The position numbers and the translations under genes were made by a program. The notes under the pieces are model-generated. The model did no database searches. It saw only the letters and a program-made list of their open reading frames with translations, and had not been told where the DNA came from. Below, piece after piece: positions 1-64,000 of a DNA stretch of 64,000 bases (the first letter of the stretch is position 1; each line of letters begins with the position of its first letter). Origin of the DNA: Thermoplasmata archaeon (GTDB lineage: Archaea; Thermoplasmatota; Thermoplasmata; Lutacidiplasmatales; UBA184); the NCBI GenBank assembly GCA_021798195.1, contig JAJZYH010000004.1, positions 8,095 to 72,094 of the forward strand. Reading direction: 5' to 3'.

Positions 1-618
1 GGGATCGCTGCCGAGGCCCTGAGGATATCGCTCCCCGTTCCCGCGGAGGTGCTTGCGTTCCGGGGTGCCGCCGCGCTGGCCCGGGACCTCGGGGGTTCCC
101 TGGCGCACGGAGAGGAGGCATGGGAGGTGGCGCGCCTCCTGTTCCAGGCGGGCCGGCGGGTGAACGGGTGGAACCGGGAGGATGGCCTCGCCCTGGAGGT
201 CGCGGCGCGCCTGCATGATCTCGGGATGGCCATCGACCGGTGGCACCACCCGCACCATTCCTCCTACATCCTGCGCCACACCATCCTCCCGGGCCTGACC
301 CACCGCGAGGTCGCCATGGCGGCCATCGCGGTGGCCCTTCACGAGGGGGACTCCCTCCCCATGGGTTCCCTCCGCGAGTGGCGTGCGGTCCTCTCGGAGG
401 AGGACCTGCACCGGGCCCTCCAGTTGGGCCAGATCCTCAACGCCGCAGAGCTCTTATCGGGGAGGCCGGTCCACCTGCGGCGGTCCCCGCGCAGCCGAGT
501 GGTCACCATGGTCCCTTCTCATTCCTGGGCGGCCGCCCACGCCCCGGCTCTCGCGGCCAAGCTCACCCGCAAGCTTGAGCCCGAGACGGGGCTGCGGATC
601 GTGGTGGGCCATGGTTGA
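1..618 (+). CDS. Ppx/GppA-family exopolyphosphatase, C-terminal (HD-like) part; 5' end lies outside the window
   Basis: Frame is open from nt 1. The motif HDLGMAIDRWHHPHHSSYIL is typical of the Ppx/GppA C-terminal phosphohydrolase domain. The stop overlaps the start of the next gene. Confidence 0.55.
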   Translation, partial: GIAAEALRISLPVPAEVLAFRGAAALARDLGGSLAHGEEAWEVARLLFQAGRRVNGWNREDGLALEVAARLHDLGMAIDRWHHPHHSSYILRHTILPGLTHREVAMAAIAVALHEGDSLPMGSLREWRAVLSEEDLHRALQLGQILNAAELLSGRPVHLRRSPRSRVVTMVPSHSWAAAHAPALAAKLTRKLEPETGLRIVVGHG

Positions 619-1306
619 CGCGCGCGCCAGGGCGAGACCGTTCCCGGGGAGGCTCATCGTCTTCGAGGGGCTGGATGGGAGCGGGAAGTCCACCCAGGCG
701 CGGCTCCTGGTGCGGTGGCTGAGCGCACGGGGCTTCCGCGTCTTCTTCACGGAGTGGAACTCCTCCGATCTGGTCTCCCGGGCCATCCGTCGGGGCAAGA
801 AGAAGGGTCTCCTCACACCCACCACATTCTCGCTCCTGCACGCCGCGGACTTCGCCGATCGATTCGAACGACAGGTGCTCCCGCCGCTCCGGGCGGGGTA
901 CATCGTGGTCTCGGACCGGTATTCGTACACGGCGTTCGTACGGGACACGGTCCGGGGGTGCGACCCCGCCTGGGTCCAGAACCTCTATTCCCTGGCCCCG
1001 CGTCCGGATGTCCCTCTCTACTTCCGGGTCTCGGTGGCCACCTCGCTCGCCCGGAAGCTCGCCTCCCGGGAGAAGATCAGCTACTACGAGGCGGGGATGG
1101 ACCTCGGCCTTTCCCGGGACCTGGTGGAGAGCTATTCCAAGTTCCAGGCACGGATCAAGCACGAGTACGAGGCGCTCGCGGGCCGCGAGCGGTTCACGGT
1201 GGTCGATGCCGACCAACCGGTGGAAGAGGTGGCGAAGGATGTCCGCCGTGCCATCCGCCCCCTCCTCGCCAACTTCCCCAAGACCGAGGTGCTCACGCAT
1301 GCGTAG
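611..1306 (+). CDS. tmk: thymidylate kinase (dTMP kinase), copy 1
   Basis: ATG at 611. P-loop LIVFEGLDGSGKSTQ, a DRY motif and a lid region. About 231 aa. Overlaps the upstream Ppx stop by 8 nt. Confidence 0.8.
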   Translation: MVDARARARPFPGRLIVFEGLDGSGKSTQARLLVRWLSARGFRVFFTEWNSSDLVSRAIRRGKKKGLLTPTTFSLLHAADFADRFERQVLPPLRAGYIVVSDRYSYTAFVRDTVRGCDPAWVQNLYSLAPRPDVPLYFRVSVATSLARKLASREKISYYEAGMDLGLSRDLVESYSKFQARIKHEYEALAGRERFTVVDADQPVEEVAKDVRRAIRPLLANFPKTEVLTHA

Positions 1307-2054
1307 CACGTTCGGGGGCCGGCTGCCCGGCCTCACCCCCATGCACCTCCGGCGCGGTCACCTCCTGGTCCTCGAGGGCCCCGACGGCTCGGGACGCACC
1401 ACGGAGGCCACCCTCCTCAAGGAATGGCTGGAGGTCCGGGGCCACCCCGTGGTGGACACCGGCCTGCGTCGCTCCACCCTCGTGAGCCGGATCATCGATC
1501 GGGCCAAGGAGGGACACACGTTCGGGCGGACCACCATGGCCCTCCTCTACGCCGCGGACTTCGCCGACCAACTCGAGAACAAGATCCTCCCCTCCCTGGC
1601 ATCGGGCGCCACCGTCCTGGCCGACCGGTACGTCTATACCCTCATCGCGCGGGCGGTGGTCCGCGGGGCCTCCCGACCCTGGGCCGACCGCCTCTACAGC
1701 TTCGCGCTGGTCCCGGACCTCACCATCTACCTGGATGCCCGCCCTGACATCCTCCTGCACCGGGCCATCGCCAAGTTCGGCTTCCTGGACTACTGGGAGT
1801 CGGGGATGGACCTCTCCCTCTCCCCGGACCGGTTCGAGAGCTTCCTGACCTACCAGAAGAGCCTTCGGGAGCAGTTCGAACAGATGGCCCGGCAGTACGG
1901 CTTTTGCCGGGTGGATGCCAACCGCACCCCGGAAGCGGTCCATCGCGACGTCCGGCGCATCGTGCAGGAATGGTTCACGCGGCAGCTCCGTCGGCCCACC
2001 CGTCCCGAGCGCATCGACGATGCCGCCATCGGGTCTACTTCCCGAGGGCGATGA
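1299..2054 (+). CDS. thymidylate kinase paralogue, copy 2 (GRTT P-loop variant)
   Basis: P-loop LLVLEGPDGSGRTTEA, a DRY motif, and the same fold arrangement as copy 1. ATG at 1299 overlaps the copy-1 stop (ATGCGTAG). An alternative start at M 1341 is possible. Confidence 0.7.
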   Translation: MRSTFGGRLPGLTPMHLRRGHLLVLEGPDGSGRTTEATLLKEWLEVRGHPVVDTGLRRSTLVSRIIDRAKEGHTFGRTTMALLYAADFADQLENKILPSLASGATVLADRYVYTLIARAVVRGASRPWADRLYSFALVPDLTIYLDARPDILLHRAIAKFGFLDYWESGMDLSLSPDRFESFLTYQKSLREQFEQMARQYGFCRVDANRTPEAVHRDVRRIVQEWFTRQLRRPTRPERIDDAAIGSTSRGR

Positions 2055-2589
2055 GCTGGCCCCGGGCCATGAGCCACTCCAGACGGGCTCCCCCCGGGGC
2101 GTATCCCACGTCGAACGCAAGCTTCGCCGCTCCCGCCCGTCGAAGTCGGGCCACGGCCACCGCCTCCCCGGTGAGGCAGAGGCCCAGGAAGAGACCCAGG
2201 GTGGGCTCGTGCCCCACCAGCGCGGGAACGTCCCCCGGGGGAATCTCTCGCCGCAGGCGGTCGAGGACGGGCTCCGGTGAGGATCCGGGGGCGAGTTCCG
2301 GCCAGGTCTCCAAGCGGGGGGGCGTCCCAAAACCTTCCCTCAGGATGCCGGCGGTCCGGAACGCCCGCTCGGCCGGGCTCGTCAAGAGGACCGTGATGTC
2401 CCAGGCAGTGCGGGAGAATCCTCGGGCGACTTCCCGGGTCGTCCGGATGCCGGCGGCGCTCAACGGTCGCAGGTCGTCGTCGGGCCACCGCCGGGGATCC
2501 CGCTCCAGGGAAGGTCCGTGGCGAACCACATAGAGGACCCGCGCGGAAGAGGACGCCTCCTCTGTCCCGTCTTCGTCCTTCGGCTCCAT
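2035..2589 (-). CDS. histidine-phosphatase superfamily protein, SixA-like phosphohistidine phosphatase
   Basis: N-terminal LYVVRHGPS (RHG catalytic motif) and a later conserved His (VGHEP). About 184 aa from the ATG at 2589. The 441-aa ORF in the track is an upstream over-extension. Confidence 0.6.
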   Translation of the reverse strand: MEPKDEDGTEEASSSARVLYVVRHGPSLERDPRRWPDDDLRPLSAAGIRTTREVARGFSRTAWDITVLLTSPAERAFRTAGILREGFGTPPRLETWPELAPGSSPEPVLDRLRREIPPGDVPALVGHEPTLGLFLGLCLTGEAVAVARLRRAGAAKLAFDVGYAPGGARLEWLMARGQLIALGK

Positions 2590-2702
2590 CCGGGGGGAAA
2601 TGCGCCCCCGAGGTCTTGGACCCTTGCTTTGGACCCGCACGTTCGCCCTCTCCTCTTTCCCCTCAGCCTCCGGAGGCATTCCAACCGGTGGCCCGAGGGG
2701 GC

Positions 2703-3803
2703 CTACCGGCCCTTGGGATCTGGTTGGGACGGTTGGCTCCCTTCCTCGGGGCCTCCCGAAGGACTGGGCGCCCCGGTTTCGGGAAGCAGGTTCCCGTTGG
2801 GGAGCCCATGCGCGCTGGACTCTATGTCCAGGGTCAGCTCCGCAAGGTCGGCGGAGTACGACGCGATCCGGTCCATGGATTCCAGGAGGAGGCTCGCCGT
2901 GGCGGCGACGCTGGAGGGAAGACGAGGGAGCCTCTGGGCCAGGAGGAAGCGCTCCCAGAGGGCCGCCCGCTCCGAATGGATCCCCTCCGCGCGGTCGATG
3001 AGCTGATTGGCCCGGAGGGGGTCGGGGGCATCCAGAAGACCGGCGGCCTCGGCGAAGAGATCCATCACCTCTGCGTGGAATCGTTGCAGAGCGAGTCGGA
3101 GTTCCCCGGGGACGGCACCCTGGTTGAGCCGCTCGGATTCTCCGATCAACCGGATCGCGTGGTCGGAGATCCGTTCCAGCCCGCGGGCGGCGAGGAGGTG
3201 GTGAACCCCCTGCGACCAGGATGCGGGTCCCGACGGTGCCACGGGGACGATGGACCGACGGAGAAGGACCCGTTCCATCCACCATGCGAGGCGATCCACC
3301 TCGTCGTCCCGGGACGGGAGCCGGGAAAGATCGGGCCGCAGGGTCCCTTTGCCGAGGCACTCTCCGGATTCAGTGAGAAACGCACGAGTGAGTTGGGCCA
3401 TGCGACGCAGGAGTGCACCCGTGGAAAAGCCCTCCGGAGGTCCCATGTCCTTGAGGACCACGCTTTCCCGCCCCTCTTCCACCACCTCGAAGTGGGCCAC
3501 GCGCCGGACAAACTCCTTCACCACCTTGCGGATCTCCGGTGCGACCATTTCATCGTGCCGGAGGCGGATCGAGTCATAGCCACCGAGATAGGCCGCGATG
3601 AGCCGCCGGAAGAGGTACTCCGGTCGCTCGTCCCCCTCGACCTCCATGGAGAGCAACTGGTCCTGGGGGGCCCTGCGGAGGGAAGGCGCCACGAGGATAC
3701 CATCCCCCGGGATCCGGTGGAGGGCCACCTGGTTCCCCGCTTGGAGGCGCTGGCTCTGGAGCCATTTTCGGGGCAACGAGACCACCACTTCGCCCCCGCT
3801 CAT
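2703..3803 (-). CDS. phoU: phosphate uptake regulator: PhoU domains with an N-terminal AbrB/SpoVT swapped-hairpin domain
   Basis: N-terminal MSGGEVVVSLPRKWLQSQRLQAGNQVAL (AbrB-like) followed by two PhoU-like helical repeats (the DxxxR-type motifs DRLAWWMERVLL and DHAIRLIGESERL). Start chosen at M34 of the track ORF. Confidence 0.7.
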   Translation of the reverse strand: MSGGEVVVSLPRKWLQSQRLQAGNQVALHRIPGDGILVAPSLRRAPQDQLLSMEVEGDERPEYLFRRLIAAYLGGYDSIRLRHDEMVAPEIRKVVKEFVRRVAHFEVVEEGRESVVLKDMGPPEGFSTGALLRRMAQLTRAFLTESGECLGKGTLRPDLSRLPSRDDEVDRLAWWMERVLLRRSIVPVAPSGPASWSQGVHHLLAARGLERISDHAIRLIGESERLNQGAVPGELRLALQRFHAEVMDLFAEAAGLLDAPDPLRANQLIDRAEGIHSERAALWERFLLAQRLPRLPSSVAATASLLLESMDRIASYSADLAELTLDIESSAHGLPNGNLLPETGAPSPSGGPEEGSQPSQPDPKGR

Positions 3804-3894
3804 GCCCCGCAATTGGCGCAGCGCCCGTCCCTCGCCGTCCGGCCCGGGGCGCTTCCCACCGGCCGTGGCCCTCCCGGGTCGGCCGTCTCCCACT

Positions 3895-3995
3895 TTCTTC
3901 ATCTTTCTCCGGGTTGAAATTACATTGTCACATGACTATATAGATTATCTACATAGAATATATTGTCAAGCTGACTCTGACGGAGACCTCCGGTT
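3895..3995. promoter_or_regulatory. about 100-bp AT-rich island between divergent phoU and the ClC gene: probable bidirectional promoter/operator
   Basis: ttgaaattacattgtcacatgactatatagattatctacatagaatatattgtcaag. The GC content drops sharply within a 68% GC background. It contains near-palindromes (GTCAcaTGAC, TAGATTATCTA) and TATA-like runs. Confidence 0.4.
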
Positions 3996-4246
3996 CCGCG
4001 GGTCGTGGGGGAGCCGTCTGAGCTCCTTGCCGTTCGCCCGGGAGTTCATCGTTGCGTGGGACATCCGGGGAGAGAAGGGCCGGGTCCTTCACGGAGAGCC
4101 AACCCCCCCGGAGTGGGGAGTGCCACCGGTGCAGGGAGGCCGGGGACCACCCCGGAGGGAGGATCGGGGACGACTGCGGGTGGAGGGGTGGTGGTTGCAA
4201 GGTTCGGGTTAATATGTGATGCTGGTGTTTGCGCAACGGTTCATTG

Positions 4247-6193
4247 ATGGTGCCAAGGTCGGTTTCCAATCGAAATACCGGTCGCTTTCCCCACTGGACC
4301 CGGTACACTCGGGGAATCCGGCAGAGCGTGCGCCAGTGGAGAGCCTATGGAGCGAGCCGGCGATCCTTGCTCTCCGGGTCCCGGAACCTAGCCCGATGGG
4401 CTCTCATCGCGGTTCCCATTGGTGTGGTGGCTGGCTTCGGAGCGGTGGCCTTCTATCTGCTGTGGTACGCCCTGACCGAACTGCTCGTGGTGGGAGTGGT
4501 GGGGATCACCTACCCCCTCGCGGGAGGCGAGCTCGGACAGACGGTGACATGGGGGACCGATGTCTCCGAACCGTTGCGCATCCTTCTGCTCCCCCTGGTC
4601 ATGACGGCAGGAGGGTACGGCGCGGGCCTGCTCGCCCAGAAATTTGCCCCGGAGATCCAGGGGCACGGAACGGATGAGGCCATCACCGCGTTCCACCATC
4701 GGCAGGGTCAGATCCGGGCTCGCGTTCCCTTGCTCAAGATCCTGGCTTCCTCCCTCACCCTCGGATCCGGTGGGAGCGGGGGCCGTGAGGGCCCCGTGGC
4801 TCAAGTGGGCGGGGGGTTCGGATCCGTCCTCGCAGGAGCCCTGGGTCTCAGCGAGAAGGATCGTCGGACCGCCCTCGCCACAGGGTTGGGGGCCGGCGTG
4901 GGGGCCATCTTCAAAGCCCCCCTGGGAGGGGCTCTCTATGCGACGGAAATCATGTACACGGGAGACTTCGAACCGGAAGTTTTCGTGCCCGCCGTGATGG
5001 CTTCGGTCACCAGTTACGCGATCTTCGGTCTGTTCTTCGGGTTCACCACCTTGTTCACCTCACCCACGGGGGTCGGGTGGAACATCCAGCAGATCCCGCT
5101 CTACGCGCTCCTCGGTCTCCTCTGCGCCGGGGCCGGTCTCTTCTTCATCCGGATGTACCTTTCGACGCTGAACTGGTTCCAGCGGAAGGCGTGGCCGCTC
5201 TCCCAACGGACCGCCGTGGGAGCGCTGATCGCGGGAGCCTGCATCCTGGGCGTGTTCTTTCTCTTCCCGTGGGATACGAGCCATTTCGCGGCTCTCTCCA
5301 GCATCGACGTCGGATATGGGTTCGTTCAGGCCGCCATGTTCGACCAGATCTTCATCACCATCGGACCTTTCGCGGTGATCATCCTCGCCGTGGCGGTGAT
5401 CCTGCGCATGGTCACCACGTCCATGACCGTGGGCAGCGGGGGGAGCGCGGGCCTCTTCGGGACTTCCGTGGTCATCGGAGCCCTCTTGGGGTCCGGGGTG
5501 GGCGGGGTGTTCCACATCCTTCTCCCCCACCAGGTCCCCACCGCGGACATCGCGGCGTTCTCCATCGTTGGGATGATGGCCTTCTTCGGAGGGATCTCGA
5601 AGGCTCCCCTCGCGGTGCTGGTGATGGTCGTGGAGATGGCGGGGACCTACTCTCTCCTCCTGCCCGCCATGCTTGCCATCTTCATCGCGTACGCGGCGAC
5701 CGGGAGTTCCCACATCTACGTCGCCCAGATCGATTCCCGCATCCAAAGCCCGGCCCATCGGGATGAATACCGGGACTACTTCCTCCAGGAGACCCCGGTC
5801 CTCGCGCTTCCCAAAGCCGAGGCCGTAGAGGTGACCCCTTCGACCACGATCCGGGACGCGCTGGACGTGGTCGCACGGACCGGGCAGACGACCTTGCCCA
5901 TGGTGGACAACGGCCGGCTCTTGGGTGTCGTCCGCTTCCGAGAGTTGGTGGAGACTCCCGAACCGCAGCGGGGGTCGTTGCTGGCCTACGATCGGTTGGA
6001 ACCCTGTACCGCGGTGGTGACCACCGATGCTACGGCGGCCGAGGCCCTCCGGGCCATGGAGAACGCGAATTCCAGTGTGGCAGCGATCGTCACCGCAGGG
6101 TCCCCCGTCCGGTACGTGGGGCTCGTGACCCGGGGGGGCATCCTGCACATGCTCCCCAAGGGGGAAGGGGCCGCCCGTCCCCCTCCTATTTGA
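4247..6193 (+). CDS. ClC-family voltage-gated chloride channel / H+:Cl- antiporter with two C-terminal CBS domains
   Basis: Selectivity-filter motifs GSGGSGGREGP, GAIFKAP-like and GGxxF. About 10 transmembrane segments. A C-terminal CBS pair. TATA-like TTAATAT about 32 nt upstream of the ATG at 4247; the track start 4229 is a TTG. Confidence 0.85.
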   Translation: MVPRSVSNRNTGRFPHWTRYTRGIRQSVRQWRAYGASRRSLLSGSRNLARWALIAVPIGVVAGFGAVAFYLLWYALTELLVVGVVGITYPLAGGELGQTVTWGTDVSEPLRILLLPLVMTAGGYGAGLLAQKFAPEIQGHGTDEAITAFHHRQGQIRARVPLLKILASSLTLGSGGSGGREGPVAQVGGGFGSVLAGALGLSEKDRRTALATGLGAGVGAIFKAPLGGALYATEIMYTGDFEPEVFVPAVMASVTSYAIFGLFFGFTTLFTSPTGVGWNIQQIPLYALLGLLCAGAGLFFIRMYLSTLNWFQRKAWPLSQRTAVGALIAGACILGVFFLFPWDTSHFAALSSIDVGYGFVQAAMFDQIFITIGPFAVIILAVAVILRMVTTSMTVGSGGSAGLFGTSVVIGALLGSGVGGVFHILLPHQVPTADIAAFSIVGMMAFFGGISKAPLAVLVMVVEMAGTYSLLLPAMLAIFIAYAATGSSHIYVAQIDSRIQSPAHRDEYRDYFLQETPVLALPKAEAVEVTPSTTIRDALDVVARTGQTTLPMVDNGRLLGVVRFRELVETPEPQRGSLLAYDRLEPCTAVVTTDATAAEALRAMENANSSVAAIVTAGSPVRYVGLVTRGGILHMLPKGEGAARPPPI

Positions 6194-6264
6194 TTTCCTA
6201 TCCGGCGCGCATGGATGGGCGCAGGCCAACCATTTTGTGAGAGGACCTCCTCCGGGAGGCCCTC

Positions 6265-7650
6265 ATGCATATCGTGTTCAACACCCAGACCCCTCCGGTC
6301 CGGCCGCTTCCCGGTTCCCGAGGTTTCCCCCACCGGGACGTCTGGAGGGTCGGTGTGGATTGCCTACCTTCGGTGGGGGGAGTGGTGCCCATGGTCCGGG
6401 CCGTCATCCGCGCCTCCACAGGTTCCTGGCTCTCTCGGGGCACCGGTTGGGTCTCCCTGGGGGGCCCAGGGTATCCCTCCGGGGCCAGACTCGATGACGG
6501 GGTCGAGGCCCGGTTCGTGAATCTTCCGGAACCGATCCGGGCAGGCTACACACGGTTCAAGGAGAGCATCTGGCGTTCGTTCCACGGAACCGGAACCTTC
6601 CAGTTCGACCGGGAGGGATACCGGTGCTTCACGGACTATTCGTTCCGCACGGCCCGAATCCTCCAGGGGCTCGCAGACTCCACCGATGCCTTCTACATCC
6701 ATGACTTTCAGCAAATCCAGGTGGGAGGACTCCTGGGTCCCCTCGCTCCGGCCGTCCTCCGCTGGCACATCCCCTTCAACCTTGAGATGTATCCGCCACC
6801 CGTCCGCCACTTCTTCATGGCGAATCTCGGGGGGTACGATGGGATCATTGTCTCCACGCGGCGGGAGCTGGAGAGCCTCCTGCGCGCGGGATATCGGGGA
6901 CTCGCGTTCCAGATCTATCCCCACGTGGATCCATCCCAGTACCGTCCGGCTCCTCCGGCGCTCCCGGGACAGCTTCGGGAGGAGTGGGACCTTGGGGACG
7001 GACCCGTGGTGCTCTGCGTCGCGCGGATGGATCCCCAGAAACGGCAGGACCTGTTGCTGGAGGCATGGCCCTACGTGGCGCGCCGGTTTCCCCGCGCTCG
7101 ACTGGTCCTGGTGGGGAACGGAAGCTTCTCGGGGGGACACGGGAAGGCTTCCCAATGGCGGACCTACCTGGAGCAACTGGTACGGCGCCATCGGATCACG
7201 GGATCGGTCCGCTTCGTGGGCTATCTGGAGGATGAGCGCCTAGCCGCCGCCTATGACCTTTCCCACTTGGTGGTGCTTCCCTCACCCCGGGAGGGATTCG
7301 GGCTCGTGGCGGTGGAGGCATGGCTGCACCGGCGGCCGGTGCTGGTGACGGAAGGGGCCGGGGTCCGGGAGATCATGACCCGGGGGGTGGACGGAGATGT
7401 GGTCCCGGCGTTCTCCTCCCGTGCGCTGGCCCGGGGAATGGCCCGTCTCCTGGCCCATCCCAGGCAACTCGAGTCCATGGGGGAACGGGGAGCGGAGACT
7501 GCCCGGAATTGCTTCGTGGACGAAGCGATCGTCCGGATCCGGGAGGTCTTTTCCGTGGTCATGCGGGGCTACCGCCAGAGAAAACGACCCACTCGCATCT
7601 TGACCGGCCTATCGGGGCGGTACGCCGACCAGGTACATCCGGAAGAGTGA
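6265..7650 (+). CDS. GT-B fold retaining glycosyltransferase (GT4/GT20-like; possibly a sugar-phosphate or compatible-solute synthase)
   Basis: N-terminal half has OtsA/SPS-like motifs (FYIHDFQQ..., LRWHIPF). The C-terminal half has the GT4 motif REGFGLVAVEAW (EX7E). Confidence 0.55.
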   Translation: MHIVFNTQTPPVRPLPGSRGFPHRDVWRVGVDCLPSVGGVVPMVRAVIRASTGSWLSRGTGWVSLGGPGYPSGARLDDGVEARFVNLPEPIRAGYTRFKESIWRSFHGTGTFQFDREGYRCFTDYSFRTARILQGLADSTDAFYIHDFQQIQVGGLLGPLAPAVLRWHIPFNLEMYPPPVRHFFMANLGGYDGIIVSTRRELESLLRAGYRGLAFQIYPHVDPSQYRPAPPALPGQLREEWDLGDGPVVLCVARMDPQKRQDLLLEAWPYVARRFPRARLVLVGNGSFSGGHGKASQWRTYLEQLVRRHRITGSVRFVGYLEDERLAAAYDLSHLVVLPSPREGFGLVAVEAWLHRRPVLVTEGAGVREIMTRGVDGDVVPAFSSRALARGMARLLAHPRQLESMGERGAETARNCFVDEAIVRIREVFSVVMRGYRQRKRPTRILTGLSGRYADQVHPEE

Positions 7651-7740
7651 CCGATCCCCCAAGACGTTCGTCCCCGGGCCGCCCTTGGCGGATCCATCGG
7701 GGGAGGTTTCAAATACGGAGCCGCCGTCGCAACGCGCCAT

Positions 7741-7815
7741 AGCGGGGTAGGGTAGTCAGGTTATCCCGACGGGCTCATAACCCGTAGATCCATGGTTCAA
7801 ATCCATGCCCCGCTA
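7741..7815 (+). tRNA. tRNA-Met (CAT), initiator type
   Basis: Cloverleaf AGCGGGG..CCCCGCU with an A1:U72 pair. Anticodon stem with three G:C pairs (ACGGG/CCCGU), loop CUCAUAA. T-arm CCAUGGUUCAAAUCCAUGG. TTTCAAATA (TATA-like) lies about 45 nt upstream. Confidence 0.8.
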
Positions 7816-8059
7816 CCCACTCCGAAGTTCAGGGACTTGGAGGTGTTGACCCGACCTCGTGGGCAACAGGGCCATCTCCCGTGGGAACGGGGGTGCGTAC
7901 TTCCAAGGGCCGCCCACGAGGGAGAGAGGAGGGAGAGTACGGCATGTCCTCCGTGTCGGGGTCCCTTTGCGACCGTCCGTATAGGCTCCATATGTCCCAC
8001 AGCCATTTGTGGACGGGCACATGCCGGGGGCAGGGGGGAGCGGATCGGAAGGATCGACC

Positions 8060-8572
8060 ATGGGTCACCCCGTCCCACATCTTGTGGATCTCCGGCGCAT
8101 CCGAGAGGAGGACTGGGCCACGTACAGGGCCCTGAGGCTCCAAATGCTCCAGGAGTCCCCCTTGGCCTTCGCTTCCCCCGACGAATCCCGCCGCGACCTG
8201 CCGGATTCATGGTGGCAGGATCGAACCTCGGAAGGAGCCAGGTCACCCGAGGAAGCCATGTGGATAGCCACGGTGGAGGGGGTTGCGGTGGACATGGTCG
8301 CCGTCTCGCGGCGGACCCCCGAGGTACGCATCTTCTCCATGTGGGTCCATCCCGAGCATCGCGGAAACGGGATCGGTGGCCGTCTCCTCCATATGGCCCT
8401 CGCCTGGGCCCAGGGCCAGGGTCCACGGATTCCGGTGCTCCTCGACGTCCATCCCCGGCAGAGGGCGGCCCTTCACATGTACCGGAAGAAGGGCTTTCGG
8501 CTCACGGGGAAGCAGGAACCTCTACCGCACACACGGGGTGAAGTGGCGGTGGAGATGAGGTGGATGCCGTAG
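8060..8572 (+). CDS. GNAT-family N-acetyltransferase
   Basis: Acetyl-CoA binding motif HRGNGIGGRLL (Q/RxxGxG/A) and a GNAT fold layout. About 170 aa. Confidence 0.7.
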   Translation: MGHPVPHLVDLRRIREEDWATYRALRLQMLQESPLAFASPDESRRDLPDSWWQDRTSEGARSPEEAMWIATVEGVAVDMVAVSRRTPEVRIFSMWVHPEHRGNGIGGRLLHMALAWAQGQGPRIPVLLDVHPRQRAALHMYRKKGFRLTGKQEPLPHTRGEVAVEMRWMP

Positions 8573-8668
8573 GGCACCGTTCAAGGATCGGGGGAAACGG
8601 ACAGTACCTGGAGTCTGGAGACGGACTCCTCTCCGGTTCTTCCCGGGAACCCCTGACCCCCCCCTTCG

Positions 8669-9064
8669 TCAGGCCAAGGGGCCCTCGCGCGAAGGTGGGC
8701 GGTAGCGGTACCATGCGAACCCGGACACCTGGGACAGGGGGATCCACCCGAAGTGTCGGCTGTCCCGGCTCCGAACCACATTGTCCCCGCGGACATCGAC
8801 CCAGAGTGCTCCCGAGGATTCCCGGATCGCGTGGACCCTCTTGATGAGCCACCGCTCCCGGGATTCCGGGTCCCGGAGCACCACGATCTCGCCGGGCTGA
8901 GGGGGCCGTATCCGGTATTCCTTTCGGTCCACGAACAAGCGATCCCCCGGGAGGAGCGTGGGGGACATGCTGTCGTCGATCACCTCCACCCGCCGACTCC
9001 TCCACCATCGGCTCCACGGGGAGCGCTTCCAGGACCACGTATGTCCAGAGGAGGTTTCCTCCAT
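8669..9064 (-). CDS. sodX: S26-family signal-peptidase-like protein, putative NiSOD maturation protease (SodX-like)
   Basis: Box B DDSMSPTL (Ser nucleophile), box D KRVHAI (Lys general base), box E GDNVVRSRDSRHFG. Divergently adjacent to sodN. Start uncertain; the upstream in-frame ATG at 9112 would add 16 aa. Confidence 0.6.
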   Translation of the reverse strand: MEETSSGHTWSWKRSPWSRWWRSRRVEVIDDSMSPTLLPGDRLFVDRKEYRIRPPQPGEIVVLRDPESRERWLIKRVHAIRESSGALWVDVRGDNVVRSRDSRHFGWIPLSQVSGFAWYRYRPPSREGPLA

Positions 9065-9110
9065 CGCTGGTTCCGCCGGGTTTAAGGCTCCGGGAGTTCT
9101 GCGGGAGGGC

Positions 9111-9638
9111 ATGTTCGGACTAAAGAGCTTCCGGAAGCGATTCTACGCCCTCTCCGACCACCTGCGCCCCCCCCTCCCGGTCTTCGCCCATTGCGACATC
9201 CCCTGCGGAATCTACGACCCGCATGAAGCCCAGATCGCCGCCCTCACGGTCATCCGGATGGATCAGTTGATCGGCGAGCTTCCTCCCCCGGCAGCCGATG
9301 CGAAGGCGGAGGAGAAACACGCGTACACCCACAAGCTCGCCCGGTACACCGCCGTCAAGGAGCAGCATGCGGAGAAGCTCAAGCATGAGATCCGGGTGAT
9401 CTACGGGGATTACATCACGGCGGACATGGTGAAGAAGTTCCCGGAGCTCCCGGACCTCGTCTTCAAGATCTGGAAGCAGGCATCCAAGGCACGCCAGGAG
9501 GTCAACTTGGCAGGCGCCCAGGAACTTCTGGCCAGCGTCCACCAGTTCGCCGAGGTCTTCTGGAAGACCAAGAACGTGGCGACCCGGAAGGTTCCCTCGA
9601 ACCAGAAATCGGGGGGAGAGATCGTCCTCCCGGCATGA
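9111..9638 (+). CDS. sodN: nickel superoxide dismutase precursor (NiSOD)
   Basis: Ni-hook motif HCDIPCGIYDP follows a 26-aa leader (MFGLKSFRKRFYALSDHLRPPLPVFA|HCD...) that would be removed to expose His1. The remainder matches the NiSOD four-helix bundle. Confidence 0.85.
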   Translation: MFGLKSFRKRFYALSDHLRPPLPVFAHCDIPCGIYDPHEAQIAALTVIRMDQLIGELPPPAADAKAEEKHAYTHKLARYTAVKEQHAEKLKHEIRVIYGDYITADMVKKFPELPDLVFKIWKQASKARQEVNLAGAQELLASVHQFAEVFWKTKNVATRKVPSNQKSGGEIVLPA

Positions 9639-9721
9639 GACGGGGATCCCCCTTCTGCGAAGGCAGTGGGGGGGGACGTTTCTGGCTTCCGTAACTGGTT
9701 TCCATCTCGACGGCATCCCCC

Positions 9722-10171
9722 GTGCCGATGGCTGAGGGATTTCGTCACATCACCGTCGCGCTGGATGGATCCGCCCACAGCGACCGCGCCTTGGATGTGG
9801 CGCTGGAGCTCTGCATGAGGTATGCAGCCGAATTGACGCTGGTCACGGTGGCGCCGCTCCCCCTCGTCCTCTCCCCCCCCGAACCTTGGGTGCCCCCCCA
9901 GGTCACCGACATCGAAGCGGGACGCTACAGGGACATCCTGGATCGGGCCCAGAAACGGTGCACCCAGATGGGAGTGAACCCCGCCCAGGCGATCTGCCTG
10001 GAAGGGCATGTGGCCGACGAATTGCTCACGTACCTCGAGAAGTCTCCCACCGATCTCTTGGTGGTGGGTTCCCGAGGCTCCTCCACGGCCAAGAGGCTCC
10101 TCCTGGGAAGCGTCTCCGATGCCCTGGTCCACCACGCGAAGTGCCCGGTCCTCGTGGTGAAGATGGGATAA
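9722..10171 (+). CDS. universal stress protein UspA family
   Basis: ITVALDGSAHSDRAL...LLVVGSRGSSTAKRLLLGSVSD...CPVLVV. An Usp-fold ATP-binding motif (GSRG..G..S). Confidence 0.8.
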   Translation: MPMAEGFRHITVALDGSAHSDRALDVALELCMRYAAELTLVTVAPLPLVLSPPEPWVPPQVTDIEAGRYRDILDRAQKRCTQMGVNPAQAICLEGHVADELLTYLEKSPTDLLVVGSRGSSTAKRLLLGSVSDALVHHAKCPVLVVKMG

Positions 10172-10185
10172 GGACGGAGGAGACC

Positions 10186-10899
10186 CTACTTCCCCTTCTT
10201 GGCGGCCTTTTCGTCCTTCGCGGAAGCCGCGGGGGGAGAGGCCTTCTCCCCCGGCTTCTTCGCATCCTTGGAGGGCGCCTCGGGCTTTCCAGCCGCCTCC
10301 TCGGTGGGGGGGGCCGCCGCCTCTTCGGTCGTCAGCGCGGCGGGCTTCTCCTCGAGTACCGGGGCGATGGCCGCCGCCCTCGCTTCCTCGACAAAGCCGG
10401 CCCGTTCCTCGACGAGGACACGGACGGGCGTGGGGAGCTTGGAGGAGGCCTTCCGGATCGCCTCCTTCGCGTCCGGCACGTTCTCGGAACGGCAGGCCAG
10501 GGTGATGAGCGTGTCCCCGATGTTGGCCCGGACGGCATGTCCGACCGGCTTCCCGAACGCAAGCCGCATCCCATCGGAGATCCGGTCCGCTCCGGCCCCT
10601 GTGGCCATCTTGTGCTCTCGGAGGATCTGATGCGGATACTTCCGCACCTTGACGTGGAAGTTGTTGGACGCCGCGCGGTCCATGACGCGGACGATGCTGA
10701 TCCGGGCCGCCTCCAGGGCCTTGTCCTGCACCTGGGCCGCCTCCTCCGCCAGCATGGAGAAATGGAACTTGTACTGCTGATGGACGTTCCCCGTGTCGAA
10801 CTGGGTGATCCGGCAGTGCGGGATCCCGCCCATGTACTCCTTCCGGGTGTAGATCTGTCCCTCGATCCGCCGGTACATCCGGTTCGGTTTCCGCACCAT
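10186..10899 (-). CDS. rpl10e: 50S ribosomal protein L10e (uL16) with an unusual ~70-aa Lys/Glu/Ala/Pro-rich C-terminal tail
   Basis: MVRKPNRMYRRIEGQIYTRKEYMGGIPHCRITQFDTGN is archaeal L10e. The tail reads ...EEKPAALTTEEAAAPPTEEAAGKPEAPSKDAKKPGEKASPPAASAKDEKAAKKGK. Confidence 0.85.
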   Translation of the reverse strand: MVRKPNRMYRRIEGQIYTRKEYMGGIPHCRITQFDTGNVHQQYKFHFSMLAEEAAQVQDKALEAARISIVRVMDRAASNNFHVKVRKYPHQILREHKMATGAGADRISDGMRLAFGKPVGHAVRANIGDTLITLACRSENVPDAKEAIRKASSKLPTPVRVLVEERAGFVEEARAAAIAPVLEEKPAALTTEEAAAPPTEEAAGKPEAPSKDAKKPGEKASPPAASAKDEKAAKKGK

Positions 10900-10970
10900 A
10901 GGCCCGCCGCCCACCCCCCACCTGTTTTTGAGCCTTTCGATGCGATGCTTCGGGGACCCCTCGGGGGGGT

Positions 10971-11897
10971 TCAGCTTGCGTCCGCCGTGTCCGGGCCCAG
11001 GGGGATTGCCCCCGTGCGCCCCACGTGGACCCTCAAGATCGTGAAGCCGGCCCGGCGCAGGAGCGTCACCAGCCTACCTTCCGAATCCTCGTCCGGGGGT
11101 GACGCGACCAGCGTGTTGCCCATCATGGCCTGGAACGCCGGGACGCCGCTCTCCGTCACCCGGCCCAGGGTGGCCGTGAGGGCGCTGCCTCCCAGGGCCA
11201 ATCCTCGGGAGAACTCGAGCGAGGCCTCGAAGAACCTGGTCCAGGGCACCGGGGGAGGGGGGAGATCCCCCAGGAGAGGTGTGCCCAGTGCGGCGACCCT
11301 TGCAAGGAACTCGGGGTTCCCCAGGAGGGGAGGGGAAGGAAGGGGGTCCCGGAGGAACGCGGCAAAGAAGCCCCGGGAATGGGGCGTCCTCTCGACCTTA
11401 CCGTAGGGGGGGACCCCCGCGACCCGTCGCACTTCGAGTCCTCCCCCCAGGATGGCGGAGACCCCGCCCAGCCCCCCGTGGAGTTCCATCTCCGCGCGGT
11501 GCGCCGCCTCGTGGGCCCGCTCCACGGGGAGTCCAAGGCATTGGGCGAGAGCCATGGCGGATGCCAGCGTTCCTGCGGCGCTCATCCCGAAGCCATGGGA
11601 GACCGGAAGCTCGTGCCGGAGCTCCACCCGGACCGTGTACCCGTGGGAGGGGACCAGCAGTCGGAGGGCGAGTTCCGTGATGGGGAAGCTCACCGGAAGG
11701 CCCCCCTGCAGCACCTCGATCCGGGTGGCGTCGGCCCGGAGTTCCCGGAGCTCCACCCTCGCTCTCGCCCCCACGTCGAGCACGATCCCCGCCCCCCGGG
11801 ACCCCCGGGAGCGGGGATCGGGCCCCTCAAGATCCGGCACGAAGAGCCCGGTCACGTGTCCGGGGGCAAAGGCCATCGCCACGACCAAGATTCCCAT
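10971..11897 (-). CDS. GHMP-kinase family protein, probable archaeal pantoate kinase (CoA biosynthesis)
   Basis: MAFAPGHVTGLF N-terminus and GHMP motif PVSHGFGMSAAGTLASAMA. The long N-terminal extension in the track is not used. Confidence 0.55.
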   Translation of the reverse strand: MGILVVAMAFAPGHVTGLFVPDLEGPDPRSRGSRGAGIVLDVGARARVELRELRADATRIEVLQGGLPVSFPITELALRLLVPSHGYTVRVELRHELPVSHGFGMSAAGTLASAMALAQCLGLPVERAHEAAHRAEMELHGGLGGVSAILGGGLEVRRVAGVPPYGKVERTPHSRGFFAAFLRDPLPSPPLLGNPEFLARVAALGTPLLGDLPPPPVPWTRFFEASLEFSRGLALGGSALTATLGRVTESGVPAFQAMMGNTLVASPPDEDSEGRLVTLLRRAGFTILRVHVGRTGAIPLGPDTADAS

Positions 11898-11981
11898 CCC
11901 TCCCGGATCCGCCCACCGGACACGCACCGGCCCTTGAAACCCACGGCCCCCACGGCTCGGGGGACGCACCTTCCCGCGGCC

Positions 11982-13538
11982 TCAGCTCATGAGGGTGAGC
12001 CGATACGACGCTTGCGGTGGGTCCTCCCCCGCCGGCATCGTCAGGGCATAGATTGAGGTCCAAGGCCGAATGCCCATGAGGAAGAACCTTCCCTTGACCG
12101 CACGCATCAGCAAACGGGTCTGGGCGAGGTCCCGGAAATACGTCACGAGCGGGTTGTTGCGGGACCCAATGACCAGGATGTGCAGGGGGCCTGCGGTCAG
12201 GTACGATTGCAGCACATAGGCCAGGGTCTCCGGTGTGTACTCGCGGCTCACGCTCCGGCCGATGTTTTCGACCCCTCCCAGGGTGCTGATCAACAGGTTG
12301 GGAGGGTGGGCCCCGGCCGGACCGCGGAGGAAATCGAACAGGGCGCTGGAACGGGCCCGGTAGGCCTCCCGCACCTGATAGGAACTCCCCGCGCCGGGGG
12401 GCCGGACGGCCCCTCGGATCTGGAAGGTCCTCGTGTCCTCCTCCTCCGAGGGGAATTCGGGGGACAGGTGGACGGTCCGGAGCGGCTCGCGCGGCTCCTC
12501 CAGAGGCGCGAGGGAGAGGACCCGGACGAGGCTCGTGAAGACCTCGGGCTTCACCACGGGCGCGAAGGACGCCCAGATCCCTTCGAGTCGGATGTGGGGA
12601 CGGGGTACGTACCCGACCCGGCGTCCCATGCGCAGAGCCGCCAGCATCGCAGAGCTGGACATCGCCTGGACCGGTCCGGAGGGGATCTCGTCATCGACCT
12701 CGAGGAGGGTCATGTGATTGCTCTGGAACGGCCCGAAAATATTGTGGTAATCCGCGCTGCCGGGCCAGAGGGATGTGCGGAAGTCCCCGGGAGGGGCCGG
12801 ATCGGCCCGGGCGGCGGGGGGACGATCCAATAGCTCACTCGGGGGGAAGCACTCGAAGGACCCTCCGAGAAGGGTGAACGGATATTCTCTCACCTGGACA
12901 TCCACCCTCCGGAGCTCGTCGATGGACAACCAGCGATATTGCCGCTCCTCGAGCGTCTGCTTGGTGAGCGTGAAGATCGCGTCGGCGATGTGGTCCAGAG
13001 GTCCGCCCGAGGACCCCTCGAGGAGTATGACGGCCCGGAACAACCTCTGGCCCACATGTTGGGCGAAGACCTCGATGAACCGGCTCGCCAGGGAATCCCG
13101 CCCCACGTCGCTCCGTTCCTCGTGCCACCACCGGCCCATGTTCTGGAGGAAGGCTTCCCAGGTGTCGACGACAATGGTGGCAGGTTTCTGGTCATCGCCG
13201 GATCGTAGCCAGGCATCGATCCAGGGTGGCAGCCTCCCGGGGGGCTCAGACGGGGATCCATCCGGAGGTCCCGGAGGTTGGGAAAGGTCCTCCAACCCGA
13301 AGACCGTCAAGGGGAGGGCGCTCTGCCAATACGGCTTCGCCAGGGCGCTCGCCTGTCGCCGTGTGAGGTGGGGGCTCACGTAGCTCCCCGCGGTCCCGAA
13401 TGCCTGGAGGAGGGACAGGGCGAACAGGGTCCGGCCGCTTCCCGCCTCCCCCCGGACCAGGAAGATCCCGCTCCGCGAAGTGGAAAGGAACCGGGCGATG
13501 GGAGGAGGGATCTCGCAGCGAGGGGGCATCGGGAACAC
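11982..13538 (-). CDS. KaiC/GvpD/RAD55-like RecA-superfamily ATPase, two-domain (second domain lacks a P-loop), paralogue A
   Basis: Walker A GEAGSGRTLFALSL in the N-terminal domain. C-terminal signature ...FLMGIRPWTSIYALTM... is shared with the paralogue at 21189-22733. Confidence 0.55.
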   Translation of the reverse strand: MFPMPPRCEIPPPIARFLSTSRSGIFLVRGEAGSGRTLFALSLLQAFGTAGSYVSPHLTRRQASALAKPYWQSALPLTVFGLEDLSQPPGPPDGSPSEPPGRLPPWIDAWLRSGDDQKPATIVVDTWEAFLQNMGRWWHEERSDVGRDSLASRFIEVFAQHVGQRLFRAVILLEGSSGGPLDHIADAIFTLTKQTLEERQYRWLSIDELRRVDVQVREYPFTLLGGSFECFPPSELLDRPPAARADPAPPGDFRTSLWPGSADYHNIFGPFQSNHMTLLEVDDEIPSGPVQAMSSSAMLAALRMGRRVGYVPRPHIRLEGIWASFAPVVKPEVFTSLVRVLSLAPLEEPREPLRTVHLSPEFPSEEEDTRTFQIRGAVRPPGAGSSYQVREAYRARSSALFDFLRGPAGAHPPNLLISTLGGVENIGRSVSREYTPETLAYVLQSYLTAGPLHILVIGSRNNPLVTYFRDLAQTRLLMRAVKGRFFLMGIRPWTSIYALTMPAGEDPPQASYRLTLMS

Positions 13539-13746
13539 TCCTTCCGACGCATCCTAGGGGCCACCGGATATTATAATCGACGAGATGAGTCGGGTCCTGT
13601 GGGGGGGTCCTCGTCGGCCCGCCCCTTGACGGAACCCGGATGCCTCGTTCCCAGGATCTCCGGTGAAGCAGGTGGGTCTTGCCCGGGGGTTGAGCCGCTC
13701 AGTCGTCTTATATGGCTGCGATGCTCTTACCCCTACCGTGGCACCC

Positions 13747-14982
13747 ATGGACGAGACCCGGAACCGGCCATCCACTGCGTCCGACGAAGAGGTCCGTTCC
13801 GGTAGCGAAGAGGCCTACGACCGGTTGAACTTCCTGGAACTCCGGAACAACCAGCTGGCGGAAGCCATCAAGCGGGTGGAGAGCGAACGGCATTACATGG
13901 AGGCGGAGATCCTGCGCCTCCAGCGGGAGGTGAAGCGCCTCAAGACCGAGCTGGACCGTCTCCGGTATCCCCCCCTCATCGTGGGGACCGTCCGCGACGT
14001 GCTCACCGACGGCCGGCTCGTGGTGAAGAGCTCCACCGGCCCCGACTTCGTGGTCAACGCCGCGGAGACCGTGGAGCACGAGAAGCTCAGCGTGGGGAGC
14101 CGGGTGGCGCTCAACAAGCAGACCCTCGCCGTCATGGGGGTCCTCCCCGCGTCCCTGGACCCGCTGGTGACCGCGAGCGAGATCGTGACCCGGCCCAACG
14201 TCACCTACGACGACATCGGCGGGCTCTCCGATCAGGTCCGGGAGATCCGGGAGGCCGTGGAGTATCCGCTCCTGCGGAGCGAGCTCTATCGGAAGGTGGG
14301 AGTGGAGCCCCCGAAGGGGGTCCTCCTCATCGGTTCCCCCGGGACGGGGAAGACCATGATCGCCAAGGCGGTGGCCCACCACACGAACGCCACCTTCGTC
14401 CGGCTCGTGGGAAGCGAACTCGTCCAGAAGTACATCGGGGAAGGCGCCCGGCTGGTCCGGGAACTCTTCCAGTTGGCTCGGGAGAAGGCCCCCACCCTCA
14501 TCTTCATCGACGAGATCGATTCCATTGGGGCGAAGCGTCTGGAGGTGGCCACGAGCGGGGACCGGGAGGTGCAACGGACCCTCATGCAACTCCTGGCGGA
14601 GATGGACGGCTTCGAGCCGCTCTCCAACGTGAAGATCATCGCCGCCACCAACCGGCCGGACATCCTCGACGAGGCCCTCCTGCGCCCGGGCCGGTTCGAC
14701 CGGATCGTGGAGGTCCCGGTCCCCGGCTTCCAAGGGCGCGTGGAGATCCTCAAGATCCACTCGCGCCAGATGGCCCTCAAGGAGGCCATCGACTTCGAGT
14801 ACCTCGCCTCGCGTTGCGAGGGGGCCACCGGGGCCGACATCAAATCGGTCTGCACCGAGGCCGGGATGTGGGCCATCCGCGAGGAGAGGGATGCGGTGAC
14901 CCAGGCGGATTTCGAGAAGGCCATCGAGAAGGTCATCGGCGAAGAGGATCTCCGGAAGGAGACCGTGGGAATGTTCGCCTGA
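13747..14982 (+). CDS. pan: proteasome-activating nucleotidase PAN (AAA+ ATPase)
   Basis: N-terminal coiled coil, an OB domain, Walker A GSPGTGKTMIAKAVA, Walker [11 protein letters not shown], and the second region of homology. Ends ...ETVGMFA (HbYX-like). Confidence 0.9.
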   Translation: MDETRNRPSTASDEEVRSGSEEAYDRLNFLELRNNQLAEAIKRVESERHYMEAEILRLQREVKRLKTELDRLRYPPLIVGTVRDVLTDGRLVVKSSTGPDFVVNAAETVEHEKLSVGSRVALNKQTLAVMGVLPASLDPLVTASEIVTRPNVTYDDIGGLSDQVREIREAVEYPLLRSELYRKVGVEPPKGVLLIGSPGTGKTMIAKAVAHHTNATFVRLVGSELVQKYIGEGARLVRELFQLAREKAPTLIFIDEIDSIGAKRLEVATSGDREVQRTLMQLLAEMDGFEPLSNVKIIAATNRPDILDEALLRPGRFDRIVEVPVPGFQGRVEILKIHSRQMALKEAIDFEYLASRCEGATGADIKSVCTEAGMWAIREERDAVTQADFEKAIEKVIGEEDLRKETVGMFA

Positions 14983-15016
14983 GGCCCTTCGACCATCCCT
15001 GAGAGAGGGGGCCGGA

Positions 15017-15991
15017 TCAGGAGAGGATCCCCCGCCCCGCGAGCCGTGGCCCGGGGCCGGGGCTCGAGAGTTGGACCAGCAGGGCCACGTCCCCGGGAAG
15101 CCATGCCAGGGGTCGATCCACCGTGATCTGGACACGGGACCCGTCCACCGTCTGGATCCGTGCGGGAGCGGTCTGGAGCCCCACGCTGACGTGCACCTTG
15201 TCCCCTTCCCCGGCCCGTCCCTTGAAGAATCGGCAGGGACGGTAGTCCGTGAGCTCCAGGAGGTCCCCGGTCCGGAGGGTCCCCTCGGGGGCGAGGATCT
15301 CCCCCCGGGAGACGTCCTCCGCCTCCACGCCCTTGAGGGCGACACCCACCCGGCTCCCGCTCTCCACCTGGGGGAGGTCCACGTCGTGGACCTGGAGGGA
15401 ACGGGCCTCCACCATCCGTTCACTGGGGTACAGCCGGAGCTTGTCGTGGACGTGCAGGGTCCCCTGGCGCACCACCCCCAGGACCACGGTACCCACTCCC
15501 TTCACGGGGAAGGCATGGTCGATGGGGACGACCACTTCGCCGGGAGAGGTCCGGGAAGGCCAGTTCCGCACCGCCTCCCGGAGGGCCTTCGCGTCCCGGG
15601 GCAGCCGGGCGAACCCCTGGAGGGAGGTCCCCTTGAGGAGCGGCTCCAGGTCGCCTTCGCCCACACCCGGCCCCAGAGCAAGGAGCCCCTCGGTCCGGCC
15701 CATGAGATCCACGGCCAGGACGATCTCGCCCAGGTCCCGGTTCAACCCGTTCGCCACCACGATGGGGCGGTCCCCGATGGCCAGGGCGGCGAGGAGCGGG
15801 GGCAGCTTCTCCGGGAACTGCGTGGGCTCCACGTAGGTCGAGATCACCCCGGAGCCCACGGAATCGTAGAGGGTGATGTCCGATCGGGTCCCCGGCTTTC
15901 CCAGTTCCCGTCCCAGGTCCAGGTCTCCCAGGAGCGCCACGATGAGGCTCCGGTCTCCGTCGGTCACGAATTCCACCGACCTGGCGTACAT
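15017..15991 (-). CDS. EF-Tu/SelB-family translational-GTPase-like protein with degenerate G motifs (pseudo-GTPase)
   Basis: G1 is replaced by GDLDLGRELGKPGT, G4 by NGLNRD, and a DxxG-like G3 is retained. The EF-Tu domain II beta-barrel is intact (VVVPIDHAFPVKGVGTVVLGVV). Confidence 0.5.
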   Translation of the reverse strand: MYARSVEFVTDGDRSLIVALLGDLDLGRELGKPGTRSDITLYDSVGSGVISTYVEPTQFPEKLPPLLAALAIGDRPIVVANGLNRDLGEIVLAVDLMGRTEGLLALGPGVGEGDLEPLLKGTSLQGFARLPRDAKALREAVRNWPSRTSPGEVVVPIDHAFPVKGVGTVVLGVVRQGTLHVHDKLRLYPSERMVEARSLQVHDVDLPQVESGSRVGVALKGVEAEDVSRGEILAPEGTLRTGDLLELTDYRPCRFFKGRAGEGDKVHVSVGLQTAPARIQTVDGSRVQITVDRPLAWLPGDVALLVQLSSPGPGPRLAGRGILS

Positions 15992-16067
15992 CTTCCGCGG
16001 ATTTATCGAGCCGGGCCGGAGGTCCCGGCCGTCGCGCTTAAGAAGGGTGACCCCCGTCGGGACCCCC

Positions 16068-17480
16068 ATGGTGGATGCCTATCCCCGGGCGCTCGCCTAC
16101 CTCTGGGGTCTCCAGAGGTTGGGGGCCCAGCCCGGCCTCGAGGTGATCGGGAGCCTCCTCAAGGGCCTGGGACACCCGGAGCGCACCTTTCCTTCCATCC
16201 ACGTCACGGGGAGCAAGGGGAAGGGTTCCGTGGCCATGTTCTGCGCCTCGGTCCTTTCTTCGGCGGGGGAGCGGACCGGACTCTTCTCCTCTCCCCACCT
16301 GTTGAGCTACCGGGAGCGGATCCAGGTTGACGGGCGCCCCATCTCCCGCGCCGATACGGTCCGGGGGATCCAGATGGTCCGGCGGGTCGCCGGGAAGCTC
16401 CTTCGGGATGGGCAGCTCCCCCGGGAACCCACCTTCTTCGAGGTGACCACCGCCCTCGCGTTCCACCATTTCCGGGAAAAGAAGGTCACCGCGGCCGTGG
16501 TGGAGGTGGGCATCGGCGGACGGCTCGACGCCACCAACACCATCCAGGCGCCCGTGACGGTGATCACCACCCTTGAGCTGGAACACACGGACATCCTGGG
16601 TCCCACCCTCCGGGACATCGCCCATGAGAAGAGCGGGATCTTCCACAAGGGGGCATGGGGGGTGGTGGGCGATTGTCCCGGGGAAGGGCTCGAGGAAGTC
16701 CGGCGCAATGCCTTCCACCTGGGGGTACCTCTCTGGCAATGGGGGCGCGACGTGGTCCTGGAACGGAGGGAGTTGGGTCCTCAGGGGCAGACGGTGGACG
16801 TGCGGACCCCGGTCCGCTTCCATCCCGGCCTGGAGTTTCCCCTCCTCGGCCCATTCCAGGCGCACAACGCAGCCCTCGCTGTGGCTGCCCTCGATCTCTA
16901 CGGCCGTTCCCGCGGGACCCCCGTCCCCGAGGAGGCCTTCCGGGAGGGGTTCCAGAAGGCGCGATGGCCCGGTCGCCTGGAGAGACTCTCTTCCGATCCG
17001 CCCTTCTATGTGGATGCGGCCCATACCCCGCACAGCGCTCAGGAGCTGGTGAAGGCGCTTCAGGAACTCCACCCCGGCATCCCACGTACGGAGAACGTGG
17101 TCCTCTTCGGCTGCCTCCGGGACAAGAAAGTGGAGGCCATCCTCGACGAACTCTCGACCCTCGCGGATACCCTCGTGGTCACTCCCCTCCGCTCCCCCCG
17201 CTCCATGCCGCCCACCGAGATCCTACGGGCCGGGCGTGGTCGCTTCCACCGGATCCTTTCGGCGGATGGTCTTTCCCAGGGGATCGCCTTGGGCCGGGCC
17301 GGCCTGGGTCCCACGGGGATCCTCCTCGCCACCGGGGGGGTCTACCTCGCGGGAGAAGTCCTTTCGGCCCATCTGGGCATCCCTCCGGAGGAGCCGTCGC
17401 TCTCGGACCCCCTGGGGATGCCGGCCTCTCCCGACACCGCTTCCGATTTGCGCCCACGGACGAGGAGTGCCAGAGCGTGA
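16068..17480 (+). CDS. folC: folylpolyglutamate synthase / dihydrofolate synthase (FolC)
   Basis: Mur-ligase P-loop VTGSKGKGSV, SPHL...ERI, and the Mur ligase middle and C-terminal domains. Divergent from the EF-Tu-like gene. Confidence 0.75.
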   Translation: MVDAYPRALAYLWGLQRLGAQPGLEVIGSLLKGLGHPERTFPSIHVTGSKGKGSVAMFCASVLSSAGERTGLFSSPHLLSYRERIQVDGRPISRADTVRGIQMVRRVAGKLLRDGQLPREPTFFEVTTALAFHHFREKKVTAAVVEVGIGGRLDATNTIQAPVTVITTLELEHTDILGPTLRDIAHEKSGIFHKGAWGVVGDCPGEGLEEVRRNAFHLGVPLWQWGRDVVLERRELGPQGQTVDVRTPVRFHPGLEFPLLGPFQAHNAALAVAALDLYGRSRGTPVPEEAFREGFQKARWPGRLERLSSDPPFYVDAAHTPHSAQELVKALQELHPGIPRTENVVLFGCLRDKKVEAILDELSTLADTLVVTPLRSPRSMPPTEILRAGRGRFHRILSADGLSQGIALGRAGLGPTGILLATGGVYLAGEVLSAHLGIPPEEPSLSDPLGMPASPDTASDLRPRTRSARA

Positions 17481-18244
17481 GGCGCGCCCCGCCCTTTCCC
17501 GCCGCCTCCCCGGGCCGGGGCAGGTCCCGGCGCCGGCTCTCCGGCCGACCCATCCCGTGGGCCTTCGTCCTCGATGAGTTGGCCCGGCTCTACCAGAACG
17601 GGGACTGGCGGATCCCGTACCTTCGCGCCCACGCCGAGGACCCCTTCCAGGTTCTCGTGGGGACCATCCTGTCCCAGAGGACCCGGGACGAGGCGACGGA
17701 TCGCGCCGCCGCCCAGCTCTTCGCCCGGTATCCCTCGGTGTCGGCCCTCGCGGATGCCCCTCTTTCCGAGATCGAGAGACTCATCCGGCCCGTGGGGTTC
17801 TACGCCACCAAGGCCCGGGGGATCCGGGCCACGGCACAGGCCATCCGGGACCGGTATCATGGGGAGGTCCCCCGGGACCTCGACGCGCTCCTCACGCTTC
17901 CCATGGTGGGCCGGAAGACCGCGAATTGCACCCTCGTCTTCGGATTCCTCGAACCCGCGATCCCCGTGGACACGCATGTCCATCGCATCGCGAACCGTCT
18001 GGGAGCCGTGAGGACCGGGACCCCCGAGGAGACCGAGGCCGCGCTCCGGGCCACGGTCCCCCGGGACCTGTGGATCCCGTTGAACCCCCTCCTGGTCCAG
18101 CACGGTCAGAACACCTGCCTCCCCCGTCGTCCCCGCTGCGAGCGTTGCCCCCTGGTGGAGGTGTGCGCCACGGGGATCCGCTGGAAGGCCCAAGGGGCCC
18201 ATGGGTCCGGGAAGGGAAGGGGCCCCCTTCCCGGAGCGCGGTAG
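17476..18244 (+). CDS. nth: endonuclease III (Nth), HhH-GPD DNA glycosylase with a 4Fe-4S cluster
   Basis: HhH motif LPMVGRKTANCTLVFGF, catalytic Asp in ...VDTHVHRIANRLG, and a C-x6-C-x2-C-x5-C cluster. A GTG start overlaps the folC stop (GTGA). The track ORF start is an over-extension inside folC. Confidence 0.7.
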
Positions 18245-18293
18245 CGGCGGGGCAAGACTCTTAATCCGCCACGGGGTGAAGGGCCCCTTTCCC

Positions 18294-20888
18294 ATGGACG
18301 TTCACGAGTACGAGAACGAGTTCTTCTCCCGGAAGGGATTCCACCGGCAGGTCTGCTCCTCCTGCCACGAGGCGTTCTGGTCGGAGACCCCCCGGGAACG
18401 GTGCGCCGAGACGCCGTGCACGCCGTACTCGTTCGTGGGTAGCAGCCCCTTCCGGAAGTCCTACACCCTGGACGAGTTCCGGGAGTTCTACCTGGGATTC
18501 TTCGAGCAGCGGGGCCACGCGCGCATCCGGCGCTACCCGGTGGTCCCCCGGTGGCGGAACGACGTGATGTTCGTGCAGGCCTCCATCTACGATTTCCAGC
18601 CGTGGGTGACCTCGGGGGCCATGGAGCCCCCGGCGAACCCCCTCACCATCTCCCAACCCTGCCTGCGCTTCACGGACATCGAGAACGTGGGCGTCACCGG
18701 CCGCCACCTCACCGAGTTCGAGATGATGGCGCACCACGCCTTCAATCGCCCCGGCCACGAGGTCTACTTCAAGGCCCGTACCATCGAGCTCTGCCATGAG
18801 CTCCTGGTGAGCGAGCTGGGCGCCCCGGGGCCCGAGATCACCTACAAGGAGGAGCAATGGGAAGGGGGCGGGAACCTGGGCCCCTCGGTCTCCGTGGGGC
18901 TCCGGGGCCTCGAGGTGGCCACCCTGGTCTTCATGGAGTACGTCCGGGACGGGGACCACCTCAAACCCATGCCGCTCACCGTGGTGGACACGGGGTATGG
19001 CCTGGAGCGGTTCGTCTGGATGGCGCAGGGGACCCCCACCGTCTACGAGGCGATCTTCCCCGAGATCCTGGCGGAGCTCCCCTCCTCCCTCCCTCTCCCG
19101 GAGGCGGCGGTCCTCCTGGATCATGCCCGGAGCTTCCTGTTCATGTTCACCGACGGCGTGGTGCCTTCCAACGTCCGGGAGGGGTACCTGGCCCGCCTGC
19201 TCCTCCGGCGGATGCTGCGGATCCTCGCGAAGCGGCCGGAGGACCTCACCCTTCCGGACCTCGTGGATCGGGTGGCGTCCCGGCTCTCCCGCGCGTTCCC
19301 GGAGATCGGCGGGAATGTGCGCGGTTTGCACGAGGTCCTGTCCCTGGAGACCGAGCGGTTCCGGGAGGCACTGGACCGGGGCCGGCAGCAGGTGCGCCGG
19401 CTGGAAGCCCGGCGGACACGGGAAGGCGGGACGCTGGGGGTCGAGGACTTGGTGGAGCTCTACGACTCCTTCGGGATCCCTCCCGATGCCGTCCTCGAGG
19501 AGCTCCAGCATCCGGTCGCGGTGCCCCCGGACTTCTTCGCCCGGGTGGCCGCCCGGCACGAATCGGAACCCCCGGGAGGGGGCCTCGGGGGGGATGCCGA
19601 CTCCACCGCCCGGGGCGTCCCTGACCCCCCGCCCTCCCTGCCCGCCACGGAAGTGCTCTACTACACGGATCCCTACACCACCCGCTTCGAGGCGAAGGTC
19701 CTCTGGGCCATGGGACCCTTCCTCATCCTGGACCGTACCTACTTCTACCCCACGGGGGGCGGGCAGATCACCGACACGGGGACCATCCGGTCCGAGCCGG
19801 TGGTGGAGGTGATCCGGAAGGGGGGGTGGGTCTTCCACCGGTTGGAGCACGACCCCGCGGTCCCCTTGGGACCGGGAGAGATGGTCACGGGGATCATCGA
19901 CGCGGCGCGGCGCCGACAGCTCATGCAGCACCACACGGCCACTCATCTCCTCAACGGCGCGCTCCGACGGATCCTGGGCCCTCACGTGTGGCAGGCGGGA
20001 GCCTACAAGGGCCCGGAAGGGGCCCGGCTGGACGTCACCCACTACCGGGGCATCACCCCCGAGGAACTGCGGCAGGTGGAGCGCCTGGTGAACCAGGTGG
20101 TCCGGGAGGACCGGCCGGTCCGTAGCACGTTCCAGCCGCGGATGGAGGCCGAGGCCCGGTTCGGGTTCGGGCTCTACCAGGGAGGTGCCGTGCCGGGAAA
20201 GGTCCTGCGCATCGTGGAGATCGAGGATTTCGACGTGGAGGCCTGCGGAGGAACCCACTGCACGCGCACGGGGGAGGTGGGATTCGTGAAGGTGTTCTCC
20301 ACGGAGCGGATCCAGGATGGGATGGTCCGCCTCCATTTCGCGGCGGGGGATCGCGCGCTGGAGGTGGTGGACCAGCACGAGGGCATTCTCCGCGAGCTTT
20401 CCCAGCGGCTCGCCGCTCCCGTGGACGGGCTCCCGGAAGCCATCACGCGTCTGGAAGAGCGCCTCAAAGCGGCCCAGAGGACGGCCCGGAGCGCGGGAGC
20501 CGAGGATGTGAAGGAGATCGCCCGGACCCTCCGGGGGTCCCCGGAGCACATGCGGACGCTCTCCGGTGGGACCCACGCGGCCGTCGTGGCCCGGGTGGCG
20601 CTGGGCCGGGAGGGGCTCAAGGAGCTGGCCCGGGACCTCACCTCCGACGGCAAGGGAGTGGCCCTCCTCGCCGGAGAGGACTCGTCGGGTTCCGCCTACC
20701 TTTTCTTCGCGTCGGGGGACCCGAAGCGCTACTCGGCGAAGGGACTGCTCCAGGCCGCCCTCGAAGTGTGGCGGGGACGGGGAGGCGGGAACGATTCCGC
20801 CGCCACCGCCAGCGGCCCCGGGGGCCCGGATGTGGACCGGGCCCTCGAAGCGGCCTGGACGAGGGTGAGGGACGGACGCAACCCCTGA
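18294..20888 (+). CDS. alaS: alanyl-tRNA synthetase (archaeal type)
   Basis: Class II core, editing domain (HTATHLLN...CGGTHC) and a C-terminal DHHA1-like region. Start MDVHEYENEFF. Confidence 0.9.
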   Translation: MDVHEYENEFFSRKGFHRQVCSSCHEAFWSETPRERCAETPCTPYSFVGSSPFRKSYTLDEFREFYLGFFEQRGHARIRRYPVVPRWRNDVMFVQASIYDFQPWVTSGAMEPPANPLTISQPCLRFTDIENVGVTGRHLTEFEMMAHHAFNRPGHEVYFKARTIELCHELLVSELGAPGPEITYKEEQWEGGGNLGPSVSVGLRGLEVATLVFMEYVRDGDHLKPMPLTVVDTGYGLERFVWMAQGTPTVYEAIFPEILAELPSSLPLPEAAVLLDHARSFLFMFTDGVVPSNVREGYLARLLLRRMLRILAKRPEDLTLPDLVDRVASRLSRAFPEIGGNVRGLHEVLSLETERFREALDRGRQQVRRLEARRTREGGTLGVEDLVELYDSFGIPPDAVLEELQHPVAVPPDFFARVAARHESEPPGGGLGGDADSTARGVPDPPPSLPATEVLYYTDPYTTRFEAKVLWAMGPFLILDRTYFYPTGGGQITDTGTIRSEPVVEVIRKGGWVFHRLEHDPAVPLGPGEMVTGIIDAARRRQLMQHHTATHLLNGALRRILGPHVWQAGAYKGPEGARLDVTHYRGITPEELRQVERLVNQVVREDRPVRSTFQPRMEAEARFGFGLYQGGAVPGKVLRIVEIEDFDVEACGGTHCTRTGEVGFVKVFSTERIQDGMVRLHFAAGDRALEVVDQHEGILRELSQRLAAPVDGLPEAITRLEERLKAAQRTARSAGAEDVKEIARTLRGSPEHMRTLSGGTHAAVVARVALGREGLKELARDLTSDGKGVALLAGEDSSGSAYLFFASGDPKRYSAKGLLQAALEVWRGRGGGNDSAATASGPGGPDVDRALEAAWTRVRDGRNP

Positions 20889-21127
20889 GGGCACGCCGGG
20901 CGGACGCGGAAGGCACCCACATCCATACGGACCGGGAGGTGACCTCCGAGGGCTGGAAGGCCACGATGGCCTTTGGGCGGGGTTCCCGCGGGGCCCGGAT
21001 GAGCCCTCCGGGGGGATCGGGGGCTCCCAGCGGACCCCGTGGGATCAGTATCCGTGTGGATGCCTGCGGGAGCCTCGCACCGGGCTCGCCCGGCCCCTCA
21101 AGATTCCGAAGTGGAGTCCCGGCGACC

Positions 21128-21140
21128 CCCAAGCTTATAA
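21128..21140 (+). promoter_or_regulatory. putative archaeal BRE/TATA box upstream of the KaiC/GvpD-like paralogue B
   Basis: caAGCTTATAAGAgg lies about 50 nt upstream of the ATG at 21189. The predicted TSS is about 25 nt before the start codon. Confidence 0.3.
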
Positions 21141-21188
21141 GAGGGCCTTTCCCTTGGAAACGTATCGGCTCTTCGGAGTATTCCCGAA

Positions 21189-22733
21189 ATGGAAGCCAAC
21201 ACGCGTCAGAACCTCGGAATGCCCCCCGAGGTCATTGATTTTCTCAATGGACGTGGGGGCCGGTCCCTCATCGTCAAGGGAGGGGCCGGGACCGGAAAGA
21301 CGACCTTCGGCCTGGAGCTCCTGGAGAAGCTGGGACGCCCCGGACAGAGCTTCTACCTCTCCACCCGGGTCTCCGATGACGCGCTGTACCGGCAGTTCCC
21401 GTGGCTCCGCGGAACCGAGATGCGGGCCCGCATCTTCGACGCGGGGAAGATGTTCCTGGAGACGCTCATGGCGCGGGAACGGGAAGTTCCCACCGAACCG
21501 CCCGCAGAGGTCAAGGAGAAGATCTCCACGGCCCGGGATTTCCTCAAGAGCATCGGACAGGAGCAGGCCCCCCCCACCAAGGTGGACCGGACCCAGCTCA
21601 CCGCGCTCCTCAAGCACACCCGGATGCCCGAGGTGGAGCACATGTACGACCGGGTCGAGGGCGTGCTCCCCGAGAAGGCGCTCCTCGTGGTGGACTCCCT
21701 CGAGGGGGTGACGCACAAGTACGGACTCGAGATGGAAGAGTTCGTGATGTGCCTGCAGAAGGACCTCGCGGAGAACTCCAACACCAACGTGGTGATGATC
21801 CTGGAGAAACCCGAGGCCGGAGGGATCGAATACCTCGTGGACGGTCTCCTCTCGTTCTCCCGGGAGGAATGGGAGGAGCGCCGGGTCCGGCACATGCGGC
21901 TCGACAAGCTCCGGGCCACCGCGATCCCAAGGCCCCGGTATGCGGTCACCCTGGCGGGGGGCCGCTTCCAGGCCCTGGGCATCTCCAACCAGCGGGTCAC
22001 CACCGGCCCCGCGAGCACTCCGTGGACTTCGGTACGGGACCCTCCTCGCTACTATTCCACGGGGATCCCCGACTTCGATTCCCTCCTGGGCGGCGGCTAC
22101 CAGACGGGCTCCTACAACGGGTTCGAGATCGACGTGAACGTCTCCATCGACGACTATTACCTCCTGTTCGTGCCCGCCTTCCTGAACTTCCTGTCGCAGG
22201 GACGGGGGATCATGGGGATCCTCGCGGGCGGCGAGTCGCCGGAACGGCTCCGGCAGATCCTCACGGCGTACATCCCCCCCGAAACGTTCGACAACCGGGT
22301 CCGCTTCACCGATTATTTCAACACCGAGAGTTCCCTGCCGTACGTCCTCCCGTTGGGTCGGGTGGGCCGGGAGGATGCCATCCGGACCCTTTCGGTGGCC
22401 GACCGCGCCGTCCGGGGGGCGGATCAGAAGCCCATCATGGAGTATACCGCGTTCGACACTCTGGAGTACCTCCAGGGGGACGCCCCGGCCATCCGCGGCC
22501 TGTTCATCGGGATGGAACGGACCAAGCTCCGGGGAGACGTGGGGATCGGTCTCCTGAAGCCCGGGCTCGTGGTAACGAGCGAGATCATCAACATGATGGA
22601 TACGTACTTCCGGGTCGTGAAGATCGACAACAGTCCATGCATCTACGGGATCCGGCCCCGGACGATGATCTACTCCATTTCCATCGACTCCCGCAAGGGG
22701 GTACCGTACACCACCCTCACCCCCATCGTCTAG
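21189..22733 (+). CDS. KaiC/GvpD/RAD55-like RecA-superfamily ATPase, two-domain, paralogue B
   Basis: Walker A GGAGTGKTTFGLELL. C-terminal ...IYGIRPRTMIYSISID... parallels paralogue A. About 514 aa. Confidence 0.55.
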   Translation: MEANTRQNLGMPPEVIDFLNGRGGRSLIVKGGAGTGKTTFGLELLEKLGRPGQSFYLSTRVSDDALYRQFPWLRGTEMRARIFDAGKMFLETLMAREREVPTEPPAEVKEKISTARDFLKSIGQEQAPPTKVDRTQLTALLKHTRMPEVEHMYDRVEGVLPEKALLVVDSLEGVTHKYGLEMEEFVMCLQKDLAENSNTNVVMILEKPEAGGIEYLVDGLLSFSREEWEERRVRHMRLDKLRATAIPRPRYAVTLAGGRFQALGISNQRVTTGPASTPWTSVRDPPRYYSTGIPDFDSLLGGGYQTGSYNGFEIDVNVSIDDYYLLFVPAFLNFLSQGRGIMGILAGGESPERLRQILTAYIPPETFDNRVRFTDYFNTESSLPYVLPLGRVGREDAIRTLSVADRAVRGADQKPIMEYTAFDTLEYLQGDAPAIRGLFIGMERTKLRGDVGIGLLKPGLVVTSEIINMMDTYFRVVKIDNSPCIYGIRPRTMIYSISIDSRKGVPYTTLTPIV

Positions 22734-23182
22734 GGAAGCGCCCGCCGGCGGGCGGGGGCTCCCCGGCGAGGGGGTGCTACGATGGCGTCGGCCTCGATCT
22801 CCACCCGCATGGCGGGATCGATGAGCCGGGAGACCTCCACCATGGTGGTGACCGGCGGGTGGGCTCCGAAGAACTCCCGGTGGGCACGTCCGATCTCCTT
22901 CCAGTCCTCGATCCGCGTCACGTACATGCGGGTCCGGACCACATCCCGGAGGCTCGCCCCCAACCGCCCGAGGGCGCTCTTTAGGTTCGTGAGGGCCCGG
23001 AACGCCTGGCGGTAGGGGTCCCCCTCGCCCTCCACCGACCCATCCGGTCCGGTGGCCGTGGTGCCGGACACAAAGACGAAGCGGCCCACCCGGAGGGCAC
23101 GGCAATACCCCACGGCATCCTCCCAGGGGGTACCGCTCGCGACCCTCCGGACCCGCGAAGGAAAGCGCGGTGGACGGGTCAT
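22730..23182 (-). CDS. ridA: RidA/YjgF (L-PSP endoribonuclease / enamine deaminase) family protein
   Basis: FVFVSGTTATGPDG...PVTTMVEVSRL...VEIEADAIV. A 4-nt convergent overlap with the preceding gene. Confidence 0.75.
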   Translation of the reverse strand: MTRPPRFPSRVRRVASGTPWEDAVGYCRALRVGRFVFVSGTTATGPDGSVEGEGDPYRQAFRALTNLKSALGRLGASLRDVVRTRMYVTRIEDWKEIGRAHREFFGAHPPVTTMVEVSRLIDPAMRVEIEADAIVAPPRRGAPARRRALP

Positions 23183-23215
23183 GGTCCGCGGGGATGTACG
23201 GGACAGGAAAAGGGT

Positions 23216-23524
23216 TCAGGGGGTCCGCGATCGGGCCCGCGACCTCCGGGCCTGGATCCGGATCGATTCCCGGATGAGCCATCGAGCGAGGGAGGCCGCC
23301 TGGCGTTGGGGGATCCCCCAACCGGATAGGCTCTGGATCCAGCGCATCACCACCTTCTCCTCCACCCCATGGTCGCGAAGGGGGAGCCCTTGGTCCTGCT
23401 TCATCCGCCCGATGGCCACGGCGAGCCGGAGGCGCCGGAAGAGAGCTCGCTGCAACTCCCGGTCGACGCGGGCCACCTCGCCCCGCAAGCGGCAGATCTC
23501 CGAAACGGAACCCGGACGGCTCAT
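23216..23524 (-). CDS. AroQ-class chorismate mutase (small, all-helical)
   Basis: About 100 aa. ICRLRGEVARVDRELQRALFRRLRLAVAIGRMK matches the CM_2 helix 1. Confidence 0.55.
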   Translation of the reverse strand: MSRPGSVSEICRLRGEVARVDRELQRALFRRLRLAVAIGRMKQDQGLPLRDHGVEEKVVMRWIQSLSGWGIPQRQAASLARWLIRESIRIQARRSRARSRTP

Positions 23525-23880
23525 GGCCCGGAGTTCCTCCCCGGGGGATGCGGGGCGTTGAACAAGCTAGACGCTTCGCTGAACATGGAACAGGGCGGGC
23601 CCCTACGTGAGGTGGCCCGCCGTCAGGGATATCGAGCCCCGAGGCACGCTCCGGTGGATTCCGGAAGGGATCCAGGGCGCACCATGGGTACGGGTCAGGG
23701 AGGGGGGCTCCCATATTCATCCTTTTTGGGAGGGTGCACATAGGGGTGGGCGGGGTTTGCGTACCGGAACGTCGTACAGAGTTGGGGATCGCGATCCAAC
23801 GGGGGATCCGGCGAAAGTTTGTCGACGTGAACCCGGCAAGAAAGGAAAGACTAAGTGCGTCCGGGGCATAGGCCCCACCC

Positions 23881-24150
23881 ATGGTGGATTCATCGGTATC
23901 CAATGGAATGCGTTGGTTGCCCACCGTTTTGGCCTTCACCGTAGGGATCGCGATCCTTGCGGTGGGTGCCTACCTGCTCGTGGAGTCGATGTGGCTCTTG
24001 TCCGCAGGCGATGTCAACGCAGGCAACTTCCTGGGGCCCATCGGATTCATCTCCCTGGTCCTTGGAGGGGCCATCGCAGTGGCCTCCCTGGTGAACTCCC
24101 TCCAGGTACGGCGGAAGTATCTCTCCGGACCGGCCGACACACCGACTTGA
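23881..24150 (+). CDS. small two-TM membrane protein, hypothetical
   Basis: Two hydrophobic helices (LPTVLAFTVGIAILAVGAYLLV; IGFISLVLGGAIAVASLV). No homology inferred. Confidence 0.3.
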   Translation: MVDSSVSNGMRWLPTVLAFTVGIAILAVGAYLLVESMWLLSAGDVNAGNFLGPIGFISLVLGGAIAVASLVNSLQVRRKYLSGPADTPT

Positions 24151-24869
24151 ACCGCCCCCATTCAGACGGGCCCCCGGATCCCGGCCCGTTCCGTCACGTG
24201 GGCGCCATTGGGCCACAGGCATCCCGAAGTGCGCGGTATCCACCGGGTTGAGCGGGAAGCAAGCGATGACCGGGCTCCGGTACGTGCGGAAGTGAGTCTC
24301 AGGGAGGGACCGGGTTTCAACGGCGCGGAGGATCCAAGAGGATTGCCCGTCCTCTCCCTCCGATCCATCTCCGACGACCTTTTAGCCCCCCCGGGGCGTG
24401 CGCGGGCCATGCCGAAGGTGGAAGATCTCTTCTGGGCCACCGGTGGAATGCTTCGGCATGGGAGATCCCGCGGCGCTCTTGTCCCCGATACGGTGGAGGT
24501 CCGGAAGGATACCACGGCTATCCGACCCCTTCCCCCGGGGGGCGAAGGGATTTCCGTCCAACCCCCCGGGAATTTTTTCCCCCGGATGGCGGGTCTCCCC
24601 GAGCCATTTCGCGGGGTGGCGATGGCAGGGAATCGGGTGCGGAGGCCATCGGAGGAAGTGCTGCTCCTCCGAGGACCGGGCCTGGGAATCCGACCAGCCG
24701 CCCTCGAGACATCCCGGGATTTGCTCGGGTCGACGTTCGCCCTGGAACGGGGGCTGGACGGGACACGAACGGCGGAGATACCGGTCTCCAGAGATTCCCG
24801 GGCTCGTCGGATTGGACGGAGGAATGGACCAGGGGCGTGCTCCAAGAGCCGGACGGGGGGCCGCGGAAG

Positions 24870-25823
24870 ATGATGGATCCGGCTCGGTTCGTCTCCGAGG
24901 CGGTGGAGGCCGTGCGCGCCGCGGTGCCGGAACCCCACCGGGCCCTCGTGGCGGCCTCGGGTGGGATCGACAGCACCGTGGCCGCGGTGATCGCGCACCG
25001 GGCGCTGGGCACCCGGGCGGTGGCCCTGTTCGTGGACACGGGCCTCCTGCGCAAGGGGGAGGCGGCCCGGACGGCGGAGATCTTCTCGGAGGTGGGAGTT
25101 CCCTACCGGATCGTTCCGGCGGCTCCCCGCTTCTTTTCGGCCCTCGCGGGCATCCTGGACCCCGAACGGAAGCGGAGGGCCATCGGGGAAGCGTTCATCC
25201 GGGTCTTCGAGGCGGAGGCGGCCACGGAGAAGGCGGATTTCCTGGTGCAGGGGACCATCGCACCGGACTGGATCGAGAGCGGGGGGAGCCTGAGGGACAC
25301 CATCAAAACGCATCACAATGTGGGAGGGCTGCCGGCCACGATGAGCCTCAAGGTGGTGGAACCGCTCCGGGACCTCTACAAGGACGAGGTCCGGAGCGTG
25401 GCCGCCCACCTGGGGATACCCCGCTCGGACCGGCAGCCGTTCCCGGGCCCCGGGCTCGCGGTCCGGGTGGCGGGGGAGGTCAGTCCTCCCCGGGTGGAGA
25501 TCGTACGGGAAGCCGGCGCCATCGTGGAGGAGGAAGTGGATCGGGGGGTTACCCAGGGGGCGTTCCCACGTCCCTGGCAGTACTTCGCGGTCCTCCTGCC
25601 CGTCCAGACGGTGGGCGTGACGGGGGATTCCCGGCGCGTGGGGGAGGTGATCTCGGTCCGTGTGGTGACCAGCCGGGATGCGATGACCGCCACCTTCACC
25701 GAGCTCCCCTACGACCTGCTGCGACGGATCTCGGAACGGATCACCCGGGAGGTCGCCGGGCGGGTGGTCCGCGTCCTGTATGACGTCACGGACAAACCTC
25801 CGGCGACCATCGAGTGGGAATGA
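24870..25823 (+). CDS. guaAB: GMP synthase [glutamine-hydrolysing] subunit B (ATP pyrophosphatase subunit of the split archaeal enzyme)
   Basis: PP-loop ALVAASGGIDSTVAA and a C-terminal dimerisation domain ending ...PPATIEWE. The 317-aa size fits the stand-alone subunit B. Confidence 0.8.
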   Translation: MMDPARFVSEAVEAVRAAVPEPHRALVAASGGIDSTVAAVIAHRALGTRAVALFVDTGLLRKGEAARTAEIFSEVGVPYRIVPAAPRFFSALAGILDPERKRRAIGEAFIRVFEAEAATEKADFLVQGTIAPDWIESGGSLRDTIKTHHNVGGLPATMSLKVVEPLRDLYKDEVRSVAAHLGIPRSDRQPFPGPGLAVRVAGEVSPPRVEIVREAGAIVEEEVDRGVTQGAFPRPWQYFAVLLPVQTVGVTGDSRRVGEVISVRVVTSRDAMTATFTELPYDLLRRISERITREVAGRVVRVLYDVTDKPPATIEWE

Positions 25824-25929
25824 ACCGCGGAGATGGGCCCGGAGACCCCGGCCTCAGCCTTGGACCAAGATTTAAGAGGCATGGCGCACCCATCCTGGTA
25901 GCACAGGGGTCGAGAGGCCCGTTGCGCCC

Positions 25930-26847
25930 ATGAGCGATGAAGTAGTCCCCGGGGCGGTCTGCCCCGGTTGCGGATCCCGTCGGGCGGTCCAGGATGGGCG
26001 GACCGGAGAGCGCCTTTGCCCCCATTGTGGATACGTCCTGGATCCCGTTGCGCTGGACACCGGCCCGTCGTTCCCCCGCGGGGCGGTCACCGGGGAGCCC
26101 GCCTCCGGACACGGTCCGGGCCAGGCCCCGTATTCCCCCCGCCGCCCCGAGGGGACCGTCTTCCACGGGAGCCGGGACGGGCAGGGACACGTCCTTTCGT
26201 CCGCGCGGCAACGGGAGTTCCAGATCCTCCGGCGCCGGGAACGGGAAGGGGAGCACCGCCGCATGCACCACCCCGGGACGAGCCAGAGGGGGCAGCAGAT
26301 CGTGCACCAACTGGTGCTGACCATGGCGCTCCCCGAGCTCATCGAGGAAGCGGCGCTCCTGGTCCTTCGGAAGGGGGGCGAGTCCCATCTCTTCCGGGGT
26401 CGCTCCGCGTCCGCGGCGGCGGCGGCGAGCGTATACGCCGCGTGCCGCCGCTACTCCCTGCCCACCACGTGGACGGAGATCTCCCGGGCGGCGGGGATCA
26501 GCCGCGCCGACTTCGGGCGGGCCTACATGGCGCTGCGGCGCGGGCTGAACCTGGACCTGCCCCCCGTGGGGCTCGGGAGCTACGTCCGCCGGTTCTCCAC
26601 CGAACTCAAGCTCTCCGCCACGACCACCGGACGGGCGCTCCACATGGTGAACTCGGCGAACGGGCATCCGGATTCCTCGGGCATCTCCCCCAATGGCCTC
26701 GTGGGCGCCGCCCTCTACATGGCCAGCATGGAATGCCGGGAACCGCGCCGCCAATCGGAGGTGGCCCGGGTGGCCCAGGTCACCGACGTGACGCTGCGGC
26801 ATGCCTTCCGTCGCCTGGCCAAGATCCTGGGGAAGGGACCCGGGTAA
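25930..26847 (+). CDS. tfb: transcription initiation factor TFB (TFIIB homologue)
   Basis: N-terminal Zn ribbon CPGCGS...CPHCGY followed by two cyclin-fold repeats (ASVYAACRRY..., LVGAALYMASMEC...). A Gly/Pro-rich insertion sits between the ribbon and the core. Confidence 0.8.
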   Translation: MSDEVVPGAVCPGCGSRRAVQDGRTGERLCPHCGYVLDPVALDTGPSFPRGAVTGEPASGHGPGQAPYSPRRPEGTVFHGSRDGQGHVLSSARQREFQILRRREREGEHRRMHHPGTSQRGQQIVHQLVLTMALPELIEEAALLVLRKGGESHLFRGRSASAAAAASVYAACRRYSLPTTWTEISRAAGISRADFGRAYMALRRGLNLDLPPVGLGSYVRRFSTELKLSATTTGRALHMVNSANGHPDSSGISPNGLVGAALYMASMECREPRRQSEVARVAQVTDVTLRHAFRRLAKILGKGPG

Positions 26848-26871
26848 GGTGAGCCCCTCCCGGCGCGTCCC

Positions 26872-27090
26872 ATGCCCGAACCGGAGACCGTCTCGGTGAA
26901 GATCCCCCGGGACCTCGCGGCGCGCCTTGAGGGACGCATCGCAGCCACGGCCTTCCGGAACCTGGACGAGTTCGTGGCGTATGCCCTGGCCCGCCTCGCG
27001 GAAGGAGATCCCAAGGACGGGGAAGCGCTGAGCCCCGAGGACGAACGGAGGGTCAAGGAGCATCTCCGGGCGCTGGGCTATCTCGATTGA
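26872..27090 (+). CDS. ribbon-helix-helix (CopG/Arc/MetJ-like) small DNA-binding protein
   Basis: VSVKIPRDLAARLEGRIAATAFRNLDEFVAYALARL is a beta-strand followed by two helices, typical of RHH. 24 nt downstream of tfb. Confidence 0.5.
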   Translation: MPEPETVSVKIPRDLAARLEGRIAATAFRNLDEFVAYALARLAEGDPKDGEALSPEDERRVKEHLRALGYLD

Positions 27091-27223
27091 CCCGATGGCG
27101 GGAGGGAACGGGTTCGGGGAGGCGAGGACGGATGTGCGGGGGTTGGGCTCCCACAATCCATCGCCCGTGGGACACGGGGCGTAGCCTCAGAGAAGGGGCC
27201 CCCCCCGGAGGAGGCGATCCGCC

Positions 27224-28783
27224 GTGATGGACGGAGGCTCCCGCGCAGGGGCCGCCCCCTCCCTGCGTCTCCGGGGCTGGGCACCGCTCCCGCCGGACGG
27301 ATCCTCCCGCGACCGTGTGGCCACCTACCTTCCGCATGAACGGGAGATGTGGGACCGCTGGAGGGATTGGATCCGGGCCGTCCAGCGCACTCCCTACGGG
27401 CATCGCGTCCCCGGGGAACTCACCGCGGTCCTGCGCCTCGAGATCCCGTCCCTCCCGTTGCGCCGGGCCCTCGGGCGCCGCCCCCTTTACCGGGCTTATC
27501 CCCTGCCCGGGCGGCCCGTGGACGCAGGCTGGGTCACCTTCCCGTCCCCTTCCCCGGAGGTCCGGGACGGGGGAGTGTACCAGCTCACCCAAGTGGTCCG
27601 CCGCGCCCTGTCCATGGAGGGGAGCCGGAACTCCACCGGCCCCGTGGAGATCCTCGAGGCCGGGATCGCCACCTTCCTACCCATGGAACGATTCTACCCG
27701 GCCCCGCGTCTCAAGGGACCCGGTGAGATCCGTTCCCTCCTCCTGGAGGTGAGCGACTCCCTGGGGACTCCCCTCACCCTGGCGGAGACGCTCCTCTACC
27801 CCTTCGTGGGCGCCCCCCCCTGGCATGGGGCACCCTCGGGTCTCGACCTGGTGGTGGGGAGCTGGAACATCCCGCAGCGCAGGCTCCGGGACGCCGCCCA
27901 TCCCCTCCGGGCACTCCTCCCGCCATGGTCCTCCCGCGGCTCCCGGCGGACCCGCCCCGCACGGGAGGATGCGGCCTCCCTGGAAGGATCCCTCACCCTG
28001 CGCCCGTACCAGGTGTTCGTGGACCCACTGGGACGGCAAGGCATCCGCTCCCTCCAGGGGAAGACCCCCCAGACCGACACCTCGCACCTTCTCTACGGGA
28101 ACGTGGAGACGGAGTGGCTCTCGGCCATCCTGTTCCAGGTGCACCTACCGGTCCTTCGCCCGTGGACGCACTTCCAGGGGCTCATGGACGCCCGTCCGGA
28201 TCCCGAGCTCCAGGCCGTGGTCCAGGACCATCTCATCCGGGCCCACTTCACCGAGCCGTTGAGCCCCGAGCCCTCCGAGGTCTACCGGGCCATGGAGGAG
28301 CTTTCCCCCCGGATCCGGGAAGCCCTGGGATCCCTCCTGGTCGCGGCCGGCCTGCCGGCGCGGGATTACGAACGGGCCCTGGAGAGCTTCCGCCCGCTGC
28401 GCGATCACCTGGTCCAGGGGGCCCTTTCCCAGGCGCGGCTCTGGGCCCGCGCCGAGGCGGGAAGGGATGAGTTCCGGGCCCTCGCGGACTGTTACCTGGA
28501 CAGCGTGGCCTTCCTGACCCATTCGACCCGCCCCGCGGAGGTCCGTTCCCTCCTCACCCAATCGAGCCGCATCCGCTCCCGCGCCCAGGAGGCCCATCTC
28601 CTGGCGGTGAAGACACTCCTCCTGGAGATCCCGGACATCACCTTCGCCGAGCTCTTCGACCGCCTGAAGGCAAAGGGGGTCGTCCGGGACCCCCTCGCGC
28701 TGGAGGCGTACCTCCATCAGCTGGAGACGGAGGGACGCATCCTGTCCATCCGTCCGGGGACCTACCGCTGGATCTGGCTGTAG
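27224..28783 (+). CDS. hypothetical 519-aa protein with a C-terminal winged-helix-like region
   Basis: Long ORF in the sense orientation with coding-like composition. The C-terminus ITFAELFDRLKAKGVVRDPLALEAYLHQLETEGRILSIRPGTYRWI resembles a wHTH. No catalytic motifs recognised. Confidence 0.45.
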   Translation: MMDGGSRAGAAPSLRLRGWAPLPPDGSSRDRVATYLPHEREMWDRWRDWIRAVQRTPYGHRVPGELTAVLRLEIPSLPLRRALGRRPLYRAYPLPGRPVDAGWVTFPSPSPEVRDGGVYQLTQVVRRALSMEGSRNSTGPVEILEAGIATFLPMERFYPAPRLKGPGEIRSLLLEVSDSLGTPLTLAETLLYPFVGAPPWHGAPSGLDLVVGSWNIPQRRLRDAAHPLRALLPPWSSRGSRRTRPAREDAASLEGSLTLRPYQVFVDPLGRQGIRSLQGKTPQTDTSHLLYGNVETEWLSAILFQVHLPVLRPWTHFQGLMDARPDPELQAVVQDHLIRAHFTEPLSPEPSEVYRAMEELSPRIREALGSLLVAAGLPARDYERALESFRPLRDHLVQGALSQARLWARAEAGRDEFRALADCYLDSVAFLTHSTRPAEVRSLLTQSSRIRSRAQEAHLLAVKTLLLEIPDITFAELFDRLKAKGVVRDPLALEAYLHQLETEGRILSIRPGTYRWIWL

Positions 28784-28871
28784 CTCCCCACTCCGATGAG
28801 CTGGGGTTCCAATCCGGACCCTTCCATTAAATAGGGTCGTTGGGTCTATTCCGGATGAGGTCCCCGATCCC

Positions 28872-29102
28872 ATGGAGCGGCGGAGTTCTCCCCCGGTACG
28901 GGCTGCCCCCGGACCTTGCCCCGCCTGCCGGGGGCAGGGGATGGACCGGCGCTGGGCGTTCGACGAACGGGTCTCGGAGATCGAAGAGGTGGTCCGGCTC
29001 TGCCCTGCCTGCGGCGGGACCGGCCGCTCTCCCCCCCGTGTGGAGGTCCGCCCCGGTGCACCCGCCTCCACCTGGGCGTGGGGGCTCGGCTCCCTCCTGT
29101 GA
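28872..29102 (+). CDS. possible small zinc-ribbon protein (CPAC...x20...CPAC)
   Basis: Two CxxC pairs spaced as in a zinc ribbon. It overlaps another ORF frame, and high GC makes spurious ORFs common. Confidence 0.2.
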   Translation: MERRSSPPVRAAPGPCPACRGQGMDRRWAFDERVSEIEEVVRLCPACGGTGRSPPRVEVRPGAPASTWAWGLGSLL

Positions 29103-29154
29103 GCCGGGATCCTCCCTCAAGCCTCTTCAAGGGGTTTCCCTTCCCCTCTCTGCC

Positions 29155-29469
29155 ATGCCGGAGCACGGAGAACGCACGTCTCCGCTTTCCTGCCCCTTCT
29201 GCGGTGCGCAGGAGACCGATCGGTTCTCCATGGAGGGCCGGCTCATGATCGTCTTCGCCTGCATGTTCACGCCGGTCCTGGACCCCTCGCTCTCGGAGGA
29301 GGAGGTCGCGCGGACCCTGCGCACGGAGTACGGGGCCGAAGGGCACGGCTATTTCCGGCGGCAGTGCGACCGCCTCCACTACTTCGTGGGCAGCGGAAAG
29401 GGGAAGGATATCCTCCTCGCGGAAGCGGACTCTCCGGGAGGGGAACCCGGGGCCCCGGGATCCCCGTGA
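29155..29469 (+). CDS. small hypothetical protein with a CPFC motif
   Basis: MPEHGERTSPLSCPFCGAQETDRF... About 105 aa. Convergent with the sdh operon. Confidence 0.3.
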   Translation: MPEHGERTSPLSCPFCGAQETDRFSMEGRLMIVFACMFTPVLDPSLSEEEVARTLRTEYGAEGHGYFRRQCDRLHYFVGSGKGKDILLAEADSPGGEPGAPGSP

Positions 29470-29479
29470 AGCTCCCGAA

Positions 29480-30376
29480 CTAGGCGGGGACCGCCACGGC
29501 GCCGAGCTTGGCGAGCGCCCCCTGGGTGGAGACCAGATGCCGGGCGAGCCCCAGGGTCCCGGGATCCAGGCCCAGGGCGAGCCCCACAAGCTGCGGAAAG
29601 TGGAAGACCGGCATGTTCAGCTGGTGCCCCACCTGACGTCCCGCCTCCCGCTGGTAGGTGTCCAGGGAGATGTGGCAGAGGGGGCAGGGGGTCGCCATGG
29701 CGTCGGCCCCATGCTGCTGGGCGTCGAGGATCTGGGCGCCCGCGATCCGCTCCGCGGTGGCGGGCTTCACGAACTGGATGGGGAATCCGCAGCACATGAC
29801 ACGGCCCCGGTAGTCCACCGGTTCGGCCCCCAGCGCCCGGATCACGTCCTCGAAGGTGTGCGGGTCCTCCGGGTCGTCGAACTGCATCCGGTCGTGGGGG
29901 CGCAGGAGATGGCAGCCGTAGAAGGCCGCCACCTTGAGCCCCCGCAGGGGCCGGCGGACCTTGCTCCGCAGCGCCTCCGCGCCTCCCAGGTCCTCCACGA
30001 TGATCTGGAGGAAATGCTTCGGCGTTGCGCTCCCCGAATATGTGTAGCCGATCCCTCGGAGCGTGGCGTCCACGCGGGAGCGGATGGTGGGCGTCGTGGC
30101 GAGGACCTGGCCGGCCAGCTTGAGCATGCCCTGGCAGGTGGAGCAGACGGTCATCACCGTGGAGAGCCCCGCCCTCTCGGCGATGGCCAGGTTCCGCGCG
30201 TTGATGGCGACGTTCAGCGTGAGGTTCGATTCGTCCACGAATCCGCTTCCGCAGCAGGAGAAGGTGGGGAAGTCCACGAGTTCGAGACCCAGACGGGAGG
30301 CCACCGCCCGGGTCGCCATGTCGAGCTCCTTTCCCGATTCCTGGGCCACGCACCCCGGATAGTAGGCCACCTTCAT
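29480..30376 (-). CDS. sdhC: succinate dehydrogenase / heterodisulfide-reductase-B-like subunit with two CCG (cysteine-rich) domains (SdhE/SdhC of type E SQR)
   Basis: Two CCG domains: FSCCGSG...CSTC and VMCCGFP...CPLC. The ATG at 30376 overlaps the sdhB stop (ATGA). Confidence 0.8.
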   Translation of the reverse strand: MKVAYYPGCVAQESGKELDMATRAVASRLGLELVDFPTFSCCGSGFVDESNLTLNVAINARNLAIAERAGLSTVMTVCSTCQGMLKLAGQVLATTPTIRSRVDATLRGIGYTYSGSATPKHFLQIIVEDLGGAEALRSKVRRPLRGLKVAAFYGCHLLRPHDRMQFDDPEDPHTFEDVIRALGAEPVDYRGRVMCCGFPIQFVKPATAERIAGAQILDAQQHGADAMATPCPLCHISLDTYQREAGRQVGHQLNMPVFHFPQLVGLALGLDPGTLGLARHLVSTQGALAKLGAVAVPA

Positions 30377-31392
30377 GCGGCACCCCCCGCCTTCGACGGC
30401 TGTTGGGTCGGCCCCTTGACTCCCTGCCCGGGGACACGGGGCCGGTGCTGGAGGTCCTCCGGCCGGTCCAGCTCCCGGTAGATCGCGTCGAGTTCCTCCC
30501 GCCCCTGGATGGGAGGGTGCTTCCGGATGGACTTCCCGTGACGGGCCAGTTCGATCCCCTTGGGGATCTGGCCCAGCATGCCCACGAGCCCCAGGGTCTC
30601 GCGGGCGAGCTTCATCTCGTTGAGGAGGCCCCCCTCCCGGATGTTGGAGGCGAACTTGATGGCGTGCCGGCTCCCCCGTTCCAGGGCGCCGAGCTCCTGG
30701 TTCGCCATCCACTTGAGATCGTGGATCCGCTCGGCGGGGCGCACGTCCTTGGGGCAGGATTCCACGCAGAGGTTGCAGCGCAGGCAGAGCCAGAGGGACT
30801 GGTTCTGGACCCCCAGGAGCCGCTCGTGGAACGCACCGTCCCGGGGGTCCACCACGAAGCGGAACAGCTTGGCGAGGGCCATGGGCCCCAGGAAATCGCC
30901 ATCGGACGCGATGGCGGGGCACGCGGAATAGCAGGAGGCGCAGGCGATGCAGCGGGGGGTCTCCTGGAATTGCGCCACCTGCTCCGGCGTCATGGGGCTC
31001 TCCTTGCCCACGGGCAGAGGGTGCTGCGGATCCGGGACCAGGTACGGCCGGATCGAATGGTAGCGCTGCCAGAAGGGGCCTTGGTCCACCACGAGGTCCC
31101 GCAGGACCGGCTGGTTCGCCATGGGCTCGATCCGGAGCTTCCCCCGCGCCCGGAACTCGGGCCCCACCGGCGTGAGGCAGGCGAGCCGGCTCTTCCCGTT
31201 GATCCGCATGGCGCAGGACCCGCAGATGGCCTGGCGGCAGGAGTACCGGAGGGTGAGGGTGGGGTCGATCTCGTCCCGGATCTTGAGGAGGGCGGTGAGG
31301 ATGGGGGTATGCTCCGGTATGTCCAGCGAGAACGTATCGAACCGCGTCTGCCCCGGGGATCCCCGAAAGACCTCGAATGGTATCGTCGGCAT
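30373..31392 (-). CDS. sdhB: succinate dehydrogenase / fumarate reductase iron-sulfur subunit
   Basis: 2Fe-2S motif CRQAICGSC and two 4Fe-4S ferredoxin-like motifs (CIACASCYSACP, CLRCNLCVESCP). Confidence 0.85.
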   Translation of the reverse strand: MPTIPFEVFRGSPGQTRFDTFSLDIPEHTPILTALLKIRDEIDPTLTLRYSCRQAICGSCAMRINGKSRLACLTPVGPEFRARGKLRIEPMANQPVLRDLVVDQGPFWQRYHSIRPYLVPDPQHPLPVGKESPMTPEQVAQFQETPRCIACASCYSACPAIASDGDFLGPMALAKLFRFVVDPRDGAFHERLLGVQNQSLWLCLRCNLCVESCPKDVRPAERIHDLKWMANQELGALERGSRHAIKFASNIREGGLLNEMKLARETLGLVGMLGQIPKGIELARHGKSIRKHPPIQGREELDAIYRELDRPEDLQHRPRVPGQGVKGPTQQPSKAGGAA

Positions 31393-31393
31393 C

Positions 31394-33175
31394 TCAATAC
31401 ACCCTCTCCTTGGGCGCGTACTCCGTCACCGTCACCGGCAGGTAGCTTAAGACGGGTCCCTGGGGGGACCAGAGCGCCATGGTGTGCTTCATCCAGTTGG
31501 CATCGTCCCGCCGGGGGAAGTCCCGGCGCACGTGGGCGCCCCGGGACTCGGTGCGCGCGAGGGCGCCGGCCACGATCACCTCCGCGAGATCCAGCATGTG
31601 GCCCAGCTCGATGGCGTCGGTGAGGTTCACGTTGTAGACGGTGGACTTGTCCTCCACGTAGCAGGAGGCGTACCGGGTCCGGATCTCCCCGAGCTTGCGC
31701 CGGGCGGCCTCGAGCTGCTCCGGGGTCCGGTAGATGCCCACGTCGGCCTCCATAGTACTCTGGAGATCATTCCTCAGGCGGGCGGGCGGCTCCCCCTCCC
31801 GGCGCTCCCAGAGCGCATGGAGTTCCTTCTCGGCCGTGGAGACGTCCTCCGGGGTGAGTTCCCCCGCCGTGGTCTTCCGGGCGAACTCGGCGGCGTTGGC
31901 ACCGGCGATCTTCCCGTAGACCAGCGTCTCCAGGAGCGAATTCGCGCCGAGGCGGTTGGCCCCGTGGACGGACACGCAGGCCGCCTCTCCGGCGGCGTAG
32001 AGTCCCGCCAGGTTCGTCTCCCCCCGGGGATTGGTGTGGATGCCACCCATCATGTAGTGCTGGGCGGGATAGACCGGGATGGGCTCGGTCACGGGGTCGA
32101 TCCCCGCAAAGTTCCGGCAGAACCCCACGATCTCCTGGAGCTTGGTCTCCACCTTCTCCCGGCCGAGGTGCATCAGTTCCAGGTGGCAGGTCCCGTCCGG
32201 GAACCCCCGTCCCTCCGCCACCTCGGTGGCGATGGCGCGGGAGACCACGTCCCGGGAGGCAAGGTCCTTGACGTGGGGGGCGTAGCGCTCCATGAACCTC
32301 TCCCCGTTCTTGTTCCGGAGGATGCCCCCTTCCCCCCGGGCCCCCTCGGTGATGAGGATCCCGGAACCCGGGAGGGCGGTGGGATGGAACTGAACGAATT
32401 CCATGTCCTTGAGGTAGGCCCCGGCGCGGTAGGCCAGGGCTCCCCCGTCCCCTGTGGACGCGTGCGAGTTGGTGGTCCGGGCGTAGATCCGTCCCGCGGG
32501 GCCCGTGGCCACCACCACGGACTTGGCCGCGAAGCCCTCCACCGTGCCGGTCTTCCGGTCCAAGGCCACGACCCCGTGGACCCGCCCTCCCCGGCTCACC
32601 AGCCGGATGGCATCCCATTCCTCGTAGATCCGGACCCGGGTCTCCCGCGAGATCTCCTCGTAGAGGGCCTGGAGCAGGGCGAGCCCCGTCCGGTCGGCCG
32701 CGAAGATGGTGCGGGAGTAGGAGGCGCCTCCGAACGCCCGCCGATCCAGGGACCCGTCGGGGGCCCGGTTGAAGATGGTCCCGAAATGCTCCATCTCGAT
32801 GACCGTGGGGCCGGCTTCCCGGCACAGGATCTCCACGGCATCCTGGTCGGCGAGGTAGTCGGAACCCTTCACGGTGTCGTAGACGTGGTCCTTCACGGAA
32901 TCCTGGGGACCCAGGGCCGCGTTGATCCCGCCCTGGGCGGCCCCGGAGTGGGAACGGAGCGGGTGCAGCTTGCTGAGGATCCCCACGTCGAGCCCGGACC
33001 GGATCGCCTCCAGGGCCGCCCGTTGTCCCGCAAGGCCCGCACCCACCACCAGAACATCGTGGCGCTGCGTAGGATCACCAGGGGACGCGTACCCCGGGTC
33101 GATTATAACCCTTGGGCCCGCGAGGCGCCCGGGCCCCCGGCCTGGAGAGTCCCGGGATCGATTCCCGGGGCGCAT
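31394..33175 (-). CDS. sdhA: succinate dehydrogenase / fumarate reductase flavoprotein subunit
   Basis: FAD dinucleotide fold [11 protein letters not shown], covalent-FAD His region [10 protein letters not shown], and the active-site segments HPTAL... and RGEGG. ATG chosen at 33175; the track ORF is over-extended to 33517. Confidence 0.85.
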
Positions 33176-33372
33176 CCTCCATCGCGGAAGGAAACCGCCC
33201 CGAAGGGAGCGCCGGATGCGCTCCCTCCCTCCGCCCAGGGGAGGGGTGCGAAGGGGATGGACGGGGTCTGCCCCGTCCATGGGTCCCCATCCGGTCGCCG
33301 AGAAGCTTTTGCCTCCGCACCTCGTAGGGAGAGCGAGAGCCCTCGGATGGCAGGGAGGGATCCCGGGCGAGG

Positions 33373-34023
33373 ATGGCGTCGACATCGGCGGATCCGCTGC
33401 GGATCCTCTTCGACACTTCGGCCATCCTGGACCTGTTCGCCCGGTGGACCGACGACCACCGGCAGCGGAGGGGGGACATGATCCGGGAGGTGGAGCTCCT
33501 GCGCCCCTTGAGCCCATTCCTCTACAGCACCGAACCCATCCGCGACGAGATCCGGCGCCAGATGTCCATCGCCGGAGAACTCAGCCGCTACATCCACTTC
33601 GAGAGCGTGGGCGATCTCGGGGCCGTGGACGCGTCCCGGTTCCCGCGATCCCGATGGGCCGACCTGAGCCTCACGGCCCTCGCACGGCGGATGGAGAGTT
33701 CGGAGTGCCGGGTGTTCATCCTCACCAAGGACCGGACGTTCGTGGAGGACCTCCGGAGGATGGATTGCCACGCCCGGATCGTTCCCCCCACCGGGTTCGC
33801 GGAGGCGATCACCGTCATTTCCCGCCCGGGCAGCCGGAGCGAACAACTGGCCCATCAGCTCCAGAACAACGCCTTCGTGAACATCTCCCGGGACATGCAG
33901 ATCGTGAAGAAGGAGCAGGGGGAGGCCGCGTACTCCGACTGGCAGACATTCCTGAATTCCCGGACCCCGGACCGACACGACCTCATCGAGGCGGTCCGGG
34001 CGACCCGCGTCCGATTGGACTGA
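33373..34023 (+). CDS. PIN-domain protein (putative nuclease), hypothetical
   Basis: N-terminal [12 protein letters not shown] (first acidic residue of the PIN fold) and a later FILTKDRTF acidic position. At 216 aa it is larger than a VapC toxin. Confidence 0.45.
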
Positions 34024-34085
34024 GGGCGGGACGCGCCGCGGGGTGGGGGCCCACCCTCCGGCACGGGGCTTCTCCCTGCGCGCCA

Positions 34086-34093
34086 CGACGCAT
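34086..34093. repeat. target-site duplication, left copy (CGACGCAT)
   Basis: Identical 8-mer immediately outside IR-L, matching 39219-39226 immediately outside the distal IR-R. Confidence 0.7.
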
Positions 34094-34101
34094 CTATAGC
34101 T

Positions 34102-35700
34102 TCAAACGAGAGGTTGCCGGAGCGGCTCCCGACGGGCCATCCAAGCCCGGATCTCCTCCCGCATCGTGGGGCTCCCCTTGCGCAGGATCCCGAGGAACTC
34201 CCGTAGCATCGGGTCCCGGTGCTTCGCTCGCGCCACGTCCGACCGACACCGCCGCGTTCGACCCTTGAGACGGCGAGCTTCCGAGAGTTTCTCCTTCGAC
34301 ACCGTCCCCATCGCCCGCACGATGTCCTCCCGCTCCCATCCCATCGCCTTCGCATATCCCTCCCGACTCCAGTTCCCCACCACCGCCATCAGCGCCCCGT
34401 GACGCGTCATCTCCTCCTCCGTCCGACCCTTCCTCGTCCGTCCTCGGATCGACAGGCGGATCTCCCGATGCCCGTGCTCGCTCCGCCAGTTCGTCCGCTC
34501 GATCTCCCTCCACCTCCCCCGAAGGTCCCGTACCTCCACGAACAGGTTCCCCTTCCTCTTCTCCCACGCCTCCCGCCTCTGCCGGACCCCCTGACGCACC
34601 TCCTCGTCGTCGATCCCCTCCGCCACCCCCTCCCATCGTCCCAGGACCTCCTCCACCTGACGGCGCTCCTCCGCCGCCGCCACCGCCACCGCTTCCCCGT
34701 CCGACCCCGTCACGTCCCGTCCCACCCCCAGCGCCTCCCGATACTCCCCGAACGCCTCCGTGAGGGTCTTCACCCGATACGCCAGCCGTGTGAACTCCCC
34801 ATCCTCCGCGAGCTTCCCCAACAGACCGTCCGCCTTCGCCAGCGAGCCGAGGAGCACGCTCCGCCCCACGTTCCACATCGCCAGCTCGTGCACCAGCGGG
34901 GCCACCGACCACACCTGGCGGGCGATCGTCCCATACGTCAGCTCGAACGGGAACCGACTCGCCCGCTCCCTCGGCCCCAGCACGTGGTCCTGCAGGATCC
35001 TCATCCACCTCGGCTCGGCGTCCTCCAGGAGCCGCTCCAACTCCTCCGCGCACCTCCGCCCCGACCCCTGCCAGTCCTCCTCCTTCCCCGGGGTGAGCTC
35101 GTTCAGTCGGGCCAGCACCCGGGTTCCCAGCAGCTTGCGCCGCACCTCCCCTTCGAGCTTCTCGAACAGGTCCTTCCCCACGTCCCGAACGTAGTGGAAT
35201 TGGCACAGCTGGAGCGGGAGACCCGACCATACCTGCCTCACCGCCTTGAGGATCCCCGTCCCCATGTCCGAGACGAGGCCCCGGGGGCGGCCGAGGGCCG
35301 CCTCCAACTCCCGGAAGAAGGCGGCGATCTCGTCCGCGTTCTCGGTGTCGAGGACCCGGGCGTCGAGGACGAGGCCGCTCCACTCGTCCCAGGCGACGAA
35401 GACGACGGGGCTCCCGGCCGTCTCCGTCCCATCGACATGGAGGAGGTAGCCCCCCTGGTCCTTCAGGGTCTTCCGAAGGGCGGGGAGCGCCCGACGGTGG
35501 AGCGCGTAGGCCCGGAGGAGGAACTCCTCCCGCCGCAGCGAGACGGTCCCGGTGCTCGGCCCCCCGTCCTCGAGGGTGGCGTGCCGACGGGTCCGCTGCT
35601 GGGTCTCCTCGAGGAAGAGGCTCTCGAGGCCGAGGAGGGTGGCGACCTTGAGGTCGTAGGTCCGATGCGCCGGAGCGACCTTGGCCAGCACGGGCGCCAC
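34102..35700 (-). CDS. DDE transposase, C-terminal catalytic part (orfB)
   Basis: 532-aa ORF inside the IS with DDE-like segments (HVDGTE..., LVSDMG..., QFHYVRDVGKDL). It is in the -1 frame relative to the upstream N-terminal ORF. Confidence 0.65.
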   Translation of the reverse strand: MAPVLAKVAPAHRTYDLKVATLLGLESLFLEETQQRTRRHATLEDGGPSTGTVSLRREEFLLRAYALHRRALPALRKTLKDQGGYLLHVDGTETAGSPVVFVAWDEWSGLVLDARVLDTENADEIAAFFRELEAALGRPRGLVSDMGTGILKAVRQVWSGLPLQLCQFHYVRDVGKDLFEKLEGEVRRKLLGTRVLARLNELTPGKEEDWQGSGRRCAEELERLLEDAEPRWMRILQDHVLGPRERASRFPFELTYGTIARQVWSVAPLVHELAMWNVGRSVLLGSLAKADGLLGKLAEDGEFTRLAYRVKTLTEAFGEYREALGVGRDVTGSDGEAVAVAAAEERRQVEEVLGRWEGVAEGIDDEEVRQGVRQRREAWEKRKGNLFVEVRDLRGRWREIERTNWRSEHGHREIRLSIRGRTRKGRTEEEMTRHGALMAVVGNWSREGYAKAMGWEREDIVRAMGTVSKEKLSEARRLKGRTRRCRSDVARAKHRDPMLREFLGILRKGSPTMREEIRAWMARREPLRQPLV

Positions 35701-35756
35701 CCAGTAGAACGGCGTCTTCGGGTGGTGACGGCAGACCCGGAGGGAAGTGCGGAAGA

Positions 35757-36311
35757 TCAGGGTGCTGCCGACGGTTTGGATCTTCCGTCGGAGCGTCTTC
35801 GGGACCTCGAGTTCCCCGTGGCACGTCGGACAGCCGGAGGGCGGTGGGGCGAGGTCGCTCGGTAGAAGAGGGAGATGGAGCGCGCGGTTTTTCTTCCCGC
35901 CTCGACACGCACCCCGACGGCGACGAGTTCCTCGGCGCGGACGGGGAGGCCGATGCGGGAGACGAAGGCGGCGAGGTCGCGGGAGGTGAGGTCGTCCTGG
36001 CGGAGGGCGTCGGTGAGGGTGGGGAAGTCGACGGGAGGGAGGGGGAAGGGGCCGTCCTCGACGACGCCCGGTAGGGTAGGGCGAGGGACGGGATGGCCGT
36101 GGCGGGCGAGTTGGGCGTAGAAGGCATGGAGGAGTTGGTCGTCGTGCAGGGCCAATACCTTCCGCTCGAGTGCGGTGCGTTTCTCCGAGGTGAGGATGTC
36201 GAGACGGCCAAGGTAGAGTTCGGTCCGGTTTCGCACGCGGGATCCGTCGCGAAAAGCTCTGGCGACAACCCAGTAATCATGGCCGCGGTTAGGGCAAATC
36301 TCGAGGAACAT
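35757..36311 (-). CDS. transposase N-terminal part (orfA), separated from orfB by a -1 frameshift (programmed slippage or inactivating mutation)
   Basis: MFLEICPNRGHDYWVVARAFRDGSRVRNRTELYLGRLD resembles the N-termini of IS1634-group transposases. The same 5' segment recurs at 38880-39218. Confidence 0.55.
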   Translation of the reverse strand: MFLEICPNRGHDYWVVARAFRDGSRVRNRTELYLGRLDILTSEKRTALERKVLALHDDQLLHAFYAQLARHGHPVPRPTLPGVVEDGPFPLPPVDFPTLTDALRQDDLTSRDLAAFVSRIGLPVRAEELVAVGVRVEAGRKTARSISLFYRATSPHRPPAVRRATGNSRSRRRSDGRSKPSAAP

Positions 36312-36497
36312 GGTACCGGGACAAATGCTCTGGCGACATACCCTCCATTTCGGGTCACCACCGTCGAGATGGCAAGGACTGGCTGGTCCGGCGGCAACCC
36401 CTCGTTTGAAGCTATAGTCCCACAGCCTCGAGGACGCATGTATTTAAATGGGACTGCCGCATTTAAAAGAGAAAAACCTACGTGCTTGAGGTATCCC

Positions 36498-38414
36498 ATG
36501 GTGGTCGGCCTGACACTTTCCAGGCTAGGGAAACGATATGTAGGAACGATTGCCGCAATCGCCTGTGCGCTCATTCTAATCACCGCTGCCAGTCTTGCGC
36601 TTACCCGGACCGCCCCGCCTCCGGCTCCTCCTGCTATAAAGCCGGTCGCCGCATTCGGACCGAAACTCCTTGTCCATGAGCCCGGAGGTCGTAGCGCCCT
36701 TGCCAACAACACCACCATCAACATTCAGATCTTTTCGGCTGTCCCGAACGCGTTTCGTTCAACCGGCCTCCTCTTCTATCCGGTTTCACCACAGGACCAG
36801 TGGACCAATGGGGTAAACGAAGAACTCCTCAATGCCACACTCTTCCCGGGCAACAACACGACGGCCTTCTTCCTCGCTCCATCATTCAATACGATCGCTC
36901 AGGAGTGGACCGTTCTTCTCTCCCACGACCAGGGAAGGAATTTCCCGTCCCTAACCGTTGAGGCCGTGAAAACGGTGAACATGAGCGGCAACCTCTACCT
37001 CTACCAGTATTACAACAATCTCCCTTACAACCCGTTTGATCTCAAGGTAGTCAACCTGAACCAAACGGACCTTGCATTAGGAGGCGCCAGTTGGTTTGAT
37101 GGCACCGGGGTCAATGTTACTGACTACTCTCAAATTATCATGGCAAACCTTGAACTTAACCTGACGCTGGAATTCCCGAGCCACCCGATTCAGGTGGTGC
37201 CCGTACCCCCACCAAACTCCTTTAGAAGCGCCCACCAGATCCCCGCTGAACGTGGCCCGGCAGGCTGTGCTGTGCAAGGCGAGAGTTGTATCTACGAGTA
37301 TTACTATACCTATCCGAGCGTGACTACCAACACGCTGGTCAAGACCACGTTCGCCAACGGAACGTTACCATTGCTGGGTGTTCACATAGGACGGAACGCC
37401 GAAGGGGGCGGGTCAGTGATTGCCCTGAGCGCTGATGTCAATGTGTTGAATGATACCATCGAATTGAATTCTGTCCAACCGTATGAGAACGCTTCCGGAC
37501 AAATCACCACCACAATGAGCACATCCCCCTCGTTCGCGCACGAAGCCAACGTGAGCGTGGGCCAGGCGAATAACCAGTTTGATGCCATTCCCACCGGAAT
37601 TTCCAAGGACCTCGGGAACAACAACTCGGTCTCCTTGAATCGGACGACTGCCATTGTAGGAATCCAGGGCGTGGAGTACGAATTCCAGCACTACAAACGG
37701 GAGACCTACAACTACGTGGATTACTGGGAGAGAATGTGTTGCCCGCGTCCCAACGGTGACTGGGGTTGCTTTACCTATTTGCTTTCACAGACCGTTTCCA
37801 CAGTATATGATGGGCAATACACGGATGGCGAGATTGTCCATGTCAACTCCACGGCCGGCCTAGCCCTCCAGGCGGGGTTCATATCAATCTGGGCCGCCTG
37901 GGTCATTCAGCACACCTTGGCGAACGCAAGCAACGGAAGCGTGACGCTCACTACAAGCGGGACGGGCTCGAGCTACGAAGCCTCGACCATCTGGGCCGAC
38001 ACAAACGGTTATCTAGACGCCTCCAATGCATACAGTCAAGCTGCAAATCTGCTGGGGACCTTCTCCACCGCGCTGGGCCTGGGGCTGGCCATTGTCGATG
38101 CCTCCGCCGCGTTGAATGGAGCGGACTTTGATGCCACAGAGCCGACCGTGGTCGCAGATAGTCTCTCCCTCATTGCGGACACGATTGGAATGGCGGCGTC
38201 CGTATTGAACGCCTTCTCCTCCATCAGTGCGTACACAGGAACGCAGTCGATCACCCTTGGCTACGGATTCAGTAATGTCCCCGAAGCAGGATCAGGATCG
38301 CCATACACAATGGCCTTCTTCGAGAGTCAGAGCCCCGTGAGCTTGAGCGTGAACGGAAACACTTACTCGTTCTTCGCCCCCGAGGACTTTTTGAATGCGA
38401 CGGCGATTGCGTGA
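36498..38414 (+). CDS. secreted/anchored surface glycoprotein (S-layer-like), low-GC cargo gene of the composite element
   Basis: N-terminal hydrophobic anchor/signal (IAAIACALILITAASLALT) and more than 20 N-x-S/T sequons (NNTTIN, NATLFPGNNTT, NVTDYS, NLTLEF, NDTIELNS, NNNSVSLNRTT, NASNGSVTLTT...). The segment GC is visibly about 50% against about 68% for the flanks. An upstream AT-rich TATA-like box (ATTTAAAAG) sits about 30 nt before the ATG. Confidence 0.7.
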   Translation: MVVGLTLSRLGKRYVGTIAAIACALILITAASLALTRTAPPPAPPAIKPVAAFGPKLLVHEPGGRSALANNTTINIQIFSAVPNAFRSTGLLFYPVSPQDQWTNGVNEELLNATLFPGNNTTAFFLAPSFNTIAQEWTVLLSHDQGRNFPSLTVEAVKTVNMSGNLYLYQYYNNLPYNPFDLKVVNLNQTDLALGGASWFDGTGVNVTDYSQIIMANLELNLTLEFPSHPIQVVPVPPPNSFRSAHQIPAERGPAGCAVQGESCIYEYYYTYPSVTTNTLVKTTFANGTLPLLGVHIGRNAEGGGSVIALSADVNVLNDTIELNSVQPYENASGQITTTMSTSPSFAHEANVSVGQANNQFDAIPTGISKDLGNNNSVSLNRTTAIVGIQGVEYEFQHYKRETYNYVDYWERMCCPRPNGDWGCFTYLLSQTVSTVYDGQYTDGEIVHVNSTAGLALQAGFISIWAAWVIQHTLANASNGSVTLTTSGTGSSYEASTIWADTNGYLDASNAYSQAANLLGTFSTALGLGLAIVDASAALNGADFDATEPTVVADSLSLIADTIGMAASVLNAFSSISAYTGTQSITLGYGFSNVPEAGSGSPYTMAFFESQSPVSLSVNGNTYSFFAPEDFLNATAIA

Positions 38415-38561
38415 TATGAAGGGGAAGTGAGCCTTTAGCCCTGCGGCTACTTCCCCCGGGCCCATCTTCGACAAAGCGGCCGGTGCCTTCTCGGAGAACG
38501 TGAGTTGTAGGCACGCCTTGACAAGATTGTGGACACACTCACGTCCTGGATTCCGTGAGAC

Positions 38562-38880
38562 CTACACCACAGGCAGGTAGCGGGTAGCGCCGAGGGCGGT
38601 GAGGACCTCCTCCTGCTTGCCGGAGAGACGGGGCACCCCTTCCCGGATCGATTTCCCCGCGCTCGACCTCACCCACGGCACATTCTCGAGGAGCCGCAGT
38701 GCTTCGGAGAGGCTTTTCTCGGGGAGTTTCCGCTTCAGGGTCCGCTCCGTCCAGCTCCAGAGCAGCCAGGCCGTGTAGAGGACCGTCGCGCTCGCGTACA
38801 TCCGGTCCAACCGGTGCTTCCGGACCGGCTCGAGGTGGAGTTCCCCCTTGCCCGTTCGGAAGACCTTCTCGATCCCCTCG
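38562..38880 (-). pseudogene. C-terminal fragment of an IS4-family transposase gene (remnant)
   Basis: The translation ...RSPSPEGIEKVFRTGKGELHLEPVRKHRLDRMYASATVLYTAWLL matches the IS4-family C-terminal Y-x2-R-x3-E-x6-K signature region. It is truncated abruptly at the junction with the partial IS copy at 38880. Confidence 0.45.
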
Positions 38881-39218
38881 GGCGAGGGACGGGATGGCCG
38901 TGGCGGGCGAGTTGGGCGTAGAAGGCATGGAGGAGTTGGTCGTCGTGCAGGGCCAATACCTTCCGCTCGAGTGCGGTGCGTTTCTCCGAGGTGAGGATGT
39001 CGAGACGGCCAAGGTAGAGTTCGGTCCGGTTTCGCACGCGGGATCCGTCGCGAAAAGCTCTGGCGACAACCCAGTAATCATGGCCGCGGTTAGGGCAAAT
39101 CTCGAGGAACATGGTACCGGGACAAATGCTCTGGCGACATACCCTCCATTTCGGGTCACCACCGTCGAGATGGCAAGGACTGGCTGGTCCGGCGGCAACC
39201 CCTCGTTTGAAGCTATAG
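38880..39218 (-). repeat. partial (about 339 bp) direct copy of the IS right end, including IR-R and the transposase 5' coding region
   Basis: Near-identical to 36080-36417 (ggcgagggacgggatggccgtggcgggcgagttgggcgtagaaggcatgg...ctcgtttgaagctatag). Confidence 0.8.
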
Positions 39219-39226
39219 CGACGCAT
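39219..39226. repeat. target-site duplication, right copy (CGACGCAT)
   Basis: See 34086-34093. Confidence 0.7.
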
Positions 39227-39306
39227 CGGCATCCCCCCCGCAAACTCTTTTATAGCGTCCCCCGTGTGGAACGTGCTACTTCACTCGTGAAGTGGAGGCG
39301 TTCTAC

Positions 39307-39975
39307 ATGCAAAGTGCAATCTCCCTGCCTTCCGCCGTGACCCACCCGGACGAACTCCTCAAGGGAACCACCACGGTGGGCATGGTCTGCAAGGACGGGG
39401 TGGTCATGGCCACCGAGCGCCGGGCCACCGCGGGGACGTTCATCGCCAACAAATCCACCTTCAAGCTGTTCAAGATCGACAACCATCTGGGGATGACCAT
39501 CGCGGGGCTCGTGGGGGATGCCCAGACCCTGGTCCGGTACGCACGGGCGGAGGTCGCCCTGTACCGGCTCCGGCGCAACGCACCCATCAGCGTGGAGGGG
39601 GCCGCCTCGCTCCTCGCCAACATCCTCAACGGGAACCGCTACATGCCGTACTACGCCTGGCTCATCCTGGGCGGCGTGGACATGAAGGGAAGCCACGTCT
39701 ACTCCATCGACCCGGCGGGGGGCAGCATCGAGGACAAGTATGTGTCGGTGGGCAGCGGGTCCAGTTTCGCCTACGGCGTCCTCGAGGAGGCCTACGAGCC
39801 GGACCTCACGCTGAACGAAGGCGTGGACGTCGCCCTCCGGGCGCTCACCGTGGCCATGAAGCGGGATTCCGCGAGCGGCGACGGCTACCTCGTGGCCACC
39901 ATCTCCGAGAAGGAGTACAAGGATTTCACCGAAGAGGACATCAAGCGCCGCCTGAGCAAACTCAAGATCGCCTGA
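39307..39975 (+). CDS. psmB: proteasome subunit beta (Thr-protease precursor)
   Basis: Propeptide followed by TTTVGMVCKDGVVMATERRAT (Thr1 nucleophile). The TATA-like CTTTTATAG lies about 48 nt upstream. An alternative GTG start at 39292 exists. Confidence 0.85.
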   Translation: MQSAISLPSAVTHPDELLKGTTTVGMVCKDGVVMATERRATAGTFIANKSTFKLFKIDNHLGMTIAGLVGDAQTLVRYARAEVALYRLRRNAPISVEGAASLLANILNGNRYMPYYAWLILGGVDMKGSHVYSIDPAGGSIEDKYVSVGSGSSFAYGVLEEAYEPDLTLNEGVDVALRALTVAMKRDSASGDGYLVATISEKEYKDFTEEDIKRRLSKLKIA

Positions 39976-40049
39976 ACGCGAACCGTTTCCCGGGAGCCCC
40001 TGCCCGCAATGGGAAGGGGGCCCCAACCCGTTCTTCCCCCTCTCTCTCA

Positions 40050-41954
40050 ATGAGCTTCGAAAGCCTGATGGAACAGACGCGGGAGGTCCTCAAGGAGGTC
40101 CTCCCCGAAGGGATCGAGGTCACGGACATCGAGCTGGAAGGCCCCCACGTGGTCATCTACACGAAGCAATTGGACGCGTTCCTCTCCGGCGGGGAGCTCC
40201 TGCGCCAGGTGGCCCAGCGGCTCCACCGGCGGGTCCTCGTCCGCTCCGACCCCGGGTCCCTCGTGGACCCCAAGCAGGCGGAGGCGGTGATCCGGGAGCT
40301 GGTCCCCGCCGGGGCGGAGATCTCCCACATCTATTTCGAGCCCGAGACGGGGGAGGTGAGCATCGAGGCGGCGAACCCCGGGGCGGCCATCGGGCGCCAG
40401 GCCTCGGTCCTCAACGAGATCAAACGGCAGATCGGCTGGGTCCCCACGGTGGTCCGGACCCCTCCCATCCCCTCGAAGACCGTGGAGGAGGTGCGGACCT
40501 ACATGCGCACCGTCTTCGATGAGAGGCGGAAGTTCCTGAAGAAGGTGGGGACCCGGATCGCCCGGGACCGCCTTCCGGACAAGATCTGGGCCCGGAGCAC
40601 CGCCCTCGGGGGGTACCGGGAGGTGGGGCGGAGCGCCCACCTCCTCACCACCCAGAACTCGAAGATCCTCATCGACTGCGGCATCGACCCCGGCTCCGAC
40701 CGGACCCCGTTCTTCAATGCCCCCGAGGCGATGCCCCTCGAGAACCTGGACGCCGTGGTGGTGACCCACGCGCACCTGGACCACTGCGGCCTGGTCCCCA
40801 CCCTCATCAAGTACGGCTACACGGGGCCCGTCTACTGCACCGCCCCCACGAGGGACCTCATGGCCCTCATGCTCCTCGACGCCATCAAGGTCTCCAACCA
40901 GGAGGCGCGGCGGGGGCTCTACGACTCGTCCCATGTCCGGGAGCTCGTCGCCCACACGGTCCCCCTGCGGTGGGGGGAGACCACGGACATCGCCCCCGAC
41001 GTGCGCCTCACCCTCCACAACGCAGGGCACATCCTGGGTTCCTCCATCTGTCACTTCCACCTGGGGGACGGGGATTACAACATGGCCTATTCCGGGGACA
41101 TCAAGTTCGAGCGCACGTGGCTGTTCAATCCGGCCACCAACCGGTTCCCCCGCCTGGAGACGCTGGTGATGGAGTCCACCTACGGGGGGTACCGGGACAC
41201 CCAGCTCAGCCGGACCGCGGCGGCCGAGGAGCTGGGCCATTTCGTGGAGAAGGTGCTCACCCGTCGGGGGCACGTCCTCGTCCCGGTCTTCGCCGTGGGG
41301 CGGAGCCAGGAGGTCATGCTGGTCCTGGAGGAGAAGATGCGGGAGGGGAAGATCCCCAAGGTCCCCATCTACCTGGACGGGATGATCTTCGAGGCGACCG
41401 CGATCCACACCGCCTACCCGGAGTACCTCAACAGCCAGCTCCGGACCCAGATCTTCCAGCAGGGCGACAACCCGTTCCTCTCGGACATATTCCAGCGGGT
41501 GGACTCCAACCAGAAGCGCATGGGGATCATCGACGACCGGAACCCGTCCATCGTCCTCGCCACCAGCGGCATGATGAGCGGCGGCCCGGTGATGGAGTAC
41601 TTCCGTGCGTGGGCGCCGGACGAGCTCAACGGGATGGCCTTCGCGGGATACCAGGCCGAGGGCACCTTCGGCCGGAGGCTCCAGCGGGGGCTCCACGAGG
41701 CCACGCTCATGGACCAGGGTCGGACGGTCACCGTGCCGGTGAAGATGGAGATCACCAACTGCGAGGGGTTCAGCGGGCACTCGGACCGGGTGCAGCTCAT
41801 GAACTACGTGGCCACCCTGGAGCCCCGCCCCCAGAGGGTCCTCCTTTGCCACGGCGAGGAGAGCAAGTCCCTGGACCTCGCGTCGAGCCTGCACAAGCGC
41901 TTCGGCCTGGAGACCCGGGCCCCCTACAACCTTGAAACCGTCCGGATGATCTAG
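40050..41954 (+). CDS. archaeal CPSF1 homologue (KH domains + metallo-beta-lactamase / beta-CASP ribonuclease; transcription termination factor FttA-like)
   Basis: Two N-terminal KH-like segments, the MBL motif HAHLDHCG, beta-CASP motifs, and a C-terminal ...GHSD... region. 634 aa. Confidence 0.85.
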   Translation: MSFESLMEQTREVLKEVLPEGIEVTDIELEGPHVVIYTKQLDAFLSGGELLRQVAQRLHRRVLVRSDPGSLVDPKQAEAVIRELVPAGAEISHIYFEPETGEVSIEAANPGAAIGRQASVLNEIKRQIGWVPTVVRTPPIPSKTVEEVRTYMRTVFDERRKFLKKVGTRIARDRLPDKIWARSTALGGYREVGRSAHLLTTQNSKILIDCGIDPGSDRTPFFNAPEAMPLENLDAVVVTHAHLDHCGLVPTLIKYGYTGPVYCTAPTRDLMALMLLDAIKVSNQEARRGLYDSSHVRELVAHTVPLRWGETTDIAPDVRLTLHNAGHILGSSICHFHLGDGDYNMAYSGDIKFERTWLFNPATNRFPRLETLVMESTYGGYRDTQLSRTAAAEELGHFVEKVLTRRGHVLVPVFAVGRSQEVMLVLEEKMREGKIPKVPIYLDGMIFEATAIHTAYPEYLNSQLRTQIFQQGDNPFLSDIFQRVDSNQKRMGIIDDRNPSIVLATSGMMSGGPVMEYFRAWAPDELNGMAFAGYQAEGTFGRRLQRGLHEATLMDQGRTVTVPVKMEITNCEGFSGHSDRVQLMNYVATLEPRPQRVLLCHGEESKSLDLASSLHKRFGLETRAPYNLETVRMI

Positions 41955-41965
41955 GGGCCTCCCCC

Positions 41966-43510
41966 ATGGCGCTCCCCCGGACCTTGGTGGTGGGGTTCGA
42001 CGGGGGGACCTGGGACCTCCTGGATCCCTTGCTCTCTGCCGGCTGGCTCCCCAACCTCCGCCGGTTCCTCGCGGGGGCGCTCCGGGCCGGGTTGAGGTCC
42101 GTGGACCCCCCCGTCACGATCCCGGCGTGGTACAGCGCCATGACGGGGCTCTCGCCGGGGCAGATGGACATCTGGGGGTTCGCGAAGCCCACTCACACCC
42201 CAGGGGAGCTCCAGTTGGTCCGCACCTACCGGCCCCACGAGGCGATCTGGGACATCCTGGGACGCCGGGGCTGGCGCATCGGGGTGGTGAACTTCCCGGC
42301 GGTCCCCGCCCCGCCGGTCCATGGATACTTCGTGAGCGGCATGGTGGGGGGCACTCCCGAGGAGATGGTCTACCCCCCTGCGCTCCGGAGCGAGCTCGGC
42401 TCTCCCGTCAACCCCTGGCACCACGACCTATTCCGGACGAGGGGGGACGGGCTGCGGGCGGCCCTCGCCGAGGCCATGGAGTCGATGGCCCAGAAGGCCC
42501 GTTTCGTGGAGGGCCGGGAATCCTCCGATCCCTCCGATCTCCTCTTCGTCCTGTTCAGCGAGACCGATCGCATCCAGCACAATTTCCTCCACTCGCTCCG
42601 GCACCCTGCTCCGGAGGATCTCCGGGACGTGCGCGCTTTCTGGGGAACCCTGGATGACGCATTCGGGCGGGTCCTCGCCGCCTTCCACGGGAAAGGCTCC
42701 TCCCCGGGGTACACCTGGCTCCTCTCCGACCACGGGTTCGGACCCGCGGAAGGGTACGTGTTCACCAACCGGTACCTCATCCGGGAGGGGTACCTCGTGA
42801 AGGGCGCGTCCGCCCCCTTCCGGTGGCGCCCCTTCGTGTCGGACGTCGCGGCCCGCGTGGATGCGCTGATCCCCCTCGCCCCCTTCGTGCGCCCCAAAAG
42901 GGCGGGGGCCAGCCGGCCCCTCCCGGGGGGGTCCCTCCAGGACGGCGACGGGACGGACCAGACCTTCTCCTGGTACAGCCGATTTGTGGATTGGTCCCGG
43001 ACCCGGGCGGTGAGCTTCCCCGTCCCCGAGGCGATCTACGCGAACCACTACCGGGGGGAGATGACTCCGGAATCCCTCCGGTCCCTGCGGAAGGATCTCG
43101 CGCGGTCCTTCGCCCGATTTCCGGGAGGCGCCATCGAAGCGGTGGATCCCTCGCGCCTCTACGGGGTGGACCTGGGGCCCATGTCCCCGCTCCTCCTCCT
43201 GTCCTCCCACGGAGGGGCGTGGGAGGTGCGCGGGGACATGAACCATCTCTTCCCCCGGCTCCCCCGGCGCCCCAGCTATTTCGAGCGGGAGGGGACCCAC
43301 CGCCCCGTGGGCATCTTCGCGGTGGCGGGTCCGGGGATCCCACCGGGAACCCGATCCGAGCCCTTCCCACTCCTCGGGGTCTTCCCCCTCATCCTTTCCG
43401 CGCTGGGCGTGCGCCCCCCCGGAGCGGGAGGCGCGCCGGTCCCGGGAGATTGGGCGAAGCTCTTCCCGGTACAACCCTCGGGCCGCGGGGAAAGCCCGGG
43501 AGGCATGTGA
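41966..43510 (+). CDS. alkaline-phosphatase superfamily protein (type I phosphodiesterase / nucleotide pyrophosphatase family)
   Basis: N-terminal metal-ligand region LVVGFDGGTWDLL, VTIPAWYSAMTG, and later DHGF... resembling NPP/phosphoglycerol-transferase-like enzymes. Confidence 0.6.
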   Translation: MALPRTLVVGFDGGTWDLLDPLLSAGWLPNLRRFLAGALRAGLRSVDPPVTIPAWYSAMTGLSPGQMDIWGFAKPTHTPGELQLVRTYRPHEAIWDILGRRGWRIGVVNFPAVPAPPVHGYFVSGMVGGTPEEMVYPPALRSELGSPVNPWHHDLFRTRGDGLRAALAEAMESMAQKARFVEGRESSDPSDLLFVLFSETDRIQHNFLHSLRHPAPEDLRDVRAFWGTLDDAFGRVLAAFHGKGSSPGYTWLLSDHGFGPAEGYVFTNRYLIREGYLVKGASAPFRWRPFVSDVAARVDALIPLAPFVRPKRAGASRPLPGGSLQDGDGTDQTFSWYSRFVDWSRTRAVSFPVPEAIYANHYRGEMTPESLRSLRKDLARSFARFPGGAIEAVDPSRLYGVDLGPMSPLLLLSSHGGAWEVRGDMNHLFPRLPRRPSYFEREGTHRPVGIFAVAGPGIPPGTRSEPFPLLGVFPLILSALGVRPPGAGGAPVPGDWAKLFPVQPSGRGESPGGM

Positions 43511-43515
43511 GCCCC

Positions 43516-44739
43516 ATGGAGAGCCTCCGGTTCGCATTCATCTCCTCCCACCATCCCTCTGAAGGCGGTCAGGGGCTTGCCCACGTGGTCTCCTCGCTCT
43601 CGCAGGTCCTGGCGGGTCGGGGCCATCAGGTGACGGTCCTCTATCCGGTGTACACGCGGTCCAAGGATGCTCCGCGGGAAGAGCTCTGGAACGGGATCCG
43701 TTCCGTGCCCGTACCCTGGCACCGATTCGGGAGGCTCCCGTTCGGGAGGGACATCGAGTTCTCCTGGAATGCCGCACGGAGGCTGGATGGAGATCTCGAC
43801 ATCGTGGTGGTGAACAACGAGCACGGAGGACGCTTCGTGGTCCGCCGTTGCGAAACCCTCCGGAACGGCTCCAAGGCACGGCGGCCCGTGACCCTCATGG
43901 TCTTCCACGGGGTGGCACTCCGTTTCCTCGAGATGGGGCGCACCGATCGGCCGGACCGGCTCCGGGCGCGCCTGGGATATCGGGCCGACGCCGTCGCCTT
44001 GCGGTGGCTCGAGGGGGGCGCCGCCCGCCGCGCAGACGCCTGCGTGGCCTGCTCCCGCAAGGTGGCGCACGATGTGGCGACCCTCTACGGGGTCCCGGCA
44101 TCCCGGATCTCCGTGATCTACAACGGGGTGGACCCCACTCCGGAGCGGACACCTCCGGAGAAGAAGGAGGCCCGGGAGGAGTTGGGGATCCGCGACGAGG
44201 AGTTCTGCCTGTCCTTCCTGGCGAGGGACCCGCGGCGGAAGGGGTTCGATGTGGCCGTGGCCACCGTCCGGCTCCTGAGGGAGCGGGGGGTCCCGGCCAC
44301 GCTCCTCAACGTGGGGAACACGTGCCCGGGCTCGCCGGAGGTACGGAGCCTGGGCTCCCTCGACGCCCGAGGGAAGAGGCAGGCCCTCGCGGCCAGCGAC
44401 GTGTTCTTCCTTCCCACGTGGTACGAGGGCCTCCCGCTGGCGATCCAGGAGGCCGCCGCCATGGGGATCCCGGTGGTGACCACGCCGGAGGCGAACCTGG
44501 AGTGGGGCGTGGCGGGTCGGGATTACCTGGTGAACTCGCCCAACCGCCCCGAGGTCCATGCCGAGGCGCTCGCGTCCCTCTACCGGGAGCCGGAGCGGAG
44601 GGAGGCGATGGGCCTCAGGGGCCGGGAGACGCTGGGGGTACGCCCGTATTCTCTCCAGGCCCAGGAGTACGAGGAGTTGGGCCGGCGGATCCTGGGCGCT
44701 CCCCGGGGACGGGCCGCCGCCCTCTTCGGGTCCGGATGA
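43516..44739 (+). CDS. GT4-family glycosyltransferase
   Basis: GT-B C-terminal motif TWYEGLPLAIQEAAAMGIPVV (EX7E). The N-terminal domain FISSHHPSEGGQGLAHVVSSLSQVLAGRGHQVTV is typical of GT4. Confidence 0.75.
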   Translation: MESLRFAFISSHHPSEGGQGLAHVVSSLSQVLAGRGHQVTVLYPVYTRSKDAPREELWNGIRSVPVPWHRFGRLPFGRDIEFSWNAARRLDGDLDIVVVNNEHGGRFVVRRCETLRNGSKARRPVTLMVFHGVALRFLEMGRTDRPDRLRARLGYRADAVALRWLEGGAARRADACVACSRKVAHDVATLYGVPASRISVIYNGVDPTPERTPPEKKEAREELGIRDEEFCLSFLARDPRRKGFDVAVATVRLLRERGVPATLLNVGNTCPGSPEVRSLGSLDARGKRQALAASDVFFLPTWYEGLPLAIQEAAAMGIPVVTTPEANLEWGVAGRDYLVNSPNRPEVHAEALASLYREPERREAMGLRGRETLGVRPYSLQAQEYEELGRRILGAPRGRAAALFGSG

Positions 44740-47700
44740 TGAAAGCCACCAGAGCGGGCGCCACGAACCAGACCGCAAGGAGGAGGAGGGTGACGAGGCT
44801 CCCCAGGATCCCCTCCCCGAAGGCCCCCTGGACCCAGGGGAGCCCGATGGTGATGTTCTGACTCCCCGGCGGCACGACGAAGGCGGTGGCCCACCCGTCC
44901 ACCACGATCGAGGGAAGGAGGCCCACGGCGGTGTGCGCGGACCACCCCGCGGAGGCCGGGACACGGTCCACCAGGAGCCGGGGGCCGCCCTCCGGTGGGA
45001 GTTCCAGGGAGAGCGCCATGGAGCCGGGAGATCCGGAGGTCACGGTGCCGGTCTCGAGTTGCCCGGACGCAAGGAGCTCCCGGAGCTCGGAGAGGGGAGA
45101 GCCCGAGGTCGCCGGGACCAGGTCCACCAGATCCACGGTGACGTTCCCGGAGAGGACCCGGAGGGAGACCTCGTAGCTACCTATGCCGGAGGCCAAGGAG
45201 CCCACCGAGGAGTACCACTCTGGGGTCCCGGACCGGATCGCAGCGGTGACGTTGACGGGGCCCGGACACGGGGCCGCCGGGGTGGGATCCGAATATCCTC
45301 CCGGATCCGGGCAGAGGGAGATCCCCAGGGTCCCATTCCCCTGGGCCCGGACCGTGGCGCCCAGGGGACCCGGGCGCAGGACTTGGATCCGGGAGGAGGC
45401 GGAGCTCCCGGCCGGCCCACCTCCCCCCCAGCCCTGGCTCATCTCGGCGCCGGTCTCCCATTGGGACCACCCGCCCGATGAAGTGGCGAGGGAGCCCTTG
45501 ATCTGGTAGATCGCGGTGGGTCCTCCGCCGGGCACGGGGGCCAGCGCGGCGCTCAGGTCGGCCGCCGCGCGGTCGATCTGCGAGGGGGTGGCCCAAGCGA
45601 GGGTGGCCACGGTGCTCTCCCCCGGACCGGTGTGGAGGAGGGTCGCCACGGAGGCGGACCCCGTGAGGACCCCGAGGGGAACCCAGCGGAACCCGAGGGG
45701 GACGGGGCTCCACGCATCGACGGAGAACGTCTGGGAGCCCAGGGATACCTCAAGCTCTCCTTCCTGGGGCCCGAAGAAGACCTCGGCGAAGAGCGTCGCC
45801 CCGGGGGCGGTGGGGGAAGAGAGAGGGACCTGGAGGGGCGCTCCGCCAGTGGATCGGGCCCAGTCCTCCCAGGCCGCCAGGGGGATCCCTCCTTCGGTCT
45901 GGGGGGCCGCTTCCCAGGGGAGCCAGACACCCGGCGTCGTGGGGAGGAACGGGCTCGCTCCCAGGGAGTTCCAGGCGGCGGGGGCCACCGAAACGAGATC
46001 GCCGGGCGGGAGGGATTGGAAGAGCGCGTCGCTCCAACCCCCGGGAGTCTCCACGGTGAGGTTCCAGAGAGGCTGCGGAGGGAGGGGTCCTCCCGGGAGG
46101 AAGGCCACCGTGTCGTTCCGGAGGTAGCCCGGCCCTCCCGGAAGGTAGCCCGCCTCGAGGAGGAACTCCCGGTTGGCCAGGGCCACGGTGGCCCGGTCCG
46201 TGGCGGTGAGGATGCCCGGCGTGTCGTTGGTCCGGTAGAGTTCATCCCCGCCGGAGGCGAATCCCGGGGGGAGGTCCGCCTGGGCCGCCAGGGCCCGGGT
46301 AAGGTTCTCCGGGGAGTCCCATCGGTAGCGGATGTCGTGGGAGACCGACTGGTTGGGAGCCACCATCCACAGGCCGGTCCCCAGGAGCCCGAAGAGGCTG
46401 GGGGCGTGGGAAGTCTCGTTCTGGTAGAAGGATTCGTAGGTCCAGAGCACCGATCGCAGGGTCGGGCCCTCGGCTTCCACGCCGGTGGTGAGAGGGATGT
46501 AGAGTGCGTCGGCACTGGGGTAGACCACGAACGGGTCCGTGGTGGCCGGCTTCCCCGGTGCCGGAAAGTACGCCGGGTCAGGGGGGAAGAGGGCGATGCG
46601 CCCTCCGGGGGGCGCGAGCTCCGATGCGGTGGCGGCGAGCGGGGTGACCGGGGGCGCACGGATCATCTCCCCCCCGAGGCTTCCCGCCGCGAAGGGGAGG
46701 GCCCCCACCAACACGATGACGACGCAGGCGACCCCCCAGACCCGGGGAAGGGCGGGAGGGGACGACGGGAGGCGGGGGGACAGGGTCCTCCCCCGAAGAG
46801 GATTCCCCGGGGCACGGATCGTCCACCGGGGAAGTCCCTTCCCCAGGAGGAACGCAAGGGCGGGGAGGGCCACCACGTCGAACTTGTTGGGATCGTCGTT
46901 CACGGCGAACAGTGGCACGTGGGCCACCAGTTGCAGGTAGATGGGGCCCAGGGCGAGGGTGCCGGCGGACAGGAGGAGGAAGGGGAGCGAGAGGAGGCCG
47001 AAGAGGCGGCTCTGGGGATCCCCGCGAAGGAGGCCCCAGAGGAGGGCGCCTCCCAGCACCACCGAGAGGGCCCCGGCCGCGAGCGGACCGGCCGCCGGCG
47101 CCGCGAGGGCGGCCCAAGCCGAGTCGTAGGCGGGGGAGAAGTAGCCGTTCCCCGAGAGGAGGTTCCAGGGAGTGAGCTGTCCCTGGGTGAAGGCGAGGGT
47201 GTTGGCGATGGTGGCCACCTGGACCCCGGCCTGCCCCGTCCGTCGGGAGATCTCGGCGGCCGGCCACACCCAAACGAGGTTCAACCCCACGGCACCGGCG
47301 AGGATGATGAGGTCCCCCAGGAACCCATGCACCGTCGGGCGCCAGGGTCTCGGCGACCCTGCCTTGGACGAGCGGCGATGCCGGATCCAGATGAGTCCCG
47401 TGCGGAGGATCACGAAGGCGAGCCACGCGAGGGCGGCGAGGTAGAACAGGTGGTACTCCAGGAAGCCGACCCCTCCCAGGAGAACGAGGGCGAGGAGCGT
47501 GGCCTTCCGTTCTTCCGGGCCCAGGACCCGGGTCCCCATCACGGCGAGGAACGGGGGGAAGAGGAGGTAGGCCAGGAGGATGTTCTCGTGCCCGGCCACG
47601 AACCGGTTGAAGACCCACGGAGACAGGGCGAAGGCGAGCGACGCGATCCCTGCCGATCCGGTGGGGATCCCCAGATGCCGCGCCGAAAGGTAGAACGAGA

Positions 47701-48097
47701 GTCCCAGGCCCGCCTCCGTGAGGAGGAGGAGGGCCACGGCCCCCTCGCCGGCCGACCCCAGGGCGACCCCCAATCCCCCCAGGGCCGCGCCCAAGAGGAG
47801 ATCGTTGGTGAAGAAGGGCTCGAAGGTCCCCCCGGCCGGCTGGGGGTTCCAGGGGGTGGAGAACGCGAGGAGGTACGCGTGCCAGTTCCCGCCGCTGGGG
47901 GGGGTCACCACGTCGCCGCTGTAGAACGCGTCCCCCCACGGATGCAGGGCCGGCAGGAACGAGAGGAGGGCGAAGGAAGCCCAGACGATGAGACCGATCC
48001 CCAGGGCATGGCGCGGGACCCTGGCCCAACGCGCCAGCGACTTCGTTCCATCCCTCATGCGGCGGGAGACGGACGAACTGGGGGAAGGGTCGGTCAT
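44615..48097 (-). CDS. about 1160-aa polytopic membrane protein with a large extracytoplasmic domain and a C-terminal TM anchor: putative GT-C-type glycosyltransferase or surface-glycan assembly protein
   Basis: About 12 N-terminal transmembrane helices, then about 600 aa of extracytoplasmic sequence with N-x-S/T sequons, then a final TM (LLLLAVWFVAPALVAFII) and a basic tail. No WWDYG motif, so not a canonical AglB. Convergently overlaps the GT4 gene by about 125 nt. Confidence 0.55.
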   Translation of the reverse strand: MTDPSPSSSVSRRMRDGTKSLARWARVPRHALGIGLIVWASFALLSFLPALHPWGDAFYSGDVVTPPSGGNWHAYLLAFSTPWNPQPAGGTFEPFFTNDLLLGAALGGLGVALGSAGEGAVALLLLTEAGLGLSFYLSARHLGIPTGSAGIASLAFALSPWVFNRFVAGHENILLAYLLFPPFLAVMGTRVLGPEERKATLLALVLLGGVGFLEYHLFYLAALAWLAFVILRTGLIWIRHRRSSKAGSPRPWRPTVHGFLGDLIILAGAVGLNLVWVWPAAEISRRTGQAGVQVATIANTLAFTQGQLTPWNLLSGNGYFSPAYDSAWAALAAPAAGPLAAGALSVVLGGALLWGLLRGDPQSRLFGLLSLPFLLLSAGTLALGPIYLQLVAHVPLFAVNDDPNKFDVVALPALAFLLGKGLPRWTIRAPGNPLRGRTLSPRLPSSPPALPRVWGVACVVIVLVGALPFAAGSLGGEMIRAPPVTPLAATASELAPPGGRIALFPPDPAYFPAPGKPATTDPFVVYPSADALYIPLTTGVEAEGPTLRSVLWTYESFYQNETSHAPSLFGLLGTGLWMVAPNQSVSHDIRYRWDSPENLTRALAAQADLPPGFASGGDELYRTNDTPGILTATDRATVALANREFLLEAGYLPGGPGYLRNDTVAFLPGGPLPPQPLWNLTVETPGGWSDALFQSLPPGDLVSVAPAAWNSLGASPFLPTTPGVWLPWEAAPQTEGGIPLAAWEDWARSTGGAPLQVPLSSPTAPGATLFAEVFFGPQEGELEVSLGSQTFSVDAWSPVPLGFRWVPLGVLTGSASVATLLHTGPGESTVATLAWATPSQIDRAAADLSAALAPVPGGGPTAIYQIKGSLATSSGGWSQWETGAEMSQGWGGGGPAGSSASSRIQVLRPGPLGATVRAQGNGTLGISLCPDPGGYSDPTPAAPCPGPVNVTAAIRSGTPEWYSSVGSLASGIGSYEVSLRVLSGNVTVDLVDLVPATSGSPLSELRELLASGQLETGTVTSGSPGSMALSLELPPEGGPRLLVDRVPASAGWSAHTAVGLLPSIVVDGWATAFVVPPGSQNITIGLPWVQGAFGEGILGSLVTLLLLAVWFVAPALVAFIIRTRRGRRPVPGERPGSAGPTPRTPGPGENTGVPPASPGP

Positions 48098-48137
48098 GGG
48101 ACGGGTAGGGTCCCTCCCCATGGGAAGCATCCCCCCA

Positions 48138-48773
48138 TCATCCTTCTCCCTTGGGAGCGGAAGAGGGAGAGGCTTCCTGGAACTCCTCGAGCTTCCACGC
48201 CTTTCCGCTCAGGGCTCCCCGGCGCCGCGTGACGCCGTGCGGGAGATCCATGGGCCGCCACGCGATGGGGGGCGGGAGAACCCCGGACCTCCTGCCCGCG
48301 AGGAGTTCCTGGAGATGGGCCTTGAGGCCGGGGAACGGGTCCACCTCCCCCGGGCGTAGGAATGGCACGGACTCCCGGAGCACGTGGATCTGGGAGCCTT
48401 CCACGTACCAGATGCCCACCCGTTGGGCTCGGGCAGGTCCCGTGCGGCCCGCGGCCCGCTCCGCAAGGCTCCGGCGGGGGAGCACCACGGCGACCCAGTC
48501 CCCCCACCCCCGCCGAAGAAGGGCCTGCTCCCGGACGCGCCTCCAATCGGCGACCTTGAGCTCCACGAGCCCCACCTCCTCGCCCCGGACCGCCACCGCG
48601 TCGAAGTAATCGGTCCCGTCGGGGTCGAACCAGACCTCGTATCCCTGGTCCTCGAGGAAGCGGGAAACGGGCGCCCGCAGGTCCACCTCCTTCACGTGGA
48701 CACCTCGTAGACCGCCACGCGGTATCCCCACGGATCGCCCCGCCGCAGTCCGCAGGCGGGATTCACCTCCCAT
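48138..48773 (-). CDS. PD-(D/E)xK nuclease-fold protein, Hjc-like (Holliday-junction-resolvase-like core with a C-terminal extension)
   Basis: SRFLEDQGYEVWFDPDGTDYFDAVAVRGEEVGLVELKVADW aligns with the Hjc/NucS-type D...(E)xK catalytic arrangement. Start uncertain. Confidence 0.4.
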   Translation of the reverse strand: MGGESRLRTAAGRSVGIPRGGLRGVHVKEVDLRAPVSRFLEDQGYEVWFDPDGTDYFDAVAVRGEEVGLVELKVADWRRVREQALLRRGWGDWVAVVLPRRSLAERAAGRTGPARAQRVGIWYVEGSQIHVLRESVPFLRPGEVDPFPGLKAHLQELLAGRRSGVLPPPIAWRPMDLPHGVTRRRGALSGKAWKLEEFQEASPSSAPKGEG

Positions 48774-49627
48774 ACGTCGGGGTCATCCGGAAGGAAACCC
48801 TGGAACTCCGAGGTTCCCGGGAATCCCCGTCGCGCCGCCTGGCCGAGGATCTCCTCAAGGGGTCCCCAGAGCGGCTGGAGGGGGATGGCTTCCCGGACGC
48901 GGTCTTCGCCTCTTGGCCCCACGGGGTGGGGAGGAGGCGGGGGATCGGCGAGGAATCCCGTGCGGGTCCCCCGCCAGAACCGGCCCGCTCGGACCGCCTC
49001 CCGGAGCCGGCGCTCCGTCGCCTGGACGAGCCGGAAGCTCCCCGAGATGCTCCAGCAGAGGAGCCCCGCCTGTCTCCGGATCCACTCCAGGGAGGACGGA
49101 TCGAGCCGGGCGTCGTGGTCCATTGATGCCGCCTCGGGGATCTCCCTTGCACTCCCCAGGGCACGGGGATCCGGACGGGCCCGGTAGACACCGGCGACCC
49201 ACCGTGGGAGCCCGCCGGCCCGCTTCACCAGGGCGTGCGACGCCGCATTCCCCTCCTCCACGGTGAGGCGGACGGTGTGGATGCCCCGCTCCCGCGCCCG
49301 AGCGAGGGCGAACCGTGTGAGGAGGAGGCCCAGTCCCCGCCCCCGGTCCTCCGGGGCGATCCGGATGGCGTTGAGCCAGCCCTCCCCTTCCCCCAGATCC
49401 TCGAGGCGCAGGATGCCCAGGAGAGTCTCTCCCCGGAAGATCCCCAGGACCCAGGGTTGGGCCATCCACTCTTCCAGGTTCGGGAGAAGGTAGTCCGAGG
49501 GGACCGCCCGGGAGAGGAGGTCCCGGGCGGCCAGGAGATCCCCGGGCAGGGTGACCTCTCGGAGGATGAGGTTCCCCTCGGCCTTCCACTGCGTGGAGGT
49601 CTCCGGGGGGGACTTTGGGGCGGTCAC
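48692..49627 (-). CDS. GNAT-family acetyltransferase with a C-terminal extension, translationally coupled to mutL
   Basis: Acetyl-CoA motif DRGRGLGLLLTRFALARA. A candidate GTG start overlaps the mutL TGA stop (GTGA). An alternative ATG at 49465 would leave too short an N-terminus for a GNAT fold. Confidence 0.5.
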   Translation of the reverse strand: MTAPKSPPETSTQWKAEGNLILREVTLPGDLLAARDLLSRAVPSDYLLPNLEEWMAQPWVLGIFRGETLLGILRLEDLGEGEGWLNAIRIAPEDRGRGLGLLLTRFALARARERGIHTVRLTVEEGNAASHALVKRAGGLPRWVAGVYRARPDPRALGSAREIPEAASMDHDARLDPSSLEWIRRQAGLLCWSISGSFRLVQATERRLREAVRAGRFWRGTRTGFLADPPPPPHPVGPRGEDRVREAIPLQPLWGPLEEILGQAARRGFPGTSEFQGFLPDDPDVWEVNPACGLRRGDPWGYRVAVYEVST

Positions 49628-51444
49628 GGACGGTGGAACCACCGGTCGAGGCGTTCCCGGGGGATGGAGACCATGATGGGACGGCCATGGGGGCAGGTGA
49701 AGTTCTCCGGGGTACGGTAGAGCTCCCGGAGCAGGCGGTGGATCTCGTCGGGGGAAAGGACGTCCCCGGCACGGATGGCCATGTGGCAGGCCGTGGTCTT
49801 CCAGATCTCCTCCGGGGCACGTTCCACGGCCTCCCGGGGGAGGTCCGCCGCCAGGTCGTCGAGGAGCGCCGGGACCGATTCCGGCCGGAGCCGGTGGCCC
49901 AGGATGGAGGGGACGGCCCGGACGCGATAGGTCCTCTGGCCGAACGGGTCCACCTCGAAGCCCATCTCCCGGAGGCGTTCCCCATAGAGCTCCCAGGCCT
50001 GCGCCTGGCGTGGGGTGAGCTCCACCTCCCGGGCCTCCAGGAGCTCCTGGCGGGGGACCACGCTCTTCTCCCGGAGACGTTCGAAGACGATCCGTTCGCT
50101 GGCGGCATGCGCGTCGACCAGGACGAGGCTCCCGTCGGGCTGGAGCGACTCGGCCACGATGTAGAGGCGCCCCAGCTGCCCCAGGACGGAGATGGAGGGG
50201 TGCACAGGGCTTCCGGGGACCCAGGCTCCCGGTCCCTCCGGGCGGGCGTTCGCGCCTTCGGGCGGCGAGGGTCGGGAGACCTCCGGGAAGCCCGGAAGGA
50301 ACGCCTCCAGGGGGCGCAGGCGCCCCATGGAGCCCTCCACCTCGGCGGCCAGGAAGGAGTGGGGCGGATCCGGCTCCGCCACCGGTGCCGGGACGGAGAC
50401 CTCCGGGAGGGTCCTCGGCTGGTCCTGGAGCCGCGCCCGGAGGAGGGCCCGTACGTTCTCCCGCAGCTCCAGTTCGCGTTCGAACCGGACCTCCTGCTTC
50501 GTGGGATGCACGTTGACGTCCACCCGGGCCCGATCCGCTTCCAGGTGCAGGACCACGATGGGAAAGCGCCCCCGGGGAAGAAGTCCCTGGTACGCCTCGC
50601 GGATCCCCTGGAGAAGGGGACGGGACTGGATGATCCTCCCGTTCACGCTGAGATAGATCCCGTCGGGCGACCCTCGGGACACCGAAGGGTGGGAGGCCAT
50701 CCCTTCCACCCAGATCCCGGGCCCTCCGGAACCCTGGAGGTCGAAGCATGCGTGGGCGATCTGGGGTCCGAACGTCCGCGCCAGGGCTTCCCGGAGGGAG
50801 GGCACGGAGTCGTGGTGCATGCTCTCCCGGCCATCCACCACGAGGTGGAAGCTCACCTCGGGCCGGGCCAGGTAGAACCGTTCCGCCAGGTGGGAGATGC
50901 GCAGGGTCTCGCTGGCGGGGCTCCGCAGGAACTTCTTCCGCGCCGGGGTGGAATGGAAGAGGTCCCGCACCTCCACGGTGGTCCCCGGGGATCGGGCGGC
51001 GGATTGAAGGGGGCTTGCGGCCCCTCCCCCCACCTCCATCCGAGCGGCGGAGTCCCGGCCGCGGATCCGGGAGGTGATCCGGAGGCGGGCCACCGCGGCG
51101 ATGGCTGCGAGCGCCTCCCCCCGGAACCCCAGGGTGGAGATCGCGTCGAGACCCCGGGGACCTGAAAGCTTGCTCGTGGCGTACCGCTGCACCGCAAGGG
51201 GAAGGTCCTCCGGGACGATGCCATCCCCGTTGTCGGAGACCTCCACCAGGTCGAGGCCCCCCTTTTCGATCCGGATCCCGATCTCGGTGGCCCCCGCATC
51301 CAGGGCGTTCTCCACGAGTTCCTTCACCACCGACGCCGGGCGCTCCACCACCTCCCCGGCGGCGATGAGTCGGATCGTCTCCTCCGGAAGGGCCCGGATG
51401 CGGGGAGCCTCCGTGCCTCGCTCCCCGGGGTCCGGACGGTCCAT
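49624..51444 (-). CDS. mutL: DNA mismatch repair protein MutL
   Basis: GHKL ATPase N-terminus IRALPEETIRLIAAGEVVERPASVVKELVENALDAGAT and a C-terminal dimerisation/endonuclease region. Confidence 0.9.
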   Translation of the reverse strand: MDRPDPGERGTEAPRIRALPEETIRLIAAGEVVERPASVVKELVENALDAGATEIGIRIEKGGLDLVEVSDNGDGIVPEDLPLAVQRYATSKLSGPRGLDAISTLGFRGEALAAIAAVARLRITSRIRGRDSAARMEVGGGAASPLQSAARSPGTTVEVRDLFHSTPARKKFLRSPASETLRISHLAERFYLARPEVSFHLVVDGRESMHHDSVPSLREALARTFGPQIAHACFDLQGSGGPGIWVEGMASHPSVSRGSPDGIYLSVNGRIIQSRPLLQGIREAYQGLLPRGRFPIVVLHLEADRARVDVNVHPTKQEVRFERELELRENVRALLRARLQDQPRTLPEVSVPAPVAEPDPPHSFLAAEVEGSMGRLRPLEAFLPGFPEVSRPSPPEGANARPEGPGAWVPGSPVHPSISVLGQLGRLYIVAESLQPDGSLVLVDAHAASERIVFERLREKSVVPRQELLEAREVELTPRQAQAWELYGERLREMGFEVDPFGQRTYRVRAVPSILGHRLRPESVPALLDDLAADLPREAVERAPEEIWKTTACHMAIRAGDVLSPDEIHRLLRELYRTPENFTCPHGRPIMVSIPRERLDRWFHRP

Positions 51445-51507
51445 CGGGCCGCTGAGGTCCCCCGGGTCCTTGAGCGTTTCCGATAGCGAAGCCCTCTCCG
51501 ACCCCCC

Positions 51508-54120
51508 TCAGCTTCCCTCGGGAGGGTGGGCCGGCTCTCCCCGCCGCAGGCGGGCCAGGACCTGGAGGGCCTCGAGGGGAGAGAGCCGGTCCAGATCCAG
51601 CCGGGAAAGCTCCTCGGCGATCTCCCGGGCCCGCCGGACCTCTGGGTCCTCCACCAGGACGGCCTGGGTGTACCGGGGGGGCGGGTTCCCGGTCCGTCCC
51701 CGGCCAGGGGAGGGGCCGGGGGCCTCCAGTTCCCGTTGGACGCGCCGGGCTTCCTGGAGCACCGGGGCGGGGACCCCGGCGAGCTCCGCCACGTGGATGC
51801 CATAGCTCTTGTCCGTGGCGCCCGGGAGGAGGGTCCGGAGGAACACCACCTCCCCGCGCTCCTCCTTCACGGCGAGGTGGGCGTTCCGCGCCGCGGGCAG
51901 GGACTCCGCGAGCGCGGCGAGCTGATGGTAATGGGTGGCCACGATGGTCCGGGCCCGGACGCGGTCATGGAGGTGATGGACGATGGCCCAGGCGAGGGCG
52001 AGCCCATCGGAGGTGCTGGTCCCCCGCCCCACCTCGTCGAGGAGGATCAGGCTCCGGGGATCCGCGTCCCGGAGGATCTCCGCCACTTCGCTCATCTCCA
52101 CCATGAAGCTGCTCTTGCCCTTCCCGATCTCGTCGGTGAACCCCATCCGCGTGGCGAGGGAGCTCACCCGTCCCATCTCGGCGTACCGGGCCGGGACGAA
52201 GGATCCGGCGTGCGCGAGGACCACGAGGAGCCCCACCTGGCGCATGTAGGTGGACTTCCCGGCCATGTTGGGGCCGGTGAGCACCAGGAGCCGGGTCCCA
52301 TCGGGGGAGAGATCCGTGTCGTTGGGAACGAAATCATGCCCCAGCACGCGCTCCAGGATGGGATGCCGTCCCTCCCGGATCCGCAAGCCCGTTCCCTCGT
52401 TGACCTGCGGCTTCACCCAGTGCCGGTCCCGGGCGATCCGGGCGAAGGTGAGGAGTGCGTCGAGCTCCCCCAGGGCGAGGCTGGTCTCCCGGAGCGGGGC
52501 GGCCTGGGCGTCCACCTGGGCCAGCAGTTCCTCCCAGAGCCGCGTCTCCAGCCCATGGGCCTCTTCCTCCGCCGCGCGGACCTCGGTCTCCCAGCGCAGG
52601 AGCTCCTCGCTGACGAAGCGCTCGGCACCCGCCAGGGTTTGCTTTCTCTGCCAGCGGTCCAGGGGGACCTTCCCCAGTTGGGGGCGGCTCACCTCGAAGA
52701 AGTATCCGAACACCTGGTTGAACCCCACCCGGAGGTTCTTGATCCCCGTGGCCCGCGCCTCCCGCTCCTCGAGCTCCCGCAACGCCTCCTTCGCCGTCCG
52801 CAGACGGGCGTCCAGGGCCGCGAGCTCGGGGAAGCGCTCCGGCCGCAGGACCCCCCCGGGGGCGAGGGAAGGAGGTGGGTCCTCGGGAAGCGATTCCAGG
52901 ATCGTCTGGGAGAGCGGAGAGAGATCCCCGATGCGCCCCAGGATCTGGGCCAGGAGCGGGTCCTCCGAGGCCAGGCGCGCCGCCGCGCTCTGGAGCTCCT
53001 TGAGATGGGCGAGGGATTGGCCCAGGGCCCGCAGGTCCCGGGGGCCCGCCCGCCGCGTCACGATCCGTGTGGTGAGCCGGGAGATGTCCCCCACGCCCTG
53101 GAGGAGGTGCGAGACCTCCACGAGGTCCATCCCGCCGGCGACGAGCCGTTCCACCGCGTTGAGGCGTCCCCGGATCGCCCCCACGTCCGAGAGGGGGGCC
53201 CGGATCCATGCCTCGATGGTCCGGGTGCCCTGGGGGGTGATCCCCTTCCCCAGGACATCGAGGAGGGTCGGGGAGGGCGTGCCCGCCCCCCCCATGGGTT
53301 CGGTGATCTCCAGGTGCCGGAGGCTCTTCACGTCGAGCCGCATCCGCTCTCCGCGCGGGCGGAGTTCCGGGGGCCGGACCACCAGGAAGAGCCGGGGCTG
53401 GGCCCCGCGCACATACGCGGCCAAGGCGCCCAGGGCCCGGGCCCGGATCCCTCCTTCGGGTCCGGCGGGGATCTTCCAGGAGGCCGGAAGGTCGTCGACG
53501 GGAAGCGGAGGAGGTGCGTCCTCGATGCGGGCGCGGGGGAGAAGGACCTTCCAGGCGGCCCGGGGCACCGGACCGTCCTGGGGCGGGAGGAGCACCTCCA
53601 CCGGCTCCAGTGCGGCCACCTCCCGGGCGAGTTCCCCCGCCTCTCCGGCTCCTGCCTCCCGAAGGAATGTCTCTCCCGTGGAGACATCCACCAGGGCCGC
53701 CACGGCTCCCTGGATGGGGTCCTCCCACCATGAGACCAGGAAATTGTTGGCGGCTCCCGGGAGCAGGCCCTCTTCCACCGCCGTCCCGGGCGTCACGATC
53801 CGCGTGACCTCGCGCCGCACGAGCCCCCGGGCGGTGCGGGGGTCCTCCACCTGGTCGCAGATCACCACCCGGTGTCCCTTCCGGATGAGGCGGGCCAGGT
53901 AGCCCTCCACCGTGTGGTAGGGGACCCCGGCCAGAGGGATCCGTTTCCCGTCCCCATCCATCTGGCGGCTGGTGAGGGCCACGTCCGCATCCCGGGAGAG
54001 GATGGCCGCATCCTCCCCGAACGTCTCGAAGAAATCCCCCACCCGGAACAAGAGGAGGTGCCCCGGATACCGCGCCTTGACGGCCTGGTATTGGGCCATC
54101 ATGGGGGAGGGTTCCGCCAT
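51508..54120 (-). CDS. mutS: DNA mismatch repair protein MutS (bacterial MutS1 type)
   Basis: Mismatch-binding domain MMAQYQAVKARYPGHLLLFRVGDFFETFGEDA, Walker A GPNMAGKST, and a C-terminal HTH. Confidence 0.9.
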   Translation of the reverse strand: MAEPSPMMAQYQAVKARYPGHLLLFRVGDFFETFGEDAAILSRDADVALTSRQMDGDGKRIPLAGVPYHTVEGYLARLIRKGHRVVICDQVEDPRTARGLVRREVTRIVTPGTAVEEGLLPGAANNFLVSWWEDPIQGAVAALVDVSTGETFLREAGAGEAGELAREVAALEPVEVLLPPQDGPVPRAAWKVLLPRARIEDAPPPLPVDDLPASWKIPAGPEGGIRARALGALAAYVRGAQPRLFLVVRPPELRPRGERMRLDVKSLRHLEITEPMGGAGTPSPTLLDVLGKGITPQGTRTIEAWIRAPLSDVGAIRGRLNAVERLVAGGMDLVEVSHLLQGVGDISRLTTRIVTRRAGPRDLRALGQSLAHLKELQSAAARLASEDPLLAQILGRIGDLSPLSQTILESLPEDPPPSLAPGGVLRPERFPELAALDARLRTAKEALRELEEREARATGIKNLRVGFNQVFGYFFEVSRPQLGKVPLDRWQRKQTLAGAERFVSEELLRWETEVRAAEEEAHGLETRLWEELLAQVDAQAAPLRETSLALGELDALLTFARIARDRHWVKPQVNEGTGLRIREGRHPILERVLGHDFVPNDTDLSPDGTRLLVLTGPNMAGKSTYMRQVGLLVVLAHAGSFVPARYAEMGRVSSLATRMGFTDEIGKGKSSFMVEMSEVAEILRDADPRSLILLDEVGRGTSTSDGLALAWAIVHHLHDRVRARTIVATHYHQLAALAESLPAARNAHLAVKEERGEVVFLRTLLPGATDKSYGIHVAELAGVPAPVLQEARRVQRELEAPGPSPGRGRTGNPPPRYTQAVLVEDPEVRRAREIAEELSRLDLDRLSPLEALQVLARLRRGEPAHPPEGS

Positions 54121-54296
54121 CTCGGATTGGGACCCGACGGGGGGCCATAGAGTTATCCAGTGAGGGGAGGCGGTCCACCTCCCGGTTTCCGAGTAGGGGG
54201 GATCCCATGGCCCACCGGTCCAAGGGCCCCGGGACCTTCCTCACGGGACGGAGAACGTTCTTGGCGGCGGATGGATGGGCTCCCGAGGGAGCGAGC

Positions 54297-55094
54297 ATGA
54301 CCCGAGAGGGGGCGACGCGGGCCCGGGTCCGAACCCCGAGGGGACCTTGGACGGGGGAAGAGGTCCCCCCGGCTCTTTCGGGGGAGTTCGCCCAATCCCC
54401 CGGGGCCCGGTGGATCCGTCGGACCCGCACCGTCCCCCTTCCTTCCTGGGAGAGCGTCCGACGCCGGGTGGATGCCGGCATCCCGTTCGGGGTCGCCGTA
54501 CGGATCTGGGATGCCAGGGGGCGGACGCTCCTGGTCCGACCCGTTGGAGCGAGGGGGCTGGGGGATGTCTGGATGACCCCGGGGGGAGGCGGCGGACCGG
54601 GGGAACTCCCCGCGGCATCCCTCCGGAGGGAGGTCGAGGAGGAAACGGGGGGGACCCTCCGAGACCCATTCCTCTGGAAGGTGTTCCAGGAGACCGTGCG
54701 TGCCCGCTCAAGGCCCCCGGTACGGTGGTTCTTCCTCCAGTATGTGGCGCAATGGGGAGGAGGGCGACCCCGGCCGCGGGACCGGGGGGAGATCGCCACG
54801 GCCCGATGGTTCCGACGGCTCCCGGCGAACATGATGTGGAGGGAGGATTGGATCCGGGCCCCGCGTCCCCTTGGGCATGGCTCCGGGCCCGGGCCCCGGT
54901 ACGGGATCAACCCAGGAACTGGGGGGTCCGCTCCCGGCAGAGCGTCTGCAGGGCGGCGAACCGTTCCACCATCTGCCGCCGAACGTCCGGCAGATCCGAC
55001 GCGGGTAGGTCCGGGGCGTACCGCAGGTCCCAATCCACGTCGACCCGGCTCTTCAGGAACTCCGGGACGGGAACGTCGGGGTCGTGAGCGATGA
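54297..55094 (+). CDS. Nudix hydrolase with a low-complexity Pro/Gly/Arg-rich tail
   Basis: Nudix box GGGGGPGELPAASLRREVEEETGG (Gx5Ex7REUxEExGU). The tail overlaps the convergent phosphatase-like gene. Confidence 0.6.
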   Translation: MTREGATRARVRTPRGPWTGEEVPPALSGEFAQSPGARWIRRTRTVPLPSWESVRRRVDAGIPFGVAVRIWDARGRTLLVRPVGARGLGDVWMTPGGGGGPGELPAASLRREVEEETGGTLRDPFLWKVFQETVRARSRPPVRWFFLQYVAQWGGGRPRPRDRGEIATARWFRRLPANMMWREDWIRAPRPLGHGSGPGPRYGINPGTGGSAPGRASAGRRTVPPSAAERPADPTRVGPGRTAGPNPRRPGSSGTPGRERRGRER

Positions 55095-55323
55095 GCACCA
55101 CGACGCGCATGAAGCTCAGGAGGACGGGGTCCACGGCTCTCGGGGGGTGATCGGGGATCGGCAGGTCCGCGAGGAGTTCCCGCAGTTGCGGGTGGAAGGA
55201 GGCCGCCGCGCGAAGGCCCGCCGAAGTGGCCCTCCACCGGGGAGGTGCCCGGGCGTTGAAGGCCGACTCGGCGGCCAGGGAAAGGAGGGCGTTGTCCGGG
55301 CAGACAAACAGGAGGGTGGGCAT
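54907..55323 (-). CDS. low-molecular-weight phosphatase / ArsC-like protein with a degenerate P-loop (CPDNALLS instead of CxGNxxRS)
   Basis: MPTLLFVCPDNALLS...DVDWDLRYAPD has an LMW-PTP/ArsC fold layout with the nucleophilic Cys retained but the P-loop Arg lost. 138 aa. Confidence 0.45.
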   Translation of the reverse strand: MPTLLFVCPDNALLSLAAESAFNARAPPRWRATSAGLRAAASFHPQLRELLADLPIPDHPPRAVDPVLLSFMRVVVLIAHDPDVPVPEFLKSRVDVDWDLRYAPDLPASDLPDVRRQMVERFAALQTLCRERTPQFLG

Positions 55324-55762
55324 CGCGGCAACCCATCTGGAACGCCCTACTTCAACGCGCCGCCAGGGAGCGGCGAAGCGGCTTCCGCGTCCCATGTGTT
55401 CCACGGAGCCTCGGGCAGAGTCCGAATGACTCGGGGCCGCGGACGGGAGGTTCATGGCACGGGGCGCGAGGCTCGGGCTGCTGCGCAGAGAGGGACCGAA
55501 GGAGGCCGATCCTCTTGAACAGGCCGGGGGAAATGGCTCTTGACGCGAGGCCCTGACCTTCGAAGGCAGGTCCGGGGCGGAGGGAGCCCAAGAGCCCCGG
55601 GGGTTCAAGAACGAGGGAGCCCCCGGGGGCCCGATCACTCTGGAGGACCGTGGATGTGGTGGGGGTGGGGCCGAAGGGGTGGTCCTTGCGCCTCCGCGTC
55701 GGTCGAAGGCGGGGATGACCCTTGTGCCGGGGAAGGGGCCGGAGCAAAGAACGCTTTCAACG

Positions 55763-56635
55763 TCAGGCGGGGCGTTGGGCTATCACGAGCAGGCGGTGGG
55801 AGGTGACGCGAAGACTCCCCGTGGCCAAGATCCCGTGGTGAATCTCCTCCAGCATGGCACGGTGGCGGGAGACGGAGAAGCCGGGCACCTCCCACGGGAT
55901 GGCCTTAAGGTAGTACACGACAGCGCCCACGTCCAGGAATTCGGTGAAGCCGATCCACTCCTCTTGCCTCCGCACTACGAAACCCGCTCGTGCGATCTCA
56001 TTCGCCAGGGCAGCACTGCTGGAAACGTCGTTGGTGGGCACGCTCGCCTCCGCCCCGAACCGCTCCCTGAGTTCCACGTTGTTGAGCCCTCCCACTTGCT
56101 GAGCGACGAACGATCCCCCCGGTGCGAGGACACGGTGAACCTCCCCGGGATCGAATTCCTCGTGACGGTCGAGCACGAGATCGACCCCCCCATCGGGAAG
56201 CGGAATGCGATTGTCGGGCCCGATGGGTAGGACTTGGACACCGAGGGGAGTTAGACGGCGTCGGGCGACCTCAAGATTCGGCGCGTACCCCTCGGTGGCG
56301 AACGTCTTGCGCGGAAGGGGGGCCATCGAGGAGAGGACCTCGCCGCCTCCCGTCCCCAGATCGAGGAGGCCGGACGCATGGGCGATCCTATCCCGCGCGA
56401 GCGCAGAGTAGTCCCAGGGAGGGTTCTCGTGGCGCCATCGGCCATCCAGCGCCGAGAAGTCCCATCCCGAGAAGGGGGTCCGGGACGCCTCGGATACAAG
56501 TTGGTCGAAGCTCTTGGCGGAGGCGGGCACAGGAGACCCGGAACCGCATCTTGTCCTTAACCTCGTTGAACCGCCGACCCCTTCCCACGCCGGGGAGGCG
56601 GGAAGCGTACCCGGGGGGAACGAGTCTTCTCCCAT
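55763..56635 (-). CDS. class I SAM-dependent methyltransferase
   Basis: Motif I LLDLGTGGGEVL and a downstream acidic residue and motif II in a Rossmann order. The exact start is uncertain. Confidence 0.6.
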   Translation of the reverse strand: MGEDSFPPGTLPASPAWEGVGGSTRLRTRCGSGSPVPASAKSFDQLVSEASRTPFSGWDFSALDGRWRHENPPWDYSALARDRIAHASGLLDLGTGGGEVLSSMAPLPRKTFATEGYAPNLEVARRRLTPLGVQVLPIGPDNRIPLPDGGVDLVLDRHEEFDPGEVHRVLAPGGSFVAQQVGGLNNVELRERFGAEASVPTNDVSSSAALANEIARAGFVVRRQEEWIGFTEFLDVGAVVYYLKAIPWEVPGFSVSRHRAMLEEIHHGILATGSLRVTSHRLLVIAQRPA

Positions 56636-57177
56636 CCCTCGGTCCCCTGCAGGGGCACGGCCTCCCGGGTCCGCATCTCACACGTCCAATGGGCGGGGCT
56701 CGCGAGGACCTCCAGGACGCCCTCGCCCTCGACTTGAGGGTTCCAGCCCTGCCACCCGTGGTAGTAGTCACGCATGCCGTTCCGGGGGACACGATGCGCA
56801 CCCCATTGCCCTCCCATGGGGGCAGAGTTCCTGAGGGATCGCGTGGTGGCCTCAGCAGCTCGGTATGAGCTTGGCCGGGGGCGAGGCGCCCCACACCCTC
56901 GGCACAAGTCGGAAGAGCGGGGCCCCAGGCACCGAGCGAGGACCTGCCCAAGGGATCAGCCCGAGGGATAGGTCCCAACGTGGACAAGGGCCGCGCCAAT
57001 GTCCGAGGGCGACGGGCAATGAAGAACGGGGAGGGCGAGCTCGGGCACCCATCCAGTGGGTGGGAGGTGGGGTTCCCTTTGGGGGGAACGGATGGGATCC
57101 TCCCCAGGGGTCGGGAACCTGCCTTGGCCCCTCACACGGTGGGTCCACCGGACGATCTTTCGGTGACCTCCCTCGGG

Positions 57178-57259
57178 CGCTGAGGGGGAGATTCGAACTC
57201 CCGTGGCTGACGCCACCGGTTTTCAAGACCGGCGCCCTACCAGGCTAGGCTACCTCAGC
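57178..57259 (-). tRNA. tRNA-Ser (TGA)
   Basis: GCUGAGG acceptor, anticodon loop CUUGAAA, a 13-nt variable arm, T-arm GGGAGUUCGAAUCUCCC, discriminator G. Confidence 0.75.
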
Positions 57260-57308
57260 GCGTGGGCCCGGCACGGGAGCGGACCACATTAATGTGTGGC
57301 CCGAGGAG

Positions 57309-57409
57309 TGCAGGCGCCGGGACTTTCGCCCCCCACCGGACCGGTGCGGGGTTTCGAACCCGGGTAGTCAGCTTGGAAGGCTGAAATCCTACCACTAGAT
57401 TACGCCTGC
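57309..57409 (-). tRNA. tRNA-Gly (TCC) interrupted by a putative ~30-nt non-canonical intron in the 3' strand of the T-stem
   Basis: Removing the minus-strand 30-mer CGCACCGGTCCGGTGGGGGGCGAAAGTCCC (57348..57319) gives a perfect 71-nt cloverleaf: acceptor GCAGGCG/CGCCUGC, anticodon stem UCAGC/GCUGA with loop CUUCCAA, T-arm CCGGG-UUCGAAA-CCCGG, discriminator A. Confidence 0.55.
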
Positions 57410-57443
57410 CTCTCCGGGGCCGCCGGCGCATGAGCCGAAGGGG

Positions 57444-58070
57444 TTAAAGGTTGTTCGCCGCGGGGCGGCCCGAAGGCCCTGCGCTCCCCTTGCCGGGCAT
57501 GTGGTGCGGGCCGGATCCGGGAAGGTCCGTGAGCGCCACAAGCTCCAGGGCAAGGAGTTCCCACCGTTCCGGGGGGACCGATCGGAGATCCGCGGAGGAA
57601 AAGCCGAGCCGCGCCATGGTGCGCTCCGAGGGCGCCCTGGGGAACGCCTCCGGATCGGGCTCAAGGTTCAGGGCCTCCAGGAGGGGGGAGGCCCACTCCC
57701 CGGGAGAGGTCACCACCACGAAGGAAAGGCTGTCTTCCCGTAGGCCCACCCTCCCCAGGGCGGGGGAGAGCTGGTCCCAACCCGCGAGGTAGAGGGCGAG
57801 TTCGGCGCCCGGGTCGGTGAGGTGGGCCCTTCCCTCCTGTCGGGCCCTCTCCGCATGGAGGACCGCGGACGCAAGGTGGCGCGCTCCCGCCACGGAGTCC
57901 GCATCCAGAAGCTGCGCCCACCCCTTCCCTTCCTCCCCCGCCCGGGATCGGAGCCATCTCTGGAGCCCGTCCAGGAGCTCCAGTGGGTTCCTCTGATCGC
58001 CGGGAGCCATCCGGGCGCCCAACGCCACGTACTCCTCGGGCGCGCCCGGGAACTCGGCCTGGGAGGTCAT
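57444..58070 (-). CDS. hypothetical protein
   Basis: Sense-oriented ORF with coding-like composition. No recognisable domain. Confidence 0.35.
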   Translation of the reverse strand: MTSQAEFPGAPEEYVALGARMAPGDQRNPLELLDGLQRWLRSRAGEEGKGWAQLLDADSVAGARHLASAVLHAERARQEGRAHLTDPGAELALYLAGWDQLSPALGRVGLREDSLSFVVVTSPGEWASPLLEALNLEPDPEAFPRAPSERTMARLGFSSADLRSVPPERWELLALELVALTDLPGSGPHHMPGKGSAGPSGRPAANNL

Positions 58071-58103
58071 GGATGGCGCGGCCTGGGGGGGCACCGTCCT
58101 CCC

Positions 58104-58715
58104 TCAGGACTCCAGGAACCGGATGAATTCTTCCCGGGTGCGGGGCTTCAGGACGTAGTTGTGGCCCTTCTCCCAGCCGATGGTGGAGGTGGGCGTCGGG
58201 CCATAATCGTGCCCGGGGAGGACCACCGTGGCATCGGCGAGTTGGATGACCTTCCCGAAGAGGCTGTCGTACATCTGGGAAGGGCTCCCGCCGGGCAGGT
58301 CCGTTCGGCCGCATTCCCCCACGAAGAGGGTATCTCCCGTGGCCACGTGCCCCTCGAAGAGGTAGAGGACGCTGTCCCCCGTGTGCCCCGGAGTGTGGAG
58401 CACATGGATGGGAAGCCCATCCACCGTGAGGACATCCCCCTCGCGCAGGGAGACGTCCTGGTCCAGGGGCGCGGTGTGGAACGCCGCCACCTTGGCTCCC
58501 GTCCGGGCGCGCACATCCTGGTTGCCCGCGTAATGGTCCGGATGGCTGTGCGTGTTGAGGATGTAGCGGACCTTCACCCCCAGTTCATCGATGGCCGTCA
58601 GGACGGGGTCGATCCCGTAGGAGGGGTCGATCACCACCCCTTCTCCCCGGTCCCGCCCCGCCACGATGTACGTGAAGTTCTGGACCGGCCCGATCCGGAA
58701 CTGCCGAAGGAGCAT
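58104..58715 (-). CDS. MBL-fold metallo-hydrolase (glyoxalase II / hydroxyacylglutathione hydrolase-like)
   Basis: HxHxDH motif NTHSHPDHYAG, followed by HTPGHT, and a later D and H (LPGHDYG). Confidence 0.8.
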   Translation of the reverse strand: MLLRQFRIGPVQNFTYIVAGRDRGEGVVIDPSYGIDPVLTAIDELGVKVRYILNTHSHPDHYAGNQDVRARTGAKVAAFHTAPLDQDVSLREGDVLTVDGLPIHVLHTPGHTGDSVLYLFEGHVATGDTLFVGECGRTDLPGGSPSQMYDSLFGKVIQLADATVVLPGHDYGPTPTSTIGWEKGHNYVLKPRTREEFIRFLES

Positions 58716-58772
58716 GACCTGGGGGAACCCCTTCCCGATTTGAGATTTCCACCCCGGGGTCGAGTTCCGCGT

Positions 58773-59756
58773 TCAATCGGCGAAGGGGGTCGAGTCCTCC
58801 TCGAGGACCTCCCCGGTGACCGCGTCGATCACCAGGCGCCCGGTCCACCCCTCCACGACCCAGTACGGAACGTAGACCAGGTTGGCGGGGCCCAGGGTGA
58901 TCTCCTCGTCCTGGGGGGGTACCCGTCTGCGCTCGATGATGAGGGCCCCCCCCCGGTGCTCGGTGTGGTCCACGTACCCGGCGTGCCGTTCCCGGAGGGC
59001 TTCCCGGGCCCGGGCCTCGGCGTCACCAGGAGAGAGGACCGGCTCCTGCTGCTGGTGCGGGACCGAGAGGGAGGAGACCAGCTCCCGCTCCCCGGGGGGC
59101 CAGAAGACGACGTGCCCGGTGAGCGCCTGGACCGCGGCAAGGGCGGGACCCGTCCGGGGTCGACCATCCCCCCCCACCACGACGTACCCGAAGAGATAAT
59201 GGGGGAGCAGGAGAAGGGTGGAATGCAACGGGACCAGGCGGGCCTCGGCCATGCGCATGGCATCCGCCTGGTCCAGGCGGGGCCGGATCACCTGTTCCCC
59301 TGCCGGCCAGAGATCGGGGGGGAGGGTGGAATCCCCGGGGCCCGCCGTCCTCTCCGCTCTCCATTCTCGGGGGGCCCGTATGGGGAGCGGAGCGGGGGAC
59401 CCCGGGACCCCTTCTCCCCCGGGGGAGGCCCCGGGCAGCAGCAGGTCCCCCAGGACCCTGGGCAGGTCCCTCCATGAGACCACTGCCCCCCCGGATGCAG
59501 CGCTCTGCGGGAGAGGCCCGTCGGGCAACTCCGGATCGAAGACCACCGTCAGGGTTCGCGGGGGGCTGCCACCCCCCTCGGGATCTGGGGAGGCCCCGAT
59601 CCCCCCCGCCTCGCTCAGGGTATGGACAACGGTCACGCTCTGGCGCCCCTGGGGCCGAAGAGCGGTCCACGAACTTCCCCGGGGATGGATCTCGTAGCCG
59701 GCCGCAAGGAGGAGGGCGCGGAAGGTCTCCTCGGTCTCGGAGAGGGAGGGGGACAC
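58773..59756 (-). CDS. hypothetical protein (C-terminal PepSY/NTF2-like segment?)
   Basis: The C-terminus ...[26 protein letters not shown] looks like a beta-rich small domain. The N-terminal two-thirds are low complexity. Divergent from CDC48. Confidence 0.35.
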
Positions 59757-59885
59757 GGAGCCGGGAAGGACGTGCGGGGCTATGACACAGGCGGTCCCGG
59801 GGGGGGAGAGCCCGCCGGAAGGGCCGGTTCCCTCCCACCCGACCTAAGAGCTTATGGGGGCTCACCGGTTCAATCGTTCTCCCCT

Positions 59886-62111
59886 ATGGTCGAGTCGGTG
59901 ACCCTCCGCGTGGCCGAGGCGTTCCAGAACGATATCGGGCTGGGCACCGCCCGGATCGACGTGGGGACCCGCCAGCGCCTGAAGGTGGGGGTGGGCGACA
60001 TCATCGAGATCCGGGGCAAGAAGACCACCGCCGCCGTGGTGGGGCGCTCCCAGACGGAGGACGAGGGAAAGGGGATCATCCGGGTGGAGGCCGTGGTCCG
60101 TCGCAACGCGGGGGTCTCCATCGGGGAACGGGTCGTGGTGAACCGCGTCGATTGCCCCGTGGCCGACTCGGTGACCATCGCGCCCATCTATTCGGGCTCC
60201 AACCGCATGGAACTCGGTCCGGGGCTGGAACAGTTCGTGTCCAAGGCCCTGAGCCACCGCCCGTTCGTCCGGGGCGACGTGTTCGTGATCCCGGGGGTCT
60301 TCCTCATGGGGGGAGCTCTCCCCTTCATGGTCGTGGCCACCGCGCCCAAGGGCATCGTCCAGGTGGGCCCCAGCACGCTCATCACCATCCGGGAGGAGAC
60401 GGTCACCGAGACCGAGATCGCGGCCCCGAGGATCTCCTACGAGGACATCGGCGGGCTCCGGGAGAAGCTCGCCCGGGTCCGGGAGATGATCGAGCTTCCC
60501 CTGAAGCACCCCGAGCTCTTCGACCGGCTGGCCATCTCCCCCCCCAAGGGGGTCCTCCTCTACGGCCCCCCGGGGACCGGAAAGACCCTCATCGCCAAGG
60601 CGGTGGCCAACGAGGCGGGAGCCCACTTCATCTCCATCGCGGGCCCCGAGATCATCAACAAGTACTACGGGGAGAGCGAGAAGGAGCTCCGGGAGAAGTT
60701 CGAGGAGGCCGAGAAGAACGCCCCCTCGGTGATCTTCATCGATGAGATCGATTCCATCGCGCCGCGCCGCGACGAGGTCGTGGGGGAGGTGGAGCGCCGG
60801 GTGGTGGCCCAGCTCCTCACCCTCATGGACGGCCTTTCCGGGCGCGGCAACGTCATCGTCATCGCGGCCACCAACCGGGACGAGGCCGTGGACCCCGCCC
60901 TCCGGCGACCCGGGCGGTTCGACCGGGAGATCGAGATCGGGGTCCCCACGGCGGAGGGTCGGATGGAGATCCTCCAGATCCACACCCGGGGGATGCCCAT
61001 CGAAGGCACCGAGAAGGACCGGGAGAAGCTCCTCAAGGAACTCGCGGGCATGACCCACGGGTTCGTGGGGGCCGACCTCGCTGCCCTGGGGCGGGAGGCG
61101 GCCATGCGCGCCCTCCGGAGGTACCTCCCCGAGATCGACTTCGACAAGCCCATCTCGGTCTCCCTGCTGGAACGGATGAAGGTCACGCCCCAGGATTTCC
61201 GCGAGGCCCTCAAGCAGATCGAGCCCTCGAGCCTCCGGGACGTGGCCATCGAAGTGCCCTCGGTCCTCTGGGAGGACGTGGGGGGGCTCGAATCGGTGAA
61301 GGAGGAGCTCAAGGAATCCGTGGAACTCCCCTTCAAGAACCCCCAGGCGTTCCGGACCCTGGGCATCGATCCCCCCAAGGGGATCCTTCTCTACGGCCCC
61401 CCGGGCGTGGGGAAGACGCTCCTCGCCAAGGCGGTGGCCACCGAGAGCCAGGCCAACTTCATCTCCGTGAAGGGGCCCGAGGTGATGAGCAAATGGGTGG
61501 GCGAATCGGAGAAGGCCATCCGCATGATCTTCAAGAAGGCCCGGCAAGCGTCCCCGTCCATCGTGTTCATCGATGAGGTGGACTCCATCGCCCCCAAACG
61601 GGGCCTGCAGAACTCGAGCGGCGTCACGGAGCGCATCGTGAACCAGCTCCTCACCTCCATCGACGGCCTCGAGTCCCTGGAGCGGGTGATCGTCCTCGCC
61701 GCGACCAACCGCCCGGACATCCTCGACGATGCCCTCCTGAGGACCGGCCGGTTCGATCGACTCCTCTACGTGGGACCCCCGGATGCGGCGGCCCGCCTGG
61801 GCATCCTCAAGGTCCACACGAGGCGGATGCCCCTCGAGGGGGTCTCCCTGGAGGCGCTCGCCGAGCGGACCGAGGGGTTCGTGGGGAGCGACATCGCCTC
61901 CCTCTGCCGGGAGGCGGCCATGCGCGCCATCCGGGAGAACCCCGGGGCCCGCAAGGTCACCATGCAGCATTTCGAGGGGGCCCTGGAGAAGGCCCATGCC
62001 TCGGTGGATCAGGAGACCGAGCGCTTCTATGCGGAGTTCAGCAAGTCGTTCTCCCAGCAGCGCCTGGGGCGGGCCAAGGCACGGGAAGCCACCGACGTGA
62101 TCTACCGTTGA
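59886..62111 (+). CDS. cdc48: CDC48/VCP-like AAA+ ATPase (two AAA domains, double-psi-barrel N domain)
   Basis: N domain ([20 protein letters not shown]...), D1 Walker [16 protein letters not shown] / Walker [12 protein letters not shown]2 [15 protein letters not shown] / [10 protein letters not shown]. Start MVESVTL at 59886; the track start 59622 is an over-extension. Confidence 0.9.
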
Positions 62112-62261
62112 GGCCCATGGGGTCCCGGGGATCCCCCACGGGTTCACGGAGGCCCATCCCAGGGGCCCAGGGATGCCCCAACTTCCCAAACTATAAGTAG
62201 AGGGCTAGAGTTGGCGCCGCGTTTCCCGTCAGGGAAGCTCTGCCAAGGAGACGTGAAGAAC

Positions 62262-64000
62262 AATGAACCATGGGGCGATGAAGTGTGCCCTCCTCGCCAC
62301 GGTCCTCGTGCTTGTGATGAGCATCTTCGCCCAAGTGGCACTGGCCAGTGGACCCACCACGAACAAGCTCGCGGTGGAAGTCACCGTGAACGGGCAGCCG
62401 GCGCCCGCCAAGGTAAACGTCACCGTGACCAACCCCGCCAATGGGGCCCAATGCGTGGCCCCCACCGGCACGGGAGGCTATGCCTTCTTCACCAGCACCG
62501 CCTGCCCCGCCCTCCAGTCCGGATGGTGGTCCGCCAATGTGGAGCCCCAGGTTGACGAGGTGGCCACGGGCCTCCCCGCCATGCTCTTCCTCCCCGCCAC
62601 CCAAGAAGCGCCGGCGCAGTTCTACAGTGCCTCGCTCCTGGCCAGCGGCACCGCCGCGGCCTACGTGAACGGCGTGAAGGAACTCCCCCTGTCCAGCGCG
62701 ATCCATGGGAACGTGACCTACGGAGGATCGGTGCTCACCTCCCCCGTCTCGGTCCGCCTCCTGGATGCGAGCTTCCCGGGCTTCGTGATCGCCAGCACAT
62801 CCCAGCCCACGGGGGCCAACTTCGCCCTGGACGCCCCCCAGGGGACCTGGACCCTTGTCGCGGCAGGGAACGTCACCGGGGCCACCACGGAGCGGTACAA
62901 CTACACGATGGTGTCGGTGACTTCCTCCCGCGTGCAACAGAACCTGAGCCTGGGTAACTACCTCATCTCCGGGAGCATCGAACCCACCAACGGGGTCTTC
63001 TTCACCAATCCCGTGAACCTGACGCTCTACCAGACCTCCACCACAGGCATCTACAGCCGGGTCTCGGACACGGGATCCCCCTACTTCCAGATGGGGGACT
63101 TCGCCACTCCCTCGGGAGGGGCGAACCAGTTCCTCCTGTTCCTGGCCCCCGTGGGCTACAGCACCTCGTGGGCCTACGTGACCGCGAGCGCGGGCTCTCC
63201 CTCCACCTCCCTCACGGTCCACGTGATCCCGGACTCGATGGCTCCCACCCAGAGCACCACCGTGATCTCGTTCCCCACGGTCTTCACCTCCGCCACGGTG
63301 AACTCCTGGGTGAACATGACCAACGACAGCACGTTCCCGGTGCTGGCCAATTCCACCGTAGGGGACCTCTGGGCCCAGATCGGGCTCGATTTCGGGGGCG
63401 GTGTACCCAACGCCACCACCTCGGCCTTCTCCGCGTTCCGTTCTTGGCTCAACTCCACGGGGCCCATCTACCCGGTCGATGCCATGGGGCTCGCGGTCAA
63501 CGGCACATCCTACAATGACACCGGGGCCTATGGGCGTGCCAGCACGTCCATTGCCGGGACGACCCCCTTCACGAGCTCCGCGGGGTTCCAGTACAACACC
63601 AGCGGGAGCTACCAGATCGCCAAGGGGGCGAAGCTCGTCGCCAACGGGAACAGCTACAACCTCCTCTTCGGATTCGACTATGCCACGGCCCAGGAAGCCT
63701 ACCACTACCGCTTCGTCCTGCCCACGGGATACGTCTTGTCGGCCGGGACCCAGGCCCCCGCCGGGACCTCCCTGGTCCCCTCGGGACCGGGCAACACCTG
63801 GACCAGCTTCACCCTGATCCCGGGGACGTCCTACTCCGGGATGGGCAGCGCCAACTTCACGGTGGTGAAGTACTCCAAGGTCACCGCCATCGTCAACGTC
63901 ACCTCGTCGAACTTCGCCTTCAGCGCCAAGAACATCCTGAACTCCTCCCGGAGCAACTACACGGCCCTCGTGGGTGAGGGCCAGCCGGTGGACCTGTCCG
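62262..64000 (+). CDS. secreted S-layer-like surface glycoprotein (5' part; continues beyond the window)
   Basis: Signal peptide MNHGAMKCALLATVLVLVMSIFAQVALA, then a Thr/Ser/Gly/Asn-rich sequence with many N-x-S/T sequons (NVTVTNP, NVTYGG, NVTGATT, NYTMVS, NLSLGN, NLTLYQ, NMTNDS, NSTVG, NATTS, NSTGP, NGTSYNDT, NTSGS...). Open to the end of the window. Absent from the ORF track because no stop is reached. Confidence 0.6.

Follow-up and report, generated by a model that had tools for sequence, protein, structure and literature searches.

We identified a two-gene nickel superoxide dismutase (NiSOD) module, made up of sodN and a divergently encoded gene for a SodX-type S26 peptidase, in a Thermoplasmata archaeon. 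The locus lies in the window, by which we mean the whole 64-kb stretch of DNA that was analysed, and we put the probability that it is a standard module working by the canonical mechanism at about 90%. The sodN gene would be translated as a 175-aa precursor, and a cytoplasmic, anchorless SodX-type S26A peptidase would cut it after Ala26 (V-F-A/H), making His27 the new N-terminus. The free amine and imidazole of His27, the backbone amide of Cys28, and the thiolates of Cys28 and Cys32 would then form a Ni(II)/Ni(III) hook able to dismutate superoxide. The remainder of SodN is predicted to be a four-helix bundle and, by analogy with Streptomyces, would be expected to form a hexamer. The pair appears to have reached the clade from bacteria through a common ancestor, with Chloroflexota as the closest named relatives, and to have been inherited as a unit thereafter. 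It now seems to be driven by an archaeal TATA-type promoter, with a probably leaderless sodN mRNA. The coordinates of the features are listed in Table 1.

Table 1. Features of the sodX-sodN locus, in window positions. Residue numbers of the peptidase refer to the 131-aa form, and conservation of its residues to 59 aligned SodX sequences.
Feature	Position	Strand	Remarks
sodX-type S26 peptidase gene, 131 aa	8669..9064	-	likely start ATG 9064; Peptidase_S26 match
Box E, GDNVVRSRDSR	8756..8788	-	D101, S102, F105 and G106 at least 97% conserved
General-base Lys75, IKRV box (IKRVHAI)	8840..8842	-	K75 and R76 invariant
Catalytic-Ser box SMSPTL, Ser32	8954..8971	-	Ser32 invariant
TATA-like box TTTAAG	9081..9086	+	lies in the 46-nt intergenic region, with the sodN ATG about 25-30 nt downstream
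sodN, 175-aa NiSOD precursor	9111..9638 (stop codon included)	+	ATG at 9111; support from Pfam, NCBIfam, PDB and AF2
Leader (pro-peptide) MFGLKSFRKRFYALSDHLRPPLPVFA, 26 codons	9111..9188	+	Ala at -1; fixed ATG-to-His distance
Ni-hook HCDIPCGIYDP (His27, Cys28, Cys32, Tyr35)	9189..9221	+	aligns with residues 1-11 of Streptomyces NiSOD
C-terminal tail, about 20 aa, predicted beta hairpin	9576..9635	+	PDB alignment stops at residue 155

sodN encodes an ordinary nickel superoxide dismutase

The sodN open reading frame is a genuine, ordinary NiSOD gene, matching the family far beyond chance. Its product scores 141 bits (3.2e-41) against Pfam Sod_Ni (PF09055; cutoff 25) and 145 bits (1.5e-42) against the NCBIfam sodN equivalog TIGR02753 (cutoff 90). 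These results confirm the reading of a first-pass annotation made from the letters of the window, which had placed here a sodN gene with a 26-aa leader followed by HCDIPCGIYDP.

A phmmer search of the PDB retrieved the NiSOD structures 1t6u and 1q0d at E about 1e-16. The alignment shows a 13-residue insertion separating helices 1 and 2 when SodN is compared with Streptomyces NiSOD. An AF2 model built on 42 homologues, with a mean pLDDT of 88, has a right-handed four-helix bundle as its core. Foldseek superposed this model on 1t6u_A and 3g50_A with a target-normalised TM of 0.90 and an rmsd of about 2.1 Å. The best 16 PDB matches were all NiSOD, and the following ones had E > 0.5. The hook was modelled at low confidence, as expected without metal or cleavage. 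Beyond the part that aligns with the crystallised enzymes, the model places strands at residues 158-162 and 170-174 of the tail, where P162, S163, Q165, K166, G168, G169, V172, and P174 are invariant across 42 aligned sequences.

The protein is 100% identical to a public entry (P0001), which is called there as 223 aa from an upstream start. The same over-extended 223-aa call is found on four public contigs of the window's lineage (L081-L084, e.g. GCA_027378455.1). On these contigs no S26 peptidase gene is called between the GNAT gene and sodN, so that sodX is unannotated in this lineage. Both the 223-aa sodN and the missing sodX are annotation errors, which the first-pass reading of the locus corrects.

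A leader of fixed length precedes an invariant Ni-hook

The precursor starts with the leader MFGLKSFRKRFYALSDHLRPPLPVFA and continues with HCDIPCGIYDP; the downstream stretch after the leader is HCDIPCGIYDPHEA. The window and 78 of the 79 scorable related loci all have an ATG exactly 26 codons ahead of the hook histidine; one further locus is cut off upstream and therefore unscored. Across 42 aligned sequences the leader follows the consensus MSAxxRxRxxxxRLRDAVxPPxxVYA, with D16, P20, P21, and A26 nearly invariant, and the AF2 model shows a helix at residues 4-18.

The first-pass annotation had singled out this leader as long compared with the about 14 aa that it gave for Streptomyces. The leader does exceed that figure, but Streptomyces is an unusually short comparator: among representatives of the family at 50% identity, leaders are mostly 15-26 aa long, with 20 or 22 the commonest lengths. 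The 26-aa leader thus sits at the long end of the usual range and is no departure from the family. Its fixed length across the clade is mildly novel and a small addition to what is known.

The alanine at position -1 is nearly invariant in the clade and invariant in the family representatives inspected, and position -3 is usually small or aliphatic. This pattern fits the specificity of S26 peptidases. Cleavage just before the histidine, as proposed in the first-pass annotation, agrees with a 26-aa leader that ends in a conserved alanine, and the predicted cut falls between Ala26 and His27.

Immediately after this site, the entire segment from H27 to Q41, including His27, Cys28, Cys32, and Tyr35, is invariant in the 42 aligned sequences. 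Residues H27, C28, D29, I30, P31, C32, G33, I34, and Y35 align with residues 1-9 of 1t6u. In the phmmer alignments to 1t6u and 1q0d, His27 pairs with His1 of the crystallised mature Streptomyces enzyme.

The divergent gene encodes an anchorless S26 peptidase

The longest peptidase open reading frame spans 8669..9112 on the minus strand (147 aa). It contains all the S26 boxes that had been read from the letters (SMSPTL, KRVHAI, and GDN..SRDSR), and its product matches Pfam Peptidase_S26 at 61 bits (1.5e-16). For comparison, 59 SodX sequences of the clade were recovered by a start-codon scan and aligned. The RDSRxFG box is conserved among them, as are the catalytic residues (Table 1).

The best NCBIfam match is the SodX model TIGR02754, at 59.2 bits against a cutoff of 63.25; eight clade relatives score 40-69.5 bits on the same model, two of them above the cutoff. 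All nine proteins also pass the cutoff of 47 for the bacterial signal peptidase I model TIGR02227, on which the window peptidase scores 58.5 bits. On the archaeal signal peptidase I (S26B) model TIGR02228, the window peptidase reaches 29.4 bits, below the cutoff of 51.85, and the nine proteins score about 29 bits or less. No TM segment was found in the window peptidase, whose maximum Kyte-Doolittle average over 19 residues is 0.36, or in the 59 clade sequences, where the maximum 19-residue hydropathy is at most 1.33. The protein thus passes the catalytic-domain profile TIGR02227 and lacks the N-terminal TM anchor of a LepB-type enzyme. Taken together, the profile scores and the absence of a hydrophobic segment point to a minimal, soluble, bacterial-type S26A Ser/Lys enzyme and not to an anchored Sec peptidase.

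Because the TIGR02754 score falls below its cutoff and the nine proteins pass TIGR02227 as well, the assignment as SodX leans on context, size, and lack of an anchor. These same properties bear on whether the gene might encode a general Sec-type signal peptidase, or another housekeeping S26/S24 enzyme, that merely lies beside sodN. The passing score on TIGR02227, set against a score just short of the SodX cutoff, would be compatible with such an enzyme. However, the anchor is absent from the window protein and from all 59 relatives, the proteins are only 125-150 aa long, the score on the archaeal signal peptidase model is poor, and the gene is the direct divergent neighbour of sodN in 79 of 79 loci while other neighbours vary. 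In addition, JGI annotates many of the homologues as NiSOD maturation protease. We therefore regard a housekeeping role as scarcely credible, and retain the SodX-type assignment proposed in the first-pass annotation, which had named an anchor of its own on the peptidase as the observation that would speak against it.

The sodX gene appears to be frameshifted or split in two long-read MAGs, L030 (about 3560..3910) and L039 (about 3555..3958). The C-terminal half is lost or lies in a second alignment piece, which could reflect either an assembly indel or real gene decay.

The two genes are arranged around a single TATA-like box

When 79 loci were anchored on the sodN ATG, a conserved motif, CCGGCAnCTTTATCC, emerged at positions -37..-23. 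No other AT-rich peak occurs over the 150 nt on each side of the ATG; this one has 70-74% AT against a background of about 25%. From what is generally known of archaeal promoters, a TATA box located 25-30 nt before the start codon implies a leaderless mRNA. The TTTAAG box of the window would accordingly act as an archaeal TATA-type promoter, and the sodN mRNA is probably leaderless. A search of the 150 nt flanking the sodN ATG on each side found no second conserved TATA-like box that could serve sodX, and no separate sodX promoter was identified in this region.

In 58 of 78 loci, sodX starts (with ATG, TTG, or GTG) at a distance of 29-33 nt from the sodN ATG, most often exactly 30, and in most relatives the start codon directly abuts the TATA-like box. 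The window and its nearest relative, L001, have CCC at this abutting position. The likely start in the window is therefore ATG 9064, giving the 131-aa protein and the 46-nt intergenic region. An alternative is that sodX starts at ATG 9112, so that the two start codons overlap in the CATG at 9110-9113 and no intergenic promoter region is left. Indeed, no stop codon interrupts the reading frame before 9112, and L001 shares this layout. Yet this start would put 47 residues ahead of the Ser box, compared with 31 from ATG 9064 and 26-33 in relatives; residues 1-16 of the 147-aa form are unconserved beyond the nearest relative, and the longer form reads through the conserved TATA-like box. We consider the 9112 start unlikely and use the 9064 start throughout.

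Because the sodX start abuts the box in most relatives, no second TATA-like box is visible, and sodN is apparently leaderless, the two genes could share one core promoter. Such a compact promoter could be read bidirectionally or in a mutually exclusive manner, coupling the levels of the protease and its substrate. The fixed 26-aa leader may likewise have a role beyond that of a cleavage tag, for example in holding back nickel binding or folding. The full proposal, in which the clade has rebuilt the bacterial sodX-sodN module on a single TATA box, with a shared core promoter and a leader with an extra role, is speculative and on balance improbable. The compact single-TATA architecture of the divergent pair, together with the fixed leader length, nevertheless offers a mildly novel angle.

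Genomic context of the module

The host of the pair is archaeal. A Pfam scan of about 50 ORFs of the window identified L10e, a PAN-type proteasomal ATPase, TFB (TFIIB), a proteasome subunit, FttA/aCPSF1, and Cdc48, in line with the archaeal setting described in the first-pass annotation; the gene called pantoate kinase there is a GHMP-family kinase in our scan. Other genes encode alanyl-tRNA synthetase, succinate dehydrogenase A and B, MutS, and MutL. The window has a GC content of 68%, and the GC3 values of sodN (0.85) and sodX (0.83) match those of their neighbours. The first-pass annotation had further proposed a nickel-dependent oxidative-stress defence, a function that the module would be expected to provide; the about 50 ORFs scanned in the 64-kb window included none for nickel uptake or a chaperone.

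Directly after sodN lies a universal stress protein (Usp) gene, at 9722..10171 (+), which is found at this position only in the closest relatives, in 4 of 80 loci, and is probably not part of the NiSOD module. In ribosomal protein L10e, encoded at 10186..10914 (-), the Ribosomal_L16 domain stops near residue 166 and is followed by an Ala-, Glu-, Lys-, and Pro-rich C-terminal tail of about 70 aa.

Rfam matches in the window consist of only three tRNAs. One of them, a tRNA-Met at 7740..7819, coincides with a break in similarity between related contigs. From 7795 onward, L081, L083, and L084 share 99.8% identity with the window; upstream of that point they are wholly different. The break falls inside the tRNA, of which the last 25 nt alone are kept. 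Upstream of it, these three contigs have small ORFs and a gene for RVT_3 (RNase H-like), and they lack an intact tRNA. The pattern suggests an element integrated into tRNA-Met in those strains, the window and L082 having the unoccupied arrangement.

Several other genes of the window stand out. Two large GvpD/KaiC-like P-loop ATPase paralogues are encoded at 11982..13538 (-) and 21189..22733 (+). The latter matches the GvpD P-loop and basic-region domains, and no gas-vesicle genes were seen in the window. A bacterial-type MutL and MutS pair occupies 49624..54120 (-). Two large ORFs have no Pfam match, one of 773 aa at 36093..38414 (+) and one of 1171 aa at 44615..48130 (-). The ORF at 36093..38414 lies in a stretch with a GC3 of 0.65, compared with 0.8-0.9 elsewhere, and because of this clearly lower value it may be foreign DNA or no real gene.

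The sodN-sodX pair is conserved and of probable bacterial origin

SodN has 5,701 database homologues. The best 120 are mostly 175-177 aa long, and those with names are called 'Thermoplasmata archaeon' or 'Euryarchaeota archaeon'. A scan of GTDB species-representative genomes yielded 222 matching stretches, and the locus counts given here refer to the best 80 of these. Two of the best 80 carry GenBank titles that say only 'bacterium'; the others are Thermoplasmata MAGs, UBA184 among them, from soil, peat, and comparable sources. In the window and in all 79 of these loci that have an upstream flank, the gene directly upstream of sodN is a divergent S26 gene, so the pair is conserved in the relatives examined, comprising at least 79 species-level genomes.

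The Usp or L10e flank of the window recurs in only 4 of the 80 loci by tblastn synteny. Since the flanks differ in all the others, the pair behaves as a conserved unit. Neither the tblastn synteny of the 80 loci nor the called genes of public contigs revealed a third conserved gene beside it. Clustering of the flanking ORFs of the 80 loci was uninformative, being dominated by spurious long ORFs at about 68% GC.

In a neighbour-joining tree of SodN, the 80 archaeal sequences form a single clade that includes no outsider and is nested among non-Streptomyces NiSODs. Among close representatives beyond this clade, just one carries an organism name, a Chloroflexota protein (MCI0889386.1, cluster of P0264; 56% identity). 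It agrees with the window SodN in overall length (172 aa), in its tail, and in a leader with the LDRLSPPxxVxA motif, although the leader measures 23 aa instead of 26 and the host is bacterial. As this is the sole organism name among the nearest bacterial sisters, the donor lineage is loosely indicated. Named SodX relatives belong to Chloroflexi and Actinomycetota. The bacterial-type S26A scores of the peptidase, together with Chloroflexota as the sole named near relative of SodN, make a bacterial origin of the two-gene module reasonable. We infer that an ancestor of the Thermoplasmata clade took up the pair from bacteria. The divergent peptidase in 79 of 79 loci argues that the transfer is old and that the pair has been inherited within the clade, with no recent arrival.

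The first-pass suggestion that the whole module was acquired horizontally is thus upheld in so far as the proteins are of bacterial type, with the qualification that the event appears to be old and clade-wide. Two bacterial-type proteins would also be expected if the pair had only recently entered this genome by horizontal transfer or came from a mis-binned bacterial fragment, and a strain-variable junction at a tRNA-Met lies 1.3 kb from the pair. That junction, at 7795, is outside the pair, however, and all four strain contigs carry both genes. The GC3 of both genes is host-like, the archaeal TATA-type promoter is common to 79 genomes, and the Thermoplasmata sequences are monophyletic. Contamination or mis-binning was rejected on the ground that archaeal core genes lie on the same contiguous 64-kb stretch as the pair. 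A recent arrival is therefore very unlikely, and we treat the module as a clade-wide trait.

The two loci titled 'bacterium', L001 (JAKBKR010000156.1) and L035 (DAIDCO010000016.1), carry sodN and sodX of the Thermoplasmata clade. The Usp of L001 is also of this clade, and its SodN is 96% identical to that of the window. Both labels are probably wrong.

Relation to known systems

The best-characterised point of comparison is Streptomyces coelicolor, in which sodN (SCO5254) and sodX (SCO5255) are neighbours with a conserved intergenic region between them (PMC3919588). The dependence of NiSOD on its cognate peptidase is established (Eitinger 2004, as cited in PMC3919588 and PMC8346466). The archaeal module shares with this system (structures 1T6U and 1Q0D) the adjacent sodN and sodX genes, the hook HCDxPCGxYDP, the four-helix bundle, an anchorless Ser/Lys S26 peptidase, and, as predicted here, exposure of His1 by a cut after alanine. 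The two dismutases are about 34% identical over the mature domain. Besides the leader length, they differ in the 13-aa insertion between helices 1 and 2 and the tail of about 20 aa (predicted beta hairpin), both absent from the Streptomyces enzyme. The promoter is of the archaeal TATA type here, whereas the Streptomyces one is bacterial and under Nur and a small RNA.

The first-pass annotation had regarded NiSOD as characteristic of bacteria, a view that is out of date (bioRxiv 10.1101/2021.01.12.426412, PMC9287336, PMC10783094). Sutherland 2021 attributed archaeal NiSOD to several inter-domain transfers (bioRxiv 10.1101/2021.01.12.426412). Sheridan 2022 listed NiSOD alongside MutLS as a stress trait of Lutacidiplasmatales, the named order to which UBA184 belongs (PMC9287336), and the window also holds MutS and MutL. 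A 2023 study of NiSOD in MGII (Poseidoniales) likewise described an inter-domain gain; the MGII sequences group with Cyanobacteria (PMC10783094), whereas the closest named relative of the window's clade is Chloroflexota. The published cases thus resemble the present one in their archaeal hosts and their inter-domain gain. Archaeal NiSOD by inter-domain transfer is already known, and the pair in this archaeon is not new in kind. The literature searched contained no experimental data on any archaeal NiSOD.

Neither bioRxiv 10.1101/2021.01.12.426412 nor PMC10783094 mentions sodX or a peptidase, and the clade-wide co-occurrence of sodN and sodX is therefore a modest addition to them. By-products of this work are the annotation correction for the lineage, evidence that archaeal NiSOD travels with a bacterial-type maturation protease, and a description of how the module has been fitted with an archaeal promoter.

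For the organism, the locus indicates an archaeon with a complete and apparently functional nickel-dependent superoxide defence, a function predicted from its genes. Such a defence would fit the aerobic, soil-dwelling lifestyle proposed for related Thermoplasmata, in a window that also encodes succinate dehydrogenase and MutS/MutL, while adding little new biology to that picture.

Follow-up and report, generated by a model that had tools for sequence, protein, structure and literature searches.

A compound insertion-sequence element with a predicted surface-protein gene at an insertion-polymorphic site upstream of an archaeal proteasome gene

Introduction

In an uncultured archaeon from acid-mine-type metagenomes (68% GC, probably a member of the Thermoplasmata), the spacer between a PIN-like gene and psmB, the proteasome beta-subunit gene, is occupied by 5.1 kb of DNA in which a protein-coding gene is bracketed by sequences of a single insertion sequence (IS). 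The locus raises the question of whether the IS brought the gene into the spacer as one transposing unit, or whether IS and gene arrived one after the other. A sequence-only reading of the window, the whole 64-kb stretch of DNA that was analysed, had taken identical 8-mers at the two outer ends to imply that all 5.1 kb had moved as one. We re-examined the element together with metagenome contigs from the same population.

The element is real, but as an instance of a mobile element importing a gene it is mechanistically ordinary. Compound transposition, loop-out between IS repeats, and capture through IS homology are all textbook processes, and no new mechanism is involved. The locus is of interest since its empty, IS-only, and IS-plus-cargo states let the gain and loss of an IS-linked surface-protein gene be tracked with ordinary metagenome reads. 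Our impression is that well-documented natural cases of all three states of one site from one archaeal population are uncommon. Moreover, the locus defines two uncharacterised families: a 2.3-kb insertion sequence resembling IS256, whose -1 frameshift is conserved, and a predicted extracellular protein, specific to Thermoplasmatota, with a confident predicted structure and without a solved relative.

Results

Structure of the compound element

The compound element spans positions 34094-39218 (5,125 bp) and is insertion-polymorphic. It consists of a complete insertion sequence, here called ISx, a 2.46-kb passenger segment that includes one end of a second insertion sequence, ISy, and a 339-bp stub of ISx. 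The complete ISx (34094-36417, 2,324 bp, transposase genes on the minus strand) terminates in 26-nt inverted repeats. The transposase-distal repeat CTATAGCTTCAAACGAGAGGTTGCCG (34094-34119, plus strand; previously IR-L) matches the reverse complement of the orfA-proximal repeat (36392-36417, minus strand; previously IR-R, but IRL by the ISfinder convention) at 25 of 26 positions, and equally that of the outermost repeat at 39193-39218. Inverted termini were thus rightly recognised earlier, although their length of 25 bp has to be corrected to 26 nt with one mismatch. The 64-kb window holds no further copy of this repeat, with 0 expected by chance.

The stub (38880-39218, minus strand) is a direct copy of the orfA-side end of ISx (36079-36417, minus strand), which takes in the inverted repeat, the 5' region, and 77 codons from the start of orfA. 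The two copies are identical at 339 of 339 positions, in agreement with the sequence-only reading except that its start of the first copy, 36080, was one nucleotide off. At the inner boundary of the stub (38879/38880), the interior of ISy is joined bluntly to the interior of ISx, without microhomology.

What remains of ISy is a 317-bp fragment (38563-38879, minus strand) containing a 12-nt terminal inverted repeat (38563-38574) and the last 105 transposase codons, ending abruptly at 38879. The fragment matches the NCBIfam IS1634 model (E 6.9e-12) over positions 385-481 of 483. A full-length ISy encoding a 555-aa transposase is found in contig L003, which departs from the window exactly at 38879/38880; this transposase matches PF01609 (DDE_Tnp_1) with E 2.7e-7 and 31 bits (cut-off 23), as befits a DDE_Tnp_1-type member of the IS1634 family. 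The unrelated transposase remnant, formerly labelled IS4-family, is therefore confirmed as the C-terminal end of an IS1634-family enzyme.

Immediately outside the outer ends lies the same 8-mer, CGACGCAT, at 34086-34093 and at 39219-39226, exactly as had been reported. The accompanying chance expectation of 1 in 65,000 was too low; it becomes about 1 in 24,000 once the 68% GC content is allowed for. The right copy is located 80 nt upstream of the psmB ATG (39307), and the TATA-like TTTTATA of psmB at ~39249 is undamaged by the insertion. The insertion site between the two genes is as described before, whereas the name "PIN-domain gene" for the left neighbour relies on a single faint Pfam match (E 0.13). 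With the ends, the direct repeat, and the outer 8-mers all found, the IS-bounded insertion is genuine. The cargo is bracketed by the complete ISx and the 339-nt terminal fragment of the same IS, and the whole 5.1-kb unit is flanked by a target-site duplication of IS-typical length, 8 bp also being the duplication length of the related element in L038. The two outermost ISx ends match as a left/right pair and are bounded by a true 8-bp target duplication.

The ISx transposase

The ISx transposase is encoded in two overlapping frames, both intact. The upstream frame, orfA (35757-36311, minus strand, 184 aa), is kept in the related elements of L040 and L038. The downstream frame, orfB (34102-35700, minus strand, 532 aa from its first GTG), contains the predicted DDE-type catalytic core and stays open upstream of the GTG as far as the slip site. 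The candidate -1 slippage site is the motif GGGAAGAAAAAC with its A-run in the orfA/orfB overlap (35887-35898, minus strand), and the predicted orfA-orfB fusion product comprises 735 aa. In three elements of 74-80% identity, GGGAAGAAAAAC is identical and orfB lies in the -1 frame. Because the overlap is conserved in relatives this diverged, the -1 shift is probably programmed; slippage itself we infer. The split by a -1 frameshift noted previously is thus upheld, but not as damage to the gene.

Whereas orfA matched nothing in Pfam, orfB showed weak matches to NCBIfam IS1249 (E 4e-9, 36 bits against a cut-off of 300), NCBIfam IS256 (E 1.5e-7, 30.8 bits against 150), and Pfam Transposase_mut (14.2 bits, cut-off 21) and MULE (14.6 bits, cut-off 27.6), the latter two with E 0.02-0.05; the curated thresholds of the IS256 family are therefore not reached. 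The transposase sequence contains the strings HVDGT, VSDMG, and LQLCQFHYVRD; the catalytic Glu was not located in it, and Cys166 and His169 of the CxxH in orfB are invariant in 10 homologues. Members of the IS256 family are 1.2-1.5 kb long, with a single transposase ORF of ~400 aa and an 8-9-bp duplication. ISx departs from this layout with its 2,324 bp, two frames, and predicted 735-aa fusion, while its 8-bp duplication fits. Judged by this weak family similarity, ISx is a distant IS256/Mutator-type element, and we infer transposase activity and the transposition mechanism from that similarity only.

The cargo gene

The cargo gene (36498-38414, plus strand) encodes a 638-aa protein of an uncharacterised family confined to the phylum Thermoplasmatota and small in size (35 homologue clusters, 120 representatives). 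Its 80-nt upstream region (36418-36497, plus strand) holds two TATA-like A/T-rich boxes, one (36441-36449) with a SNP at 36445 in half of the contigs and the other (36461-36469) invariant. A hydrophobic transmembrane or signal segment is predicted at residues 13-37. We counted 19 N-X-S/T sequons, fewer than the "more than 20" of the sequence-only reading, albeit still ~2.2x the 8.6 +/- 2.6 in shuffled sequences; the homologues carry 13-27 each. From the secretion/anchor signal and the sequon enrichment, the product is predicted to be a membrane-anchored, sequon-rich extracellular protein, a surface glycoprotein by prediction only. The AF2 model is confident (pLDDT 85, pTM 0.84). Searches of Pfam, NCBIfam, and PDB sequences and a fold search returned no match, and by the same searches no sequence or fold relation to a known S-layer protein family was found. 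The "S-layer-like" antigen and the virus-receptor exchange proposed by the sequence-only reading find no support here.

The GC content of the gene is 0.553 (windows 0.51-0.59), not about 50% as estimated earlier. The underlying claim of a composition distinct from the host holds when measured: the cargo has a GC3 of 0.66 compared with 0.89-0.96 in its neighbours and is the strongest tetranucleotide outlier in the 64 kb (z = 8.6). By composition, the gene appears foreign and horizontally acquired, and it is intact, with four of its five coding polymorphisms at third codon positions. Transfer between archaeal genomes, which had been read as directly visible, would follow from composition only, and the donor was not found. 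As sister strains lack the cargo, the mobile element is associated with a predicted surface-protein gene being gained or lost.

Three alleles in the population

Metagenome contigs of the same population present the spacer in three forms: empty, with ISx alone, and with the 5.1-kb compound element. The search for an empty site proposed by the sequence-only reading succeeded, as L023, L025, and L026 carry a single CGACGCAT and have 150 nt between the PIN-like stop and the psmB start. The coexistence of the empty, ISx-only, and compound alleles, the empty ones with one copy of the 8-mer, identifies the duplication as a true target-site duplication. ISx alone is present in two contigs of metagenome-assembled genomes (MAGs), L018 and L019, which run directly from ISx into psmB and share the site, the 8-mer CGACGCAT, and the adjacent flank haplotype with the compound allele.

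The compound allele was found in independent assemblies. L029 connects the PIN-like gene to ISx, passes through the repeat and the cargo, and reaches the second repeat by way of the ISy remnant; the sole other allele detected in its sample was the empty one (L025). In the contig pairs L001/L020 and L002/L021, the repeat leads into the cargo and the ISy remnant, and the second repeat then connects to psmB. Most cargo contigs end at the repeat boundaries. The exact cargo protein occurs on 22 contigs against two MAGs with ISx only, which makes the compound element the common occupied form. In the genome and metagenome contig scans, including the 22 cargo contigs, neither a donor locus nor the 5.1-kb unit at a second site with a different duplication was found.

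Up to the insertion point, the flank haplotypes of ISx-only and compound alleles are identical, while empty and occupied alleles differ at 13 of 62 nt on the left (34024-34085) and at four of the first five nt on the right. The common haplotype of the occupied alleles, so unlike the empty one, points to one insertion and one secondary event. L018 also differs by a 25-SNP patch within the PIN-like gene, so that ISx alone resides on at least two flank backgrounds. At 34472-34474, both ISx-only contigs read GTT and both confirmed compound contigs CCG, so that the ISx-only alleles did not arise as recent, repeated loop-outs from the compound haplotypes sampled. The other variable sites of ISx show mixed haplotypes and give no polarity of ancestry.

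Two further contigs bear on the passenger segment. L041 is a circularly permuted contig of 2,878 bp (2,801 bp plus a 77-nt overlap) containing exactly one repeat and the passenger; it was binned apart from the host and labelled "Nitrososphaerota archaeon". L003 has the order ISx end, cargo, full ISy, and an unplaced gene without a relative in genome contigs or the protein database. This contig may be a chimeric graph walk, since the 317-nt ISy remnant exceeds k = 141 and is thus shared with any full ISy copy.

Discussion

How did the compound allele arise? We tentatively favour, with a probability of about 0.45, that the 5.1-kb unit was built elsewhere, transposed whole into the spacer, and later gave rise to the ISx-only allele by loop-out. 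According to this reading, ISx would have landed 80 nt upstream of the passenger start codon at another locus, and a second ISx copy or a 2.8-kb tandem duplication would have joined the downstream stub to a truncated ISy. The ISx transposase could then have used the far-left end together with the distal right end, moving 5.1 kb into the spacer with duplication of CGACGCAT. Related elements such as IS256 move by copy-out/paste-in with a circular intermediate. Later homologous recombination between the 339-nt repeats would have released the passenger as a 2,801-bp circle and left ISx alone. Many contigs cross the left part of ISx unbroken, and it is therefore single-copy there; a one-step unit needs just one ISx arrival. 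L041 has the form expected of a loop between direct repeats.

Close known arrangements are the classical compound transposons, above all Tn4001, in which IS256 copies surround aacA-aphD, with an 8-bp duplication. Both elements hold cargo between sequences of one IS, have outer inverted repeats forming a transposable pair, an 8-bp target duplication, and an IS256/Mutator-type transposase. The present element differs in that its second copy is reduced to a 339-bp stub and is oriented directly, not inverted, in its 2.3-kb IS with the orfA/orfB -1 arrangement below the curated IS256 cut-offs, and in its archaeal host and non-resistance cargo; movement of the whole unit would also be a deduction here. 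Tn6330 (ISApl1-mcr-1-pap2-ISApl1) is bacterial, of the IS30 family, and makes a 2-bp duplication. It likewise has IS copies around a recently captured gene, and part-lost variants coexist in related strains, but its decay drops the IS copies and fixes the cargo, whereas the variant found here retains the IS without the cargo.

Against whole-unit transposition stands that the 5.1-kb unit occurs at one site only. Moreover, the ISx-only alleles L018 and L019, with their shared site, 8-mer, and flank haplotype, remove the earlier argument that the duplication implies movement of the entire 5.1 kb: a simple ISx insertion could have produced it, and the cargo could have been captured afterwards by recombination within ISx, which fits the duplication equally well. 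This alternative, in which the 5.1-kb unit never transposed, is a serious possibility, if not a probable one, and the ISx-only allele is equally expected from it. Its presence on at least two flank backgrounds, as well as its GTT haplotype unlike the confirmed compound contigs, speaks for ISx having come first. Capture might have proceeded by integration of a 2,801-bp circle, such as L041 could represent, or of a linear fragment with the 339-nt ISx end, cargo, and ISy remnant, through homologous recombination; this route takes extra steps, as the stub-plus-cargo structure must first arise somewhere. Alternatively, ISx might have placed a copy of itself upstream of the cargo in a foreign replicon, at the target TCCCACAG; a crossover between the two ISx copies would then have integrated the whole replicon, which a deletion between the interiors of ISy and of the second ISx copy would have trimmed. 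The blunt interior-interior junction at 38879/38880 is explained as this trimming deletion, and L003, if real, is what a free or freshly integrated replicon would look like, fitting such an intermediate at least as well as it fits unit transposition. The possible chimerism of L003 and its flank gene without relatives weaken this support; the compound allele, not ISx alone, is common, and no contig has two full ISx copies at the locus.

IS-mediated replicon integration is well known from Hfr-type cointegrates formed by recombination between IS copies. That process resembles our locus in its order of IS, foreign DNA, and direct IS with the chromosomal duplication kept outside, but here no replicon backbone is left, and the only hint of one is the unplaced gene beside the full-length ISy in L003. 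The closest model for capture is provided by the translocatable units of IS26. In IS26 pseudo-compound transposons, the cargo lies between directly repeated IS copies; cargo and one IS-derived segment can leave as a circle, with one IS and the original 8-bp duplication staying behind, and the translocatable-unit circle can re-enter beside a resident IS26 copy (PMC7986276). A translocatable unit of the IS26 type proper is ruled out here, since the ISx transposase does not belong to the IS6 family and the 2,801-bp period has just 339 nt of ISx and no complete IS. As the circle would carry only a 339-bp IS fragment without transposase, re-entry would take place by host homologous recombination rather than by a transposase-targeted reaction.

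A broader, and to us doubtful, reading regards the 2.8-kb module as a transposase-less translocatable cassette that would loop out via the 339-nt repeats and, by host homologous recombination, could re-enter any genome with a resident ISx "landing pad". Surface-protein genes, and perhaps glycosylation genes, would then be exchanged at ISx copies among coexisting Thermoplasmata strains. A second cassette would be present in L022, where a low-GC3 gene resembling GDP-mannose dehydratase borders the same ISy-ISx junction.

We consider it improbable that the 5.1-kb arrangement is an assembly ambiguity, with a chromosome bearing ISx only and the 2.8-kb repeat-plus-cargo residing on a molecule of its own, either circular or amplified in tandem. 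For k-mers shorter than 339 nt, the assembly graph is the same in either case, and the 5.1-kb arrangement would be one of its permitted walks. L041, self-overlapping over exactly one period and binned apart from the host, the cargo contigs, most of which stop at repeat boundaries, and the two MAG contigs passing straight from ISx to psmB are as expected of such a molecule. However, L029 leaves the ISx interior by way of the complete repeat, traverses the cargo, and enters the repeat again, and since psmB is otherwise joined only to the empty allele in this sample, no ISx-to-psmB path is needed there. Furthermore, the window contig, L001, and L002 cross the second repeat into psmB; the unit lacks a replication gene, yet appears in more than 20 samples; and a free circle would still require a chromosomal duplication as its source.

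Related elements with the same ends and 74-90% nucleotide identity to ISx are found in L038, L040, and L042. The one in L038 has its own 8-bp duplication, TTCGCATC, which has CGCAT in common with CGACGCAT, the only other duplication known in the group, and those in L040 and L042 border one common flank, but in opposite orientations. Both observations hint at a target preference, by which ISx alone and the 5.1-kb unit could have entered the same 8-mer independently, but we regard this as very improbable, given that the two occupied alleles agree fully in position, orientation, 8-mer, and flank haplotype, that this haplotype is sharply unlike that of the empty alleles, and that ISx, single-copy in these populations, gives no sign of frequent transposition.

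Structure of the compound unit

The sequence-only reading had described a 5.1-kb structure bounded by IS ends with identical 8-mers at both outer ends, and every feature it listed is present in the sequence. The complete IS, termed ISx, occupies 34094-36417 (2,324 bp) with its two transposase frames on the minus strand. Its ends are inverted repeats of 26 nt, instead of the 25 nt reported at first, with one mismatch. The sole further copy of the ISx end in the 64-kb window lies at 39193-39218, where none is expected by chance. The direct repeat that had been noticed runs from 36079, not from the start given earlier, to 36417 and recurs at 38880-39218 with an identity of 339/339. The 8-mer CGACGCAT directly borders the left ISx end on its outer side (34086-34093) and likewise the distal right end (39219-39226); two 8-mers would match by chance about once in 24,000 when the 68% GC is taken into account. 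In another genome, L038 carries an element 74% identical to ISx that has made an 8-bp duplication of its own, TTCGCATC, and 8 bp is thus the duplication size made by this group of IS. Between the two 339-nt repeats lie the cargo gene and a remnant of an IS1634-family element, ISy (38563-38879), which retains a terminal inverted repeat and 105 codons at the end of the transposase frame.

In the cargo upstream region, 14 nt outside the inner ISx end, GGACGCAT at 36432-36439 matches CGACGCAT at 7/8 positions. CGCAT also occurs within the L038 duplication, and the plus strand of the window has GACGCAT eight times. The near-copy and the common CGCAT may reflect a target preference, or else coincidence. 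Two other ISx relatives from two MAGs (L040:3159-5556 and L042:about 125-2483) sit at one common junction in opposite orientation, both abutting the same flank, which adjoins an Nre_N/Nre_C gene; no clean duplication was found around either. Their opposite orientations could stem from inversion via the terminal repeats or from repeated insertion at one site.

Three alleles at the psmB spacer

Contigs for the comparison of alleles were found by exact neighbouring proteins in public assemblies. They derive from the same species-level population, with right flanks 99.4-99.9% identical (differences of 0.6% or less). The runs behind these loci are SRR13170414, SRR13236739, SRR28285717, SRR7275281 and SRR28401814; further loci came from assemblies ERZ27237313, ERZ27237319, ERZ27237364, ERZ27237490, ERZ27233557 and related ERZ2723xxxx, and the MAGs concerned are GCA_0273783xx-785xx and GCA_027327965.1.

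The empty site that the sequence-only reading had suggested looking for was found in three contigs (L023, L025 and L026), in which 150 nt separate the PIN-like gene from psmB, the proteasome beta subunit gene. The left and right flank alignments overlap there by exactly 8 nt, a single CGACGCAT. The 8-bp duplication at the 5.1-kb unit is real. The ISx-only allele (L018; L019/L028; two MAGs) reads flank, ISx, flank; the same 8-mer stands to either side of ISx, and the cargo is absent. The compound allele is covered by L029, which leads from the PIN-like gene across ISx, its repeat, the cargo and the ISy remnant and on into the second repeat, and by L001/L020 and L002/L021, which connect the repeat to psmB by way of the cargo, the ISy remnant and the second repeat. 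Both occupied allele types have one flank haplotype in common up to the insertion point, and the empty haplotype differs from it at 13/62 nt on the left (34024-34085) and at four of the first five on the right. The common haplotype favours one insertion event for the outer ends and one later, secondary event separating the two forms. Within ISx, the SNP sites that differ between ISx-only and compound alleles occur in mixed combinations, giving no polarity.

The PIN-like gene and the left spacer are unusually variable among strains: on the left, empty alleles diverge by 4-5%, and L018 differs from the window at 33495-33677 by a 25-SNP patch within 180 nt of the PIN-like gene. This left neighbour (33373-34023) had been labelled a PIN-domain gene. 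A Pfam PIN match exists, but it is faint (E 0.13, N-terminal 24 residues), and the gene has no NCBIfam family.

Origin of the compound allele

The duplication had been taken to imply that the 5.1-kb unit transposed as one element. The duplication holds, but two histories account well for it, of which unit transposition is one. We assign a probability of roughly 0.45 to unit transposition followed by loss of the cargo in some strains. The unit would have been assembled elsewhere; the transposase would have brought the far-left and distal right ends together and inserted 5.1 kb into the psmB spacer, and recombination between the 339-nt repeats would later have removed the cargo in some strains. 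Contigs cross the left 1,985 bp of ISx unbroken, so ISx is single-copy in these populations, which makes one arrival more economical than two. The compound form is the commoner occupied allele, which also counts for unit transposition, as does a circularly permuted contig whose ends overlap by 77 nt (L041:1-2878; GCA_029784975.1, JAFMAN010000169.1). Its period, 2,801 bp (2,878 = 2,801 + 77), comprises precisely one 339-nt repeat and the cargo segment. This contig was binned and named 'Nitrososphaerota archaeon', most likely a binning artefact from deviant composition or coverage. Exact-pattern scans of genome_contigs for the ISx end, and of metagenome_contigs for the ISx end and the ISy/ISx junction, returned nothing and thus yielded no further sites and no donor.

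The second history, tentative yet a serious contender, has a simple ISx insertion making the duplication and the cargo entering afterwards via ISx homology, either as a circle or fragment or on a foreign replicon with a copied-in ISx that integrated and was then trimmed by deletion. At the junction between 38879 and 38880 the ISy interior is joined to the ISx interior with microhomology absent, which marks it as a deletion or duplication scar rather than a transposition junction, and a trimming deletion would explain this blunt joint. Later entry would also explain contig L003, in which the cargo is directly followed by a full-length IS1634-family ISy (L003:2286-4388; 555-aa transposase, 12-nt inverted repeats TACACCACAGGC) and an unplaced gene, the divergence from the window falling exactly at that junction. 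Moreover, the ISx-only alleles occur on two flank backgrounds and share GTT at 34472-34474, which is absent from the confirmed compound contigs.

The ORF after the full ISy in L003 encodes 103 aa; relatives were absent from genome_contigs and from a 5.8-billion-protein database. Another contig end (L022:1-1030, GCA_027378495.1) lies upstream of the same ISy/ISx junction, 339-nt repeat and psmB but is without the cargo. Of the ISy remnant, only the ~115 nt nearest the junction are identical to the window; the contig then continues into an ISy variant ~15% divergent, beyond which lies a partial GDP-mannose-4,6-dehydratase-like gene with GC3 of 0.69, atypical as the cargo is. Either this locus has a second cassette or a rearrangement in L022, or the contig was assembled as a chimera. 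As the assemblers' k is shorter than the ISy remnant, a chimeric walk through the graph may underlie L003 and L022 alike.

An ISx-only chromosome accompanied by a free 2.8-kb circle would yield an identical assembly graph, but such an artefact is improbable: L029 passes through ISx, repeat, cargo and repeat in turn, and in its sample psmB otherwise occurs only with the empty allele. Independent insertions of ISx and of the unit at the same site are more improbable still, against the single insertion that the common flank haplotype argues for.

The ISx transposase

The transposase is split, as had been read, into orfA (184 aa) and orfB in a -1 relation, with the motif GGGAAGAAAAAC in their overlap (35887-35898, minus strand). 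The same arrangement and motif are kept in the L038 and L040 elements, only 74-80% identical to ISx; the split is thus a conserved feature rather than damage, and we rejected the view that the frameshift marks a dead transposase. The -1 frameshift is probably programmed, and GGGAAGAAAAAC is a candidate site of programmed -1 frameshifting or transcriptional slippage in an archaeal IS. The predicted OrfAB fusion product has 735 aa.

Against NCBIfam, the transposase matched IS1249 (E 4e-9; 36 bits, where the cut-off is 300) as well as IS256, and Pfam returned Mutator and MULE matches at E 0.02-0.05. As these matches are weak and below the curated cut-off, we place ISx, weakly, as a distant element of IS256/Mutator type that does not reach curated membership. 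The CxxH motif does not vary among homologues. Homologue clusters numbered only 18 and came from MAGs of Thermoplasmata and from metagenomes of mine drainage. On bacterial plasmids, relatives of the catalytic core bear the annotation 'ISNCY family'.

The cargo gene

The cargo gene (36498-38414, plus strand) is intact and encodes 638 aa with an N-terminal hydrophobic segment; two TATA-like boxes are kept in the 80 nt upstream. The richness in sequons noted earlier is confirmed as an excess over shuffles (19 versus 8.6 +/- 2.6), although the count is 19 and not more than 20. The claimed compositional distinctness from the host is likewise borne out, at a GC of 0.55 instead of 0.50: GC3 is 0.66 compared with 0.89-0.96 in the PIN-like, psmB, CPSF-like and SdhA-like genes, no interval of the window deviates more in tetranucleotide usage than that of the cargo (robust z 8.6), and only the cargo kilobases fall below 0.61 GC. 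The closest homologue (63% identical, L013:259-2411) has a GC3 of 0.90 in a 70%-GC contig. The low GC3 is thus not imposed by the protein, and amino-acid composition alone was rejected as its cause. Among the contigs, four of the five polymorphic sites in the coding sequence are at third codon positions.

The cargo family is restricted to its lineage and has few members (35 clusters and 120 representatives out of 1.8 billion proteins), whose neighbourhoods are unrelated to each other. Directly upstream of the L013 homologue are a serine recombinase (IS607-like, E 2.8e-12) and a 534-aa protein without a family, another mobile-element context for these proteins. The cargo gave no match in Pfam or NCBIfam, among PDB sequences, or in phage and plasmid collections; distant members gave none in Pfam or NCBIfam except P0157, with a spurious SprB-repeat match. 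A first AF2 model from 32 sequences was unusable (pLDDT 51). The data allow the product to be described as a membrane-anchored, probably glycosylated extracellular protein. Because Pfam, NCBIfam and PDB sequences offered no match, we limit the reading to a predicted surface protein rather than an 'S-layer-like' one. A native cargo locus, as we envisage it, would be without ISx upstream, would carry a single TCCCACAG, and would name the donor lineage.

Relation to known elements

The feature was real and accurately observed, and its interpretation partly over-read. Of the traits that define a compound transposon, bracketing ends and a duplication were both found, and movement as a unit is one hypothesis here. 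The compound transposon Tn4001 combines an IS256-type IS with an 8-bp duplication, and the unit is functionally of the same kind, alike in both respects, whereas here one IS copy is a terminal stub and the copies are directly oriented. The coexisting allelic states at the psmB spacer recall the decay series of Tn6330. Later entry of the cargo via ISx homology would mirror IS26 translocatable units, which enter beside a resident IS (PMC7986276), but would depend on host recombination. The whole 5.1-kb feature adds a member to a kind of element already known, from an archaeal lineage that has been little studied, and no new mechanism is involved. Its value lies in a tractable natural polymorphism and in the first description of two uncharacterised families.

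Elsewhere in the window, a 1,171-aa ORF without a Pfam match (44614-48129, minus strand) lies downstream of psmB and the CPSF-like, phosphodiesterase and GT4 glycosyltransferase genes, and overlaps the 3' end of the glycosyltransferase gene.

Follow-up and report, generated by a model that had tools for sequence, protein, structure and literature searches.

We analysed a 64,000-nt stretch of Thermoplasmata-type archaeal DNA (hereafter the window; 69% GC) and focused on three consecutive genes, two on the plus strand and a large one on the minus strand, which lie where the earlier note had placed them. In all three ORFs GC3 far exceeds GC2, the signature of a real gene at 69% GC. The features of the locus are:

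40050–41954, plus strand: FttA/aCPSF1 (PF17214, PF10996, PF07521), upstream neighbour of the NPP–GT4 pair
41966–43510, plus strand: NPP-type alkaline-phosphatase-superfamily enzyme, predicted soluble, COG3379-like ('AlkP superfamily phosphohydrolase/phosphomutase'), 514 aa
43516–44739, plus strand: GT4 glycosyltransferase (GT-B fold, retaining-type), 407 aa
44615–44739, both strands: convergent overlap of the GT4 and GT-C genes, 125 nt
44615–48130, minus strand: AftD-like GT-C glycosyltransferase gene, stop codon included, 1171 aa
44723–44839, minus strand: C-terminal TM helix and start of the Arg-rich stop-transfer (residues 1098–1136, modelled helix)
44840–46684, minus strand: extracytoplasmic domain (residues 483–1097, from AF2 secondary structure)
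46685–48016, minus strand: N-terminal polytopic GT-C membrane module (residues 39–482, ~12 TM helices)
46883–46897, minus strand: D412, D413 and K416 of the NDDPxKFD motif, from conservation
47912–47914, minus strand: D73 of FYxGD in the first outside loop, from conservation
48138–48695, minus strand: p185, a conserved protein of unknown family (185 aa), after a 7-nt gap upstream of the GT-C gene

The first gene follows FttA at a spacing of 11 nt, and its product matches PF01663 (91 bits; cut-off 23). All 45 homologues share the bimetal-site residues (D12, D201, H205, D255, H256 and H445), the Thr motif PPxTxPAW is likewise conserved among them, and the AF2 model (pLDDT 89.5) finds ENPP1, ENPP3 and the Xac (Xanthomonas) NPP as its best Foldseek matches (E ~1e-14). 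No TM segment or signal peptide was found in the product, which on sequence and modelled fold is a predicted soluble cytoplasmic NPP-type phosphodiesterase or pyrophosphatase. The alkaline-phosphatase superfamily named in the earlier note thus stands, but the likeness to phosphoglycerol or phosphoethanolamine transferases does not: such transferases belong to PF00884 and carry a membrane domain at the N-terminus, and the LtaS/EptA/MdoB (PF00884) type was ruled out by the PF01663 match, the solubility without TM segment and the ENPP-like fold.

The second gene lies in a frame that is open from 42823 to 44739 and likely starts at the ATG at 43516. Its reading as a GT4 is borne out by matches to PF13439 (91.8 bits), PF13692 (57.6 bits) and PF00534 (53 bits), and an E-x7-E motif lies at residues 304–312. 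The conserved core stops near residue 395 (nt 44700), and the remaining tail is dispensable, since a SNP in an independent assembly (L002) ends the gene 9 codons sooner (398 aa). Orthologues with 47–53% identity occupy the same position in L010, L012, L016 and L017.

Conserved synteny pairs the NPP-type gene with the GT4 gene and not with the GT-C gene. The block FttA–NPP–GT4 is kept in five relatives from which the large gene is absent, with FttA at 80–87% identity and in unchanged gene order, so the three genes are not the single module that had been proposed. Between GT4 and the p185–GNAT–MutL–MutS genes lies a slot of variable content, which the large gene fills here; the large gene is probably co-transcribed with those genes, p185 included. 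In L017 a GtrA-family gene fills the slot downstream of GT4. The p185 protein had no match in Pfam or PADLOC, and its orthologues (46–61% identity) adjoin MutL/GNAT genes in L010, L012, L013 and L017. Outside the window, a GT4 adjoins members of the GT-C family in every context examined (L001, L003, L004, L006, L007, L008, L009, L014 and L015), a pairing that recurs in unrelated contigs, and some members additionally lie near GT2, GT9, heptose-pathway, epimerase and FkbM methyltransferase genes or a second PIG-U-like GT-C. Because the GT4 of the window is orthologous to GT4s of relatives without the GT-C gene, we infer its coupling to the GT-C gene from the family-wide adjacency only. The window contains no dolichyl-phosphate-sugar synthase (GT2), flippase or AglB gene, and with no further glycan genes in the rest of it the label 'surface-glycan locus' was overstated.

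Counted from the first ATG, the large protein has 1171 aa, slightly more than the ~1160 aa first given; its homologues begin near residue 25, and the true start may therefore be the ATG at 48058. Hydropathy and the AF2 model place a K/R-rich N-terminus in the cytoplasm and both the D73 loop and a ~615-residue domain (residues 483–1097) outside the membrane. Together with the K/R distribution and the AF2 helices, hydropathy also indicates ~12 TM helices in residues 39–482; residues 1098–1136 form one C-terminal TM helix, after which come an Arg-rich stop-transfer and a Pro/Gly tail that is disordered. This agrees with the ~12 helices, ~600-aa extracytoplasmic domain and C-terminal TM described earlier, and the C-terminal TM is kept in P0002, P0003, P0005 and P0007. 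In the model, the ectodomain comprises the alpha/beta soluble part of a GT-C followed by three beta-sandwich, CBM-like modules; the family profile matches CBM6, CBM35 and related modules in the PDB, and Foldseek aligns the ectodomain with the CBM6 entries 2cdp and 2cdo (TMt 0.74–0.76). The sequon richness noted before also proved strong, with 10 of 12 ectodomain Asn residues in N-x-S/T (shuffle mean 1.9; 0 of 5000 shuffles reach 10) against 0 of 12 in the TM part, an enrichment that fits surface exposure.

The large protein itself has no match in Pfam or NCBIfam even at E ≤ 10, and a profile of its close clade alone did not reach AftD in the PDB, so its link to AftD is transitive or structural. 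The window-clade profile reaches P0020 (E 1.8e-14), which NCBI names an arabinofuranosyltransferase-domain protein and which scores above the gathering score of PF11847, GT-C_AftD (44 bits vs 26). This Pfam family is matched by 11 of 40 family members (best 1e-11), and hhalign of the window clade with the PF11847-matching group (P0016, P0017 and P0020) gives a probability of 100% and an E of 4e-54 over 1008 columns. The 40-sequence family profile matches the M. abscessus AftD structures 6w98 and 6wbx (E 2e-21) in two stretches, one in the N-terminal GT-C module and one in the C-terminal sandwich plus TM, where the TM region aligns with AftD 1142–1285. A Foldseek search with the AF2 model (pLDDT 81.5, pTM 0.83) returned AftD first, over the full length (E 1.5e-27), with AglB, PglB, AftA, EmbA/B and STT3 all far behind; the GT-C fold is thus recovered, and no other structure comes nearly as close as AftD. 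Against AftD the global TM-score reaches just 0.43–0.49, which is unsurprising in a multi-domain protein whose domains are arranged differently. From profiles and model, the large protein is predicted to be a GT-C enzyme of AftD-like architecture and a distant archaeal relative of AftD.

The membrane module also carries a candidate active site. D73, H181, D412, D413 and K416 are invariant among homologues of 24–36% identity, and D73, in FYxGD, is invariant in the close clade and at least 90% conserved in the 40 family members. D73 lies in the first outside loop, as does D41 in AftD, and K416 aligns by HMM with AftD K361, which is essential.

We consider it probable that the large protein acts outside the cytoplasm as a GT-C glycosyltransferase with the build of mycobacterial AftD. 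Its ~12-helix module bears the candidate active-site loop, its large outside domain ends in the CBM-like beta-sandwiches, and the single C-terminal helix re-anchors the chain in the membrane. Going by GT-C enzymology, D73 and D412–D413/K416 would form the donor and acceptor site. The sugar would come from a polyprenyl phosphate carrier (dolichyl phosphate in archaea) at the outer face of the membrane and would be added to a surface glycan under construction, which the beta-sandwich modules would hold. Either a lipoglycan or a protein-linked glycan might serve as this acceptor in the Thermoplasmata cell, which probably has no wall. Before flipping, the precursor, lipid-linked or anchored in the membrane, would most likely be made from nucleotide sugars by the cytoplasmic GT4, and the GT4s flanking family members elsewhere most likely do the same.

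A function related to YfhO, PTPS-related or DUF6541 proteins would make the large protein the third part of a GtrA/GtrB-like system, giving an existing polymer single-sugar decorations and not AftD-like chain branching. Five of 40 family members match PF10131 (PTPS_related), two DUF6541 and one YfhO, a GtrA-family gene occupies the equivalent slot in L017, and an archaeal precedent exists in Haloferax volcanii AglS, a Dol-P-mannose-dependent extracytoplasmic mannosyltransferase that adds a single sugar outside the cell. We nevertheless regard this function as unlikely: the matches are weak (best 1.3e-5) and fewer than those to PF11847, no GtrA or GtrB partner lies in the window, and the full-length architecture with C-terminal sandwich and TM fits AftD. 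It differs from an AftD-like enzyme in acceptor chemistry and not in mechanism, making it a nuance more than an alternative.

The protein might otherwise be a non-catalytic surface or scaffold pseudo-GT-C whose CBM-like modules only bind envelope glycans. AftD E251 aligns near A309/N310 and D474/E475 with T531/D532, of which D532 is N or S in clade relatives; conserved acids are thus missing at sites reported essential in AftD, and the sequon-rich ectodomain resembles a structural surface glycoprotein. The invariance of the five membrane-module residues at such low identity, the family-wide conservation of D73 and the persistent adjacency to cytoplasmic GTs speak against a scaffold, and conservation of loop motifs between TM helices points to an active site, so that we hold a non-catalytic role to be improbable. 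We give still less credence to an AglB/STT3-type oligosaccharyltransferase paralogue that would move a whole lipid-linked oligosaccharide in one step onto Asn residues of surface proteins. The GT-C fold, the large outside domain, sequons evidently used by the organism and the presence of AglB (3waj, 6e-5), PglB and STT3 in the Foldseek list (E 6e-5 to 3e-3) would fit it, but these matches are ~20 orders of magnitude weaker than AftD, which is the only GT-C found with a sequence profile; no WWD, and hence no WWDxG, motif (the earlier note had already recorded the lack of WWDYG) and no STT3 Pfam match at E ≤ 10 was found, and the CBM-like sandwiches with terminal TM helix are AftD-like and unlike AglB.

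The gene that encodes the predicted AftD-like enzyme is a single real and intact one, as full-length homologues and a second assembly attest. The Logan assembly L002 (12,237 nt) covers 42514–54750 at 99.9% identity without indels, reproducing the overlap with GT4, and homologues of 1116–1170 aa from five Thermoplasmata genomes and a high-GC metagenome contig (L001) align from TM1 through the C-terminal TM, those at 34–36% identity end to end. An assembly artefact (a fusion of two genes or a frameshift, with a mis-assembled junction behind the overlap) might be suspected from the length of that overlap, the frequency of spurious long ORFs at high GC and a homologue in L007 that is broken into two frames, but it is refuted as far as two assemblies allow, and has a negligible probability given the gap-free second assembly, the five full-length homologues that agree in length and architecture, the one coherent multi-domain fold of the model and a GC3 of 0.87 over the entire ORF.

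The tail-to-tail overlap of 125 nt, although real and shared by L002, is not unusually long as had been thought, because stop density predicts about 41 codons: the antisense frame used by the large gene has 0.0246 stops per codon over 27 genes of the window, so that stops lie 40.6 codons (122 nt) apart on average, and the observed read-through is 41. It is a chance product of high-GC composition. The Pro/Gly tail of the GT-C protein (residues 1140–1171, nt 44618–44713) lies antisense to the last conserved GT4 helix and the unconserved GT4 tail (nt 44701–44739) antisense to the TM-helix end and RRGRR of the GT-C gene; the Pro/Gly tail has a pLDDT below 50, is missing in P0002 and varies in length in P0003 and P0005. 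The overlap would be a passive by-product, the ORF continuing through GC-rich GT4 antisense to the first chance stop.

Compared with known NPP/ENPP enzymes (PF01663), the first gene product shares the alkaline-phosphatase-superfamily core, bimetal ligands and Thr nucleophile motif, but it is predicted to be cytoplasmic, has ~240 additional C-terminal residues and is only 13–17% identical to solved NPPs. The large protein has in common with AglB, PglB and STT3 a GT-C membrane core, an acidic residue for catalysis in the first loop on the outside and a predicted lipid-phosphate-linked donor at the outer face, and differs from them in its soluble-domain architecture. AglS and YfhO, PTPS-related and DUF6541 proteins modify envelope glycans outside the cell with polyprenyl-phosphate monosaccharides; they too are polytopic and GT-C-type but mostly shorter, without the AftD-like C-terminal sandwich and TM, and the large protein itself matches none of these families directly.

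The closest known system is AftD, the Mycobacterium alpha-(1->3)-arabinofuranosyltransferase (PDB 6w98, 6wbx and 6wby; PF11847, formerly DUF3367), a cell-wall enzyme that depends on a lipid-linked sugar and acts at the membrane's outer face. To our knowledge its donor, decaprenyl-phosphate-arabinose, is not expected in archaea, and the archaeal protein must therefore use another sugar and another acceptor. Where AftD ends in five TM helices, the large protein has one, and it thus probably lacks the cytoplasmic face with which AftD binds ACP. Identity is only 15–16%, there is no direct PF11847 match, and the archaeal protein has 1171 aa against ~1400 aa in AftD, with corynebacterial AftD at ~1070 aa; the one host is an archaeon and the other mycobacterial, AftD homologues having been reported only within Actinobacteria (Tan et al.). 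Both proteins nonetheless show, in the same order, a GT-C membrane module, a long outside domain with CBM-type beta-sandwiches and a C-terminal membrane anchor, with profile-level sequence homology at both ends.

The three genes that the earlier note had singled out as a surface-glycan module were recovered at exactly the coordinates it had given, each with the GC3-rich signature of real genes. They lie beside archaeal housekeeping genes, in the following order:

39292-39975: proteasome beta, archaeal housekeeping gene
40050-41954: FttA/aCPSF1, archaeal housekeeping gene
41966-43510, plus strand: NPP-type enzyme, 514 aa
43516-44739, plus strand: GT4 glycosyltransferase
44615-48130, minus strand: large membrane protein, AftD-like GT-C
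48138-48695, minus strand: p185, 185 aa

Further archaeal housekeeping genes in the window are MutL, MutS, succinate dehydrogenase, PAN, Cdc48, TFIIB and AlaRS, and its GC content is 65-72% almost throughout. Using the close-clade alignment to scan genomes for relatives of the large protein, we found that the closest genomes were all Thermoplasmata, one of them Candidatus Lutacidiplasma silvani, for whose order a GC content of about 69% is given (PMC9287336). Beyond the NPP, GT4 and GT-C genes, the window holds no GT2, flippase, AglB or other glycan gene, and no Dol-P-sugar synthase gene was detected within it.

The large ORF spans 1171 aa counted from its first ATG; because its homologues begin near residue 25, translation may in fact start at the ATG at 48058. 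The topology is the same by hydropathy, by charge distribution and in the AlphaFold model: about 12 TM helices, as proposed earlier, span residues 39-482, the N-terminus is cytoplasmic and K/R-rich, and the first extracytoplasmic loop (58-107) is devoid of K/R. The large ectodomain (about 615 residues) and the single C-terminal TM helix (1098-1136) were likewise confirmed; beyond this helix lie RRGRR and a Pro/Gly tail that is disordered. The sequon richness of the ectodomain is also real: 10 of its 12 Asn lie in N-x-S/T, compared with a shuffle mean of 1.9 and none of 5000 shuffles reaching 10. None of the 12 Asn of the membrane part lies in a sequon, and the enrichment is lower in homologues.

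Window positions 42514-54750 are matched at 99.9% identity, without a gap, by an independent Logan assembly (L002) built from another run. A word-indexed search returned only this near-identical copy and one relative at 36% identity, and the alignment to that relative, as to further ones from an exhaustive search, runs from TM1 to the C-terminal TM helix. Homologues in five Thermoplasmata genomes are 1116-1170 aa long and 34-36% identical. The gapless L002 match and the end-to-end homologues together rule out a fusion or frameshift artefact. In one of the five genomes, a Microflora Danica Thermoplasmata MAG (L007), the homologue at 7884-11128 is split into two frames (tblastn segments 8001-9395 and 9431-11128, one ORF stopping at 9770), either a pseudogene or a sequencing frameshift.

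The family identity of the large protein emerged only from distant comparisons. Pfam and NCBIfam scans returned no match even at E <= 10, as did a Pfam scan of its homologue P0002, and the protein does not itself reach the gathering score of PF11847 (GT-C_AftD). An exhaustive HMMER search gave 100 representatives, mostly 1000-1250 aa; PF11847 was matched by 11 of 40 representatives, and a few of the 40 matched PTPS_related, DUF6541, YfhO or CBM models. One homologue, P0020, bridges the window clade and the PF11847 members, as it matches the window-clade profile at E 1.8e-14, exceeds the PF11847 gathering score (44 bits vs 26) and is named an arabinofuranosyltransferase-domain protein at NCBI. 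Aligning the window-clade profile with the PF11847-matching group in hhalign gave a probability of 100% (E 4e-54, 1008 columns). Against PDB sequences, a 3-sequence profile found nothing and a 6-sequence close-clade profile gave two chance-level matches (E 1.8 and 2.3) and no AftD. Among the profiles tried, only that built from 40 sequences reached AftD, matching the M. abscessus cryo-EM structures 6w98 and 6wbx at E 2e-21 over two stretches: the GT-C membrane module and the first part of the soluble domain (profile 56-585, AftD 52-568), and the last sandwich with the TM helix (profile 913-1054, AftD 1142-1285).

The AlphaFold model (pLDDT 81.5, pTM 0.83) gave the same answer in Foldseek: the top match, at E 1.5e-27 along its full length, was AftD, and other GT-C enzymes scored between 6e-5 and 3e-3 (AglB 6e-5, PglB 6e-4, AftA 1.2e-3, EmbA/B 1.9e-3, and STT3). 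An AglB paralogue was rejected on the lack of WWDxG, the lack of an STT3 Pfam match and these far weaker scores; the sequence contains no WWD, in line with the earlier remark that the AglB WWDYG motif is missing. The large protein belongs with the AftD-like GT-C enzymes, as a divergent archaeal representative. Since the ORF is no fusion and a GT-C fold is recovered, this part of the earlier note stands, with AftD now the nearest relative.

We then compared it with the residues found essential in the AftD structure paper (K39, D41, E251, K361 and D474), applying to the HMM alignment the offset of +3 between PDB sequence numbering and the paper. K361 aligns with K416, within an invariant NDDPxKFD motif of the large protein. 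E251 aligns near A309/N310. D474/E475 falls on T531/D532, two positions without conservation in the clade, where relatives have N or S in place of D532. D41 lies upstream of the aligned stretch; judging from sequence, its counterpart is probably D73 (FYxGD) in the first outside loop, which is invariant in the close clade, conserved in at least 90% of 40 family members, and aligned with D38, a residue that is invariant among the PF11847-matching proteins. With K361 matched in this sequence alignment but E251 and D474 apparently not conserved, the active site is predicted to be only partly AftD-like.

Five relatives without the large gene share the order Sdh, proteasome, FttA, NPP, GT4, followed on the opposite strand by p185, in some cases GNAT, MutL and MutS. 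Their identity to the window genes is 80-87% for FttA, 38-54% for the NPP-type enzyme and 34-53% for GT4. In none of these conserved-order loci is the large gene present, and the slot after GT4 is occupied as follows:

L012 and L013: nothing extra
L010: nothing extra; GT4 fused to GT2 (738 aa, 9596-11812)
L017: GtrA-family gene (11770-12120) and CLC channel
L016: unclassified 426-aa polytopic membrane protein (11748-13028), overlapping GT4 by 29 nt
Window: AftD-like gene, starting 7 nt beyond the p185 stop

Because the order is kept in relatives that lack the large gene, the unit under conservation is the NPP-GT4 pair, with the GT-C gene as a lineage-specific occupant. What had been described as one three-gene module is instead a conserved pair with a variable insert.

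The first gene had been read as phosphoglycerol/phosphoethanolamine-transferase-like, which we could not support: it has no PF00884 match, neither a TM segment nor a signal peptide could be called with confidence (maximum 19-residue hydropathy 1.51, near residue 464, within the folded domain), and its fold matches are NPPs. It matches PF01663 at 91 bits (cut-off 23) and has invariant bimetal ligands (D12, D201, H205, D255, H256 and H445) and a PPxTxPAW Thr motif; its model (pLDDT 89.5) gave ENPP1, ENPP3 and the Xanthomonas (Xac) NPP as best Foldseek matches, at about 1e-14. Family, topology and fold rule out an extracytoplasmic enzyme of the LtaS/EptA/MdoB type, with PF00884 and an N-terminal multi-TM region. 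The product is predicted to be a cytoplasmic NPP-type phosphodiesterase or pyrophosphatase, and we speculate that its conserved pairing with GT4 could reflect a synthase/phosphohydrolase couple whose target is a phosphorylated intermediate or nucleotide sugars.

The assignment of the second gene to GT4 is well supported (PF13439 91.8 bits, PF00534 53.4, PF13692 57.6, and an E304-x7-E312 motif). Its frame is open from 42823, with the ATG at 43516, 5 nt past the stop of the first gene, as a plausible start. GT4 genes consistently adjoin members of the GT-C family in the loci examined:

Lutacidiplasma-type loci (in full L001 and L006): GT4, GT-C, second PIG-U-like GT-C, GT4
L008: two GT4 genes beside the family member
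L009: GT4, GT9, GT2, heptose pathway
L014: GT4 genes, FkbM methyltransferases
L015: GT2 and GT4 genes, epimerase

The GT4 of the window shows no orthology to the GT4s flanking other family members (E > 1e-5, otherwise only weak matches); the association is one between families and not an orthologous pair. The second polytopic protein of the Lutacidiplasma-type loci (about 890 aa; L001 5697-8384, L006 7032-9707) has PIG-U/PIG-M-like (GT-C) similarity. Its gene is convergent to the AftD-like gene and is followed by GT4, two unknown proteins and a BNR-repeat protein.

The tail-to-tail overlap of the GT4 and GT-C genes is real, as the earlier note had it, but is not unusually long. Orthologues place the end of the GT4 core near residue 395 (nt 44700), and the core of the GT-C protein extends to RRGRR (nt 44714). 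The overlap consists of the unconserved tails of both genes. The GT-C tail (1140-1171) has pLDDT below 50, is missing in P0002 and varies in length in other homologues, and in L002 a SNP stops GT4 nine codons sooner (398 aa vs 407 aa). Over 27 window genes, stops in the antisense frame that the GT-C gene reads number 0.0246 per codon, or one every 40.6 codons on average; the observed read-through into GT4 antisense is 41 codons. The convergent genes at this junction are packed tightly in the relatives too, overlapping by 4-29 nt or lying 22-68 nt apart. Given the composition of the window, chance accounts for the overlap, and no special explanation is called for when convergent genes overlap by about 120 nt in genomes of 70% GC. 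Near 44712, a difference in L002 both brings the earlier GT4 stop and replaces R1134, in the large protein's stop-transfer, with G; close by, VPGE in the window reads IPVA in L002.

Elsewhere in the window, GC falls from about 70% to 56-62% at 36-40 kb, in a region containing or adjoining three ORFs:

34102-35700, minus strand: 532-aa ORF, weak Mutator-transposase similarity only (E 0.013)
36093-38414, plus strand: 773-aa ORF, no significant Pfam match (best E 0.16), no PADLOC match
38539-39243, minus strand: 234-aa ORF, no match

The 34102-39243 region looks like a foreign insertion. In the relatives, the Sdh-proteasome interval holds a second GT4 in L010 and L012 and no gene in L016 and L017. 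A PADLOC defence-system scan of the low-GC neighbours and p185 found nothing. p185 has no family match and lies beside MutL/GNAT genes in four relatives at 46-61% identity; by eye, its …DAVAV…VELKV… resembles a PD-(D/E)xK nuclease motif, and its place in an apparent MutS-MutL-GNAT operon makes a DNA-repair role conceivable. The SdhA ORF as listed (31394-33517, minus strand) has about 150 residues before the FAD-binding domain, and as orthologues are about 555 aa long its start is probably too early. A GvpD-like/KaiC-like ATPase gene lies at 21189-22733 (plus strand), with no gas-vesicle genes within the window.

Taking as established the architecture, topology and AftD homology of the large protein, its conserved loop residues and the genomic association with GT4 genes, we propose that GT4 would prime on the cytoplasmic face, and that the GT-C enzyme would use a dolichyl-phosphate-sugar donor at an active site facing outside and built by D73 and the D412-D413/K416 motif, while its CBM-like modules would hold a surface glycan acceptor. 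Thermoplasmata cells have no rigid wall, and Thermoplasma at least has an abundant mannose-rich lipoglycan. The AftD-like GT-C enzymes, with their PimA/PimB-like GT4 flanks, could be the missing enzymes that polymerize or branch archaeal lipoglycan on the extracytoplasmic side, and the slot downstream of the FttA-NPP-GT4 block could be a hot-spot for lineage-level surface-glycan diversification; taken jointly, we consider these two proposals improbable. A literature search on AftD-like proteins/DUF3367 in archaea and on Thermoplasma lipoglycan glycosyltransferases found nothing relevant. Envelope glycan biosynthesis in the wall-less, acid-soil Thermoplasmata is essentially uncharted, and the GT4 and GT-C pair offers a sensible entry point. 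About 100 cluster representatives (about 1000-1250 aa) that are largely invisible to Pfam and mostly labelled 'hypothetical' (of ten names looked up, six were 'hypothetical' and two entries unnamed) gain a testable AftD-architecture GT-C assignment, a matter of better annotation and not of new principle.

The large protein shares with AftD an N-terminal GT-C TM region, a long outside region with CBMs and a C-terminal TM region, but the last comprises one helix here and five in AftD. CBM matches also came from the search with the 40-sequence profile. ACP binding and arabinofuranosyl transfer from decaprenyl-phosphate-arabinose are both unlikely in an archaeon, and the protein lacks the TM bundle that AftD has C-terminally on its ACP-binding side. 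The AftD structure paper found homologues only within Actinobacteria, and our results widen the range of this architecture to Thermoplasmata archaea. If the lipoglycan reading were true, archaea would have their own counterpart to the mycobacterial LM/LAM pathway, with cytoplasmic GT4 priming followed by flipping and by CBM-guided GT-C elongation.

Follow-up and report, generated by a model that had tools for sequence, protein, structure and literature searches.

Predicted bulge-helix-bulge intron interrupting the T-loop of tRNA-Gly(UCC) across a Lutacidiplasmatales-like clade of Thermoplasmata

Introduction

Archaeal bulge-helix-bulge (BHB) introns are known at T-loop positions of tRNA genes (PMC6379350). 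In ARMAN-2 (Ca. Micrarchaeum acidiphilum), the pre-tRNA-Pro(GGG) and pre-tRNA-Cys(GCA) are interrupted at 59/60 (Fujishima et al., 2011, PMC3239211), and cleavage of the tRNA-Cys intron was shown in vitro (PMC3239211). The tRNA-Gly(UCC) gene described here resembles these genes in the T-loop 59/60 site, the short intron and its presumed EndA-dependent removal, and the ARMAN-2 tRNA-Pro motif is likewise a strict hBHBh'. However, ARMAN-2 belongs to DPANN, possesses an epsilon2 endonuclease of broad specificity and has 56% of its tRNA genes disrupted; its tRNA-Cys intron is of the relaxed hBH form, and the affected isotypes are Pro and Cys, not Gly. The host of the tRNA-Gly intron, in contrast, belongs to Thermoplasmata, with cultured relatives that have the strict alpha'2 enzyme, and the gene carries a single intron that is conserved across a clade.

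A second group of comparable systems is found in Thermoproteota, in particular Thermoproteales, where BHB-type introns occur outside the canonical 37/38 position, T-arm included (Marck and Grosjean, 2003; Sugahara, 2008, both as cited in PMC4033280 and PMC8450103), and are missed or mis-called by generic tRNA finders. These archaea have an (alpha-beta)2 EndA with a Crenarchaea-specific loop, many relaxed HBh' and hBH motifs and as many as three introns in one gene (mean 0.84 per gene), whereas the tRNA-Gly gene combines a strict motif and a single intron in a different phylum. Among archaea with an alpha2 enzyme, K. cryptofilum is the only one reported to have non-canonical introns (PMC4033280).

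Euryarchaeal tRNA genes are described as having a single intron at the canonical position (review, PMC4090602). In a tRNAscan-SE 2.0 survey of 6970 euryarchaeal tRNA genes, 25 introns were counted at non-canonical positions, among them six in three genomes of Methanomassiliicoccales, where one gene has two introns, and one in five genomes of Thermoplasmatales (PMC8450103, Table S7). These entries share with the present case the class Thermoplasmata and the rarity; however, the survey gives counts only, with no positions, isotypes or conservation, and Lutacidiplasmatales lie outside it. Our literature search yielded no description of a T-loop intron from Thermoplasmata or Lutacidiplasmatales, nor of the present intron or its conservation, but only these clade-level counts (PMC8450103). 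Canonical 37/38 introns, such as those of Haloferax tRNA-Trp, tRNA-Met and tRNA-Gln, and those of 15 Methanomassiliicoccales-type tRNA-Gly(UCC) loci (L001 and others) with the identical 3-4-3 motif and presumably the same enzymes, follow the same motif and cut rule; in these the central helix involves anticodon-loop nucleotides 32-35, whereas in the tRNA-Gly gene considered here it involves T-loop nucleotides 54-57.

Results

We analyzed a 64-kb stretch of DNA (hereafter, the window) from an uncultured, GC-rich soil archaeon, whose minus strand carries a 101-nt tRNA-Gly(UCC) gene that includes a 30-nt insert and reads GCAGGCGTAATCTAGTGGTAGGATTTCAGCCTTCCAAGCTGACTACCCGGGTTCGAA-ACCCCGCACCGGTCCGGTGGGGGGCGAAAG-TCCCGGCGCCTGCA (Table 1). 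Exon 1 is composed of the segments GCAGGCG UA AUCU AGUGGUA GGAU U UCAGC CUUCCAA GCUGA CUAC CCGGG UUCGAA, the intron is, in RNA letters, ACCCCGCACCGGUCCGGUGGGGGGCGAAAG, and exon 2 consists of U CCCGG CGCCUGC A, where the last A is the discriminator; CCA is not encoded. All pairs formed by the exons (100%) are intact in the acceptor, D, anticodon and T stems.

Table 1. Coordinates of the tRNA-Gly(UCC) gene, its predicted splice elements and its neighbors in the window.
Feature	Position	Strand	Remark
Complete pre-tRNA-Gly(UCC) gene, 101 nt	57309..57409	-	Identical in 6/7 assemblies of the species
Exon 1, tRNA positions 1-59 (predicted)	57353..57409	-	BHB cut after 2nd nt of bulge AAA
Exon 1 content			Acceptor 5' strand, D-arm, anticodon arm, T-stem 5' strand CCGGG, T-loop UUCGAA
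Anticodon TCC (UCC)	57375..57377	-	
Predicted intron, 30 nt, ACCCCGCACCGGTCCGGTGGGGGGCGAAAG, between positions 59 and 60	57323..57352	-	BHB geometry
Exon 2 (predicted): U60, T-stem 3' strand CCCGG, acceptor 3' strand CGCCUGC, A73	57309..57322	-	
Central BHB helix H, 5' strand UUCG (T-loop positions 54-57)	57355..57358	-	Partner CGAA at 57325..57328
Central BHB helix H, 3' strand CGAA, intronic	57325..57328	-	
5' bulge AAA (A58, A59, first intron nt)	57352..57354	-	Predicted cut 57353/57352
3' bulge AGU (last two intron nt and U60)	57322..57324	-	Predicted cut 57323/57322
Inner helix h' (CCCC/GGGG) closing 5-bp hairpin CACCG-GUC-CGGUG	57329..57351	-	
Candidate TATA-like element CTTTAA	57444..57449	-	-40..-35; GAACAA precedes
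tRNA-Ser(UGA), intact neighbor, synteny marker	57175..57260	-	48 nt downstream of tRNA-Gly
Cgi121-like (KEOPS subunit) gene, upstream, synteny anchor	57444..58094	-	Pfam PF08617, weak; syntenic in 14 loci

The MFE of the 101-mer is -51.5 kcal/mol (z = -3.7 versus shuffles), and both the MFE and the centroid structures contain a strict 3-4-3 hBHBh' motif; the same fold is obtained when flanks are added. In 101-mer numbering, the outer helix h is the 5-bp T-stem (C47-G51 with C89-G93), the 4-bp central helix pairs U52-G55, that is the T-loop UUCG, with C82-A85 (CGAA), the two 3-nt bulges are A56-A58 and A86-U88, and the inner helix h' pairs C59-C62 with G78-G81 beneath a hairpin cap. When the insert is shuffled, a strict BHB arises in this register in only 0.33% of cases. 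The initial annotation, which had proposed a tRNA-Gly(UCC) split by a 30-nt archaeal intron at a non-canonical place, recommended a search for a relaxed BHB (hBH or HBh') at the junctions. The fold yields the strict hBHBh' instead and nothing of the hBH, HBh' or BHL kind with an absent or irregular bulge, both bulges being exactly 3 nt here and likewise in the orthologs described below, among which L040 is slightly relaxed, with U-U as the outer pair of its central helix. The proposal itself is borne out by this strict motif and by the conserved orthologs, while the 6-bp palindromic hairpin reported within the insert is reduced to 5 bp with a 3-nt loop (CACCG/CGGUG).

The archaeal splicing endonuclease makes each cut after the second nucleotide of the bulge. 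This rule restores the anticodon loop CUUCCAA, as in intron-less genes, when applied as a control to the canonical 37/38 introns of loci L001 and L005. Applied to the present motif, it predicts the exon and intron boundaries given in Table 1, and the product is a perfect 71-nt cloverleaf with the T-loop TTCGAAT (UUCGAAU), in agreement with the earlier claim that excision of a 30-mer gives a perfect Gly-UCC cloverleaf. The intron modeled in this way sits in the T-loop between positions 59 and 60, with GGGUUCGAA/.../UCCCGG at its borders and GGGUUCGAA/UCCCGGCG as the predicted spliced junction. With CCC at either junction, four registers lead to one and the same product, with A60; the BHB register alone leads to U60.

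Other kinds of inserts were also considered. Group I introns have a ribozyme core of more than 200 nt, usually interrupt the anticodon loop and occur in bacteria or organelles. The insert measures 30 nt, and no Rfam intron match was obtained in the window at E<=1. A box C/D guide (box C RUGAUGA, box D CUGA) is not apparent either, as the 30-nt intron contains no UGAUGA and no CUGA and is too short.

Orthologous genes were collected by scanning a species-representative genome collection with the T-arm and acceptor, separated by a variable gap, as the query. Among the 88 resulting loci, 74 are tRNA-Gly(UCC) genes of Thermoplasmata, Methanomassiliicoccales or Thermoplasmatota MAGs; the rest comprise 11 chance matches in bacterial genes, two 3' fragments and one Woesearchaeota gene. 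The 74 genes include 42 intron-less genes, 15 with the 37/38 intron only, 15 with the 59/60 intron only and two with both, the latter in Methanomassiliicoccales-type genomes of ~50% GC (L005 and L077); this double-intron tRNA-Gly(UCC) could be the two-intron Methanomassiliicoccales gene of the published survey. In the 15 genes with the 59/60 intron only, the T-loop inserts are 25-30 nt long and occupy exactly the same place. All 57 genes without a T-loop intron read GGGTTCGAATCCCGG, with the T-loop TTCGAAT, and U60 is therefore assigned to exon 2. Removal of the intron from the gene in the window produces the same GGGTTCGAATCCCGG, so that its T-arm and acceptor become identical to those of the 57 orthologs; the 42 intron-less orthologs carry exactly the predicted spliced sequence.

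The splice motif is kept along with the position. Bulges of the form AA+N and NN+U are present in 17/17 orthologs with a T-loop intron; counting 18 sequences, the 5' bulge is AA+A or AA+U and the third nucleotide of the 3' bulge is U in all (18/18 each). The full UUCG/CGRR central helix is found in 16/17 orthologs, where A/G exchanges retain U-A or U-G pairs. The inner helix is at least 3 bp long and in register in most orthologs, with an interruption in L066, and its sequence varies by genome (CCCC/GGGG, CGC/GCG, CUC/GGG, CAG/CUG, UCCGGG/CCCGGG and GAUCC/GGGUC were seen). In a MAFFT alignment of 16 pre-tRNAs, exon 1 is nearly invariant, exon 2 is invariant and the interior of the intron is divergent. 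Standard pairs nevertheless occupy 98.1% of the cells, versus 32-45% when the partners are slid by 1-3 columns; the central helix is paired in 98.4% of the cells and the T-stem h in 100%. Changes on both sides of a pair were counted in 12 cells and the covariation score is 0.126 versus 0.072; none of 500 shuffles reached the observed paired fraction, number of double changes or covariation score. The compensatory changes fall at three inner-helix pairs (60:80, 61:79 and 62:78). This pattern of substitutions argues that the intron evolves under structural constraint.

The intron had originally been placed in the 3' strand of the T-stem, which would put it at ~63/64 and make it CGCACC...GTCCC and the mature T-loop UUCGAAA. 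With CCC at both junctions this register also returns a perfect cloverleaf, in this window alone, because the intron here begins with ACCC and thus mimics the UCCC of exon 2. The cuts that it demands, however, lie inside helices of the predicted fold and not in bulges, and position 60 is U rather than A in all 57 orthologs without a T-loop intron. Moreover, the introns of 7 of the 15 clade orthologs start with U followed by unrelated bases (e.g., TCGCGG, TTCCGG), so that the T-stem CCC would be replaced by bases that do not pair and the T-stem would be destroyed; this excludes the T-stem register as a general solution, and we consider it very improbable for the present gene. Both the BHB cuts and the orthologs instead place the intron in the T-loop at 59/60.

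The gene order cdc48-orf-MBL (metallo-beta-lactamase)-cgi121-tRNAGly-tRNASer-mutS is common to the window and the intron-bearing loci. Local tblastn identities between the window and these loci are ~81% for Cdc48, ~70% for MBL, ~50% for MutS and 40-47% for Cgi121, which makes the window a rather distant member of the same clade. The pair of Gly and Ser tRNA genes is retained in 15/15 clade orthologs, with tRNA-Ser(UGA) located ~65-135 nt downstream at the intron-bearing loci. Thus, judging from synteny and sequence, the split state is conserved at the same locus across a Lutacidiplasmatales-like clade (16 genomes including the window).

The syntenic orthologs are all labeled as Thermoplasmata MAGs, and L051 and L066 among them correspond to SubAcS15-25 and SubAcS10-22, two MAGs that have been published as Lutacidiplasmatales. 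Lutacidiplasmatales (formerly TMEG) are an order with ~69% GC (PMC9287336); the GC content of the 15 intron-bearing loci is 65-76%, and that of the window is 65-72% except for one low-GC island at 36-40 kb. The initial annotation had read the intron as a lineage clue with Thermoproteota in mind; the syntenic orthologs and the GC content point away from that phylum, toward a Thermoplasmata genome of Lutacidiplasmatales-like type. A homolog search with the adjacent Cgi121-like protein gave only three matches, which are too few for taxonomy. The ~69% GC together with MutS/MutL had hinted at a haloarchaeon, a reading rejected in favor of Thermoplasmata on the strength of the genome scan and the synteny.

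An A/T-rich block of the form AAAG-N-TTA lies upstream of all orthologs, at about -55 to -35, in surrounding DNA of ~70% GC. In the window the block is GAACAACCTTTAA (-46..-35), and its sequence is compatible with an archaeal BRE/TATA promoter. The candidate CTTTAA element and the Cgi121-like gene upstream overlap at the stop codon of the latter. Pairing between the leader and the trailer of the tRNA is not convincing, the native combination being only slightly more stable than mismatched ones (-24.2 versus -20.5 kcal/mol, sd 5.7).

Standard tools assign a wrong 3' half to the gene, as had been anticipated. ARAGORN reports a 72-nt intron-less tRNA-Gly(tcc) at 57338..57409 with mispaired acceptor and T-stem. 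Similarly, Rfam RF00005 matches 57339..57409 with 43.8 bits and flags six positions as non-standard (about three mispaired base pairs), again in the acceptor and T-stems, whereas 66.6 and 63.0 bits are obtained for the remaining two tRNAs in the window. The same shift is seen among the orthologs, with 29-44 bits for intron-bearing and 63-72 bits for intron-less genes, and 7/17 intron-bearing orthologs are missed by Rfam altogether. An Rfam search of the window at E<=1 revealed no further hidden or disrupted tRNAs. Since generic tools mis-call the gene, genomes of this soil order may seem to be without tRNA-Gly(UCC), or to have a defective one, and such an apparent gap bears on statements about tRNA complement and completeness.

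The intron-less reading of 71-72 nt returned by ARAGORN and Rfam, with its 43.8 bits and mispaired stems, could also be taken at face value, as a decayed tRNA-Gly with a damaged 3' half or a gene broken by random insertion. Yet a perfect exon 2 stands exactly 30 nt downstream, the upstream A/T-rich block is conserved, and the same split in the same synteny recurs in 15 other species-level genomes with near-invariant exons and compensatory changes in the intron, so that neither the exon decay nor the unconserved disruption typical of a tRNA pseudogene is observed. A second, intron-less copy was not found in the 15 intron-bearing assemblies, contigs of 0.9-1.66 Mb included, by a search that covered tRNA-Gly(UCC) with this T-arm and acceptor. 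A pseudogene is therefore about as improbable as the T-stem register. Slightly less probable still is that the insert is transcribed and retained in a mature tRNA with an extended, irregular T-arm: such a tRNA would have neither a T-loop, since UUCG is paired in the precursor, nor, as a consequence, the D/T-loop elbow, and the conserved 3-4-3 BHB that regenerates the T-loop in every ortholog would be unexplained unless used for splicing. Least probable of all is an artifact of assembly or binning, e.g., a chimeric join inside the tRNA. tRNA genes are frequent break points in metagenomes, and the contigs of L004 and L020 do end inside tRNA-Gly; however, the species of the window has been assembled seven times independently (Logan, ENA and three NCBI MAGs), with 99.4-99.9% identity and on contigs of up to 126 kb, and orthologs occur on long-read contigs of up to 1.66 Mb. 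The pre-tRNA is the same in six of the seven assemblies, and in L094 a single SNP falls within the apical hairpin, away from the BHB. Taken together, comparative sequence evidence argues, with a probability that we put at roughly 0.9, for a functional tRNA-Gly(UCC) gene with a 30-nt archaeal BHB intron in the T-loop at 59/60.

Discussion

The proposed processing of the tRNA-Gly(UCC) precursor is as follows. T-loop nucleotides U54-G57 would form the 4-bp central helix with a CGAA lying close to the intron's 3' end, flanked by the bulges A58-A59-A(intron) and A-G(intron)-U60, with the T-stem serving as the outer helix and CCCC/GGGG with its hairpin as the inner helix. EndA would then cleave both bulges behind their second nucleotide, and an RtcB-type RNA ligase would join the exons into a perfect cloverleaf with the T-loop UUCGAAU, the intron being released, probably as a circle. 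As the T-loop would be absent before splicing, its modification and formation of the D/T-loop elbow would have to follow splicing: it is only after this step that the T-loop would take shape, receive its modifications and dock onto the D-loop. We infer this order of transcription, EndA cleavage, ligation and later processing from the architecture of the gene.

Pfam scans of ~45 ORFs detected no EndA or RtcB gene in the 64-kb window, and tblastn of the ortholog loci with an M. jannaschii EndA sequence, an unreliable query, gave no match and is uninformative. The alpha4 and alpha'2 endonucleases need a strict 3-4-3 motif, while those of the (alpha-beta)2 and epsilon2 types also cut relaxed motifs (PMC3239211, PMC5829648, PMC12397907). 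Thermoplasmatales are among the orders with alpha'2 enzymes (PMC5829648), and by analogy the lineage studied here would have an enzyme of this strict type. Because the motif of tRNA-Gly is strict, any archaeal EndA type should accept it. Alpha4 and alpha'2 enzymes have been described as acting on strict BHBs "at the canonical position" (review, PMC4090602); our scheme assumes that alpha'2, if the lineage has it, is active on a T-loop BHB. The Haloferax endonuclease likewise cleaves BHBs located in rRNA precursors and in the 5' UTR of an mRNA (PMC7714728), which provides a precedent for context independence and for BHBs that work outside the anticodon loop.

A more speculative scenario, which we regard as rather unlikely as a whole, holds that the intron is ancient and selectively maintained throughout the Lutacidiplasmatales-like clade, owes its presence at the identical site in some Methanomassiliicoccales either to independent origin or to retention, and is processed by an alpha'2 EndA. 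One possible selective reason is that the intron splits the T-arm/acceptor segment used as an attachment site by integrating elements; another is that it forces splicing before T-loop modification. Intron-less Thermoplasmata contain att-like 32-nt duplicates of the T-arm/acceptor segment (L050/L075 and L014/L074). However, the idea of a split integration target gained no support. A search of IMG/VR viral contigs for the 3' 25 nt of the tRNA returned no exact match, and no integrase domain was found in the scanned ORFs around the L050/L075 duplicates and beside the intact L014 tRNA, whose duplicate lies in L074, outside the ORF scan. The counts of 0/17 versus 2/57 genomes give no statistical signal.

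BHB introns at 59/60 are already known, and the tRNA-Gly(UCC) of the Lutacidiplasmatales-like clade adds a new instance. It contributes a comparatively validated non-canonical intron from outside TACK and DPANN, where such introns are rare (25/6970), and its strict motif fits the view that intron motifs and endonucleases co-evolve. The T-loop intron also offers a simple marker character for the Lutacidiplasmatales-like clade. If the enzyme of this lineage is alpha'2, the limit on intron placement would be the strictness of the motif and not its position, and the maintenance scenario, if true, would make this the clearest natural case of strict enzymes tolerating any position with a perfect BHB.

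Intron states of tRNA-Gly(UCC)

Within tRNA-Gly(UCC) alone, all four intron states are found across the class Thermoplasmata. The canonical 37/38 intron is present in this gene in 15 Methanomassiliicoccales/Thermoplasmata genomes, represented in our T-arm/acceptor scan by loci L001, L012, L013, L017, L019, L027, L046, L048, L049, L061, L063, L067, L073, L076, and L083. Two strict bulge-helix-bulge (BHB) introns occur together in one tRNA-Gly(UCC) at L005 and L077, both of Methanomassiliicoccales type with ~50% GC, the 37/38 intron being 29-30 nt and the 59/60 intron 29 nt long; neither of these double-intron genes was detected by Rfam. Thus, the T-loop site is occupied in a second, distant lineage of Thermoplasmata. 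A 59/60 insert was also identified in a DPANN genome, the Woesearchaeota MAG QMQO01000004.1 (locus L044), in which the T-arm and acceptor are identical and the insert is 17 nt long and BHB-like (U-UGU-AUUA-ACA-CGAA-AG). More long insertions are located upstream, following GCAGGCGUA, and the L044 gene is probably a multiply disrupted tRNA.

Flanking sequences and att-like repeats

In the window, the 5' leader of tRNA-Gly (57410-57434) is complementary to its 3' trailer (57284-57308), the paired segments being GGCCCCGGAGAG and CUCCUCGGGCC, and this pairing lengthens the acceptor helix in the predicted fold. Comparable complementarity is present in several orthologs, but taken over all loci, native leader-trailer combinations have only a small advantage over mismatched ones (-24.2 vs. 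-20.5 kcal/mol).

Two other Thermoplasmata MAGs, in which tRNA-Gly(UCC) has no T-loop intron, contain a direct repeat of the final 32 nt of the gene (CGATGACCCGGGTTCGAATCCCGGCGCCTGCA) in addition to the intact copy. In one MAG (L050/L075), the repeat is located 2,958 nt downstream of tRNA-Gly(UCC) on a shared contig; in the other (L014/L074), it sits on a separate contig. These duplications look like attL/attR sites flanking an integrated element or what remains of one. The ORFs scanned, which were those at L050/L075 and L014, yielded no integrase domain, and IMG/VR viral contigs contain no exact copy of the last 25 nt of the tRNA.

Features of the window and of the scanned loci
Feature	Location	Strand	Remarks
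Thymidylate-kinase-like ORFs (two)	window 383-2054	plus	back to back
Initiator-type tRNA-Met	window 7741-7815	plus	A1:U72; anticodon stem closed by three G-C pairs; shows the window to be archaeal
Nickel superoxide dismutase	window 8958-9638	plus	Sod_Ni, E = 6.6e-41
773-aa ORF	window 36093-38414	plus	inside low-GC stretch
Bacterial-type MutS and MutL mismatch-repair genes	window 49624-54120	minus	adjoin tRNA cluster
tRNA-Ser to mutS interval	window 54120-57175		~3 kb
Methyltransferase-like gene	window 55763-56635	minus	
Double-intron tRNA-Gly(UCC)	L005 7790-7930		
Double-intron tRNA-Gly(UCC)	L077 about 484-620	minus	
tRNA locus with 59/60 insert	L044 7460-7625		
tRNA-Gly(UCC)/32-nt repeat pair	L050 5557-5645 and L075 575-603		one contig, JBGPNV010000003.1

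Genomic context in the window

The location of the MutS/MutL genes next to tRNA genes is a neighborhood kept across the clade. In the checked relatives (e.g., L007, L064, and L066), the start of mutS lies less than 150 nt downstream of tRNA-Ser. The interval between them in the window is an insertion beside the tRNA pair in the window's lineage; along with the methyltransferase-like gene, it contains small ORFs and a NUDIX gene (called on the plus strand in the sister assemblies of the same species).

The sole marked compositional island of the window is a low-GC stretch at ~36000-40000 (56-62% GC vs. ~65-72% in the rest), which may be of foreign origin or encode a rapidly evolving surface protein; its 773-aa ORF and the adjacent ORFs have no Pfam match. 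The listed coordinates of the two thymidylate-kinase-like ORFs overlap, and thus their start codons are probably over-extended. The nickel superoxide dismutase gene, unexpected for archaeal DNA, is adjoined by a universal stress protein gene, and the presence of this dismutase is in keeping with the proposal that Lutacidiplasmatales live aerobically.
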